This document shows positions 1-64,000 of a stretch of DNA of 64,000 nucleotides, in pieces. Under the pieces are notes generated by a model. It saw only the letters and a program-made list of their open reading frames with translations. It was not told the DNA's origin and searched no databases. Source of the DNA: Octopus sinensis (Eukaryota); the NCBI RefSeq assembly GCF_006345805.1, contig NC_043019.1, positions 24,737,360-24,801,359 of the forward strand. The letters are read 5' to 3'. A program made the position numbers and the translations under genes. Within the stretch, counting starts at the first letter, position 1. Every line of letters starts with the position of its first letter.

Positions 1-1620
1 CTGCTTTAGACAAAACTTTACGAAACTCTATGGCAATTCTTCACGCTGAGCTCTTGAGGGAAAGCTAATCACTTTAAAACATGAACTCAGGACGATGAGC
101 GAAAACCTCCGCTATCGCAAGCGAATTTTTGAACGAGCCAGTATCAATCGCAAGTTTGCTTCCAACTCACAAGCATTATACAGAGATGAGGAAGGAAAGC
201 ATTACCATTAAGGAAGATCCTTCCCAAGAAGATCCACAATCATTCTGGTAAAAAAATTGGAACAAAAAGAGGGATTTCAACCTGAATGCATCATGGTCAA
301 ATACAATTGAGAGAGAATACTGTATCAGCGCTAACAAAATTGATGCAGAAACCTTCACTATAGCCGTAGGGAAACTGCAGAACGGAAAGGCACCTGGGAG
401 GGACCTAATAGTTGGATATTGGTTACATGCTAGGATCTTCAACTGCTACAAATATCAATGTAACTCATAATTTCTTAGTAGACGATCTCAAGATTTATGC
501 TAAAAGTGTTAACAATGCCAAAAAACAACTGGAATTAATAACAACATTTTCAGCTGATATAAGCATGGGATTTGGTCAAAAGAAGTGTTCATATTTGGTT
601 ATAGAACGAGCAAAGTTAGTCCCCCAAACCCAAAACCTATGCATCAACGGTCTCTCTATCTCCCCCATTCCAGACAAAGAATGTTACCAGTACCTTGGCA
701 TAGATGAAAATGTATCATATGAAGGCACAGTGAATAAAGATAGAGTGACCCGGTAATGTTACACCAGACTTAGGAAAATATGGCAGTCGGAACTCTCCTC
801 TCACAACAAAACATTATCCCACAATGCATTTGCAGTACTAATGTCGATCCCAACATTTGGGATACTTAATTGGTCTGTAGAGGAAATCCACTCCATAGAT
901 ATCAAAACCCGCAAAATCCTGACAACTGGGAACTTCCACAGAAACAGAGATGTTGATAGGCTCTACCTAAGAAGAAATGAAGGAGGTATAGGCCTGAGAT
1001 CAGTGCCGACGGCCTTCGAATGTCGTATGGTATCATTCAAGCTGCACCCAATGAACAACAGCAGCAAAAATAAATATATTAATGCAGTACTGAAAAGTGA
1101 AGAGAGCAACATCGTACGAGTAGGCAGTGAACTCCTCAAGAAACACTCTCTGCCTGATGATCTCCTATACACCCTCAAAACAGCTGGGCTCTCTTACCTC
1201 AGAGGAGACCTGGGTGGAAAGCACTCACCATACAAAAAAAGACCATGCATAGTTAAGTTGCCCGGAAGCTTGAAGGAGACACTAGAATTGACACAAAGCG
1301 CAGCCTCTCTTGGACGCAAGACCACTACATCGCATCGCACTTTGAAGGCTATGAGTTTGCAATCCAAGAACTGGGGATTGCTAGTAAGTACCTGGTGAAC
1401 AAGAGAGACAGTGACGCTCTTGTAATCCCAAGGTGCAGCCGCATGTGTAGGCTATGTCATGTTTCTGTGGAAGACGTCACGCATGTGATTAGCAGCTGTC
1501 CTAAAATGTCGTCACGGTACTACCACCTTATGCGGCCCGATGTTGTTGCTAAAACAATTTACAATGCCATCCGCAAGAAAGACTGTCCTGAAATAAACTT
1601 AGAAAAATCTCTCTGTTATG
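1..1620 (+). mobile_element. Degenerate R4/Dong-like non-LTR retrotransposon fragment (RT plus CCHC knuckle), frameshifted and internally deleted
   Basis: Translated pieces: KLQNGKAPGRDLIVGYW (early RT), FLVDDLKIYAKS (YxDD motif), DVDRLYLRRNEGGIGL, CRLCHVSVEDVTHVISSCP (CCHC). Multiple stops and frameshifts. Confidence 0.8.
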
Positions 1621-1837
1621 GAAAGAGAAATCGACCGGCTGATTCGTACATTACAAATGCAATCTGTGAGTTGAACAGTAAAAATATGCAAGACTTTTCT
1701 CAAGTTCCAAATGTGAACTTGTCTATGTTAACTAATTCCCAAACATGGAGCCTTGTCTCTTTGTTTGAAACCGGCTCCCTCCTCACTAGAAGATTTATAA
1801 TAATTAAGAAAAATAGAAAACATATATACATACATTA

Positions 1838-2215
1838 TTATTATGGCTGTCCCCTCGTTATCGAATATGGCCATTGCACGAAGCTTAACTGTTACTGGTG
1901 CTGTGATCGAATGTGACTTTTTCGCCCAGCTAAAGATCTACAATGTCTTGTACAAAATTGGCAACTAAAACCTTTACTGGTAATAGCCGGCTGTAGTTGT
2001 AACTGGGCTTCGTGTACCTTTGCATGTCGTTTAAGTCCTCCTGCCGAATTACACTCTCTTCCACATGCCCGACAGATATGATTAGTACGGTGTGTTACAC
2101 CACCACCAGTGGCCAGGTTGTCACTCGTCTGTCTCGTTTTACGACTACGAAGATGGCTCTTGAGTCCAGCTTTACTGAGGCAGGGTCTTGCACAGACATT
2201 GCATGTCAGCATCAA
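1838..2215 (-). mobile_element. 5'-truncated RTE-like LINE 3' end encoding three C2H2-type fingers
   Basis: ORF 2251-1892: CNVC..HLRS, CRAC-x12-HAKVH, CQFC-x12-HIRSQH. It is followed by a short 3' UTR ending GGGACAGCC-ATAATAATAAT. Confidence 0.6.
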
Positions 2216-3001
2216 ACATACATACATACATACATACACATAAACAGGCACACGTGCACGCCCACAGGCGCGTGCGTATGTGTGTAAGTAAGAGGTGTAA
2301 ATCGTCGCAATTTCTCAGAATATTAAAAAGAAACTGAAAGAAACACAAACAAAACATGTTACTAAATTGCTGACATGGACAGTTGACATAAATTAATATT
2401 TTTTATCTTTCTAATCTCTCTTTTCAGATTTTGGACTTTGTAACTTGAGTATTATTAGTCACTTTTGGCTGATTATATTTAGGCAGGATGAGCTAACAAC
2501 AAAAGCAGTCTGTTTCGAAGAAATCCTTGTTACTATATAAACGAATATTTCGTCTCCTTGTTTTTTGGTGAAACTTATCTGTCACTTTCCTTATTTATTT
2601 TACACGAAATCTACATTTATTCAGTTCGTTTCTTTCTAATAAGCCGTAGTATTTCTATCACCGATGCTCCATTGATCCTTGTTCTCACAAAAAATTGTGG
2701 TTTTAAAAAAATTACCAAAACACTACAAACGGGAATTTATAACTAAAGTCGATCACGATGCGAACATCAAATTTCCTCGCTTTAATTTTACTCGTAAGTA
2801 TTATTTTATATTTCGTTTTGGGATTTGGTTTGCAAGATTCTTTATATGAGTTCGTGTGTTGAAGCATATTCTGTTGTGTCTGGGGAGAGTCATTCTCTTT
2901 TGAGTGTGTTAAATAATAAGGTACTAAAAGAGAATGACTCTCCCCAGACACAACAGAATATTATTTTATATATATGCTGTGAATTTCGTTATACTCTCTC
3001 A

Positions 3002-3158
<157 letters not shown>

Positions 3159-4499
3159 GAGTAGCGTAGCTAGAGTGTTTGCCGTCTACTTCCAGCCCGG
3201 GCCTTCTATCCTACACTGTCAAGTAGCAACCAGCGAGAGAACTTGTCACTGCCACTACAATTACCGTATTTTCCAGTGTATAAGCTGCTATTTGTTTTGT
3301 TTTACCTTCATGTTTTGATAATGTTATCTTTTATCTAATAAAGACTTTTATATTGACGAAATGTGTTTGTTGTTGACTATAGTAAGATGAAATCACAACA
3401 ATAACAATACATCTCATAGTTGTAAAAGAAGGCATTTTGAAACTACATATACGTCAACAACAAAACAAAGCTAACTGCGGACTCGTTGCTCTATAGGTCT
3501 GTTAAACACCGGCGCGCTTTATGTGTGGATAAAACAGCGATGTTGGGCAAACAAATAAATATATGTAAATAATATTTCTTCCTTCTTGGTGTTGATTCTT
3601 CGAACAGAGTGGTGACATTTAGTAGAGATGACCCGGAAGTTGTTCCTCTTCGATTACTATCGCAAACAGTAGTAGCTTTCTTCAACCGAATACACGTCGC
3701 TGATTGGTTGAAATTACCCAAATACGACAACTTTAACACGAAATAACTTCTAAAGTACCAAATTTGTCAAAAATGTTCAAAGTAAACCGTGTTCTGCGTG
3801 AGCCATTCCACCAGTATACGAAGTTTCAAACTGTTTAGTTAAAAAAAATTAATTTAAAAAATCTGTGAGCCAAACTGAACAAAACCTTATTACTATTATT
3901 ATTATTATTATGGCGCACATGACGGAGACGTAACCCGACCCCTCCCCCACTTCAAAAACCTTTTTTAAATCTTTTTATGGAAAACCCACATTTTCGGATA
4001 TGGAGATTCCGATTCTGAAAAACAATTTGCAAAAATCGCATTTCTAAATTTCAATTCCACCGCGTTCGACTTTACCTTTCATCCTTACGGGGTCGATAAA
4101 ATACGTGCCAATTGAACACTGGGGTTGATGTCATCGGCTTACGCGCTTCCCCGAAATTGCTGGCCTTGTGCCAAAATTTGAAATCATCATTATTGTTGTT
4201 ATTGTTGTAGACGTCGTCGTCGTCGTTGTCGTTGTTGTTGTTGTTCTCAAGCTGTTACATGCTTCGATAATTAACAGGAATCTTTACTTGAGGTTTTGGT
4301 GACACAACTCTCCTCAAATCTCAAGAATCTTTCTTAGGATTTTTGCAGAAGACAGGGATGCACTTTTCTGCACATCAACAACGCCTATCTCAATTCCGTT
4401 CTGCCTCGGTTTATTCCATAGCAATTGGAAAATTGTTCGAAGTACACCAATAGTACACCATAATTTCAACAATATGATCAGTCTTTATGGGGAAGTCCC

Positions 4500-4790
4500 A
4501 TAAAATCCTATGTCATCACGTATCTACTGATGGGACACGATGTAGCTAGAACGCTATATAATGAAATTCGTCAGAAGGATAATTTCGATGTCCCAGTGAA
4601 GACCTCAATAAAATATAAGCATAATAGACCTGACATAATGATTTGGGATAGAGTAGAGAAACTGTGTACAGTTGTGGAAATTAGCTGCCCAGCGGATGTT
4701 TACATAAAGCTGAAGATCAGCGAAAAAGAAAACATCTACACTGAACTATTGGGAAATCTGCAGTTATTCTATCCAGATTACAAGTTCCCA
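4500..4790 (+). mobile_element. R4/Dong-like restriction-like endonuclease (REL) fragment
   Basis: KHNRPDIMIWD...TVVEISCP..KISEKENIY has the PD-(D/E)xK REL pattern. Confidence 0.75.
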
Positions 4791-4889
4791 CTGAAACACG
4801 TTTAGTTCCTTCATATTAACTAAAGTATTATATAATTAAGGAAGTACATTAAATACCCAGCTGGACATTTTAGTTATATCCTTTAAGTA

Positions 4890-5030
4890 TTAGGTTGTCC
4901 CAAAAGTTCGTAAACACTTGCGAAAATTGAATTTTTACTCGCCAAGTACTAACAAAAACAACAAAAATTATTCATCAAAATAAAGACCATTATTTTCCAA
5001 GACTTTCTACGAACTTTTGGGACAACCTTA
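4890..5030. mobile_element. 141-bp mariner-type MITE
   Basis: TIRs TTAGGTTGTCCCAAAAGTTCGTA / TACGAACTTTTGGGACAACCTTA, flanked by TA (4888-4889 and 5031-5032). Confidence 0.85.
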
Positions 5031-5349
5031 TATTATTTCGTGATGTGCAAACTGATGCCATGAGTTTACTGTAAGATATACTTATTAGGATATTTTTGCA
5101 TTTTCTGAAATAGAATACCCACTTATGGATTAATCCCCCAAAATTAAATATTGACTTTAATAAAATATTTTGTATATTTATAGATAAATATATAAATATA
5201 TAAATATACGATAAATAAGACTCCAAGGTACGATATGTAGATGCATATAACGCTGTAGGGTTACACCTGATTGATTTTAGCTGATTATATTTAAGCAGGA
5301 TGAACTAACAACAAAAACGGCCTTAATTCCCAATTCTCAAAATAGATAC

Positions 5350-5575
5350 CTATTTCTTTATTACCCACAAGGGGCTAAACACAGAGGGGACAAACAAGGA
5401 CAGACATAGGTATTAAGTCGATTACATTGACGCCAGTGCGTAACTGGTACTTAATTAATCGACCCCGAAAGGATGAAAGGAAAAGTCGACCTCGGCGGAA
5501 TTTGAACTCAGAACGTAACGGCAGAGGAAATACGGCTACGCAATTCGTCCGACGTGCTAACGTTTCTGCCAGCTA
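5350..5575 (-). mobile_element. tRNA-derived SINE family A (core TTCTGAGTTCAAATTCCGCCGAGGTCGAC). Other copies near 4070, 12860, 18000, 18140, 31640, 35560, 35800, 38760, 45905, 46420, 47290, 48210, 51400, 54830 and 58545
   Basis: Many recognisable homologous copies with a Pol III B-box-like GAGTTCAAAT. Confidence 0.85.
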
Positions 5576-5764
5576 ATAGATACCGCTCAATGTTTTAATG
5601 AAACTGTTGACCTTGTTCACTCCTTCGCATTGTACTTGTTTACATGTTTGTTTGTTTTTATATACAATGTCCTAAGCGCTTTTGGGCCCTTGCACCACTT
5701 TATAATTCATATATAATTCAGGGTGGGAGTGTATTTGTGTATAAAGTATATGTGTATGCAGTGT

Positions 5765-6132
5765 GGAGGCGCAATGGCCCAGTGGTTAGGGCAGTGGACT
5801 CGCGGTTTCGATTCCCAGACCGGGCGTTGTGAGTGTTTATTGAGCAAAAATACCTAAAGCTCCACGAGGCTCCGGCAGGGGATGGTGGTTATCCCTGCTG
5901 TACTCTTTCACCACAACTTTCTCTCACTCTTACTTCCTGTTTCTGTTGTACCTGTATTTCAAGGGGCCGGCCTTGTCACTCTCTGTGTCACGCTGAATAT
6001 CCCGAAAACTACGTTAAGGGTGCACGTGTCTGTGGAGTGCTCAGCCACTTACACGTTAATTTCACGAGCAGGCTGTTCCGTTGATTCGGATCAACCGGAA
6101 CCCTCGTCGTCGTAACCGACGGAGTGCTTCCA
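5765..6132 (+). mobile_element. tRNA(Arg)-like SINE family B, tail type 1 (probably an octopus OR-type SINE)
   Basis: Head GGAGGCGCAATGGCCCAGTGGTTAGG..GGTTTCGATTCCC. Near-identical copies at 20953-21333 (-) and 23494-23861 (-). The family name is from recall and is unverified. Confidence 0.85.
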
Positions 6133-6154
6133 CATATGTGTATGCAGTATGCAC

Positions 6155-6745
6155 GATTGTCATTGTTCAGTTTTATTTCAAGATTTCTCGCCAATAGAGA
6201 AAGAACCGGTTTCTAACCTAGATTCAAGGGTCCTTCATTGGAATTTCAACATCAACAGGGTATTTTGTATGTATGTTTTTATGTGTGTATAAGTGCAGAT
6301 TTGTATGTTTTGCTTTATGTATGTATTCTCATGCATATAGTTGCATATATAGACATGCTCATATATATTTAAATGATAAACTTCTGGAAAGTTTTACAGA
6401 TTTTTACAGTTCCAGTGACGGATTGGATCTGTAGTCTTCGAATTAGCTTTCTCCTTTCTGGTTTTGAGAAGTCTAATTTCCCAAGATTGGTATGTAACTA
6501 TCCCAGCGCCCCAATAATTACAGGTATAAACCTGAACTTGTAATCTGGATAGAGTAGCTGCAGATTTCTCAATAGTTCAGCGTAGGTATTCTCTTTTTCA
6601 CTGATCTTCAGTTTTGTTAACAACCGCTGGGCAGCTACTTTCCACAACTTTGCACACTTCCTCTTCTGTATCCCAAATCATTATATCAGGTCTGTTGTGC
6701 TTTCATTTTATTAAGGTCTTCACCGGGACATTCCACCAGTAATCC
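6155..6745 (-). mobile_element. 3' end of an R4/Dong-like element (REL domain plus 3' UTR)
   Basis: The reverse complement aligns by eye with 4590-4790 (HNRPDIMIWD) and continues to the ORF end and an AATAAAA-containing UTR. Confidence 0.75.
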
Positions 6746-6757
6746 TTTTTATGTATT

Positions 6758-6792
6758 ATGTATGTATGTATGTATGTATGTATGTATGTATG

Positions 6793-6823
<31 letters not shown>

Positions 6824-6845
6824 GCATGTATGTATTTATGTATGT
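6758..6845. repeat. (TATG)n microsatellite
   Basis: Direct reading. Confidence 0.95.
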
Positions 6846-7254
6846 TTGCATATATATATGCATGGGTGGTTATATATGTTTACTAATGTAAGGTATGCAA
6901 AGATGTGTGTGTGAGTGTGTGTGTGTGTGTGTGGAGAGAGAGAGGGGGTTAGTGCGAAGGTGTCCTCATGGATCAACTGGGGAATAGTTAAACTAAGTAA
7001 TTAGTCAATATTTATAGTTTATTATTTCTCTGATTATAATTATTACCCCCGCCCTACACACACACACACTCGTTCTTTCTCTCTCTTTCTTTCTCTCCCT
7101 CTCTCTCTCTCCTTCTCAGTCTATATAAGGATGTGGTCTGATCCAATATAATCACAGTTGTCAGGGTCTCGTTCATTGAAGTGAAGAGCTGATGGTCACA
7201 ATGGATGGGGGGGAGGGGTCCGTTTCCTGGTCTTTGGCTCCAAATATCACCAAA

Positions 7255-7900
7255 TGTTGTTGTTGTTGTTGTTGTTGGTGGTGGTGTTGGTGGTGGTGGT
7301 GGTGGTGGTGGTCGTCGTCGTCGTCGTCATCGTCGTGAATAGGAGGAACAGCAAGAGAGTAGAGGATGGGGATGAAAATGAGAAGAGGAAGGGGAGAGGA
7401 GAGGAGAGGAGGAGGAGGCGTATGTTCATGGTAATAATGATGCTTCTGTTGTTTTTGTTTGTCCCAAGTCAGCCTTGATTAAATAGACTTATCATCGAAG
7501 GCGCTCCAGCGTGACCATCCAGTCATTATTCCAGACATAGACTATCTATAACCTAGGCTGTCTTTCTTTTAAGGTGACAGGGGGCGATTTGAAAGACATT
7601 TAACTTCTATATTTGACAGGTCAAGCGATGAGGGATGATGTGTCTCGTTGTTGTTGTTGTTGTTGTTGATGATGATGTTGTTGTTGTTGTTGTAGCTGTC
7701 GTTGGTTTTGATGATGACGACGACAATGATGATGATGCTGATGGTGGTGGTGGTGGTGGTGATGGTGGTGGTGGTGGTGGTGGTGGTGGTGGTGGTGGTG
7801 GTGGTGGTGGTTGTGGTGGTGGTGGTGGTGGTTGTGGTGGTGGTGGTGGTGGTGGTAGCGGTGGTGGTGGCGGTGGTGGTGACGATGATGATGGCGATGA
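7255..7900. repeat. Compound triplet low-complexity tracts (GTT/GGT/GTC/GAT)
   Basis: Direct reading; the source of the poly-V/G/T/P ORFs. Confidence 0.95.
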
Positions 7901-8539
7901 CGGGAAGGAGGCGAAGCATAGTAGTGATATTGTAGATAATGATGGTGACCATGATGTTTGCATTGATTTTTATCCTCATTTATCTTTTACATTTGGACTG
8001 CGGTCATGCTGGGGCACCGCCTTGAAGTGTTTTGTTGACCAAATGAAACTCAGTAATCAGTTTTAAAACTTGCGCTTACTCTATCGATCTCTTTCTTTTT
8101 GTTGAACCACTAAATTACGGGAGCGTAAACAAACGAGTCCCGGATGTCAACATAAAGACAGCACATATAATAACACAAATGAGCTGAGATTCTCTACACC
8201 TGTTTCAGACCTGCTTTTAATGATGAACAAAACAATTACATCATAATAAAAAAAAAGACTCAAAAATTCTAGAATGCATTGTGACACTTTCATCACTCTC
8301 AATTGGCACCGAGATGAGAGAGACAAAATACATTCTAGAATTTTGCCATCAAAAAACCTGAATATTAAATTTTAGATTTTAGATTTTAATTCACTTGTAA
8401 AAAACGGGTCTTTTTTTTCACATGATGTAATCGATTTGTATATCAAGAAAACACATATCAAGAAAACACATGTCTGAAACAGCTGTAGAACATTTGCGTT
8501 ATTATTTATGCTACACCACACTCCGAACTTTACCTTGGA

Positions 8540-9510
8540 CCTAAAGTGGATCTTGTGCCTAAACATCTTGAACCTAAACATCTTGAACCTAAACATCTTG
8601 AGCCTAAACATCTTGAACCTAAACATCTTCAACCTAAAGATTTTGAGCCAAAAGATCTTGAACCTAAAGATCTTCAACCTAAAGATTTTCAACCTAAAGA
8701 TCTTCAACCTAAACATCTTGAGCCTAAACATCTTGAAACTAAAGATCTTGAACCTAAACATCTTGAACCTAAAGATCTTGTGCCTAAACATTTTGAACCT
8801 AAAGATCTTGAGCCTAAATATCTTGAGCCTAAAGATCTTGGACCTAAAGATCTTGAACCTAAACATTTTGAGCCTAAACATCTTGAACCTAAACACCCTG
8901 AACCTAAAGACCTTGAGCCTAAAGATCTTGAATCTAAACATCTTGAGCCTAAACATCTTTTAACTAAAGATCTTGAACCTAAACATCTTGAACCTAAACA
9001 TCTTGAACCTAAACATCTTCAGCCTAAAGATCTTAACCTAAAGATCTTCAACCTAAACATCTTAAACCTAAACATCTTCAACCTAAACATCTTCAACCTA
9101 AACATCTTGAGCCTAAAGATCTTCAACCTAAAGATCTTCAACCTAAAGATCTTCAACTTAAAGATCTTGAGTCAAAAGATCTTGAGCCTAAAGATCTTAA
9201 CTTAAAGATCTTAACCTAAAGATCTTGAACCTAAAGATCTTGAGCCTAAAGATCTTAACCTAAAGATCTTAACCTAAAGATCTTGAACCTAAACATCTTG
9301 AACCTAAACATCTTGAACCTAAACATCTTGAACCTAAACACCTTGAACCTAAAGATCTTGAGCCTAAAGATCTTCAACCTAAAGATCTTCAGCCTAAAGA
9401 TTTTCAACCTAAAGATCTTCAACCTAAACATCTTCAACCTAAACATCTTGAACCTAAACATCTTGAACCTAAAGATATTCAGCCTAAAGATCTTGAGCCT
9501 AAAGTGGATC
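8540..9510. repeat. 15-bp minisatellite, about 65 units, consensus CCTAAA(C/G)ATCTT(G/C)A(A/G), with five 14-bp variants
   Basis: Direct reading. Bounded by the direct repeat CCTAAAGTGGATC at 8540-8552 and 9498-9510. Confidence 0.97.
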
Positions 9511-9744
9511 ATGGATTGCATGCTAGAGTATATATATCGTTGTGTGATTTTACATATACGTTGAGTGTACCTGGTCTATACATGCGGATGTATGCATACG
9601 TGGAAGGACAAATCTGTATATGCTCTAGTATGTATGTTAGTCTCCATACACATTGTCGGTACACACTGTCCTTAACTCTACCTGGATGTGCTTATTATTA
9701 AACTACCTCGATCCTATTGGATCCCGAAAATAATTGTGTGTGTA

Positions 9745-9905
9745 TGTGTGCGTGTGTATACGACTGGATTCTTTCAGCATCCGTCAACCAAATCTGCACG
9801 TAAAGCTTTGGTAGGCCTGAAACTATAGCAGAAGACACTTGTCTAATGTTCCATGCAGTGGGACTGAACCCAGAACTACGTGATTGGGATGCAAACTTCT
9901 TACCC
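9745..9905 (-). mobile_element. Partial tRNA-derived SINE family C. Fuller copies at 12161-12550 (+), 30845-31228 (-) and 57905-58252 (+)
   Basis: Shared GGCTGTGTGGTAAGTAGCTTGCTTACCAACCACATGGTTC...GGATTTGGTAGACGGAAACTG. Confidence 0.8.
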
Positions 9906-9996
9906 CACAGTCTGTATTCATTGTTAATGTTTTTACTGTGATTATTAATTGATTTTTTTGTTATTTCTAATTTTACGTTTATCTCATTGTATTCAG

Positions 9997-11652
9997 GTGT
10001 ATGGAATATATACAAGCCCAATCGTGAAACAGCTGGTAAGAAGCGCCCAAACAAATAATGAACGAAATTCAATAACAACAACGATAACAAGAGAATATCC
10101 TGTTGCGATAACGGAGACAACGACATATAAGAATACGAAAATAAGTCTCCGGAATGACACAACCATTTCAGGTGAAGAAATCACTTCGAAAGTAACTACA
10201 CACACAGCATTAGCAAAGGCATCTGGGACGACATCAGCATCAACAACAACGAGACCAACAACAAGAACAGCAACAACAACACCAAGAACAATAACAAAAA
10301 TAGCAACAAAAATAGTAACACCAGCAACTTCAAAAATAGCAACACCAACAGCAACAAAAATAGCAATACCACCAGCAGAAACAGGAACGCCAACAACAAA
10401 AATAACAACTCTAACAACAACAACAACAACAACAACAATAGCAACACCAAAAACAACAACAGTAGCAACGCCAACCCCAACAAAAATAACAACACCAACG
10501 ACAAAAATAGCAACACCACAACCAACACCAAAAACAACAAGAATAGCAACACCAACAACAGCAAAAATAGTGACAACACCAACAACAAAAGCAGCAACAA
10601 CACCGACAACAAAAATAGCAACACCAAAAACAACAACAGTAGCAACGCCAACCCCAACAAAAATAACAACACCAACGACAAAAATAGCAACAACACCACC
10701 AACAAAAATAGCAACAACACCACCAACAAAAATAGCAACAACACCACCAACAAAAATAGCAACACCAAAAACAACAACAGTAGCAACGCCAACCCCAACA
10801 AAAATAACAACACCAACGACAAAAATAGCAACAACACCAGCAACAAAAATAGCAACAACACCGCCAACAAAAATAGCAACAACACCGCCAACAAAAATAG
10901 CAACAACACCACCAACAAAAATAGCAACAACACCGCCAACAAAAATAGCAACAACACCACCAACAAAAATAGCAACAACACCGCCAACAAAAATAGCAAC
11001 AACACCGCCAACAAAAATAGCAACAACACCAACAACAAAAATAGCATCAACACCGCCAACAAAAATAGCAACAACACAGCCAACAAAAATAGCAACAACA
11101 CCGCCAACAAAAATAGCAACAACACCACCAACAAAAATAGCAACAACACCGCCAACAAAAATAGCAACAACAACAACAAAAATAGCAACAACACCACCAA
11201 CAAAAATAGCAACAACACCGCCAACAAAAATAGCAACAACACCACCAACAAAAATAGCATCAACACCGCCAACAAAAATAGCAACAACACCAACAACAAA
11301 AATAGCAACACCAACAGCAACAAAAACCTCAAAAATTACAAGTGCATCAACAATAAAAACAACAACACCAGACATATCAACTGGAGGTTTTTCAACTGAT
11401 CAATCTTTCCCGTCAACCTCCGTGACTAACAACAACACAATGACGACATCTACGTCCAAACATGGCTCAAATAAAAAACATTCAGTGTCTACAGCAGCCA
11501 TTGTCGTGAGTACCATCTTCAGTCTTGGCGTCGCCATTGGATTCTTTATTGTGGCATATAGAATCATCAGGAAGCGTTGGTTCGTTGCCGAAGGATATAA
11601 CTTACTGGACTTGGAAGAAGTCACTACTGATCGTGAGCCGAAGAAATACTAG
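9997..11652 (+). CDS. Terminal coding exon of an orphan Thr/Pro-rich mucin-like type I membrane protein (first exon and signal peptide not located)
   Basis: Branch-like CTAAT and a pyrimidine tract lead to CAG|GTG at 9996/9997, in frame. The 1.65-kb frame is stop-free, with TKIATTPP repeats, TM segment AAIVVSTIFSLGVAIGFFIVAY, basic RIIRKR, a short tail containing EGYNLL, a stop, and AATAAA at 11776. Confidence 0.78.
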   Translation: MYGIYTSPIVKQLVRSAQTNNERNSITTTITREYPVAITETTTYKNTKISLRNDTTISGEEITSKVTTHTALAKASGTTSASTTTRPTTRTATTTPRTITKIATKIVTPATSKIATPTATKIAIPPAETGTPTTKITTLTTTTTTTTIATPKTTTVATPTPTKITTPTTKIATPQPTPKTTRIATPTTAKIVTTPTTKAATTPTTKIATPKTTTVATPTPTKITTPTTKIATTPPTKIATTPPTKIATTPPTKIATPKTTTVATPTPTKITTPTTKIATTPATKIATTPPTKIATTPPTKIATTPPTKIATTPPTKIATTPPTKIATTPPTKIATTPPTKIATTPTTKIASTPPTKIATTQPTKIATTPPTKIATTPPTKIATTPPTKIATTTTKIATTPPTKIATTPPTKIATTPPTKIASTPPTKIATTPTTKIATPTATKTSKITSASTIKTTTPDISTGGFSTDQSFPSTSVTNNNTMTTSTSKHGSNKKHSVSTAAIVVSTIFSLGVAIGFFIVAYRIIRKRWFVAEGYNLLDLEEVTTDREPKKY

Positions 11653-12129
11653 CATCTTCAAAGCGACGAACAAAATGTCAAAGCAAGGCCTAATAGAACC
11701 AATTCGGCCTATGTTATCGCCTTTGATTCCGGTCTTGCAGAAATCAACTTTGCCTTTCATCCGTCCGAAATCGATAATAAAAAATTGTTCCTATCAAGTC
11801 TTTGCAACCTATTACCATCTTTCAAATTTACAGTTTTAAGGCTATAACGGATATGGTTATTAGAAGGGGTAGATAAAAATAGTGGAGGATAAATGAAGCA
11901 AGAAGTGGGATTAAACTGTAGTAAGAAGGATTAAACTGGATTTGGGGGGAGATTAGCAAAACGTAGGAAAATTGAAAATGTAATGTGTTTCCTTTCTCAT
12001 GCAGCAAAGAATGACTTGAATTGGTTTTCTGTACGCGCGTGCGTATGCGGGGCCAGGCGTTAAGTTCAAGAACAGAACTTTTTGCATTACATTCATTCCT
12101 TAGTTACGTATGTTTCAACAATAAGCACT

Positions 12130-12161
<32 letters not shown>

Positions 12162-12744
12162 GGCTGTGTGATAAGTAGGTTGCTTTACCAACCACATGGT
12201 TCCAGGTTCAGTTCCACTGCATAGCACCTTGGGCAAGTATCTTCTAATTTAGCCTCGGGCTGACCAAAGCCTTGTAAGTGGATTTGGTAGACGGAAACTG
12301 AAAGAAGCCTGTCGTATATATGTATGTGTGTGCGTGTGTGTATGTAATTATGTATGTATGTCTGTGTTTGTCCCCCCACCATCGCTTGACAAACGATGCT
12401 GGTGTCTTTACGTCCCCGTAACCTAGCGGTTCAGCAAAAGAGACCGATAGAATAAGTACTAGGCTTACAAAGAATAAGTCTTGGGGTCCATTTGCTCGAC
12501 TAATGGCAGTACTCCAGCCTGTCCGCAGTCAAATGACTGAAACAAAGAAAAAAGAATATATATAAAAGTTAAAAGCATATAATGCACAAACAAACAGAAA
12601 ACAGACACAGAAGGTCACCAAATCCTCATCAGTTATCAGCCAGAGGGTCAGACGCAATTTCGTGCCTTTAACGATAATAATATTGGTCCAGTCTGTTGAC
12701 GCCGGGAAATAGTGAGCCAATGTAGAGGAGACCATACATACATG

Positions 12745-12788
<44 letters not shown>

Positions 12789-13045
12789 ACACACACACAC
12801 ACACCATATATATATATATATATCTATATATAAATGATTTTGTTATATTGATTTGAAATTTTGGTCCATAACCAATAAGTTCGGGAGAGGGAAACCGTTG
12901 ATTAAATTGATCCCAGGGATCAACTAGTACTTACTTTATCGACTTCGAAAGGATGACAGGCAAAGTCAATCTCGGTTGAAGTTGAACTCAGAACGTAAAG
13001 CCAAAAGTGCTGCTAAGCCCAGTGTGCTAACGACTCTGCCTGCTC

Positions 13046-13089
<44 letters not shown>

Positions 13090-13090
<1 letters not shown>

Positions 13091-13938
13091 GTTAAATGGA
13101 AAAATGTGTGCAAGAGAAATAATATTCTGAAACTTATAAACCTGGAAACGTACACGACAAGTTATTACATCTGGTAAAGTAAAGAGCAAGAAAATTTTTA
13201 CTTAAAATATTGCGGTGGAGGATAAAATTTCAAATAAAATATTTAGATTTAGAAAATATTAGCTTTTATTAAAACTAAACATTTTATTACAAGTTATTCT
13301 ATTTGTTATGATTAGTTACTTCAATCAAAAATAATAAATAACTTAAAAAATTTTTTGTACTTTAAAGAAATTCGTTTTTCAAATTATTAATAAATAATTA
13401 GAAAATTGAAAATAGGTTATATAAAATAATTGTAGTACATAATTAGTTAATACAATAAATAGAATAATACAAAAATTAGTTATATATTACAGTAAAATCT
13501 ACCTTTCACAACAATTTCACAGTAAAATTTGCTTGAGTTATTGCCTAAGTTATTGCCAAGTCTTCACATTTTTAGTCTTAACCCAATGCCTATTTTTTAC
13601 ATAATGAATTTTCCTACCATATATACTATTCTACTTTGCATAAACTTTAGCTATACATTCTGGATCTGATTTTTAAGTATTCTAGTGTGTCGATATTTTA
13701 CCAAAATGATGATACCTTTTTAAATTATTATGTTACTTTGTAAATTAAAATCAAATAAATTTCAATATTCAAATTTTATCCTTAGCTGCAACATTCTAAG
13801 TAGAAATTTTCTTGTCCTCTACTTTACCAGATGTAATAAGTTGTCCTGAATTTTTCCAAGTGTAATAACTCGTCCTGTACTTTTCCAGGTTTAAAAGTTT
13901 AAGCATATTATTTCTCTTGCTCGCATTTTCCCATGTAA
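13090..13938. mobile_element. AT-rich foldback/MITE-like element with about 140-bp imperfect terminal inverted repeats
   Basis: 13095-13232 is the reverse complement of about 13770-13935 (e.g. TTACATCTGGTAAAGTA / TACTTTACCAGATGTAA). The right arm has an extra about 29-bp duplication. Confidence 0.75.
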
Positions 13939-14184
13939 TCCATCTTTTTTTCCAGGTTATTATGCTTATTAATAGTGTATCACTTCTTTCTTCTATAGTT
14001 AGCTTGAGCTTGAGCTTGCTTTCTTTTCTTCATTTCTTCTTCATCCAATTGATAACTCCCACCCCACCATTGTTATCCTTTTTGTTAATCCCAGGCTCCA
14101 ATAATGAGTAACATTAAAATTAAAGCACGTAAGAAATATTTATTATTAAAAATTGAGTACTTGTTTTGTGTTAGTATATATGTT

Positions 14185-14266
<82 letters not shown>

Positions 14267-14472
14267 TATAGAAAATCTAACTTCAAGATGCTTTTAAATA
14301 ATTTAAAAATTTTTAATTTTATTTGAAAATTGCTTTTGGTTTTTGTATCTCGTTATTTAGTTACATAAAATTGTTTTTGCATCGATATTTACTGTAATCC
14401 TTCAGCTTGTTTTTCAGTCATTCGGTCACTCCTGACGATCACGTGGTTTAATCAGTCCCAGCTAAGCATACA

Positions 14473-14851
14473 TCTTTATATATAAAAGTCAAGTTATGTG
14501 TCTGTCTCCTACGATTTAGATTCCTAACTACTCCCACATTTTGCGGTGCAGTTTAACCAAAACCGGGTATCTTATAGTCGTGATTCATATCGAGCCCTTC
14601 TGGGTATTAGCGCGCGTCCACGATGAGTCTACGATTTTTTAAAAATTTACCATAATTTTTTTCCATTTTAATGCATTTTTTCGCTATTATATAAGGGAAG
14701 TAACTCTCTAAAAATGTCTACGATGAGTCAACGATTTAAAAATAATTTACCATCATTTTTTTTCCATTTTTAATGCATTTTTTTGCTATTTTTTGGCTAT
14801 AACTCTCTAAAAATGCTTACAAACCCGAGCAACGCCGGGCGATACTGCTAG
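14473..14851 (+). mobile_element. Non-autonomous Helitron (379 bp) with an internal about 100-bp tandem duplication
   Basis: A|TC start, subterminal hairpin CCCG-AGCAACGC-CGGG, CTAG|T end, no TSD. Confidence 0.9.
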
Positions 14852-15907
14852 TAAAATATATTTTAAAGAATATATTGAGTTATGAAGTAAGTTTTCTTTC
14901 ATTTTCTGAAAGAGACTACAACGCATATAGTTATAAATATTAAATCACATGGACATAATTTCTATATTACACCTCTTCACTGCACTTACCACTAAAGTTT
15001 CTTTGAAATGCTTTCAGTCACAAAAAATTTATTTTAGCACATTTTTTTCTGCCGAACCACTTTTGACCCGGTTTTCAGTATTAAAGCCCTCGGATTTGGG
15101 TATTTTATGAAAGCTTCGCAGTACTAATTTTCTTCTATTGGGATAGCTTAAAGACGAATTTAAGCCTTACTTCAAAATATGACCATTTTTAACTCTATAA
15201 GTATCTTTTTTCCAGCGGTACCAATATTTCGCATTAAGATCTTTTTTCTCTAACTTAAAATAACGAGAGAGACAGAAAGCAATCTGTCCAACACTGTAAG
15301 CACTCTGCTAATTGGCCGCCCTGGTACACCCAACACGTATTGTATACCACAATGGTGTCCCTGCGACTCCGTCAAGGAGTCAAAAGCTCAAAATTAACAA
15401 AGGCCTCTGTGTGTGCGCGCGTGTTTGGTATAAAATGATAATTCGGTTATTGAAGGTGCCTCAAAGGAGACTCATTGTTGTAATATGAGTTGATGGGACA
15501 AAATGGCTTCAAATTAACTTGAAATTTTAAATTTCTTGGGAGAATTTCGTCACAAGGATTGGTCCCTAGGCTGCAATTTACATTCTATTCCAAATATGGT
15601 TCCACGCTAAAACCACTGTTCTATTGGAAACTGAGACAACCTCAGATGGCTCGAAACAAAACATTATTCACCAATTGTCTAGTTTCATTCATCCAATCGT
15701 GCGACGTTTTCTTACTCCCACATCGTTTATCTTTTATCTCACACCTATTTATCCAACCCAAGTGACATTTTATTGACTCTACTAGGTGACATTTTTTTTA
15801 TTCATCAACTCATTTCATGGATTTTCTTTTCCCCAGCACAGCATTTGTTTCTAGTGCAGTCTTGTTCTTTTGTATCGTGGGCAATTGGAATTACAGTTTG
15901 CCGTTTT

Positions 15908-16298
15908 ACATCATGCTCGGAATGGTCAGTGGCAAGAAGGACATCATGCTCGGAATGGTCAGTGGCAAGAAGGACATCATGCTCGGAATGGTCAGTGGCA
16001 AGAAGGACATCATGCTCGGAATGGTCAGTGGCAAGAAGGACATCATGCTCGGAATGGTCAGTGGCAAGAAGGACATCATGCTCGGAATGGTCAGTGGCAA
16101 GAAGGACATCATGCTCGGAATGGTCAGTGGCAAGAGAGGAATAGGCCGACCAAGAACTCGCTGGCTTGACACCATCAAGAGGGATACCGGAATGGACATA
16201 GCCAGTCTGAAAGAAGCGGCCCAGGATAGAACTGACTGGAGGACACTGATCCATCGAGTAACCGAGAGTCGGCTTCGACTGAGCGGATAGATAGATAG
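15908..16298 (+). mobile_element. 5'-truncated RTE LINE 3' end whose 5' part is a perfect 33-bp tandem array (6 full units plus a 7th reading into the ORF)
   Basis: GKRGIGRPRTRWLDTIKRD...DRTDWRTLIHRVTESRLRLSG* matches the RTE ORF2 C-terminus, followed by a (GATA)n tail. Confidence 0.85.
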
Positions 16299-17532
16299 TG
16301 TTACATTTCGTTTTGGAATTATTGCAATATTTTTCGTTCCTTGATAAAATCATTTTTTGAGCACAAGACCATTATTCGTTCTTGTGTTATAGGAGAAACA
16401 AATAAACTTACTAAAAGAATCCTACTATGAAGCTTAGAGTTGAATGTATCCAAAAGCTCGGTGAAAAACATATTAATAACCTCTGGATGGTTGAAACGGC
16501 CACCGACGCTTTTAGCTGTTCATGTGACCTGTGACACGAACTGCTACTCATATACTAAGTGGCCTGTATACCCATCTATTTAACTCTTCCTCGATCCCGC
16601 AACAATTTCACAGTAAATGGTGGGATTTACTCAAGATGTCACACAAAGAGTGATTAAAAAATTTGGCTTTGGTGGAGTTCAGCTCAATTTCGATCTATTA
16701 AAAGCTTTCGATAGGATCGGCTTTTGATACCCATCATTATCCGAAACAAGCTTGTGTGAATGAATCGACCCCCAGCTTGAAATTGAATTCCGGACATCAC
16801 AGCTGAGGGCGAGAACTTGTGTTTGATAATCAAAGTAATTCAGAATGGAAGGGATTCCCTAACTGACAAATGGGGCGTTGTTCTCCATTTAGCTGTTGGG
16901 GAAGTGGATAAGGAACGTTATTGCTTGTATTCTACCGACCAGGAGTTAGAAACCAGCGGGCCGCAGGCCAGTACTGGATCGTGGATCATTTGGCTTGGGG
17001 CCCACAAAGAAAAAACAATGAATTTTAAAATTTTATATGTATTTTATTGAGTATCGCAGTCTGCAGGGAGTTTTGCGGTGAACATGTACGATATATGTAA
17101 TATCCATGTATCATATGTGTAATATATATGCATTATATATGTAATGATTAAATTATATATCATGCACGTTATTGTGTTTTGTTATACGTTTTGTTATACG
17201 CGTGATTCCGCCAGTCCATGGAAAAATCCTCTTGCATGAAACCGATTCCTGATGTAAAGAGAGGTTGGGGCCAACTGCTGTAGACAATATTAACAATGAT
17301 CCCCTTGAGTGGGGTACTCTGCAAATCAATGAAATTATGCTGAATAGCTTTTTCCAAAGGACATTCAATTTCGAGATTGTGGATTATTTCCATTAATGCT
17401 TACCGATTGAGGGAAATCGTTGCCAGTTCGAGATAAGCTTTCTACACACAACAATATATCGCGAGCCGAAGCTGTCTGAGATGCTCGTCAAATGACTGAG
17501 TTAACAGGTGAAATTATAGTTAATTTTTTGGC

Positions 17533-17850
17533 TCAAAAAGCAAAAAGCAAGGCCATGTAGGGGGACATGGAGTTATGTACAGGGAAGGTGTTCATGCAAA
17601 GAGTTCAGGCCATTTCTGGTCAAGAGAGACTTTGAACCGAGCGGTCGTCGGCATCTTCACTATCTCGTCCGGCAGCTTATTCCACGGATCCGCAACCCGG
17701 ACGGAGGAAGCCCCTCTCCTTCGATTGAGATGAAATCGTCGCAGATAGAGCTTTTCGGAGTGACCCCGCAGCCGACGCTCTGGAGCAGGAGTGAAGAACA
17801 GCTCTTTCGAGAGGTTACACTTTCCGCTTATGATGTTGTGAGCAAGAATG
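17533..17850 (-). mobile_element. CR1-clade LINE 3' fragment
   Basis: The minus strand encodes RLRGHSEKLYLRRFHLNRR..RVADPWNKLPDEIV..FKVSLD, followed by a (CTTTTTG)-type tail. Confidence 0.8.
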
Positions 17851-18283
17851 GGATGGATGTCATCACGTGTAAAATGGATCCGGATGTCGTCCGAATCCCA
17901 TGTAGAATATCTCCGATGACAAGGAATAACAGGCTGTTTTCTTTTCTATTCAAGTTATGGCGAAAATAGTAGCTTAGGAGATGACGTTAAAAGGATCTTT
18001 TCGTTCTGAGTTCAAATTCGAGAGATGTCGACTATGTTTTTTCATCCATCCGAAGTCGAAAATATAAAATACCAGTCAAGTACTGGGACCAATTTCGTCA
18101 ATTGTCCCCTTCCTCTTACTTTGAGGTCAAGTCGCTGAAGGACGAGGAATGGACAGAAGCATTAGAGTGTCGGACAGGATTGCCTTGTAGTAATGGTACC
18201 TGATCTTTACATTCTGAGTTCAAATTCTCCTCGGGTCATATTTATTTTCAATCTATCGTTCAAGTACTGGTGATGATTTAATC

Positions 18284-18484
18284 CAGTGGTTTTCAACCAG
18301 AGTTCCGCCAGTACAGTCCAGGGGTTCCGCAAGAAGTTACAAAACTGCTAAAACCGGCAGTAATTTTTAATTCTCGTGTGCAGATATGTGTGCATAAGAC
18401 TATTAAATTATTGCACAGGGGTTCCTCGAGCCAGTGGAATGTTTCCTTGGGGTTCTGCTCCAGCAAAAAGGTTGAAAAGCACTG
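18284..18484. mobile_element. 201-bp hAT (Charlie-like) MITE inserted in a SINE
   Basis: TIRs CAGTGGTTTTCAACC / GGTTGAAAAGCACTG, with a perfect 8-bp TSD ATTTAATC (18276-18283 and 18485-18492). Confidence 0.92.
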
Positions 18485-18839
18485 ATTTAATCGATTAACC
18501 TAACACCTCCCCTCAAAGATCTGGCCTCACACCTAACTTATTTCTCTTCGCGTGTGTGGGAAGGTCCTTCCTTCAGGCACAGCGGCCGGCTTATAAAAAA
18601 TTGCTCGACTGGAACAGTAATATTAAAGTCGGTTGACCAGATTTCATTGTATTTAACTGCAAACAACGAGCCGACAGTGGTGGCCAAGTGGAGTTGACAA
18701 ATGCGAAATGACGTTGACGAATTAGCAGCTGCACGGAATAATCTATTTTGCACATTTGACTCAGCGATGTTGTTTGTCCTCTGCGGGTCAGCGAACAGGC
18801 CTCAACGACACACGTATATATTAATTTGGTGCACTCGCA

Positions 18840-18843
18840 AACG

Positions 18844-18887
<44 letters not shown>

Positions 18888-19066
18888 CACACACACACAC
18901 ACTCGCACATACACACGCACACACACATACCCATACACACACATACACACATACATACACACACACATACACACACACACACACTTGCACACACGTACAC
19001 ATAAATGCACATACACATACATACATGCACAGACACACATACACGCACACGTACATGCACATGCGC

Positions 19067-19109
<43 letters not shown>

Positions 19110-19299
19110 AACTTTCATGCATACATACATGCATGCATGCTTGCATACATGTGAATGTTTGAATATGTACGCGTGTGCGTGTGAGCATGTCTGTGTGCAA
19201 GAAGTAAATTATACATATTCATACACACACGCACACATGTATATGTGTGTGCGTGTGTGCATGCGTGTGTGTGTGTGTGTGTGTGTGTATACATATACA

Positions 19300-19331
<32 letters not shown>

Positions 19332-19430
19332 GTCATATGTATATACACACACACATATGTACACACGCACACATACGCATATACGCATTCATATATAATC
19401 ACACACTTACATGCATTCATGCACATACGA
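18840..19430. repeat. Compound CA/CATA/TG microsatellite field
   Basis: Direct reading. Confidence 0.95.
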
Positions 19431-19808
19431 AAATACACGAAATGCCTTGATGACGAAGACAAAAACAAGATTCTAGCGGCATTAATAGTAATGGTGGTGG
19501 TGGTGGTGGTGGTGGTGGTGGTGGTGGTGGTGGTGGTGGTGGTGGTGGCCAGGCATTTGCTAAGTAAAACTATTTATATAAAGTCAAAATGAAACGCTTA
19601 AAGGTTGTAATGGTTCAGTGGTTTAGTTAAATGGTTACACACGTCTCCGTGGCTGGTTTCATGTTAATCACCATCCGACGATATTTCAGGAATGCATCGA
19701 ATCCAGCTGCTGCCGCCGGCTGCTCTCTCTTGTAAATGGTGGTCGTGACCTCTACACTAGATGACTTCTTTACATTTCATTGAAACACACACACACACAC
19801 ACACACAC

Positions 19809-19844
<36 letters not shown>

Positions 19845-22191
19845 TATATATATATATATATAAACAACCACATACACATGCATCGGGTATTTGGTTATAT
19901 TGGGAAGTGTTAATGTTAATATTCTTACGAAACCGGGTTGGTGTATGTGTAAGGGGGAGCGCGAGAGGGTCAAGCAGAGAGAAATGCATTCTGAGACACA
20001 TTCTGCAAATTGAATTTACTGGTGGTAGTGAAAATATGCAAGAATTCTTTTGTAAAATTACTGTTGCTATCTTAGTTAGAAACCAGCCACATCAATCATT
20101 CACTGAAACCACGAGATAATTTATATTCCCCAGTCAACTAGATCATTGTGGGCCATAGACCCTACCCCATGTAAACGCCACTCTTTCTGATAAGTCTCCT
20201 GCCGAAATTAAGCTATATTCGCCATTATGTTTCTTCAGCTGCCCTTCGATGGCTGATTTTGTCTCACAAACACCAATTATGTTGATAGTGAAACGCCCCA
20301 GTTCTCTGGAGACGGATGCTGACCGTTTGGTTGTTCAAACGACCGAAGATTCAAATTTATATTGCATTCTTCCGTTCGTTCCTCAAAATATGACCACTTC
20401 ACTCCGGATGGGGCCATCCAGTCGGAGAAGATGAAACAGGCTATGTCTGAGGTTTTATTACTTGTCACTTGCCAATGTACCTTCCTAGAAACGACTGACC
20501 CGGAGCAGCTGTAACTACCATAAGACTTGGTCCAAATATGACTTGATCATCGAACAAATTCTGTTTCGGCACCATTTCCTGTTGCATCCCCGTTCCCGGC
20601 GCCGGGCAGGAGATGGACTGTTTTTGAGGGACGTTTATGAGCGGTTTTTGTTTAGTGTGACAAACCTGTTGCACGTCTATCGATCCATTTCTCTATTTAC
20701 CTTTTTCTCAATCTCTGTCTATCCCCTTCTCTCTCCCTTCTTTCTCACCTCTCCCTCTCTCTCTTCTCTCTCAGTTCCTCTCTCTCTTTCATGTGTGTGT
20801 GTACAGACAGATAAGGTGTCCGGGCTAAATTTGACAGTTTGCCAAAAAAAAAGGAAAACAAAGCACAACATTCCATCCCCAAATTAAATTGTCTTTAAAA
20901 ATCAAAGCAGGACTTCACCAATTTCAGAAAACTGACTCCTGGAATGGATGGATGGAAGCACTCCGTCGGTTACGACGACGAGGGTTCCGGTTGATCCGAA
21001 TCAACGGAATAGCCTGCTCGTGAAATTAACGTGTAAGTGGCTGAGTATTCCACAGACACGTGTACCCTTAACGTAGTTCTCGGGGATATTCAGCGTGACA
21101 CAGAGAGCGACAAGGCCGGCCCTTTGTAATACAGGTACAACAGAAACAGGAAGTAAGAGTGAGAGAAAGTTGTGGTGAAAGAGTACAGCAGGGATCACCA
21201 CCATCCCTGCCGGAGCCTCATGGAGCTTTAGGTGTTTTTGCTCAATAAACACTCACAACGCCCGGTCTGGGAATCGAAACCGCGATCCAATACCGCGAGT
21301 CCGCTGCCCTAACCACTGGGCCATTGCGCCTCCACAGATGTGGAATGATAGTTTAACTGAAAAGAAATAGGTAAATAATACGAGAAAAGACAAAGAAACG
21401 AAAGAAAGTAGTGTGGAGAAGATATTAGAATAAACAAGCGAAGATTAAGGATGACCATTTAAAATTTGCATCTAACCGTTACGTTTTCTCTTGTTTTATA
21501 TCGTAATATTACCACTAACACTGATAAGTATCAAAGTAGGTAGATTGTATAACAGAGTATCAATGTCTTTGACGTATGACAAAGCACACTCGTATTTAAC
21601 TACCAGCGCCTCTACATAGTAGCAACTTTGTTGAATTACATCATATTACTTCTGAATTTTTACGAGTAGTCAAACTGTTACGAACTCTAATAATTATTTA
21701 GATTATGATGGATGGCTTTATTGCCTTTTAGTGCCGAAATCACAAAAATTTCCGATTAGGCAGCAGAAGATGGGAAGTTCTCTGTTTTATGTTGTCGGTT
21801 ATTATTATATAGTCGCTCGTTATTTCTGTTTGCTGTCAAAGTTTCTGTAAATCATGTGTTAATTTTAAATCAAGTAATTTTATTGATCTATTTTTTTTTT
21901 TTTTTTTGTGTAGAAAATTTGTTGGCGTTTATAAAGAAGCTGTTGGTGGTGCGTACCATTTTTATGTGTAAATGCATTTTTTTGGCTTTAAGGATATCAC
22001 GAAAGACCTGGTTGGGGGCCTAACCTCCTGAGTTCTTTTACAGGGCTTAGAAGAAAAAAACTGAAGGATTGTTGCAAAAAGTGAATCTGAGAAGGGAATA
22101 TGTTAGTTGATATATATATATATATATATATTATATTAAATTAGAGACAAAACCACTATTATGCAAATCAATATATATATATAATATTATA

Positions 22192-22239
<48 letters not shown>

Positions 22240-22267
22240 ATATATATATAATTATATATATATATAT

Positions 22268-22537
22268 GGAGGCGCAATGGTTAGGGCAGCGGACTCGCGG
22301 TTTCGATTCCCAGACCGGGCGTTGTGTGTGTTTATTGAGCGAAAACACCTAAAAGCTCCACGAGGCTCCGGCAGGGGGTGGTGATCCCTGCTGTACTTTT
22401 TCACCACTCTTTCTTCTGTTGGCCTGCTCGCTTAGCCAGCGGGGTGGCGTCATTCAAAGGCAAAAAAATGCGAACGCATTGTGACCAGCGATGTGTAACA
22501 ACATCTGATGGTCTGGTCGGTCACGTGATATATATAT

Positions 22538-22545
<8 letters not shown>
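22268..22545 (+). mobile_element. SINE family B, tail type 2 (second copy at 42644-42945)
   Basis: Same head and core as the 5765 copy but a different 3' half (CCTGCTCGCTTAGCCAGCGGGGTGGC...GGTCGGTCACG). Confidence 0.85.
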
Positions 22546-22579
<34 letters not shown>

Positions 22580-23018
22580 GTATGTATGTATGTATGTACA
22601 AATAAGAAAATGGTGGAACAAATTTATTTCAATCATCGTCTTACAGATATTACCAATTCATATTATTTATTAACTACTTAAATAGGAACATCCAAATCTA
22701 ACAAAATAAAGCAATATACATCAATAAGTAAGATAATACCATAAAAATAATAAAAGTGTATTATTTTTATGGTATTATTTTACTTATTGATTGAAATGAA
22801 TTTGTTCCACCATTTTCTTATTTGTATTAAGAATTTGAGGTAAAATATTTTACCTTCGCCCATCTAATACAATAAATGAATTAATTGCATTGCAATTATA
22901 AGCATTTATGTATTTGCCTTCTTGGGTGCTTCACCAGCAGTATATTGGATAACTGATATCCCATAGTGGGTTACACTCATAACCCCTATCTCACTTTGTA
23001 CTTTTATGTATGTATGTA

Positions 23019-23082
<64 letters not shown>

Positions 23083-23879
23083 TATATTATATATATATAC
23101 ATATGTGTGTGTGTGTGTGTGTGTATATGCGTATATTTATTTACACACACACACACACGAATGTGTGCGCGCGCGTATGTGTGCGCATGTGCGCATGTGT
23201 GTGTGTTATTTTCGTTGTGTTTACGTGATGCAAAAATCGAACACAAAGTGCTCAATACATACCTGTGTTCCAAATGTGTACAAAATGTTATGATTGTCTG
23301 ATGGCAAAGCGGGTTCTTTCGTCACACCTATAGAATTCGTGAAGTTAAACACCGTCAACTGCATGAAATCTTTAGACATCCAAGATGAATCCGTTTAAAC
23401 TCTACAGCTCATAACTATAAGTATGGGGTCTCATCACGGGAGTGTGCGGAGATGCACAGTAAATACAGAACTCCTAAGAGATTTCCAATGGGGGGAAGCA
23501 CTCCGTCGGTTACGACGACGAGGGTTCCGGTTGATCAGCCTGCTCGTGAAATTAACGTGTAAGTGGCTGAGCACTCCACAGACACGTGTACCCTTAACGT
23601 AGTTCTCGGGGATATTCAGCGTGAGACAGAGAGTGACAAGGCCGGCCCCTTGAAATTCAGGTACAACAGAAACAGGAAGTAAGAGTGAGAGAAAGTCGTG
23701 GTGAAAGAGTACAGCAGGGATCACCACCATCCCCTGCCGGAGCCTCGTGGAGCTTTAGGTGTTTTCGCTCAATAAACACACACAACGCCCGGTCTGGGAA
23801 TCGAAACCGCGATCCTACGACCGCGAGCCCGCTGCCCTAACCACTGGGCCATTGCGCCTCCACTGTTGTACTACTACAC

Positions 23880-24830
<951 letters not shown>

Positions 24831-24849
24831 TTGTTCAATCATGTAATAA

Positions 24850-27778
24850 TCTTTATATATAAAAGTGAAGTTGTGTGAGTGTCTGTCTCCTACGATTTAG
24901 ATTCCTAACTACTCCCACATTTTGCGGTGCAGTTTAACCAAAAGCGGGTATCTTATAGTCGTGATTCATATCGAGCCCTTCTGGGTATTAGCGCGCGTCT
25001 ACGATGAGTCTACGATTTTAAAAACAATTTACCATCATTTTTTCCCATTTTTAATGCATTTTTTGCTATTATATAAGGGAAGTAACTCTCTAAAAATGCT
25101 TATATAGTTATTTCCCTTGCAAATCCGAGCAACGCCAATGCCAGACATTATCCTCCTTGGTGACTTCAACTTCCCTAACATCATCTGGCCACATGGACAC
25201 ATACTAAAACTGGGGACAAAAGCTGAACAAATACAGGCAGCCAAACTGTTGGAAGTCACAGAGAAATTATACCTCAAACAAATGATGACAGAAGCAACAA
25301 GAAATAATAATACGATCGACTTGGTTTTCACCAACAACGAGGACACGCTATTTGACCTTCACTCAACCCCAACAATCCTTTCAGACCACAATATTATTGA
25401 AATGCATTTACACATTGGTAATGAGCCCAATGCCACAACTCTTAAACAAAAGGACATGCCAAAGCTATGCAGGTATGATTATCACCAGGCAAATTGGGAA
25501 ACTATTAACAACCAGTTACAAATCATTGACTGGGATCTCTACCTTACTGGGCCAGATAAACACAAGAAATTCTTAAACAAGATCGAAGAAATATGTAAAA
25601 AAAATGTTCCTCTAAAGAAAACCAAGTCCACAAAAAAACCTGTACCACGGGAGCGAAAGATCCTGATGCGCAAAAGGTCAAGACTAAGAAACAAAACATC
25701 TAAGCTGACATCAAAACATGAATTACAGAAAGTCCTTGACCAAATATACAGATTAGAAGACAATCTAAAACAACACTATGATGAAGAACGTAGCAATGCA
25801 GAAAAGAAAGCCATAGAAAACATCAAGAAAAATCCAAAATGTTCTATAGTTTTGCAAAGAAATACTCGAACACCAAGTCAACAATAGGACCTCTCCAGAG
25901 ACAAAATGGGGATGTAGTGAATAACCCTATTGAAATGGCAGAAATGTTGGGTCAACAGTATGAAAGTGTCTTCAGTGAGCCATCTAAAACCATGAAGATC
26001 CATGACCCAGGAAAATTCTTCAAGGATATCGACCATACTAAACCTACCCTATCCGACATTGATTTCAACCCAGAAGACATAGCAAGAGCAATAGACAAGC
26101 TCTCCATGCACTCGGCTGCGGGGCCTGACGGTTTCAATGCCATGATACTTAAAAACTGCAAGGCACAATTGTCGAAACCCCTTTACATGATATGGAGGGA
26201 ATCTATGGAGAATGGCAAAATACCAAATACATATAAAGAAGCACACATAACTCCAATACATAAAGGGGATAGCAAATCAAAACCAAAGAACTACCGACCA
26301 ATCTCACTGACATCACACATTATCAAGGTCTTCGAAAGAATAGTTCGTGGAAAACTGGTTGAATTCCTGGAATCCAACAATCTGATGAATTGCAACCAGC
26401 ATGGATTCAGGTTAGGTAGATCATGCCTTTCCCAACTACTGGCACACCATGACCAAATCCTAGAAAATCTAGAGAATGGATACAACACAGATGTTATCTA
26501 CCTCGACTTTGCCAAGGCATTTGACAAGGTAGATCATGGCATCCTGGGTCACAAACTTCGAAAGCTAGGAGTAGGAGGAAAAGTTGGTACATGGATAAAC
26601 GAGTTCCTTACAAATAGAACTCAAACAGTCACTGTGAATGGAACCCATTCAACACCATCACCTGTGACCAGCAGTGTTCCTCAGGGTACAGTACTCGGCC
26701 CAATCCTGTTTCTCATCCTCATCTCTGACATAGATGAAGATACAACCAGCAACGTCTCATCCTTTGCTGATGACACCAGGGTCATGAGACAAATCAAAGA
26801 CGAGGTGGATACAGAGGCCTTACAAAAGGACCTGACCACCATATATAAATGGCAGGAAACAAACAACATGTTGTTCAATGATAAGAAGTTTGAACTAATT
26901 CGCTACGGAACAGATCAAGATCTGAAAAATACAACAAACTACAGAAACCATCAGGACAACAAATAATGGAAAAACAGTATGTGAAAGATTTAGGCATCCA
27001 CATGGGAACCAACCTAAAATTCAGAGAACACCTTGACTCAGTCTGTCTTACTGCAAGAAAGTACAGCGGTGGATCTTGCGCACCTTCAAATCAAGAGATA
27101 CCTCAACAATGAAAACCCTCTGGAACAGTATGATACTTCCGAGGATTGACTACTGTTCTCAGTTGTGGTCACCAACAACAAAGGGCCAACTATCTAAGAT
27201 AGAATCGCTCCAAAGAAATTTTACCTCATACTTCTCAGAAACGAGGGACCTGGACTATTGGCAAAGACTCAAAACCTTGAGGATGTACTCAATAGAAAGA
27301 AGATTTGAGCGATACCGAATTATATACATTTGGAAAATGATAGAGCAGAAGGTGCCAAACTTTGGTATCAAAACCTACCACTCACTGCGCCACGGAAGAC
27401 GCTGCCAGCTGCCACCAATCAACAAAAAGGCTAGCCAGGCAGCAAAAACCCTGCGAGAATCAAGTCTGTTGGTTCGAGGAGCACAACTGTTCAACTCCAT
27501 TCCGGTACATGTCAGAAATCTATCAGGATGCAGTGTGGAATCATTCAAATTGCAACTGGATAGATACTTAAGCACCATTAGAGATGAACCCCATCTCCCA
27601 GGATATACACAACGAGCACAAACTGACTCAAACTCGCTCCTACACATGTCAAATTTAAGCAGAGAATACAACCTGGCAACCACACCAGACTCTGAGGGTG
27701 GAGTCTTCGACTTGGCCTGAGCATGGACTCAAACCCAAATGAAATGAAATGAAATGAAACGCCGGGCGATACTGCTAG
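24850..27778 (+). mobile_element. Non-autonomous Helitron (24850-25136 plus 27758-27778) split by a LINE insertion
   Basis: Same family as 14473: A|TC start and ...GCCGGGCGATACTGCTAG|T end. Confidence 0.9.
25137..27757 (+). mobile_element. CR1-clade LINE, 5'-truncated ORF2 (partial APE endonuclease plus complete RT) with three 1-bp frameshifts
   Basis: GDFNFP, IDLVFTN and SDHN (APE); AAGPDG, NYRPISLT, QHGFR, YLDFAKAFDKVDH, VPQGTVLGPILF and FADD (RT). Stop at 27720, (GAAAT)n tail, 6-bp TSD AACGCC (25131-25136 and 27758-27763). Confidence 0.95.
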
Positions 27779-27899
27779 TATAAATAATATATCTATGCAT
27801 ATGTACAAACTTACACATATACGCATATATATGTGCATACCTTGGAGATAATGTCTAAATTCCAATGAAACAATTTTGTTTCACTAGGAACCGACTCCT

Positions 27900-28019
27900 T
27901 CTTTATTGGTGATAAATTAGAAAAGTGAAACCAGGAACCCCTCAGGTACAGCAGGCGTGGCTCTCGCGTGTGTGGACGGCAGGCTCCGCGGTTTCTGTTT
28001 GTCAACTTTTACTTACAAG
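27900..28019 (+). promoter_or_regulatory. Putative SORD promoter and non-coding first exon
   Basis: CpG-rich unique sequence ending in CAAG|GTATTA (donor at 28020). A matching TTTTAG acceptor at 28400 lies 27 nt before the Kozak-like CACCATGG. Confidence 0.5.
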
Positions 28020-28427
28020 GTATTAATCATCCAATAAATCGAAGATTTTTTACTAAATTAAATAAATTTTGTTTTAAATAATTGGAAAAAAAAAACACCC
28101 TCGTCTACCTCGATAAAAATAATATAAAAATTAACGAAATTATTCATAAACATCAAAACAAACAAAAAGCCGACATCAATAAATAAATGATTTAGTTGAT
28201 ATTTAATTATTTATACATTACTTTAAAAAAAAATGATAATAATAATGATGATTACATTGATCTAATAACCATTAATATAATAACTATTAATATACTAACT
28301 ATTAAAGTTGCGTCACTCTTGTTTCAGCATTCATGATTCCGAGTCTAATTTTAGATCGACCACTTAACTATCCTCGCCTCGCTTGTCTTCGTTGTTTTAG
28401 TTTGGAATCACTTCGCCCTCCTTCACC

Positions 28428-31400
28428 ATGGACGAAAATCTCTCCACTGTTCTTCATTCTAAGGGCGATCTGAGGATGGTCTGTGCAATTTACATTATCT
28501 ATTTATTCATTTAGTCTTCCGTTTTATTTCTCTTTGCTCCCCATTTTGCATTTCTTTTCTTTGGCAACTTTTATATTTATAGATGCATGTATATTATCTT
28601 TAAAACTTTAAAGTTTTTTCGTACAACGAAGGAAGTAGGGGGTCGTTGCTAAACGAAGAATTATCGGTTGCTTCTTACATTAACATCGTACCAAAAATAT
28701 AAACAGATAAAATATTATGTATATATATATTATATCTGCATGCATGTATGTCGTCTTAGAGTTGGGTCACCTGCTCGTGGGTAAAACTTTAAAAATTTGG
28801 GTCTTGCTTTCGTAACCCTTCGGGCGAGTATTTAACCTTTATATGTTAAAGTTGAGCAGATATTTATCGCCCTAGATGTTGTGACCATTTGTAGCGTATG
28901 AATTATGGAACTACGATTTCTCTCCAAGAATCCAAGTTCTACTGCATCTATGTATGTATGTATACATGTATGTATATTTCTTTACTACGCACAAGGGCTT
29001 AACACAGAGGGGATAAACAAGGTATGCATGTATGTATGTATGTGTGTGTGTAGGCATGCATGTAATGAATGTAATCTAAATGTATGCATGTATGTATGTG
29101 TAGCTATGTATTTCTGTATATGATGCATGTAAATATATGTATTTCTCAGGCTTGGGAACATGAGGTGCAGGGGGTGCGTTTGTACCCACAAAAATTTTTG
29201 GTGGGGTGCAATGAAAATGCTTTGAACATCCCGAGTTTAACCCCCTAAGCCTGTTTCGTTCCAGCACTTTACATGTATATATATATATATATATTCGTGT
29301 GTGTGTGTACATAAATAACGCATGTTCATACGGATATGTATGCATACATACATATGCATGTGTATATAAACATATCTATATACATATGTATACTGTGTAT
29401 ATAACTGCGTATAACATGTATACATATTCATGAATATACTTTGATAATGTTCATAACAAAGTTGGTTTTTGTTTACGAAACCGGAAAAAAGAAAATCGAA
29501 CGCTCCAAGAGATGTTTCTATTCGGTGTGTTGGGGAACTGGAAAACCTGTCTTTTTACCTCTTTGTTTTGTTATTTGAACCATGTTATGTAATCTTAAAA
29601 CTGTAGACACAGCATTTTATGTGTGTCTGTGTTTGAAATAAAACGATCACTTAAATTTTTGTTGTTTTTTTTATCAATATGATGTTGATGTAATTTCGTC
29701 AGACCTATCCAATTAATGTTTTACAAAGTATTTCAACAATTATATTACTTATTTTTCTGTTTTGATATTTAATATTCAATAAAAGAAAGAGTGTCAGTCT
29801 CCATCCAAAAAAATAAACTTTAAAACCAATTCCGTTTTACTGATTTAATTCCGGTTGGCATTTTATAAAAGAGGTTTCGATACTACGATCTAGTCTTTAA
29901 AAGCTAGAAAGATCAGTCATGGTTCATTTGTTCCAACTTCTCAACATGGAAAAAGTTTTAAAGTTTATATCTCAACGAAAAGACCCATGTTCTAAATACG
30001 TGTTTTTGTTATTTCTATTTTTTTAATTAACAATTGACGCACTCCCAGGTTAGCTCTTATAGAATAGATCTATGTTCAAAAATAGGTACTCATATAATAG
30101 AGATTTGGCTATTATTTCTGCATAAAACAGCGGTGAGGGTCAACGACTCTTTCATGTGCTACTTTAGTTCGCATTCAGATGAGAAACCGCCCCCTTCGCA
30201 AAAGCATTTTAAAAAGCCGTTCTAAACCACAAACCCGACCGAAACGAATTTGATTATAAGATGCACAGCAAGTTCTAGGTGTTTCTAATTAAAGATTCAC
30301 TTTTTTTTTCGCAGCACAAATTCGTCCCACAGTTTCTTATATTACATTACACCCCGCCGCCCTAGTAATAAGATTCTCACCCCTGGTGTAGGGTGACTCT
30401 CCCGTTTGATAAGACCTGTTATAACTGGATTGTTCTTGTTATGATTTACAGAGATAAGATTAAGTAAGTCGTTCGTATTCCCACGTTATTCAGGCGTCTT
30501 CTAGTGTTGAGAGGAAGGTCGATCTCGTTTCGACCGTCGATTGTAGCCCCCATTTAATAAACTTTATAAACCCACTTCTTCTAACTTAAACTCCAGTTTT
30601 TCTTCTATAAAATCCATCAAATCTTGATATTTACTATCTTCGTGTCGTTTTACGACGTCTCTATAATGCTCGGTGCCCATTTCTTCATCGTGGGATAAAT
30701 GTACCCATGACGAAGTTTTCTAATCACGGCTCGTACTCAAGCAAATATCGACTTTGTGGTTAGTTTCTGAATATCATTTATAGATTCATATCAAAGAGAG
30801 AAATCAGAAATGATTTCTTACATTCTCTTTTACTCTTTTTCTCTTTTACTTGTTTCAGTCATTTGACTGCGGCCATGCTGGAGCACCGCCTTTAATCGAG
30901 CAACTCGACCCCGGGACTTATTCTTTGTAAGCCCAGTACTTATTCTATCGGTCTCTTTTGCCGAACCGCTAAGTGACGGGGACGTAAACACACCAGCATC
31001 GGTTGTCAAGCGATGCTAGGGGGACAAACACAGACACACACATATATATATATATACATATATACGACAGGCTTCTTTCAGTTTCCGTCTAACAAATCCA
31101 CTCACAAGGCATTGGTCGGCCCGGGGCTATAGCAGAAGACACTTGCCCAAGATGCCACGCAGTGGGACTGAACCCGGAACCATGTGGTTGGCTAGCAAGC
31201 TGCTTACCACACAGCCACTCCTGCACCTATGGTTATTTTTTATTTTTATTTTTATGGGTTGTAATGGGTCAGCCAATTATATCGTCCCAGTATTTCTGTT
31301 TCTTTAATAAATGATCGACCCCTAAAAGGATGAAAACCAAAGTCAGTGAATTCTTTCATTAGTATTACAACTCAACCAGAAAGATGTGGTGGAGTGATAA

Positions 31401-33274
31401 AGCTGTCGGCAAGATGCCTTTTGATAGTTAAGTTTTGAGTTCAAATCTTGTGGAGATCAAATTTACTTTTCATTAATTTATCATTAAGATAAATAAAAGG
31501 GTGTGTAAACTATTAGGGATCATATTATCGACTATACCCTACACTCTTGCCCAAATTTAAGCCTTAGTACTCATGCAATAGACTATAGTCTGCCTCCAAA
31601 TATGTAACTTTGTTGCAAATGGTGGAAATTATTATTATTTTCTAACTGCAAGCATTGAGCTGGCAGAATCGTTAGCATGCTGGGTAAAATGACCAGCAGC
31701 ATTTCACCTCTCTTCACATTCTGAGTTCAAATGCCACCAGGGTCCAGAAAATAAGTACCAGTTGAGCACCAGGGTTGATTTAATCAACTTAGCACCCCCC
31801 CCATACTGCTGGCCTTGTGCCAATGTTCGAAACAATTACTACTTTCTAACTCTGGCACAGAGTCAGACAATGATTGAGAGCATTTCTAGTTGTTAAATTG
31901 ATCTGATTACACTTGACTGCTATTTAATGTCGTCAGCACAAAAAGATAACAACCAAAGTTGAAATCATCATTGACAAAAGAAGCAACCATTAAGCTGTGT
32001 ACTGTCATTATGTAACCCTAGGTCATCAGTGGTCAGGCTGACCTTTATGCACAGACATTCCAGCTATGTCCATCATGTTTTTATACAGCAGTATCTCAGA
32101 CTGCTTTATTCAGTATATTCTACCATGTTTTTAAAGATAGTAGTGTAATTTTGAGGAAGATTTGGCTGCTATTACTGGAAGATTAACTGATTAGTCAGAG
32201 GCACTATTGACATGTGTTTCTGTGACCTAAGAAGTAGGACATCCCTTCTGCTGGGCTGTGATTAAGAAATGATTTCTACCCTTTCCTCTTTGTTCACCAT
32301 TCACTACCCCCATCTCTATCTCTCACTTTCCCCACACACTCTTACTACCTATACCCACCCACTCACTCTCTTCTCTTCACCTTTTTGTACCTTGAGGGCA
32401 CACTCTGACACCTTCTCACCACTACCTTTATCTGCTTTTCCAGGTCTACCCCAGTTACTCCCACCCTTTTGTAATGTGAGTAGCCTTGTAATTTCACTAC
32501 TGCAAGAAACCTGTTCCTCCTTTCATATTTCAACTCTCTCAGCTCCTAGCATAAAGCCACCTCTCTCTCTCTCTCTCTCTCTCTCTACAGTACTCCTACT
32601 CAGTTTAAGGGTATCTTTAATCTTGTGAGTTACATGACAACCTCCCTAGTACTGGTGTCACACAAAAAGCAGCACCTGGTACACTCTAATAGGGTTGTTG
32701 TCAGGAAGGGCATCCGACTGTAGAGACCAAGCCAAGTCAGACATTGGAGTATGACTCTGTCCATTGGTTTATTGGATCCTGTTGAACCATCCAACCCATG
32801 CCAGCATGGGAAATGGATGTTAAATGATATAATGATATCAGAGTGGAAGAAAGTGCCAATGGCATGGATTTGTTTAAGGTGAACCTGAACTTGCCAGGAA
32901 GAGACCCACACCCTTAGTTTCATGACCCTCCTCTGCAGCACATATGGAATGACACATACAGGATCCAGTCATGAAACTGCAAGGGACTGTCATTGGTTCA
33001 GTTATAGTTTTGAGAGGTGCCATCTGTATCTTGTCCATCATGTGTCCCCTCTTCAGCTGCTGATCCAGGTATTGTGATCTTTACTAGTCATCATCTGCTT
33101 GTTCCACTGTTGGGGTCTTTGGGGGCTGGTTGTGCATAGTTTGGATCCTCATCCTCCACCTTGTCACCAAGGAGCACCCTACTTGGAGTTTAAAACTCCT
33201 GATAGCATCGCTCTCAGAACCAGTGGTCCAAACAAGCCCCTCCATGAGAACTAGGAGTGACGTATGTGTGTATG

Positions 33275-33309
<35 letters not shown>

Positions 33310-36300
33310 TGCTCAGTTTCTAAAGGTACTTGAGACCATGGACACCCAACGTTCATTGTTAATTCCATACACAAACACAAGCCAAATAATCATGACAAGA
33401 GGGCTCCCACTAAGACTTGCTTCTTCAAGATTTCCCACTTTAACAAGGGGACATCCTCTGCCATCTATTAGGTCATCTGCATGGAAGGCCTTGACATCCT
33501 ACTGGGCCATTTAGAACCACCCCTATGTAAACACCCATCAACAAGATGGTCACACACAGAACAACCCTGGACACTGGCAAACTGCCCTACTTGCAACACT
33601 GCTAACTCAAACACTGAGCAAATAATGAAATCGTAAATACACGTTTCTTGGACTGCTTCCTACTGAAAATAGGCCCCTTTGTGCCTGAAATATAATGTCT
33701 TTTTTTTTCTTCTTTTTTTTTTTTTTGTAAAACTTTATGTATTGTTAGAAGCTTTCTTCATTTCCCTTTTCTTTTTCTACTTATATAAATATATATGTAT
33801 ACATATGTATGTATGTACGTATGCACATAACCAACGATGAAACAAACTGTTTTTGCCCTCTCTCTGAATGCTCTGACAATCTAAAGCCATACAGAATTGT
33901 CAACAATATTAAATGTCAAGGACCAGACATGTTAAGGTCTCTCAAATATGATGCATTTTGATATTTACATAACAATTGTGATAGTTCTTTTCTTGGTATT
34001 CTCTTCAAATGCTTGTTGTTTTTCTTTTGCAGGAATGTCGGCCCATCCCAGAGCCAGGCATTGGAGGTAACAAGAAGTCTTTATATTCCTAAAGATGTCT
34101 CCTTGTCTTTCTCCTTGTTTTATAACCTTCACCAAGGACCTTCCTTTCTGTTTACATGTTACAACTACTTTGTCTGAGACAATAGCTGGAAGTATAGAAA
34201 GTTAATAGACAATAATAATAATGATTTATAGTGCAGTTTGACTTTAAACCTTTTTGTTAACATATTTCTTTTGAAATACAGTGCTTCTGTTTCAATTAAT
34301 CTTGAAAATAATGAAGAATTTAATAAAATGACTCTGTCATTATTAAACTGATACTTGGAATTTAAATTAACATGAAATTTTGTCAAAAGATAGCATTTTA
34401 GAACAAGTTTGTATCATACAATCAAGGATAGCCTTAAGCATTTCGGTTTCTAAGGGATAAAGGAAGCTAAAAGAAGATATTATGATGTTTGTTTGTTATC
34501 AAGTTTAATGTTATAAAGCCAAAATAGTCCCAGGGCCTTTGTTATTCATAATGTTTTCTAACATTGACATAAGGGGACAATTTGATAGAGTCACAGGGAA
34601 CAGGTAATTATTTATCTGATCCTACGTTTTGCTGCTACTTTTTTATATTAACTGTGGATGGGTGAAAGAAAAGTTGATTCCAGCATGATTTCTACTCAGA
34701 TCCTTAGGAACTGTAGCTAAATTCTACAAGACAGGTGTTTTGTGTAGTACTCTACCAATTCTTACATCCACCACTTTTGTAATAATAATGATGATGATGA
34801 TGATAATAGATAGAAAAATTGATTCCAATCGACCAGACATTGTGATCAAGGACTACACCAGAGGAACTTGTCTGTTAATAGATATGTCAGTCCCACAAGA
34901 TCAAAATGTCTCAAGAAAAGAATACGAAAAGCTTTCTCACTATAAAGATCATCATCATCATCATCATCATTTAACGTCCGCTTTCCATGCTAGCATGGGT
35001 TGGACGGTTCAACTGGGGTCTGGGGAGCCCGAAAGCTGCACCAGTCCAGTCAGATCTGGCAGTGTTTCTACAGCTGGATGCCCTTCCTAACGCCAACCAC
35101 TCCGAGAGTGTAGTGAGTGATTTTATGTGCCACCGACACAGGTGCCAGACGAGGCTGGCAGACGGCCATGCTCGGATGGTGTTTTTATGTGCCACCGACA
35201 CAGTAAATTGTAATCAGAAAAATGTGTGAGCTTAGTACTATAACAATGCCAGTAGTGATTGGTTCACTGGGAATGATAAAGAAGGGAGCTGAGAAGTATA
35301 TTAAGCCACTCCCTGATAACTCCAATCTCGGTGAATTACAAACGATAACCTTGATGAGTGCAGTCCATGTACTACGGAAAGCACTCACCATCTAAGATGG
35401 AATAAATGTGGTGGTAATTTTAGCATGCATAGCAAAACAAAAGTGTCTTTGCTACTCTTGGCCTCTGGAGGATGCCTGGTACTAAGGCAGCTGAAATAAA
35501 GTTATAATAAAAAGAAACTATAAATAATAATAATAATAATAATAATAATAAGCCTTTCTACTATAGGGACATGGCCTGACATTTGGGTGAGGGGGATAGT
35601 TGATTACATTGACCCCTGTATCCTACTGGTACTTAATTTATCAACTCTGAAAGGCTGAAAGGTAAAGTCGACCTGGGTGGAATTAGAACTCAGAACATAG
35701 TGGCAGACAGAATACTGCTAAGCATTTTGCCCAGCACGTTAATGATTCTGCCAGCTTGCTGCCTTCAGTAATAATGATAATAATAATAATCCTTTCTACT
35801 ATAGGGACAAGGTCTGAAATTTTATGGGAGGGGACTAGACAATTACATTGACCCCAGTGTTTCATTTGTACTTAATTCATCAACCTCGGAAGGATGAAAG
35901 GCAAGTCAACCTCAGCAGAATTTGAACTCGGAACATAATGATAGATGAAATACCGCTAAGCATTTCGCCTGATGTGCTAATGATTCTGCCAGCTTGCCAC
36001 CTTCAACAACAACAACAATAAAAATAATGATGATGAGGAGGAGGATTTAGGCACAAGGCCAACAAATTTTAATGGGAGGTTGTCAGTTGATGCCATATAC
36101 CCCAATGCTTTACTGTAACTTTATTTTGCCGACTCCCAAAAGCATCTAAAACAAACTTGACCTTGGTGATATTTCAGTTCAGAATGTAAAGAACCAGAAG
36201 AGATTCTGAAAGGTAATAATCATTTCATTTATTTGCCATAAGGGCAACATATCAAGGGAACATTACAAGGGCAAATTAAAAAACAGGTTTAGGCCTGTTA

Positions 36301-39300
36301 GAGTAGTTCTTCTGCTTAGGAAAATGGCTTTGTCAAATAAATGTAATATATATTGTGTGTATGTATGTGTGTGTATGTATATTCTGTTATCATTATTTGT
36401 ACATTAAAATCTCTTTTTTTTTAAATTTTGTTTGCAGAAGTTCAATTATCAATGCAGGATGTAGGCATTTGCGGATCTGATGTCCATTACTGGACTCATG
36501 GTTGTATTGGCGACTTCATCCTCACTTCTCCAATGGTCTTAGGTCATGAAGCCAGTGGAGTGGTCACTAAACTGGGCGAGGGCGTAACTAATTTATCAGT
36601 TGGTAAGTCATGTGGACAGTGAACAAATGGTGACATTAAGCTGTGGAATGTTATGAGGTGTGGTGATAGGAACCAGGGTCCCTCTGTTTCTCCCTATTTC
36701 CATATTCACGTGAAGGAGAGGAATTTTGGTTTTTAGTGCTACTCATATTTTCTCCTGTTAAATGTCTCCATCCTCTTATAAATCTCTCGTCTGTAAAAGT
36801 CAGAGTAGAACCTCTGATTTTCAGTGATTATTGGTTTTGTTTAACCTCAGGGCATCACTCTTTAATCAAGAAAAGGAGTTCCAGTCATGATAATCTTGTC
36901 TTTTTTTTTGTAGATATATCTAGGGTTGCATTATCCAATGTCTCTTTATTAAAAAATGACAGGCTGTGATTTGAGGGTGATTCAGCTACTATGTTTTTGA
37001 CCATGATGCCATGGCATAAAGACTTTAAATGATTGAGCATGATATTGATGACTAAGCACAGTTACCTTTCCATTATTCAATCTGGTTACTACAACTCACT
37101 ATTAAATGGAAACCAGTGCTCTAGACTCTTCTCTGTGGTCTGTGCTGGTCAGTGGTCAAGTTCACTGGTGCTAACAACGGTATTTGTTAATGCATCTTTC
37201 TGTTGCCAGTGGATACGAACTCTGCTACTAAATGTGGAAGATGTTGAAAGGAATTTCAGGCCTGTCACATTCTTGTATGGCATAGGCAAAGCAATGAGAA
37301 GTCTCCTGGCCCTAGTAGAAGACTACAACAAACTTGTTTGACCAATTGGAGGATAGGTTCAGGAGGAAATATCTGTGGTCAGTGTGGGGAAAATGAAAAT
37401 TATGATTGGATGGTGACAAAGCATGTTAGGAAAAATAAAGACAGAGGTAACTGGTGATTGTGGCCAGTGTAAAAGCAGTGACAAAAGGATGGTGATACTG
37501 TTGTATATAACTGGAATTACATTGGTGATGGCTGTGGTGGGAAAAGGCCATCATGATGCGTGGGAGGCAGTTGTTACAAGGGATCAACATTATTACAATA
37601 ATGATTAAGATGTGATTGAGATTATGGTGATGATAATAATAACTAATTAACATAATTCATGCTGCTGCTGATGATGATGGTTTTTGTGTTGGTGGTAGGT
37701 GACCGTGTAGCCGTAGAACCTGGTGTACCATGCCGATTATGCAACTACTGTAAAGAGGGGCATTACAACCTTTGTCGAAAGATGCGATTCTGTGCGACAC
37801 CCCCTGTTCATGGTACCCTTGCCAGATTCTATTGTCATGCTGCAGATTTTTGTTACAAGTAAGTGAACACTTTCTTTTTCACAACTAATTTACATATATT
37901 TGCATAACAAGTTCAATTACACGTTTGGGAATTTGGTTAACTGCCTAGGATTTGCGTTTTCAATTTCCTCTACTTTGTATTATTTCACATTGGCTCTCTA
38001 CGAGCACTCTATAAATAGTCCATACTTTCTATAACATACTTAATATGATATGTATGTATAGAAATATATTATATTGCTACTTTGATCATAACATTGAATA
38101 AAGCTTTCATTAACTTAATAAGTTGTGTTTTCTTTTAATTTGAAATTCATCACAAAGAAAAATCGAAGCCAGTAAAACTTAATCTTTGTCTGTGATTTAC
38201 TTTAGGCTACCTGACAATGTAAGTACCGAAGACGGAGCCCTACTGGAGCCACTTTCTGTTGGAGTCCATGCTTGTCGAAGGGCTGGAGTTGGCATCAATT
38301 CAACTGTTTTAATTTCTGGGGCAGGTGTGTATATTATTTATGCGTGTATATGTACTAATATATTACTTCTGTGAGTATACTACTGACATGCACCAGTATA
38401 GATTTGTTTCCACATGAAATAAAACCAGTTTATACAGGGCTCATATTACAGCTGATTATCATCCCTAGTATATTACAGCTATTTTAACAGTCCTCGCAAA
38501 ATGGAAGATAAAATTGATTTCAATGCTCTACTTTTCTGCTCAGCTTGCTGCTCCCCATTTTCTCAATACTAAAATTAATATTTACACCCCTAATAATACT
38601 TGTTAGGCCCTTTATTCTAGTAACTATTTAAAACTATTAACTTTTGTCTTTTGCTAAACTAACTTTCACCTCACATCATAGAGTTTAATCAACTCTGTGT
38701 AGGGAAACATTCTTTCTAACAATACTTTGTTATTGAGAGTATAATATAATTTCAGATATAAGCACAAGGCCTGGAATTTGTAAGAAGTGGATCAGTTGAG
38801 TACATTGACTTTAGTTCATGGCTGATATGTTATCTTATTGACCCTGGAGGGATGAAAGGTAGACTTCACCTCAGCAGGATTTGAACTCAGAAGACATGCC
38901 ACAAGGCATTTTGTCCAACACTCTAACAATTCTGCCAATCTCCCATCACCTTTACTAAAAGGGCTTAATATTGGGGACTGACCATTGATCTTTTATGTTT
39001 TTATTTGTTTAGAAGCAGTTTAAGAACAAATTGCTAAAAGACGAAAGTATGGGAGATAATTCCTACATTCCCATCTTATGAGGAATCAGTAACAAGTTTT
39101 TATTATCACTTACTATTTTTTAATTGTGTATATAAATATACACAATTCTATGTTTGTCGGAGAGAGAGATAAGGGGGACTGTTTAAAAATTAAATCTCAG
39201 GTCTTATCTACATAATAACTGACAGTGAGCTGGTTTAAAGCACTTTGAATACTGAGAACATTTAAACAGATTGTTTAACTGTATTGCCTTCTGGCCTGTT

Positions 39301-42300
39301 ATGTCTGTTGTATTCCATGGCATCTGAGAGAATGTGATAATTGATGTGTGTTGAAAAGTGGGTGCATGAATACGTTTTCATATTTATGTGAACTGTGTAA
39401 AACTATACATTGATGTATAGCTTTAGCCCTTTAGTATTTAAACCATCCATATCCGGCCAAAATAGCTAATCTGTTTTATGTTCAAACTGACCAGATCCAG
39501 CCTCTCACACCTACCCTGCAATGTTATTCTACATTAAGTAATTACACCATCAACATCTTGAAGATATGAGATAATGCATGATTAATTCGAATCAATGGGA
39601 ATCAATAGGCATTATGTTTGATTGAATAATCTGAACACTAAAGGGTCAAACCAAACAAAATTAAATCTCCCCCACCCCACCACCATCAAATGCCATCCTG
39701 TTTACATACATGGCTGTTTATCTCCGTAGTTTTTCACATGAACTTGTTGTCTATTTTCAGGTCCCATTGGACTTTGTTGTTTTCTCACAGCAAAAGCAAT
39801 GGGAGCAGCTAAAGTGTGCATGACAGGTAAGTTGCAAAGGAAATAATGCTTGGCTCTCATTGTAAATTTCAAACCCAATTGAAATGCATTTCTGAAATAG
39901 TTCAAAGCTCAGCACCAAATTCTTCCTGGTTTTGTAATTCCTATTGACTCTGCTCATCATCATCATCATCGTTTAGCGTCCACTTTCCATGCTAGCACAG
40001 GTTGGACGGTTCAACTGGGATCTGGGAAGCCAGAAGGCTGCACCAGGCCCAGTCTGAGCTGGCAATGTTTCTACGGCTCAATGCTCTTCCTAACGCCAAC
40101 CACTCCGTTAGTGTAGTGGGTGCTTTTTACGTGCCACCGGCACAGATGCCAGATGAGGCTGGCAAACGGCCATGATCGGATGGTGCTTTTTATGTGCCAC
40201 CAGTGCAGGTGCCAGACGAGGCTGGCAAATGGCCACGATCGGATGGTGCTTTTTACATGCCACCGGCACGAGGCCAGTTGGGGCGGCGCTGGCAACGGCC
40301 ACGTTCGGATGGTTCTCTCACGTATCACAGCTGCAATTTTCATTGATGTTGATCGATTTCGATTTTCACTTGCCTCAACAGGTCTTCACAAGTAGAGTTT
40401 GGCACACCAAGTTGGCTATTGCAACTATCACATTTCTTTGTGTGTCACTGAAGTAAACTGTTATGGTTTTGTCTTATACGTTCATTATTATACATTTACA
40501 TAAACATGTGAAAGTCTGGTCAGTGGGACCAACAACCATTTTTCTGTCAGCATAAATCAACAAATGCACATTTGCCTGTGTTAATGCAATGCAACCATAG
40601 CCACGTCAAACTGGTGGACCTGTTGTATTCTCATGTTTTGCAAACAACTTATATATGCAAGTGCTACCAGTCCAAAGCTCTGCATACTGGAAGCCAGCAA
40701 GTGTATGGGGTCATCAGGAAAGATGAATACCTCTCGACAGCATCATTGTACACTGCCCTCACTGATATGAGGCCCCACTTGCTAGATCAACTGGTTATCA
40801 AATAAGGCTCAATATTAATAATAATAATAATGAAATTATTGTATACAATGCTCAGGTGCACCACAACTTGTCAGAAAGTATGTATAAAGTATATGCAGTA
40901 ATGTACAAATGTCTAGAAAGCGAATAATGTATGAGTCAGATACATGCTTGTGTGTGTATGGAGGGGAGAAAATCAGGTGTAGTGTTGGCGAATCTCAGGA
41001 AGCATGGAAGTTTTGAAGGATGCAGTGCTCCGACAACTAACAACTGATGCCAGCAGTTTGTTCCATGCTTCAGCAACTCTCAGCGTCAAAAAATGTTTCC
41101 TAAAGTCATGGGAGCTGTGCTGTTTTCTGACTTTGTAAATATGTCCACGGATGTTAGACAGGTGGAGTTTGAAAAGGTGCTCAGAGTTATTGTTTGTATT
41201 CTTCTAGCCATCGCTCATTGTCTCTTTTTAACAAAATCCAGTGGCTAACCCTTTCCACTGTAGTTTGGATATTGGTCATGGTGGTATTTAACTGATAAGA
41301 AACACGATGAAAGAGCTACATACATCAAAAACATTAATGTATGTCAACACACACACACATAATTTCAAACTGTATCTTTGTTTCTTCACAGATGTTGACA
41401 GCCAGCGCCTGGAATTTGCCAAAAAGGTAGGGGCTGACCATGTTCTCTCTGTGAGAGCAGGTACTTCCAAAGAACTTGCTTCTCAGATTGAGAACCTCTT
41501 GGGGAAAAGTCCTGATATTTCACTTGAATGCAGTGGGAACCCTGCTGGTTTAAAAACATCTATTTTGGTAGGTTACTATAATTCCCTCTCTCTCTCTCTC
41601 TCATTTATATATATATATATGTGTGTGTGTGTGTAATATATATATATGTATATATATTCACTTTATCTCCTTTTCTTTTCTTCAATAATATTTGCTTTAT
41701 TCTTTTAATCATTTTTTTTCTGACATAATGAATCTAGAACTATATTATCTAATATGTACTTTACTTTATTTGAAGTTAAGGTGTTACTTGAGGGTGATTT
41801 GTCTGCTATTTCTAGTAAGTCAAGTCTCAAGTGATTCAAGAGAGAGCACCTTTGCCTTCCAATTTCAAACCAGCCACTGACAAACTCTCTAAAGATTCAT
41901 CAAAATGCTTGAAGTGTCATTACTAAAACAATAAATTAATACAAATTATAAATAAATAATCTTTTTTTTCTCAGCAGAGATGTCAACGCTACAAGTTGTG
42001 ATGTTTTTGCCAATTTGTCCCTAATGCTAATGAGGTTCTTTGTTCTTAATGTAAATTCTCTCTTGATGCAAAATAGTAAAAATGTTCATAATGTTTATCA
42101 GATGATCTTGACTGATTGATCAGAATTCTTTCAATCCATGGTTTGCTTTTTAAATATTGATCTGTGGACGTCTGTCTTTTATTGTTGTTTCTTGCCAGGC
42201 AACAGCCAGTGGCGGATGTGTTGTCATGGTTGGCATGCAACCTGATGAAGTTACAGTTCCTTTGTTGAATGCTGCAGTCCGTGAAGTAGACATAAGGGGC

Positions 42301-43992
42301 ATTTTCAGATATGCAAACTGGTAAGTATTGGCACTGCTGAAGAGGAAAGGCAATGAAAGAATGATGGTTTATAGAGAGGGAGGAAAGAGAGTATGATGTA
42401 TCTGAGGAATTTGAGAAGTGCTTTTAGCAAATAATCTTCTGTCAGAAGGTATTTAGTTAAAATATGTAGAACTATAACATGAGAGTTTCCCTGAGGACCA
42501 GATCTAGAATGACAGACAATATAGCTTGCAGTATTTATTTATTGTCCCTGTATGTTCTGAGTTGAGATCAAGTCCTCTTACTGTTGACTTCACCTTTCAT
42601 CTTCCCAGGATTGACAAAATAAATATCACTCGTATATTAAACTGGAGGCGCAATGGCCCAGTGGTTAGGCAGCGGACTCGTGGTCGGAGGATCACGGTTT
42701 CGATTCCCAGACCAGGCCTTGTGAGTGTTTATTGAGCGAAAACACCTAAAGCTCCATGAGGCTCCGGCAGGGGATGGTGGCGATCCCTGCTGTACTCTTT
42801 CGCCACAACTTTCTCTCACTCTTTCTTCTGTTGGCCTGCTCGCTTAGCCAGCGGGGTGGCATCATTTGAAGGCTAAAACAATGCGAAGCGCATTGTGACC
42901 AACGATGTGTAGAAACATCTGATAGTCTGGTCGGTCACGGTGATATTAAACTAAATATCATTTCTTGTCTTCTTCTCCACCATTTGTGATCTTACGTCTA
43001 TATTAGAACTTCTAATTCAAAGTTATCAAGGGTATGATGTTACAGAATCAGTAAAACACCAAACCAAATACCTTGAGATGTTCATATATGTGAAAGTTTA
43101 CCTTCTGAGTTCAAATCCTGCTAGAGTAAACTTTTTACTTTATCTTCCTGGGTTTCTAATATATGACTGGAATCATCAAAATCAGCTCCTCCATAAATTA
43201 TGTCCTTTTAAATTATGGTTTCAAATCCCACCAAGGTTCACTTTACGTTCCATCCTTCTGGATTCTACCTGTCTAATACCAGTGTCAATAATAATCACCT
43301 GTATAATTAAATTCGTGACTTTCTCCTTTTATTAAACGTTGTTGTTATTGCAGCCGTAACATTGATTGTCTAATAATAATAATGAAATTATTGTATACAG
43401 TGCTCAGGTGCACCACAATTAGTCAGAAAGTGTGTATAAAGTATATGCAGTAATGTACAAATGTCTGGAAAGCGAACAATGTACGAGTCAGATACATGCT
43501 TGTGTGTGTATGGAGGGGAGAAAATCAGGTGTAATGTTGGTGAATCTCAGAAAGCATGGAAGTTTTGAAGGATGCAGTGCTCCGACAGCTAACAACTGAT
43601 GCTGGCAGTTTGTTCCATGCTCTCACCGGGAAAAAATGTTTCCAAAAGTCATGGGAGCTGTGCTGTTTTCTGACTTTGTAAATATGTCCATGGGTGTTAG
43701 ACAGGTGGAGTTTGAAAAGGTGCTCAGAGTTATTGTTCGTAAGATGGTTGATAATTTTATGGGTGTCTGCCAAGTCAGCTGCCAGACGTCGGAGTTTCAA
43801 TGTGTCTCTTTAAACAGACTTTTTTTCTTTTTTTGCAGTTACCCAATTGCCTTGTCAATGATAGCTTCTGGCCAAGTGAATGTCAAACCTTTAATTACAC
43901 ATAGATACAAACTGGAAGAGAGTCAGAAAGCTTTTGAACATGCTCGCACTATGAAAGATGGTGCAGTGAAGATTATGATTAAATGCAGTTAG
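28428..43992 (+). CDS. SORD: Sorbitol dehydrogenase, 9 coding exons, 348 aa
   Basis: Exons: 28428-28478, 34033-34066, 36438-36602, 37699-37858, 38206-38324, 39761-39826, 41392-41567, 42199-42320, 43839-43992 (1047 nt, all GT-AG, frame consistent). Motifs [50 protein letters not shown]. Confidence 0.97.
34800..35550 (+). mobile_element. R4/Dong-like REL domain and 3' end in SORD intron 2, interrupted at 34950-35202
   Basis: [30 protein letters not shown], resuming as ..[18 protein letters not shown], then a (TAA)n tail. Confidence 0.75.
39427..39645. mobile_element. Older piggyBac-type MITE
   Basis: Termini CCCTTTAG / CTAAAGGG with decayed TTAA-like flanks. Confidence 0.55.
40820..41190 (-). 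mobile_element. CR1 LINE 3' fragment family. Other copies at 43375-43800 (-), 55365-55560 (-), 58290-58540 (+) and 60880-61090 (+)
   Basis: Encodes ..[20 protein letters not shown]..[22 protein letters not shown]..; (ATT)n tail. Confidence 0.8.
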
Positions 43993-45679
43993 GGACAGTT
44001 CTTTTACTGATTTATTTTTGTTTGGGGTTGTGTTTTTTTTAACCCCTTTAATTTTATAAAACCAAGTATTATTTCTCCATCTTTCTAACCAACTAACTTG
44101 AAACAATTTCCACTGAATAGATTTTAAACCAATTACCTTTTATTTCCTTGTATTAGATGAAATGGTAATGGCATGGTTGTCTGTCTTCATTCTCATATCA
44201 AGGGATTTTAGAAAAAGAAAGATATAAGAAAATTCCCACTTTATTTGAGGAGAGATTTATGATAATTTTTATCATATACATAATATGATTATATAAATAT
44301 ATACATACATATATACATACAACATATATATGTGTGTGCGTATATATATATATATATATAATTATTAATTTGGGTGAAATTTGTTATGTACCTATTTATT
44401 TAGAAAATTTTTTGTTGAGTTTTTTTTTCTTTGTTCATAAAAAGTATGTTTTACTAACATTTTCTTACACAATGACGATGTGGTAGAAAGCTGAAGGAGT
44501 TCAATTCTCCGACACTGCCATATCTCTGAGTCAATTACAAATCACAGATGAAAATCAACTTTTGTTGGGGTTTTTTTCCTCCCTTTTATTACACAATCTT
44601 ATTCTCCCCTTTCTTTATAAATTGTGTGGCATAGGGATTAAATAAGATATCGATTTATTAATTATATTAAAAAAATGTTTTAATTAGCCATTTAAATCGA
44701 AATTTGAAATGAAAATTTATTTTTTAAATCTTTTTAAAAGAAAAATGACAAATGAAAAACAATGTTTTAAACATTTCCATAAATATTTTTGTTACAGTTC
44801 CTTGTTTATGTTTGTGTCTCAAAGGAGGTGAAAAAGTCAAATCACACCTGAGACTGTCATCTACTTTGAAAGACAGACTTACAATAAGACAAGAATATTT
44901 GAGATGGGTTGATGGGCAGGGAAGGTTACATGGGGCGGGGGGAGGATTGTTGCCATTTGTCTCATTTGAAGTGCTGGGTTAATCATGTTCTTGTTTTTGG
45001 AAAACTGTTATTCAAAGAAGGATACGCAACTAATTAATTAAGTGATGATCAGAACTAAAACAAAAAAATTGAAATTATTAAAAAAGCAACAACGGAAATG
45101 TATTTTTCAAGCTAAATATTTTTATCATGAAGAACTGACATCTTATTGAAAGTACAGATTTAGGAATTAGGTTTTAGGCAAGCTGTAATTCTAGTGTGGA
45201 CTGTCTGGCAAGTTGGGTTTCTATTCCCAATTGAATAAATTTCAGTTTGTTTGTGCAACTAATGTTCTTTGAAAAACACCCAAATCTCATTCCAGTCTCA
45301 TCCTATGTAAAATTTGTAAGCTTTGTACTCACCCAAAGCCCAATTTTTTTACTTACCTTAAAAATGCAATTTATCCAAAAAAATTTTATTTGGTTTTTTT
45401 TTTTAGCTTTTTAGAATTTTAATTTTTTTAATATTTTTGTTTCCCCCTTCCCTCATAACATTAGGGTTTTAGAACTTAGTCATTGTAAAAGCATAATAGC
45501 CACCACTTCCTCTTGGTTTAGGTTTCATTTTGAGTGTTTCTTTCTGTTTTGTTTATAATGTGTTTAGAATATTAAAAAACCAAAAACTTTCAGTCAGTTC
45601 TTCCAAAAAGAAAAATGTCCAAGAAATATTGGTTGTTTTCGAATTAAAATTCCTTCTTTATTTTGAGACTTGAAATGTG

Positions 45680-45685
45680 AATAAA
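45680..45685 (+). terminator. Candidate SORD polyadenylation signal (alternative at 45234)
   Basis: AATAAA followed by a T-rich tract. Confidence 0.4.
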
Positions 45686-48379
45686 CATGGCAACACTTGA
45701 TCAAATGTTTTTATTTTATTTAACAGTTTTTATGTTTTTTTTTTATTTCTATTATTGTTGTTTGTGTTATTGTTACCGTTCGATCAGTAAGCAGAGGGAA
45801 TTGGTTGCATGTCAGAGGATATCCCTTGCAGTGTTTTGATTCTGCTGAAGGTGGCAAGCTGACCAAATCCTTACCACTCTGGGCAGAATCCTTAGTGGTG
45901 TGTCGTCTATCCTTATGTTCTGAGTTCAAATTTAGCCTAGGCCGACTTTGCCTTTCATCCTTTTGGGGTCAATAAAATAAGTACCAGTTGAGCACTGGGG
46001 TTAATGTAAATGACTAGCTCTCTCCCTCAAACTTGCTGGCCTTGTGCCACAATTTGAAATCAATATTCTGACCCTTTATATTCTGAGTTCAAATCCCACT
46101 GGGGTTAATATTGCCTTTTGTTCTTCTGGGCGTCAATAAAATAAAGAACTAATTATATCAACTTACTCCTCCTCTCAAAATCATTGGTTCTTGCCTAAAT
46201 CAAGAACATCATCATTTGACGTCTGTTTTCCATGCTGGCATGGGTTGGACGATTTGACAGGAGCTGACCAGCTGCAGAGCTGTTTGGATTCCCTGTCTGT
46301 TTTGGTACGGTTTCAATGGCTAGATTCCATTCCTAACTCCAATATTATTATTGTTAGTATGGCAGTGGGATGACTGACCCATTAGTCTATTGGATTCAAT
46401 GCATAGCTACATTTCTTTTGGTTCTCTATGTTCTGAGTTCAAATTCTGCCATGGCTAACTTTGTCTTTCATCCTTTTGAGATTAATAAAATAAGGTACCT
46501 GTCAAGTACTGGGGTCAATGTAATCAATTAACCCTCCTTCACCTAAAATTACTGACCTTGTGCCAAAATTTGAAACCATCGTTATTTGCCCTTATGGGAT
46601 AAACTCTCCCGGTATGTCTGTCTTGGAGCTGCCAGCAATTGAACCTGTTTGAGTTGTATCACAGAGTGATGAAACTGTCTGGCGTGAAATTGTTTAGTGT
46701 TCTTGCATTGCTGGCTTGGAGAAATATTATCATGTACAAAAATGGCTCAGCTCTAAGCTGTGTCTTCTGTGAAGATTATCCCAAGATTTTCTTTTGACAA
46801 GGAAGAGATGCTTTTCTGGGGTTTTTTTTTTTTTTTGTCTTGTAATCATGGCAAAGGAATTTTGTGGTAGATGCAGTTTGGTTAACAGAGATTTTCCAGT
46901 CAGGCCAAGCTGTTATCAACTTCTCTAAATAACTGACCACTTGAAGAGGATGGTGGATGTAGAGAAGTCCATTAAATATTATGAAATGTGGGTTAGTGTG
47001 GCCAAATGGGGTTTCTATTGCTATGGAACTGTGGGCCTGCTGCATGAACTGGAAAAGTGTCAGCAATATCTCATATTGTATGTAAGATGTCTCAAATAAC
47101 CTTTTGATGCTGCCCCTCCCTACTCTGGGGGATAATTTTCATGTTCTTATTTTGTTGCTGTTTATTGTTATTTGTTTATTAATTTGTGTTATTTTATTGA
47201 TCTCACCTTTTTATCTTACGTAAACCTGCATCATCACCCATTGCCTTTTGATGTTTTGTTTATTTTCCTTTTTTCTTTTTACCTTTGCTTTCTCCCCCAA
47301 CATCTTCAGTTCTTGGGAGCAATAAAACAAGGTGGACTGGTAGAATCAGTGAAGGATCAAATAAAAATGCCTGCAGTATTTGTTCCAGCTTGCTATATTA
47401 TGGGTTCAAATTTCAGCAAGGGCGATTTTGCCTTTCATTCTTTCATCATCATCATCATCATTTAACATCCGTTTTCCGCGCTAGCACGGGTTGGACGGTT
47501 CGACCAGGGTCTCGGAAGCCAGGAGCTGCACCAGGCTCCAGTCTGATCTGGCAGTGTTTCTACAGCTGGATGCCCTTCCTAACGCCAACCACTCCGCGAG
47601 TGTAGTGGGTGCTTTTTACGTGCCACCGGCACAGAAGCCAGTCGAGGCGGTGCTGGCATCGGCCACATTCGGATGGTGCTTTTTATGTGCCACCGGCACA
47701 GGTATCACAACTACTATTTCCATTGATATTTATTTCGATGTTCATGTACTTGACTCAGTAGGTCTCCTCAAGCACAGTGGGATGTTCAGAGTCAATAAAA
47801 TAAGGACCAGTTGAGCATGGTGAGGTTGATGTAATCAACTCCTCCCCACAACCATAAAAAAAAAAAAATTTAGGCTTTATAGTTGAAAGGATTATTGTTG
47901 TCATTCATGGCTGTGATAAACAAAATCAGTAGAGCACCAAACAAACTGATGTCCAGCATTTCATGTCTGTTTTACATTCAAATCCCATCAGCACTGACTT
48001 GTCTTTCATTCTTCCAGGATTAATTAAATACCAGTTAATTAGGTGGGTCCTCTCAATTGGTTATATTTCACCCACTTCCACAAAATCTGAATTTGTAACC
48101 CTGTTAGACATTATTATTAATATTAGTAGTAGTAGTAGTGGGTGTAGTATCATTATTACCAAATTGTTTGAGAATTGAAAAAAATGCCTTGTGATATTTA
48201 TTGTAGTTCCTTATGTTCTGAGTTCAAATCCTGCTGAAGTCACCTTTGTGTTTCATGCTTTTGAGATCAATAATATAAAGTAACATCACGTACTGGGGTT
48301 GGTGGCACTGACTAACACCCTCCCCTCACAATTATTATACATATATACATACATATATATATATATATATATTATACAT

Positions 48380-48790
48380 TTACTGCTTCTCACCTTGCTT
48401 CCAGTTTCCCTGGCCTCTTTTCTGCAGTTTCTGCTTAGGTTGGATGTGTTCTCTCCAACACAAAACCCTGCCATTTGTTCCATTCTTTCGTCATCTCTTC
48501 TGTGATGTTCAGTATTCTGAGAGATTCAGCTTTCACCACTTCTGCCCATGTTTTGCTTGGTTTTCCTCTTCCACATGGGTCACCTGACACTTCTCTACCC
48601 AACTTTCATCACCCATACCCCTTACATACCCATAACAATGCACTCTTCCCTCTTTGTTCATCTGATTCCCCTTACACCCAGTTTTTCTTCTCAACTCATC
48701 TGTATTATCATTCATGCATTCTAACATTACACATCCAATGGAGTAAGCATCTTTCATTTCTTTCCAGTTTTTACACGTCCTCTACATTCA
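48380..48790 (-). mobile_element. Degenerate RTE LINE C-terminal fragment
   Basis: ..YGYVRGMGDESWVEKC.. resembles the RTE ORF2 end; frameshifted. Confidence 0.55.
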
Positions 48791-48853
48791 GTGCCCTCAT
48801 CTTAAATACACTTAAATATATAAGAAACATCAGCAACAATGGTTCATTAAATA

Positions 48854-48859
48854 TTTATT
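48854..48859 (-). terminator. Candidate WDR41 polyadenylation signal
   Basis: AATAAA on the minus strand, about 55 nt after the stop. Confidence 0.5.
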
Positions 48860-48914
48860 TTAAATACTGATTTTTCTTATAGCAATTCGTTTTCTCTTAA
48901 ATATTAACCCAATC

Positions 48915-51900
48915 TCATAATGTACAGTTAGCATCTAGTTTCAGTTCCAGAACTCGTATACATCGCTTCATCTCTTCGTGTTCATGATTCTGAGGAAAAG
49001 AGAAGAAAACAGAGTAAAACCCAAAGTTATTAAATATGTTTCGATATGAATGAGTGGAGCTTGCATAAGTGAGACTGACACATCTTTATAGAAATGATAA
49101 CTTCTACTTGTTGGAGTCCATCTGTGCCTGGGAGGAGATAGACTCATACCTGTAAAAGTAGTAAATTACTCATCAATTTTAGTGATCATGATGCTTTGAA
49201 AGATAGAACTGTGCTACACACAGAAGAAGAGGCTAATTGAAAGCTAAATGCTTTGATCTGGCACTTGTGCCTGTGCACGTAAAAAAAGCATCCTTCGAAT
49301 GTTGGGCTACATGTTGTGCTTGAGAAGAGCTGTCAAGTAAAGTGAGATCACAGTCATGGCCGATGCCGGTGTTTCGTAACTGGTAGCCTTGCTGGTGGCA
49401 CGTAAAAGGCACCCACTACATTTTTGGAGTGGTTGGCAATAGGAAAGGCATGCCAAGTCAGATTGGAACCTAGTGCAGCTTACCAATTTTCAGTCAAACC
49501 ATCCAACCCATGCCAGCATGGAAAATGGACATTAGATAATGATGATGACTGCTAGTGTTCATGACACACTGCAAGAAATGGATCCATCTGTTGTCTATTA
49601 ATTTTATTATTCACAGCTGTTTGATATATTAACTATTGAACAAACAACCAGTTAAGTCTCAAGTAATGCTTCCAGACCAGTAATGTTTGTCAGGATTGAA
49701 GTTGGTTAAAGATTACTAACCTTCCATGCTATCATCACTCCATCACCTCCACATGTGATTAACCCATCAGCACCAAAGTCAACAAACATCTGAAATATAA
49801 GACAACAATTTGTGGACATTTGATAAAGTTAAGGGGCACTCGTCTTGGTAGAGCACAAGGGCAAACTATTTCAGGTCTTCAAATGTATGTCTAATGGGAC
49901 CTTAAACAGAAATGAGCTCTCAAATGGAGGAGTGGGGGGGGGCAACAGGAGAGCTTTCAGTTGACATGCTAGAAATAGCAGGTAAATCTCTCAAAAGAAA
50001 GTATGTTCCCAACCGTAAAAGCTTTCTTTGATTTGATTAGAAATTCATATTGCAACAATTGATACTACAATTATAAAGAAATCTCTTACCTGGACTGCTC
50101 CAGAATGACCTAGACATTCCCCAAGAAGTTCAGGACTTTTCGTACTTTCACTGCTTCCAATTTGTAATATGCTGGAAAATTAAAATAAGGAAAAAAGGGT
50201 ATAAACATTTTAAATACTATTTGAATATTTTCTTTCCATTTTCTAGTGTTAGTTAAGTTGGGATCTTCTTATTTTTTCAGTGAAGGAATTGGAACAAATG
50301 GTCTGCTTTTTTCTTGGATAGAGTTTACTGCCAGATCAGCACTAAACTATTAGACTTATGATGAAAAATGCTTTAATTATAATCACCCTAGGACTATATC
50401 ACCTCATGTGTCTTTCTTGTTTTAAGATCTAGCCTTTAATTTGAGGGAGATTTGACTGATATTTCTAGCAGGCCAAATGACCACATATAGTCACTCTTGC
50501 TGCTGAACCCACATTATCCTTGTAAAGGTTTCCTCTTGGCCCACAGTAAGATTTTAACATATGACTTTGTAATCAGTTGTCCAATACCCTTAACCATTTA
50601 CCTTATTTAAAACAAATTCATTTTATACTAAAAATAACAGAAGGGGTAAAACTTGGGTAACTTACAATAATTCTTTTGTTAATTATGTGTAGACATACAT
50701 CATCATCGTTATTATTTAATGCCCCTGTTTCCATGCTGGCATCGGTAGGATAGTTTAAAATAAAGTGATGAGCCAGAGGGTGGCTGCACCAAGCTCCAAT
50801 GTCTACTTTGGCACAGTTTCTACAGGTGAATGCATTTCTTAATGGCAACCACTTCACATAGTTCTGATCACTAAGTACCCACAAAAGAAGATCCCTCAAC
50901 TGAGTTGGGTAGAATATTGAGAAATATGAAAGTAGGATGGAAAGACAGGAGCTGGTGTCTTGCTGAAGAGTTGAATGCATGGCTTCCTCTTATTTCAGAG
51001 TGTGTGGATATATGTGCGATTGAGTTTATGTCGATATATACAGATGTATGTGTGTGTGTGTTGACAGTATTATAATATAAAATCAAATAATTAACTACTG
51101 CAGCTAATCCACTCCAAATCAGAATGCTGTGATTATGTCTAATTGTTAAAGCATTCGGTGGACGAGAGGTAAATCTACCCTTATATAAAGTGATGGTGTA
51201 TACTTTCCCAACTGCAAGACTGATGATAATCAGCTTGATTGTTGAGATGTTGATGACAAGGATATTAAAAAGTGCTTTGCGTGATGGGACAGTTTGGATG
51301 ATGTGAAGTGGACCTGGATGGGAGTGGCAGATGACCAGATAGTTCAATGAAACAGATTTTTCTTCTAGCGATAGAATAGAGAGGAGACAGCATGTCGGTG
51401 GTATAGAGCTGGCAGAAGCGTTAGCACGCCGGGCGAAATGCGTAGCCGTATTTCGTCTGCCATTACATTCTGAGTTCAAATTCCGCCATGGTCGACTTTG
51501 CCTTTCATCCTTTCGGGGTCGATAAATTAAGTACCAGTTACGCACTGGGGTCGATGTAATCGACTTAATACCTATGTCTGTCCTTGTTTGTCCCCTCTAT
51601 GTTTAGCCCCTTGTGGGTAATGAATAGGTGATATAAAGTTGGAATTTGTATTACAAATCTACAATGTTTACATTGTCTACAGTTGTGGCACATTCTTCTG
51701 TCATGTTGTACACATTTACAGCTACACATACTGAAACATTAAGTACCCTAGCCATGAACACAGTCTAATGCCCTCAGGAACTTGACCAATAGCCTGTCCA
51801 GTGGAAAATTCACATTATTCAATGGCCTGGAAAGATTTTGTTCCACTGAAACTAATAAAAATTAATGTTGTTAGCAACCATTCTTGAGTGTAAAACAAGT

Positions 51901-54030
51901 ACGAACCTTTCTCCAAAGAATCTTTCCATAGGACTGAAATTCTTGTGGATTATAGGAGATCGTAGTTCTGTCATGGGACTTCTCACTTCAGGTTTCCTAC
52001 CCCAAAGTCGCAGAGATCCATCTTCTGAGCAAGTGGCAAGATAAAGTCTACAGATATTCAAAACAAATTAGGGTAAACAGTAAAAAAATACACAAATACA
52101 CACACACATGTATATGCACACAGACACACAAATTAGAAAGAAAAAATGTACTCAGTGCCATAATAGGGTATAAAAGTTTATTTAGGTTGATCCAGGGGCC
52201 TGTGGCTCTGGATTCCTTGACAAGTTGCCACATCCGCAAACAGGAATAGACTGTACACACAAACACATATAATAGAAGGTTGTAGCTAGTGGATCTGTTG
52301 AGTTGTGGAGAAAATGTTTTGCATTAATTATGTTTTATATAATTTAAATTCTAATCTTGTCAGCTTCAACTTTGACCTTTGTCCTTCCACTTCCCAAGTT
52401 TAATTCTTGGAACCCTCTCTGAAAATTTGTCATCCCTTTATGCCCGTGTTAGAAACTGTTATTTTATTAGTACTCATGTGTTAGAGAAGAATATGTCTTT
52501 AGATTTACTTGGGACACATACCTTCTGATGGTCTTCCACCAATCACATTTAACCCTTTCATTAACAACCTGGCTGAAACCGGCTCTAACTCTATAGTACA
52601 AATGTCTTGTTTTCCTAAGTTTTGAATTAAAATCTTCCACCAAACCTTAGTCACAATTTATGTTCTTAACACTAGCTGAATGATAACTAAGTTATTTTAC
52701 TAATTTTTTGTTATATTTAAAGTAGCTGAAAGAAACACAGAGCATCTCAAAATAAATACAGTGATGAAAGGGTTAAGGAAATGTCAGTGATTAAATGAAA
52801 TACCATTTTTTTTAAATGCAAAACCAGAATATAAATAAGACATTACAAATGAAAAGTATTGACTATCTTAACGAAGCATATTCTCAGACAAAACAATTAA
52901 TTAATCTAAGAAACTAGTACAAAATGAAAGTTAATCAATATGTCAATACTCACCCATTACAAACTAAATCCATGTGTAATATTTTAGAATAATGGGCCAC
53001 AGTCTTCTTCACTACAAAGCGTCGAGTCTCCACATCATATATACAAAATCCTGCTCCAATAGCAGCAAATATATAACGCTGAAGTCAAAATAAATTATTT
53101 AACATGAAAATATAGAAAGGATTCAAGGAATAATTCATGTGATTTTATTGGCTTTTATTTTATCAGGCCCAGGAGGATGAAAGATAAAGGTGACTAGTTC
53201 TAAGATACTTACTTTGTGTATGTATGTAGTGATTCTGTCTATCTATCTATTTATATACACACACATACACACACGCATATATGCAAGGGTATCACAAAAG
53301 GCCTGGTTGGAAGCCCAACCTTCTGAGTTCTTTTACAGGGCTTAGAAAAACTAAAGGACCACTGCAATGAGTGTGTGAATCTGAGCAGGGGAATATATTG
53401 AATAAAATCATAATTAACTGGTCATCCTGTATTTTTCTTTTACCCAAAGACTGGAACTTTTCAGCACCCCCTCATATATATATATAAAATACAAAAAAGG
53501 GACAACAAAACATCCAGATAGACAATACAAAGAAAACAAGGATGGGTCATTCAGAGTTTTCTTTCCTCAGTCAAGTTCCAGATTATCAGAGTGGTTGGCA
53601 TTAGGAAGGGCATTCAGCCATAGAAACATTGCCAGATCAGACTGGGCCTGGTGCAGCCTTCTGGCTTCCCAGACCCCAGTTGAACCGTCCAACCCATGCT
53701 AGCATGGAAAGTGGACACTAAATGATGATGATGATATACTCGAGATTGCTCCAATCTGGCCATCCCCAAGGAAAAACTAAGCTGTATACAAGGCATCATA
53801 AGGAAGAATGGAGAATTATACATTTTCAAAATTTATTTATTGAAGCATTATTCTCATCAAATTCTAATCTTCATAATGCTTTTATGAATAAATCTTGAAG
53901 ATGTCTAATTCTCCATTCTCCATTATGATGTCTTGATCCCACACTCTGTCTGTTGTGTGAAATCCAATGGAGCAAACTCAGGATTTAACTATCAAGTTTC
54001 CAACTATTCAATGTGGTTGGCCAGATCTGG

Positions 54031-54069
<39 letters not shown>

Positions 54070-57000
54070 ACATCGTTTAGCGTCCGTTTTCCATGCTAGC
54101 ATGGGTCGGACGGTTCAACTGGGGTCTGGGAAGCCAGAAGGCTGCACCAGGCCCAGTCTGATCTGGCAATGTTTCTACGGCTGGATGCCCTTCCTAACGC
54201 CAACCACTCCGTAAGTGTAGTGGGTTCTTTTTATGTGCCACCGGCACAGGTGCCAGACGAGGCTGGCAAACGGCCACGATCGGATGGTGCTTTTTACATG
54301 CCACTGGCAATATATATATATATATATATATATATAATGCACTGCAATGTATATCAGTTGTCTTATGTTATACAAGAATGTGTAGACCTAGATGTTCTCA
54401 TTAACTGTTATAATCCCAGAATTGTTTTAAACTTTAGCTAGATATATATTCTCCTATAGAATTTATATGCTCTACAGTGTGTTATGAAATTTTGCTGTAA
54501 TTATATTTCAGGACATGATCTAAGAGCAAAAGCCAGTGCAGCACCTTTCCCACTTCTTTGTTGTGTTCAAAATATTGACGAGTAACATAATGACAGCAAT
54601 TTAATTTGTCGAAACCCATCGTTAACGAAAGGTTTGTATATCTTATTTCCATGACAGAAATCAATTGTAGACCTCAGAATAAATAACATTTACTAACTGA
54701 AGTTAACAGATTACATCATTCAAAATTTACGACATATGACTGCATGATATTCCATAGTGTGATATCATATACCACAGTATGGTATACGTCAGCATGATTT
54801 TGTTATACTGCAATATTATACACTGCAGCAGCAAGGCAGCGAGCTGGCAGAATTGTTAGCACCAGAAAAAAAATGCTTAGTGGCATTTCCTCTGATTTTG
54901 CATTCTGAGTTCAAATGCCACTGGGGTCGGCTTCCTTTTGGGGGTGGATGAAATAAGTACTAGTCCAGCATTGCTCTCTCCCCAACAATTGCTGACCCTG
55001 AGCCAAAATCTGAAACCAATATTATTCACTACAGTGTGATAAACTACAGACTATCAGATGTTGTTACACATCACTGGTCACAAAGTGCTTTGCATTGTTT
55101 TAGCCATCAAATGGCACCCCCCAGCTGGCTAGGTGAGCAAGCCAACATTCCCACTTCATTGAAAGGGGACAGGAGCAAGGTCAAATTAAGTGTTTTGCTC
55201 AAGAACACAACATGCCACCGGTCTGAGAATCGAACCCACAATCTAGTGATTGTAAGTGCAACAGCCTAACCACAAGGCCACATGCCTTCACACAATATGA
55301 TACAGCACAGTATAACATACTAGTGTGTTTTTTTTTTATTCTGCACTATAAATTAATAATAAAATAATGAAATTATTGTATACAGTGCTCAGGTGCACCA
55401 CAACTTGTCAGAAAGTGCATATAAAGTACATGCAGTAATGTACAAATGTCTGGAAAGCGAACAATGTATGAGTCAGATACATGCTTGTGTGTGTATGGAG
55501 GGGAGAAAATCAGGTGTAGTGTTGGCGAATCTCAGGAAGCATGGAAGTTTTGAAGGATGCATGATATGCTACAGTATAATAAACTACAATGTGATATACC
55601 ACAGTATTACAGAATGACACAGTCACAACATAATAAGTTATAGTATAACAGCCAACCAAATGAAAATGAGCCATGAAAATGTTATACGTACGTTTTCTGC
55701 ACAAAATACATGTTGAACACTGTAGGGAAATAATTTACTGTTGCCTTTATAATCTGGGATAGAATTGATGCTGTGAGTAGGTTTTAGTTTTGCCGACCAA
55801 ACAATGATCATTCCATCAATGGAACCACTACAGAACATTTTATCTGAAAATTGAAAAGGAAACGCCATGTCTGGATTTGAAAGATCTGCTATAAGAAATG
55901 CTTTATATATTATTGATATTATTATAATTATTATCATTATTATTATTATTATCACTGTCATCATCACCACCAAAACTTCCTCCACCACCATCATCACCAC
56001 CATATCCACCACCAAAACCACATACATATGCATGTATATGTGTGTGTGTATGTATGTGTCCATTTTGTCGGTGCTTGTGTTAATTATGTGTCAATTTACA
56101 TCCCATAACTTAGCAGTTCAATAAATAGAGTTCAATAAAATATGTACCAGACAGAAATAAGTACTGGGGTTGATATCAACTAAAGCCTTTGAAAGTGGTG
56201 CCCCAGCATGGCCACAGTGACAGAAACCAGAGAAAGTTTTACTAATTAATTTGTCCTATTTTACATCCATTTGTCTGTGACTGTGACAGCTATTGATGTG
56301 TCATCCCATGTCAGCCCTGATCACTCAGACATTCCATCCATGACGTTCCCATAATTTTCCACCTAACTTAATGTATCTTAGGACAACATGACCCAATGTA
56401 TTCTTTATTTCTTTTTTAAGATGGTATGGTGTGATTTTAAATAAGATTTGATTGCTCTTTCTAGCAGGTTGAATGACCACATAGAAGCACCATTCACTGG
56501 TTCATGATTGAAATGGTTTATTTGTTAGAGCACTCTTTTAAGAAAGCCATTTTCTAACTGGTTACGCTTTTAAAACAAACCACTCATCTATGAAGTGGGA
56601 GTGGAGAGGAATGGACTGTGGTGTTTTTGTCACAGTTATGGTTTCTGTGGCCAGATTTCTCATTAAGAGATTATCAAATTGGAAAATTAGTCACTGCGCA
56701 AGAAACAAACTACTGCTTATTCAATTTAACACAGAAAACTGGTACTGAGGGATAGATTTTGCAGTTGTATTCTCTTCCTGTTGTCAAGCCTCACCTGTTT
56801 TTCCAGAGAAGGGATTTCTTCTTATGTTCTACAAAAGGCTATGGGTAAGCCACATCATCATCATCATCATCATTTAGCATCCGCTTTCCATGCTAGCATG
56901 GGCTGGACGGTTCAACTAGGGTCTGGGAAGCCAGAAGGCTGCACCAGGCTCAGTCTGATCTGGCAATATTTCTACAGCTGGATGCCCTTCCTAATGCCAA

Positions 57001-60000
57001 CCACTCCGTGAGTGTAGTGGGTGATTTTTACGTGCCACCGGCACAGGTGCCAGACAGGGCTGCCAAACGACCACAGTCAGATGGTGCGTTTTACGTGCCA
57101 CCGGCATGGGGGCCATGTGAGGCTGGCAACGGCCACGATCGGATGGTGCTTTTTACGTACCACTGGCACGGAGGCCAGTCGGGGCGGCGCTGGCAACGGC
57201 CACAATCGGATGGTTCACTTACGTGCCACTGGCACTGGTATCACAGCTGCAATTTCCATTGATGTTGATCGACTTCGATTTTGGTTCTGATTTCCTCTTG
57301 CCTCAACAGGTCTTCACAAGTAACTCTAACATAACCAAATAGCTACTGTGTGCTTGTTATCGGGAGGCAAGTGGACAGTGGACAGTTGCCATGAGTCTGG
57401 GGACACACTACCAATCAATGGGCTTTGTGGTTTGTTATTCATTGCTTTTCTCAGAGGCTTACAATGTTATGATGACTTCGATGTGCAAGGGGAAAATGAC
57501 GTGATGTCAACTTCAACACAATATAAGCACATTGTTACTGTATTTATGGAGGGAAAAACAAAACCCAACCAGCATAGTTACCTGAGATTGTCACAAGGGA
57601 TTGAATTGGTTCACGGTGTGGTCCTAAGTTTCGTTCAAAGGAGATTTCTGCTGAAGATGTACCTTCGTATGTCACACTGTACACTTCTGCAAACAAGCAA
57701 TTGAAAATGCATTTAAGATAATATTTTAATTCAAGTGGGGAATAGTATATAGAAATTTAACAATATTTGTGAGGAATGCAGGTAAACGGTGATGTATATA
57801 CACAAAATAAATATAGGAACTAGTCTATTAACTCATTACAATGAAGAAGTTGTATGTTTTGCAAAAATATTTAATTTGAAAATTAATTTATACATTTTAC
57901 AAATGGCGTAGGAGTGGCTGTGTGGTAAGTAGCTTGCTTACCAACCACATGGTTCTGGGTTCAGTCCCACTGCGTGGCACTTGGGCAAGTGTCTTCTACT
58001 ATAGCCTCGGGCCGACCAAAGCCTTGTGAGTGGATTTGGTAGACAGAAACTAAAAGAAGCATGTCGTATATATGTGTGTATATAATATGTTTGTGTGTCT
58101 GTGTTTGTCCCTCAACATCGATTGACAACCGATGCTGGTGTGTTACGTCCCCGTAACTTAGCGGTTCAGCAAAGAATAAGTCCTGGGGGCGATTTGCTCG
58201 ACTAAAGGCGGTGCTCCAGCATGGCCACAGTCAAATGACTGAAACAAGCAAAGGAGTAAATATAATTAGATTGAATATTGCTAAAGTTATATACATTTTC
58301 AGAATTGCTGAAGCATGGAATAACCTACTCACTTCAGCTGTTAACAGTCGGGACACTCCATCCTTCAAAACTTCCATTCACCAACACCACACCTAATGTT
58401 CTGCTTCTGTTTCTTGTTTTTCTTTTTCTTTTTTAATGACTTATTATTCACTTTCCTGTATTTTTGTACATTATTCTATATACTATGCATGCACTTATGG
58501 CTAAATTTTCTGATGAGTTGTGGTGCACCTGAGCACTGTTTATAACAGAATTGTTAGCACACCGTGCAAAATGCTTAGCAGTATTTCGTCTGTCTTTACA
58601 TTCTGAGTTCAAATTCTGCCGAGTTAAGCTTTCAGTGTTGATGAATTAAGTATTTACAAGCATGCTTGTAAATACTACAAAATTAAGAATTATTTACAAG
58701 AATGCTTAAGGACATTCATACAAGCAATGTCCTTACTTTTCAATCTTCACTGAAAATATGTCCAGCTTTAGAAATATTACCTTGCTTGGAAACAAGTGAG
58801 TATTGGTGGCAGAAAGGGCTTCTGGCAGCAGAAAATCTACCACAATAATAAATTCTGTCTCCTCCATGCAAACTTGGAAAAGTGGACATTAAAATAATGA
58901 TGATGATGATGATGTAGATATTACTGGTTACTATAGAACCAGGCTAGAGTTTACTTTGTAGAACCAGTGAAACAATGAAAGGCTTACCAAGTTGTTTCTC
59001 AGATGCTGCTACAATACGGTTATTAGTGATGCTGAGTAAAGCTATTACAGGAACTGTCAAAGAGAAAAAGAGACAAAAAATGAAAAATAATTAAAATTTC
59101 CACTTGTTTCATTTACTTTGAGTCTACACTATTGGCTGAGATGACTGACACCCCTCTTGCTCTCTTGTAATATCTTATTTTCTAAAGGCTGGCAGAAATT
59201 TAGGGATATATTTTGCTGTTGTTATGGAGACAAAATAGAGCAAATGGCCTCTATGTCCGTTGCCAGAGCAGAACATAACAGTTACAGTCATATTTGGATT
59301 TTGGGCCATGTGGTCACTAGTCCAACACCTTAATAACCAGCGGGTTGTGAGTCTCAAACCATCACAGTTGAATTCTCTACAACCTTAATTCTGCTGGGAC
59401 TGATTACTGGCCACAATTGATGGCCATCAAGGATGGTTATCAGCTAAAGGTGTATTAAGTCTTTAGAAACAACTACTGAAACATGATGTCAGTAAGGGAG
59501 CCTGTACATGGTCACTCAATCTGTTAGAAAGAACAGCCAAACTTCCTTCAAATCATGCCTTACGTCTTAAAAAAATAAGGAACATTATATATTAGACGAT
59601 GTAGTTGTTGGTAATAACTGACCTTGGGAGATGTTAACCCTTTTGAGACCAACCCGGCTGAAACCAGCTCTGGCTCTGTAGTACAAATGTCTTGTTTTCA
59701 TAAGTTTTGAATTAAAATCTTCCACCAAATCTTAGTCACAATTTATGTTCCTAACATTAGCTTAATGATAACTAAGTTATTTTACTAAATTCTTTGTTAT
59801 ATTTAAAATTGATTGAAAGAAACACAGAGCATCTCAAAATAAATACAGTAACGAAAGGGTTAAACAACAATCTTCAACATACAAACCTTAAATGTGACCA
59901 TCTCAATAACAGTTACATACCTAAGTTGACACTGCGGTTGTATTTATGTAGAAGTTTGCCCTCTTTGTTCCACACACATATCTCCTGACCTCCAGAAGCA

Positions 60001-63000
60001 AACATTTCTCCATCATTTAAAGGAATCAAGCACTGAAACAGCAGCAAATCAAAGACAGCTTCATTAAAAAACTACAATAACATTTCAACTGCATATAAAT
60101 TGACTGCAATTATGTATTAAATAAATAGATATATAAGATAAGTTAATTAATTAATTTTATAAAGAATAGTATAATTGGTGTCTTTGTGTGTATGTTTCTC
60201 TCTCTTTCTTTCTCTTTCTACACACACACACACACACACACAGAAACATAGTTACAGACTTGGCTATGTGGATAGAGAGTTCACTTTGTTCTCAAGGTAC
60301 TATGGTTACAGGGTTAATGTAGAAACATCTCCTGTAACCCATGGATTGACCAATGCGTTGTGAGTGGAATTAGTCAAAACTATACAGAAGTCTGTCACAC
60401 ACACACACACACACAAATATATATTTGTTTGTGTGTGTGTATGATTGTACATGTGTGTGTCTATATTAATATTGACATTGTGTGTCTCACATGAAAGCTT
60501 AAAACCAGTGATATTCATTGATATCCCCTGCCAAAACATGACTCTTTCGTACTGCACTTTGGATGATGATGGGTATAAGGATCATTTATTTGGGAAACAG
60601 TTTTAAGGGATTAGTAAAATGGAAAGGCATCTGGCAATAAAACTGCCTAAATAATACGTATTCAACCAAACCCAAACTAGCATGGGGAAATAGCCATAAA
60701 ATGAATGAACACTATTTATATGTGTGTGTGTGTTTGTGTAGGGGGATTCAATGCTATTTAATTGTGATTCTGTCTTGAGAAATTTCAGGTACATACATGA
60801 TCATCTATTACTGCCATAATGAGTTTATTTTTCTGGATTGTTAATGCACGAATTCCATATATTTTGGAAAAAAATAATACAGTTCCCATGACTTTCGGAA
60901 ACATTTTTTCATGCTCAGAGTTGCTGAAGCATGGAATAAACTGCCTGCGTCAGTTGTTGACTGCCATGACACTGCATCCTTTAAGGCCCTCATGCTTTCC
61001 GAAATCCGCCGAAACTACACCTGATTATATATACACTTTAGATGAGTTGTAGTGCACCTGAGCACTGTACACAATTATTATTATTATTATTATTAAATAT
61101 TAAATATTCTTAACCCGTTCATTACCAACCCGGTTGAAACAGGCTCTGGCTCTGAGTACAAATGTCTTGTTTCCATAAGTTTTGAATTAAAATCTTCCAC
61201 CAAACCTTAGTCACAATTTATGTTCCTAACACTAGCTGAATGATAACTAAGTTATTTTACTAAATTCTTTGTTATAATTAAGTAATTGGAAGAAACACAG
61301 AGCATCTCAAAATAAATACAGTAATGAAAGGGTTAAAGGGTTAATTCTTTTATTGTGGTGTTATTGATATTATCAATAATCGTATTAGGCTTACTTAAAT
61401 CTATCCTGTTTTAAATTGACATCATTTCAAAGATTAAAATATTGTTAGTTTCATTATGGTTGAAACAGTATGAGATTTAATGAATAAAAAATAATTAAGG
61501 TTTGATTACCCATGTCTTTAAACTAAGATGATGTCACTGTCTGTCATTTCTCTCTCTTTTAACAATTATTGAAATTTACAAACTTATCCTTCCAGTAATA
61601 TTAGTGTGGCAGTATTGATTTGAAATAATTAAATAATTAATTCAATGAGTAATAAATAGAAACTAACCCGAACAGAACCGGAATGATCTGTAGCAATATG
61701 TAGACAAGATCCAGTGTCAATATCCCACACCTGGAAATGTAACAATAATTTAAGATCAACTGATATGATATGGCTTCAAACAAACAAAAAAACAAAAGCA
61801 AGATGATTGTGTGGAAGGTGCAGGAGTGGCTGTGTGGTAAGTAGCTTGCTTCCCAACCACATGGTTCTGGGTTCAGTATTGCCTTTCATTATCAGAATTA
61901 ATAATTAAACTTATGTTTATTTCTCCTCATGACTGATTTTAATTTTAATTAATTAAAATATCTTGGATCACAACATTATGAGTATTATAAGCAACAACTT
62001 TACTAAATATTTTTCATGCAGAAGACGCCCTTGAGATCCGCTGCTTCTACTCAAAGGTATGTATTGACCTTATTCTCTCTTATTTATTTATTTATCATTT
62101 TCATGAAAATGAAGACCTTTGGAAGTATGCTGTGTGTGGGAAGACCTGGCAGGACAAGTGAGACCATAATCCATGGCCTCTACCTGGGACGTAGCCAGCC
62201 CACTTATGCATACCTTTCCTTCTTGTGACACAAACCCTACTTGTGAAGACCTGTTGAGGCAAGTGAAAATCAAAATCGAAATCGATCAACATCAAGGAAT
62301 TGTAGCTGTGATACCAGTGCCGGTGGCACATAAGAGAATCATCTGAACGTGGCTGTTGCCAGCGCTGCCCCGAATGACCTCCGTGCCGGTGGCACGTAAA
62401 AAGCACCATCCGATCGTGGCCGTTTGCCAGCCTCGTCTGGCACCTGTGCAGGTGGCACGTAAAAAGCTCCCACTACACTCACAGAGTGGTTGGCGTTAGG
62501 AAGGGCATCCAGCTGTAGAAACACTGCCAGATCAGACTGGGCCTGGCGCAGCCTTCTGGCTTCCCAGACCCCAGTTGAACCGTCCAACCCATGCTAGCAT
62601 GGAAAACAGACGTTAAACGATGATGATGATGATGATGATGTTGAAGACATTGCAAGAAAAAAAAAGTGTCAATCATTAAAGCAAACTTAATGTAAAAGGG
62701 ACAAACCCGTATCTGTCGATCAGCAGAGCCAGTTAAGAGCAGATTTTGTACTTGATGTCCATTATCTAATTTAAGGGGCAACAGGCAGGTAATAGGAAGT
62801 GTGTGACCCTGCAGGGTGCATAGTTTCTGGACAAACTGCAACAAGAAAGCAAACATGTTAATAATTACATTTCAACACGAATAAATGTCCACCATTCACT
62901 GCATTCGCCTCCCTGACATCTCTCACATAAACTGACTTACCTACCCACTCCACCCTGTCCATTCCTCTGGACCACTTCCCTTTTATTCACCTTCCTGCTA

Positions 63001-63860
63001 CACAAGGGTACACCCTGGCACATCTTCACCACCCTTTTCTCTCTCTTTTCTAACTAGGGCTGCTATGTATCTCCTCTACAACAAGGCACTTGTTTCTGTC
63101 TCTCTCTGTCATACTTTGACTCCTCATCACCTGGCCATAGCCATCTCCCTCAACACTATTCCCACTTGAGTTGAGAGGCCTTGTCTTGTGAGTTACTTGG
63201 TGATATCACTGCTGCCAGTGCCATGTAAAATGCACCCAGTACTCACCATAAGTTGGTTGGTATTAGGAAGGGGACCAAGCCATAGAAACCATGAAAAAAC
63301 AGACACTGCAGCTTGGCACAGGCCTCTGGTTCACTAGTTCTTGTCGAACCATCCAACCAGCCAACCAATAATAGCATGGAAGGAGGACCTTAGATGACAA
63401 TGAGGAGGAACTGAGGTTAATGATGAGCAATCTTGATACAAAATTTCACAAAATTCTTACCTCAACATCCCAAATGATGATGGTAGCATCATCAGCAGCT
63501 GAAGCAAACCTGAAGAGAGAGATATAAAATGGTTTTGTTAGCAAAGAAGTCTTTCCTTGTTGCTGGGTTGCAAGGGAGTCGTTTTGGTTGTTTTAAAACA
63601 GGTTTGTTGTAGCTTATGATTATTGGTCAGAAATACTGAGCAGAGTCTATATGTATGTGTATGTGTTAGAGAGAGAGGAGTGTGTGTCTGTGTGTGCGTA
63701 TGTGTATGTGCATGCATGATGAAAGAGGAAATAAAAATGGAGCAAACCTTCTGTTGTCAAGTCGCAGAAGTTTGCGGACAATATCTTTGTGATCTTCAAG
63801 TAAATGTATTTCTGTATATAAATTGTAAGGCTGGCCATGATCCAAAGTGTCTGGTTTTTC
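48915..63860 (-). CDS. WDR41: WD repeat-containing protein 41, 5'-incomplete (13 exons, 426 aa in window; first exon outside)
   Basis: Exons 5' to 3': 63860-63748, 63509-63461, 62835-62707, 61730-61668, 60032-59921, 59053-58988, 57686-57582, 55843-55692, 53078-52954, 52047-51907, 50171-50090, 49789-49721, 48989-48915 (1281 nt, phases consistent). Peptides YTEIHLLEDHKDIVR, RFASAADD, LTGSADR, YIFAAIG, TCSEDGSLRLW and GHSGAVQMF match human WDR41 as I recall it. Confidence 0.93.
52553..52772. mobile_element. 220-bp piggyBac-type MITE. Further copies at 59638-59859 and 61114-61332
   Basis: TTAA|CCCTTTCATTA...ATGAAAGGG|TTAA in this copy, and TTAA-flanked near-identical termini in the other two. 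Confidence 0.88.
53280..53478 (+). mobile_element. Mariner deletion derivative (related piece at about 21995-22110)
   Basis: Remnant of the transposase C-terminus (..GEYIE*) and a right TIR ACTTTTCAGCACCCCCTCATA. Confidence 0.55.
62102..62640 (+). mobile_element. RTE LINE 3' end (last codons plus 3' UTR with 62-66-bp tandem units and an (ATG)n tail). Shorter copies at 34950, 39957, 46205, 47443, 54071 and 56853 (-), and 32680, 49270, 53588 and 63200 (+)
   Basis: EDLWKYAVCGKTWQDK* (stop 62159-62161) precedes the shared UTR ending CCATGCTAGCATGGAAAxxGGACGTTAAATGATGATG. Confidence 0.75.
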
Positions 63861-64000
63861 CTGACAAAAAAAAAAAGAAATTTAGATGTAACAGTCAGCA
63901 CCACCATGAACAATTTCTTCATTTTCTTCATTATTATCAATGCCACCACTGTTATTAACTTCTTCCTCCACCTCATCACCTTTCTAATAATCTATTCATT

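What the first reader, a model, noticed from the sequence alone, without database searches (positions are those of the whole stretch)
9997..11652. Orphan membrane mucin with overlapping tyrosine and dileucine sorting signals
Seen: an about 480-aa Thr/Pro/Lys-rich, Cys-free ectodomain with N-glycosylation sequons (NDT, NNT), one TM helix, and an about 30-aa tail containing EGYNLL. This fits both GYxxL and ExxxLL. Known: these motifs bind AP adaptor complexes in endocytosed or lysosomal proteins such as LAMPs and CD164. I recognise no family. Inference: a lineage-specific glycocalyx or endolysosomal sialomucin-like protein. The supplied TTG start is intronic, so a signal-peptide exon must lie upstream.
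Basis: partly seen in the sequence, partly recalled or inferred. Interest (0 to 1): 0.7.

Follow-up and report, generated by a model that had tools for sequence, protein, structure and literature searches.

The report
Octopus-only membrane mucin gene
This is a real two-exon octopus gene for a single-pass membrane protein with a long sugar-bearing repeat stalk and a short conserved tail; it is a lineage-restricted example of a familiar protein type, not a new kind.

Summary
Exon 2 (9997-11652, +) encodes a Thr/Pro/Lys-rich, Cys-free ectodomain, one TM helix and a 30-aa tail containing EGYNLL. The ectodomain is built from about 30 copies of a 24-nt unit (TTPPTKIA). The only relative found is a 163-aa Octopus bimaculoides protein (UniRef A0A0L8G9F3). 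It starts MRTSNFLALILL|VYG. Those 12 codons lie at 2758-2793, followed by a GTAAGT donor, and they join in phase to the cag|GTG acceptor at 9997. The intron is 7.2 kb and the spliced protein is 563 aa.

An exhaustive HMMER search of the TM plus tail against 1.84 billion representatives found only that orthologue. UniRef calls the orthologue 'Syndecan/Neurexin domain-containing', but this label failed every test here: no Pfam PF01034 hit, 4.7 bits against a syndecan HMM, and hhalign probability 16% over 10 columns.

The two N-glycosylation sequons are no more than chance. The overlapping YxxΦ/[DE]xxxL[LI] hexamer is rare by chance (0.1-0.5% per tail) and identical in both species, but so is nearly the whole tail.

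Function (surface glycocalyx protein with adaptor-mediated internalisation) is inferred, not shown. 'Sialomucin' is unsupported. Verdict: a new member of a known kind, of modest interest.

The parts
2534..2541 (+). Candidate TATA box (TATATAAA), 217 nt upstream of the ATG
   Evidence: Read from the sequence. Inferred only; there is no transcript data.
2758..2793 (+). Exon 1 coding part: MRTSNFLALILL, the n-region and most of the h-region of the signal peptide
   Evidence: tblastn of P0001 gave a 13/13 identical match at 2758-2796. The ATG and reading frame were read. The segment is hydrophobic and is predicted helical at residues 3-18 in the AF2 model of the orthologue.
2794..9996 (+). Intron 1 (7.2 kb). 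It has a GTAAGT donor at 2794-2799 and a pyrimidine tract plus cag acceptor at about 9950-9996. It contains (CA)n, (TGG)n, a 15-bp minisatellite (8549-9504) and a SINE (about 9750-9910).
   Evidence: The exon 1/exon 2 junction LL|VYG is the same as in the O. bimaculoides protein.
9997..10255 (+). Start of exon 2. It holds the end of the signal peptide (VYG|IYTSP, a likely cleavage site) and the non-repeat N-terminal ectodomain. This segment includes the NDT sequon and an SGEE site.
   Evidence: About 80% identical to P0001 over VYG...PVAI, followed by a 27-aa segment absent from P0001.
10256..11340 (+). Pro/Thr-rich (PTS) tandem-repeat array with a 24-nt unit (TTPPTKIA, about 30 clean copies plus variants). 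It shows 48/72-nt higher-order structure (CCA/CCG alternation). A 75-nt block is present three times without a mismatch (10438, 10615, 10756).
   Evidence: TRF period 24, 45.5 copies, score 845; periods 48 and 72, score 1136. Unit table. Identical blocks.
11341..11490 (+). Non-repeat Ser/Thr-rich juxtamembrane stalk (SASTIKTTTPDISTGGFSTDQSFPSTSVTNNNTMTTSTSKHGSNKKHSVS), with the NNT sequon
   Evidence: Most of it is absent from the 163-aa orthologue model.
11491..11559 (+). Transmembrane helix TAAIVVSTIFSLGVAIGFFIVAY, containing GVAIG (GxxxG)
   Evidence: Kyte-Doolittle peak of 2.5. AF2 helix with the highest pLDDT of the model. 100% identical in P0001.
11560..11652 (+). Cytoplasmic tail of 30 aa plus the stop codon. 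EGYNLL lies at 11590-11607 (YxxΦ overlapping [DE]xxxL[LI]). LLDLE lies at 11602-11616 (a clathrin-box-like pattern).
   Evidence: 27/30 identical to P0001, and WFVAEGYNLLDLEEVTTD is invariant.
11776..11781 (+). AATAAA, a candidate polyadenylation signal 124 nt after the stop codon
   Evidence: Inferred only.

Best explanation
This is a genuine two-coding-exon gene of an octopus. It encodes a 563-aa type I membrane mucin.

Shown:
- A short signal peptide is split across a 7.2-kb intron.
- The ectodomain is about 495 aa, Cys-free and probably disordered. Its core is a tandem array of about 30-40 octapeptides (TTPPTKIA).
- There is one TM helix and a 30-aa tail, and the tail is almost unchanged between two octopus species.

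Inferred:
- The Thr-Pro context makes the array a dense substrate for mucin-type O-GalNAc glycosylation. That would give an extended, bottle-brush stalk on the cell surface or on a luminal face. The peptide backbone is unusually basic (60 K+R against 9 D+E, pI about 10.9).
- The array grew by replication slippage or unequal exchange, as shown by the higher-order units and the three identical 75-nt blocks.
- The tail's EGYNLLDLEE cluster most likely serves as an adaptor-binding signal: YxxΦ for the mu subunit and [DE]xxxL[LI] for the sigma/large-subunit hemicomplex of AP complexes. The protein would then be internalised from the plasma membrane or routed to endosomes and lysosomes.

The gene, the topology and the repeat anatomy are shown. 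Glycosylation, localisation and adaptor binding are inferred.
For: Gene model:
- P0001 (O. bimaculoides, UniRef100_A0A0L8G9F3) is 93-95% identical over the TM plus tail and begins MRTSNFLALILL|VYG.
- Its first 13 residues match window 2758-2796 exactly. An ATG, a GTAAGT donor and a cag|GTG acceptor lie in compatible phase.
- The non-repeat flanks are open in frame with P of about 6e-6.
- All repeat-unit length variants are multiples of 3.

Architecture:
- Composition, TM span and tail.
- The AF2 model of the orthologue shows helices only at the signal peptide and at the TM/juxtamembrane region. pLDDT is below 50 across the Thr-rich region.

Repeats.

Motifs:
- Matches to all three patterns, and the rarity of the overlap.
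- The motif region is invariant between the two species.

Context: mucins are defined by function, not ancestry, and arise repeatedly when exonic PTS repeats are gained (PMC9417175).
Against: - No transcript, protein or expression data could be reached. The exact 563-aa product is not in the 15-billion-protein collection, and P0001 has no contig on record.
- The orthologue model has only about 3 repeat units and lacks two ectodomain segments. Repeat number and the stalk are therefore unconfirmed outside this window, and the short model may be an assembly or annotation artefact.
- Motif conservation is uninformative. Only 3 of 57 TM+tail residues differ at all between the two species.
- Short linear motifs of this kind occur by chance in a few proteins per proteome.
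- The GYxxΦ is not at the LAMP-like distance from the membrane or at the C-terminus.
Confidence: 0.55

Rival explanations
1. The protein is a divergent member of the syndecan / neurexin / glycophorin C tail family, as the automatic UniRef name implies. Under this reading the juxtamembrane YRIIRKR...EGY is a degenerate band-4.1/FERM-binding ('4.1m') site. The mucin would be anchored to the cortical cytoskeleton, like syndecans, CD43 or PSGL-1, rather than sorted by AP adaptors.
For: - A source names P0001 'Syndecan/Neurexin domain-containing protein'.
- The membrane boundary ...FIVAYRIIRK resembles the syndecan ...LLLVYRMRKK.
- An EG-Y follows a basic cluster, and the TM has a GxxxG.
- The tail length (30 aa) is syndecan-like.
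- One Ser-Gly sits in an acidic context (SGEE).
Against: - There is no PF01034 match at E<=10, either for the window protein or for P0001, and the precomputed Pfam field for P0001 is empty.
- An HMM built from 51 PF01034 proteins scores 4.7 bits, and 66 of 2000 tail shuffles do as well.
- The cytoplasmic-only HMM scores -2.0 bits, worse than most shuffles.
- hhalign gives probability 16% over 10 columns.
- The invariant syndecan KKDEGSY and the C-terminal EFYA are both absent (one search compared with the sequence).
- The SGEE segment is missing from P0001.
Confidence: 0.15
2. The tail tyrosine is a phosphorylation-dependent signalling site. EGYNLL would act as a hemITAM-like or SH2-docking YxxL preceded by an acidic residue and Gly. 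The mucin would then be a signalling or phagocytic-type receptor rather than passive cargo.
For: The tail contains a single conserved YxxL with upstream E-G and a downstream acidic run. This is pattern resemblance from general knowledge only.
Against: There is no recognisable ligand-binding domain in the ectodomain. There is only one YxxL. The same residues fit the sorting motifs equally well. Nothing here tests phosphorylation.
Confidence: 0.1
3. This is not a functional gene. An A/C-rich minisatellite happens to be open, and the octopus gene models are annotation artefacts or a decaying, unexpressed locus.
For: - The repeat is open in two forward frames and in reverse frames too (460-aa and 378-aa antisense ORFs).
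- No expression evidence was obtainable.
Against: - 218 non-repeat codons are open in phase with the array (P about 6e-6).
- The signal-peptide exon with its canonical splice sites is conserved 12/12. The TM plus tail is conserved 54/57 between species, while the ectodomain has diverged (58% over the N-terminal query). This is a pattern of purifying selection on the anchor.
- All indels among the units preserve the frame.
Confidence: 0.07

Closest known systems
Small single-pass membrane mucins of vertebrates (PSGL-1, CD43/leukosialin, endomucin, MUC21/epiglycanin). From general knowledge.
   Same: Both have the layout signal peptide, short N-terminal region, tandem Pro/Thr-rich repeats of 8-15 aa, one TM helix and a short tail with a juxtamembrane basic cluster. 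Neither has SEA, EGF or Cys-rich domains.
   Different: There is no detectable sequence relationship. The octopus backbone is strongly basic, with one Lys per octapeptide. The tail motifs are different.
Endolysosomal mucin-like proteins: CD164/endolyn (Pfam MGC-24) and LAMP-1/2
   Same: Both are type I, heavily Thr/Pro-rich on the luminal side, with a short tail carrying a G-Y-x-x-Φ type tyrosine signal.
   Different: - The MGC-24 profile scores only E=1.9 on P0001 and gives nothing on the window protein.
- There are no Cys-containing domains at all.
- In LAMPs and CD164 the YxxΦ ends the protein a few residues from the membrane. Here it starts 12 residues after the TM and is followed by 14 residues.
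Syndecans (Pfam PF01034, 'Syndecan/Neurexin domain')
   Same: Both have a single TM with GxxxG, a tail of about 30 aa, and a ...V/A-Y-R-(M/I)-x-(R/K)-K membrane boundary. UniRef labels the orthologue this way.
   Different: The protein lacks the invariant KKDEGSY and the EFYA C-terminus. Profile tests are at noise level. The ectodomain is a PTS repeat rather than a glycosaminoglycan (GAG)-attachment region.
Lubricin/PRG4 (KEPAPTTP repeats) and Trypanosoma cruzi TcMUC (T8KP2 repeats). From general knowledge.
   Same: Both have short Thr/Pro/Lys repeats, and lubricin's repeat is also an octapeptide. The chemistry of the repeat is therefore convergent.
   Different: Lubricin is secreted, and TcMUC is GPI-anchored. 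There is no homology, and this comparison was not tested here.

Membership tests
Mucin / mucin-like protein (a functional class) | Exonic tandem repeats rich in Pro, Thr and Ser | tested here: met
   A 24-nt unit, about 45 copies by TRF. The unit is TTPPTKIA. The ectodomain is 42% S+T and 14% P.
Mucin / mucin-like protein (a functional class) | Entry into the secretory pathway (signal peptide) | tested here: met
   The exon 1 peptide MRTSNFLALILL joins VYGIY... It is hydrophobic, has R2 in the n-region and V-Y-G at -3 to -1, and is conserved in P0001. No dedicated signal-peptide predictor was available.
Mucin / mucin-like protein (a functional class) | Dense O-glycosylation of the repeat domain | not testable with these tools
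   Only the favourable Thr-Pro context can be read from the sequence.
Syndecan (Pfam PF01034) | Significant match to the family profile | tested here: not met
   - No PF01034 row at E<=10 for the window protein, its C-terminal 108 aa, or P0001.
- The home-built syndecan HMM scores 4.7 bits, and the cytoplasmic-only HMM scores -2.0 bits.
- hhalign gives probability 16%.
Syndecan (Pfam PF01034) | Invariant C1 box (Y-R-M-x-K-K-D-E-G-S-Y) and C2 terminus (E-F-Y-A, a PDZ ligand) | tested here: not met
   The invariant columns of 26 syndecans are Y R.. K K D E G S Y. L and the terminal E..A. The window has YRIIRKRWFVAEGYNLL and ends PKKY.
Syndecan (Pfam PF01034) | Ser-Gly glycosaminoglycan attachment sites in the ectodomain | tested here: inconclusive
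   There are two SG dipeptides (aa 70 and 88). One is in SGEE, but that segment is absent from P0001.
CD164/endolyn (Pfam PF05283) and LAMP | Family profile match, Cys-containing luminal domains, and YxxΦ at the extreme C-terminus | tested here: not met
   PF05283 gives E=1.9 on P0001 only, and there is no LAMP hit. There are 0 Cys. The motif is internal to the tail.
Cargo with AP-adaptor sorting signals | YxxΦ and [DE]xxxL[LI] patterns in a cytosolic tail, at least 7 residues from the membrane | tested here: met
   YNLL lies at tail positions 13-16 and EGYNLL at 11-16. This is a pattern match only.
Cargo with AP-adaptor sorting signals | Actual binding to AP mu / sigma-large subunits, and motif-dependent trafficking | not testable with these tools
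   This needs binding and trafficking assays.

The most novel reading that the evidence does not exclude
This is an octopod-restricted gene created by 'mucinisation', meaning expansion of an A/C-rich minisatellite between a signal peptide and a membrane anchor. Its conserved tail packs three overlapping clathrin-pathway codes into ten residues (EGYNLLDLEE): YxxΦ, [DE]xxxL[LI] and a clathrin-box-like LLDLE. Such a cargo could engage both AP-2 sites, and possibly clathrin directly. It would serve as a cephalopod functional analogue of endolyn or LAMP, built independently and carrying an unusually cationic mucin backbone.
Probability: 0.12. Interest if true: 0.45.

Novelty: new member of a known kind. 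Interest (0 to 1): 0.27.

Why it matters
If expressed, this is a clean invertebrate example of a lineage-restricted membrane mucin: a minisatellite-derived O-glycosylation stalk joined to a conserved anchor. It illustrates outside mammals the convergent route to mucin function described by Pajic et al. 2022 (PMC9417175).

It also corrects two annotations. The public O. bimaculoides model (163 aa) is probably repeat-collapsed. Its 'Syndecan/Neurexin domain' name is not backed by profile tests.

The compact overlapping tyrosine/dileucine/clathrin-box-like segment would make a convenient natural test case for motif competition, but it does not open a long-standing question.

Tried and rejected
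1. Pfam scan of the exon-2 protein, of its N- and C-terminal non-repeat parts, and of P0001 gave only noise (best E=0.011, all below the curated cut-offs).
2. Word-indexed searches of 5.8 billion clusters with the C-terminal 108 aa and with the N-terminal 99 aa found only P0001.
3. An exhaustive phmmer search of the 59-aa TM+tail against 1.84 billion representatives found only P0001.
4. A PDB sequence search of the TM+tail at E<=10 found nothing.
5. Exact look-ups: the 563-aa spliced product is not in the collection, and P0001 has no contig on record. I could therefore retrieve no orthologous DNA, no dN/dS estimate and no synteny.
6. The syndecan hypothesis was tested three ways and rejected.
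7. An Rfam scan of the window found nothing.
8. Literature searches for the accession and for cephalopod membrane mucins found nothing specific.
9. An AF2 model of the orthologue had mean pLDDT 53. It is useful only for showing helices at the signal peptide and TM and disorder elsewhere, so no fold search was attempted.
10. I considered a C-terminal KKxx ER-retrieval or PDZ ligand reading of ...EPKKY. It was rejected because the lysines are at -2/-3, not at -3/-4 or -3/-5, and the end does not resemble EFYA/EYYV.
11. I considered the antisense ORFs (460 and 378 aa) and the intronic 'DLEPK' ORF as genes. They were rejected as by-products of low-complexity repeats.
Full report
WHAT IS THERE. The window is eukaryotic DNA. 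It contains microsatellites, SINE copies and a non-LTR retrotransposon with endonuclease and reverse-transcriptase domains, and it has no Rfam match. At the reported coordinates the ORF table shows a 567-aa open frame, 9949..11652 (+).

Read from 9997, that frame encodes four parts in order:
- An 86-aa non-repeat, Thr/Ser-rich N-terminal segment (to 10255).
- A long array of Thr/Pro/Lys octapeptides.
- A 50-aa Ser/Thr-rich stalk.
- A hydrophobic span TAAIVVSTIFSLGVAIGFFIVAY, then the tail RIIRKRWFVAEGYNLLDLEEVTTDREPKKY and the stop codon.

THE REPEAT. Tandem Repeats Finder reports a period of 24 nt (45.5 copies, 80% matches). It also reports higher-order periods of 48 and 72 nt. Splitting the translation at K-I-A gives about 30 clean TTPPTKIA units. 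The middle Pro codon varies between CCA and CCG from unit to unit, often in alternation, which explains the 48-nt period. There are occasional single-residue variants (TTPTTKIA, STPPTKIA, TTQPTKIA, TTPATKIA). Units of 7, 16 or 20 aa also occur, and every length variant is a multiple of three. A 75-nt block encoding IATPKTTTVATPTPTKITTPTTKIA is present three times without a mismatch, at 10438, 10615 and 10756. The array has therefore grown by recent internal duplication. The repeat is also open in a second forward frame and on the reverse strand (460-aa and 378-aa ORFs). Those are low-complexity by-products.

IS IT A GENE? Four lines of evidence say yes.
(i) The 218 non-repeat codons flanking the array are open in the same frame. 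At the window's own stop-codon frequency (0.054 per codon) this has P of about 6e-6.
(ii) The C-terminal 108 aa hit exactly one protein among 5.8 billion clusters. It is P0001, 163 aa, UniRef100_A0A0L8G9F3 from Octopus bimaculoides (E=4.6e-26, 95% identity). The N-terminal query hit the same protein (58% identity over 95% of the query).
(iii) P0001 begins MRTSNFLALILLVYGVYTSP.... A tblastn of P0001 on the window finds MRTSNFLALILLV, 13/13 identical, at 2758-2796 on the same strand. The DNA there reads ATG CGA ... TTA CTC | GTAAGT. Upstream of 9997 lies a pyrimidine-rich tract ending ...tattcag | GTG TAT GGA. Exon 1 (2758-2793, 12 codons) therefore joins exon 2 in phase 0, exactly at the LL|VYG junction of the orthologue.
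(iv) Conservation is uneven in the way expected for a functional membrane mucin. The signal-peptide exon is 12/12 identical. The TM helix is 100% identical and the tail 27/30 identical. The ectodomain is much more diverged and differs in length.

The spliced product is 563 aa. A TATATAAA at 2534 and an AATAAA at 11776 are compatible with a compact transcript, but they are only read from the sequence.

An AlphaFold2 model of the orthologue, aligned with the window protein, shows helices only at residues 3-18 and 20-39 and at 111-148 (the TM plus juxtamembrane region). pLDDT is below 50 across the Thr-rich region. This fits a signal peptide, a disordered stalk and a TM anchor.

HOW FAR DOES THE FAMILY REACH? 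An exhaustive phmmer search of the 59-aa TM+tail against 1.84 billion representatives returned only P0001. PDB sequences gave nothing at E<=10. Pfam gave only sub-threshold noise. The exact 563-aa product is not in the 15-billion-sequence collection, and P0001 has no contig on record. I could therefore not retrieve orthologous DNA, synteny or transcripts. Within the reach of these databases the gene is restricted to octopuses. The depth of cephalopod sampling in those databases is unknown to me, so 'octopod-specific' is provisional.

THE 'SYNDECAN/NEUREXIN' LABEL. UniRef gives P0001 the automatic name 'Syndecan/Neurexin domain-containing protein'.
- I retrieved 58 PF01034-annotated syndecan C-terminal sequences.
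- I cut 51 of them to the TM plus cytoplasmic domain and built an HMM. The window tail scores 4.7 bits and P0001 scores 6.9 bits, and the alignment covers only the TM and YRxxKK.
- With the TM held fixed and the tail shuffled, 66 of 2000 shuffles score at least as well. Against a cytoplasmic-only HMM the real tail scores -2.0 bits, below the shuffle mean of -0.6.
- hhalign of the octopus pair against 26 diverse syndecans gives probability 16% over 10 columns (FIVAYRIIRK against LLLVYRMRKK).
- The columns invariant in syndecans (KKDEGSY, terminal E..A of EFYA) are not present.

The resemblance is therefore limited to a generic membrane-boundary Tyr-Arg plus a basic cluster and an 'EG-Y' three residues further along. 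Membership is not met. A functional similarity (a FERM/4.1-binding juxtamembrane site) cannot be excluded and is kept as a rival.

THE TAIL MOTIFS. EGYNLL matches YxxΦ (YNLL) and [DE]xxxL[LI] (EGYNLL) simultaneously. The next residues make LLDLE, which fits the clathrin-box pattern LΦxΦ[DE] (pattern definitions are from general knowledge).

Chance rates:

| Pattern | Random 30-mers | Shuffles of this tail |
|---|---|---|
| YxxΦ alone | 18% | 44% |
| Dileucine alone | 4% | 7% |
| Overlapping hexamer | 0.11% | 0.54% |
| All three patterns | about 0.01% | about 0.03% |

The arrangement is uncommon, but among the thousands of membrane proteins in a proteome a few such tails are expected by chance. 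The block is identical in O. bimaculoides. However, only three residues differ in the whole TM+tail, so conservation does not single out the motif. The tyrosine lies 12 residues from the membrane and 17 from the C-terminus. This is unlike the LAMP/CD164 arrangement and compatible with endocytic YxxΦ signals in general.

The N-glycosylation sequons add nothing. Two are observed against 3.3 +/- 1.4 expected from composition, and both lie in segments missing from P0001. Nothing in the sequence bears on sialylation, so 'sialomucin' is unsupported.

MOST LIKELY MECHANISM. Shown: a secretory-pathway type I membrane protein with a repeat-built, Cys-free, probably disordered ectodomain and a conserved anchor.

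Inferred:
- The Thr-Pro-rich octapeptides are densely O-GalNAc glycosylated and form an extended stalk in the glycocalyx or on a luminal membrane face.
- With one Lys per unit (60 K+R against 9 D+E, pI about 10.9) the backbone is unusually cationic. This may matter for interaction with anionic glycans or surfaces.
- The tail signal recruits AP complexes for internalisation or endolysosomal delivery.

I put about 0.9 on the gene and its architecture, and about 0.4 on the adaptor-sorting role specifically. This gives 0.55 for the combined statement.

COMPARISON AND NOVELTY. In architecture the protein works like small vertebrate membrane mucins (PSGL-1, CD43, endomucin, MUC21). Its repeat chemistry resembles lubricin's KEPAPTTP or T. 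cruzi T8KP2 repeats. Those are analogies from general knowledge, not homology. Mucins are a functional, not an evolutionary, class and arise repeatedly by gain of exonic PTS repeats (PMC9417175). This gene fits that picture in a cephalopod. It is a new, lineage-restricted member of a known kind. A truncated orthologue model is already public under a misleading automatic name. Interest is modest.

Noticed in passing
window 8549-9504 (+), inside intron 1: A 15-bp minisatellite with 64 copies and 87% matches (GATCTTGAACCTAAA). It is open in several frames and gives a 219-aa 'HLEPK/DLEPK' ORF on the gene's own strand. It has no counterpart in the orthologue protein, so it is treated as intronic satellite rather than an exon.
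   Followed up: partly
window ~9750-9910 (+); also 12199-12215 (-), 31164-31180 (+), 57952-57968 (-), 61864-61880 (-): A tRNA-like SINE with the core GGGACTGAACCCAGAAC. One copy ends about 90 nt upstream of the exon-2 acceptor. There are 5 matches in the window against 0.1 expected.
   Followed up: partly
window 25117-27720 (+): A non-LTR retrotransposon ORF2 split into three ORFs. It has an endonuclease domain (Exo_endo_phos_2, E=1e-10) and a reverse transcriptase domain (RVT_1, E=9e-31). ORFs at 841-1916 look like the tail of another such element but have no Pfam hit.
   Followed up: partly
window 15908-16140: A 33-bp tandem repeat with 7 copies at 99% identity. It is open on both strands (ATDHSEHDVLL / DIMLGMVSGKK units). 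Its origin is unknown.
   Followed up: no
window 40119-40277 and 57020-57235: The same 62/63-bp tandem unit (GGTGCTTTTTACGTGCCACC...) occurs at two places 17 kb apart. It is probably an internal repeat of a dispersed element.
   Followed up: no
window 11602-11616 (+): LLDLE directly overlaps the EGYNLL hexamer and fits the clathrin-box pattern LΦxΦ[DE]. The TM helix carries a GxxxG (GVAIG, 11539-11553).
   Followed up: partly
P0001 (O. bimaculoides A0A0L8G9F3) compared with window 10126-10206 and 10306-11478: The public orthologue model lacks a 27-aa N-terminal segment, nearly all repeat units and the juxtamembrane stalk. The window has no GT/AG sites at the corresponding boundaries. The short model therefore probably reflects assembly collapse, gaps or real deletions rather than splicing.
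   Followed up: partly
window 7742-7881 and 3000-3158, 18847-19106, 24533-24639: A long (TGG)n run (47 copies) and several (CA)n microsatellites. They produce spurious poly-Gly, poly-Thr and Cys-Val ORFs in the ORF table.
   Followed up: no
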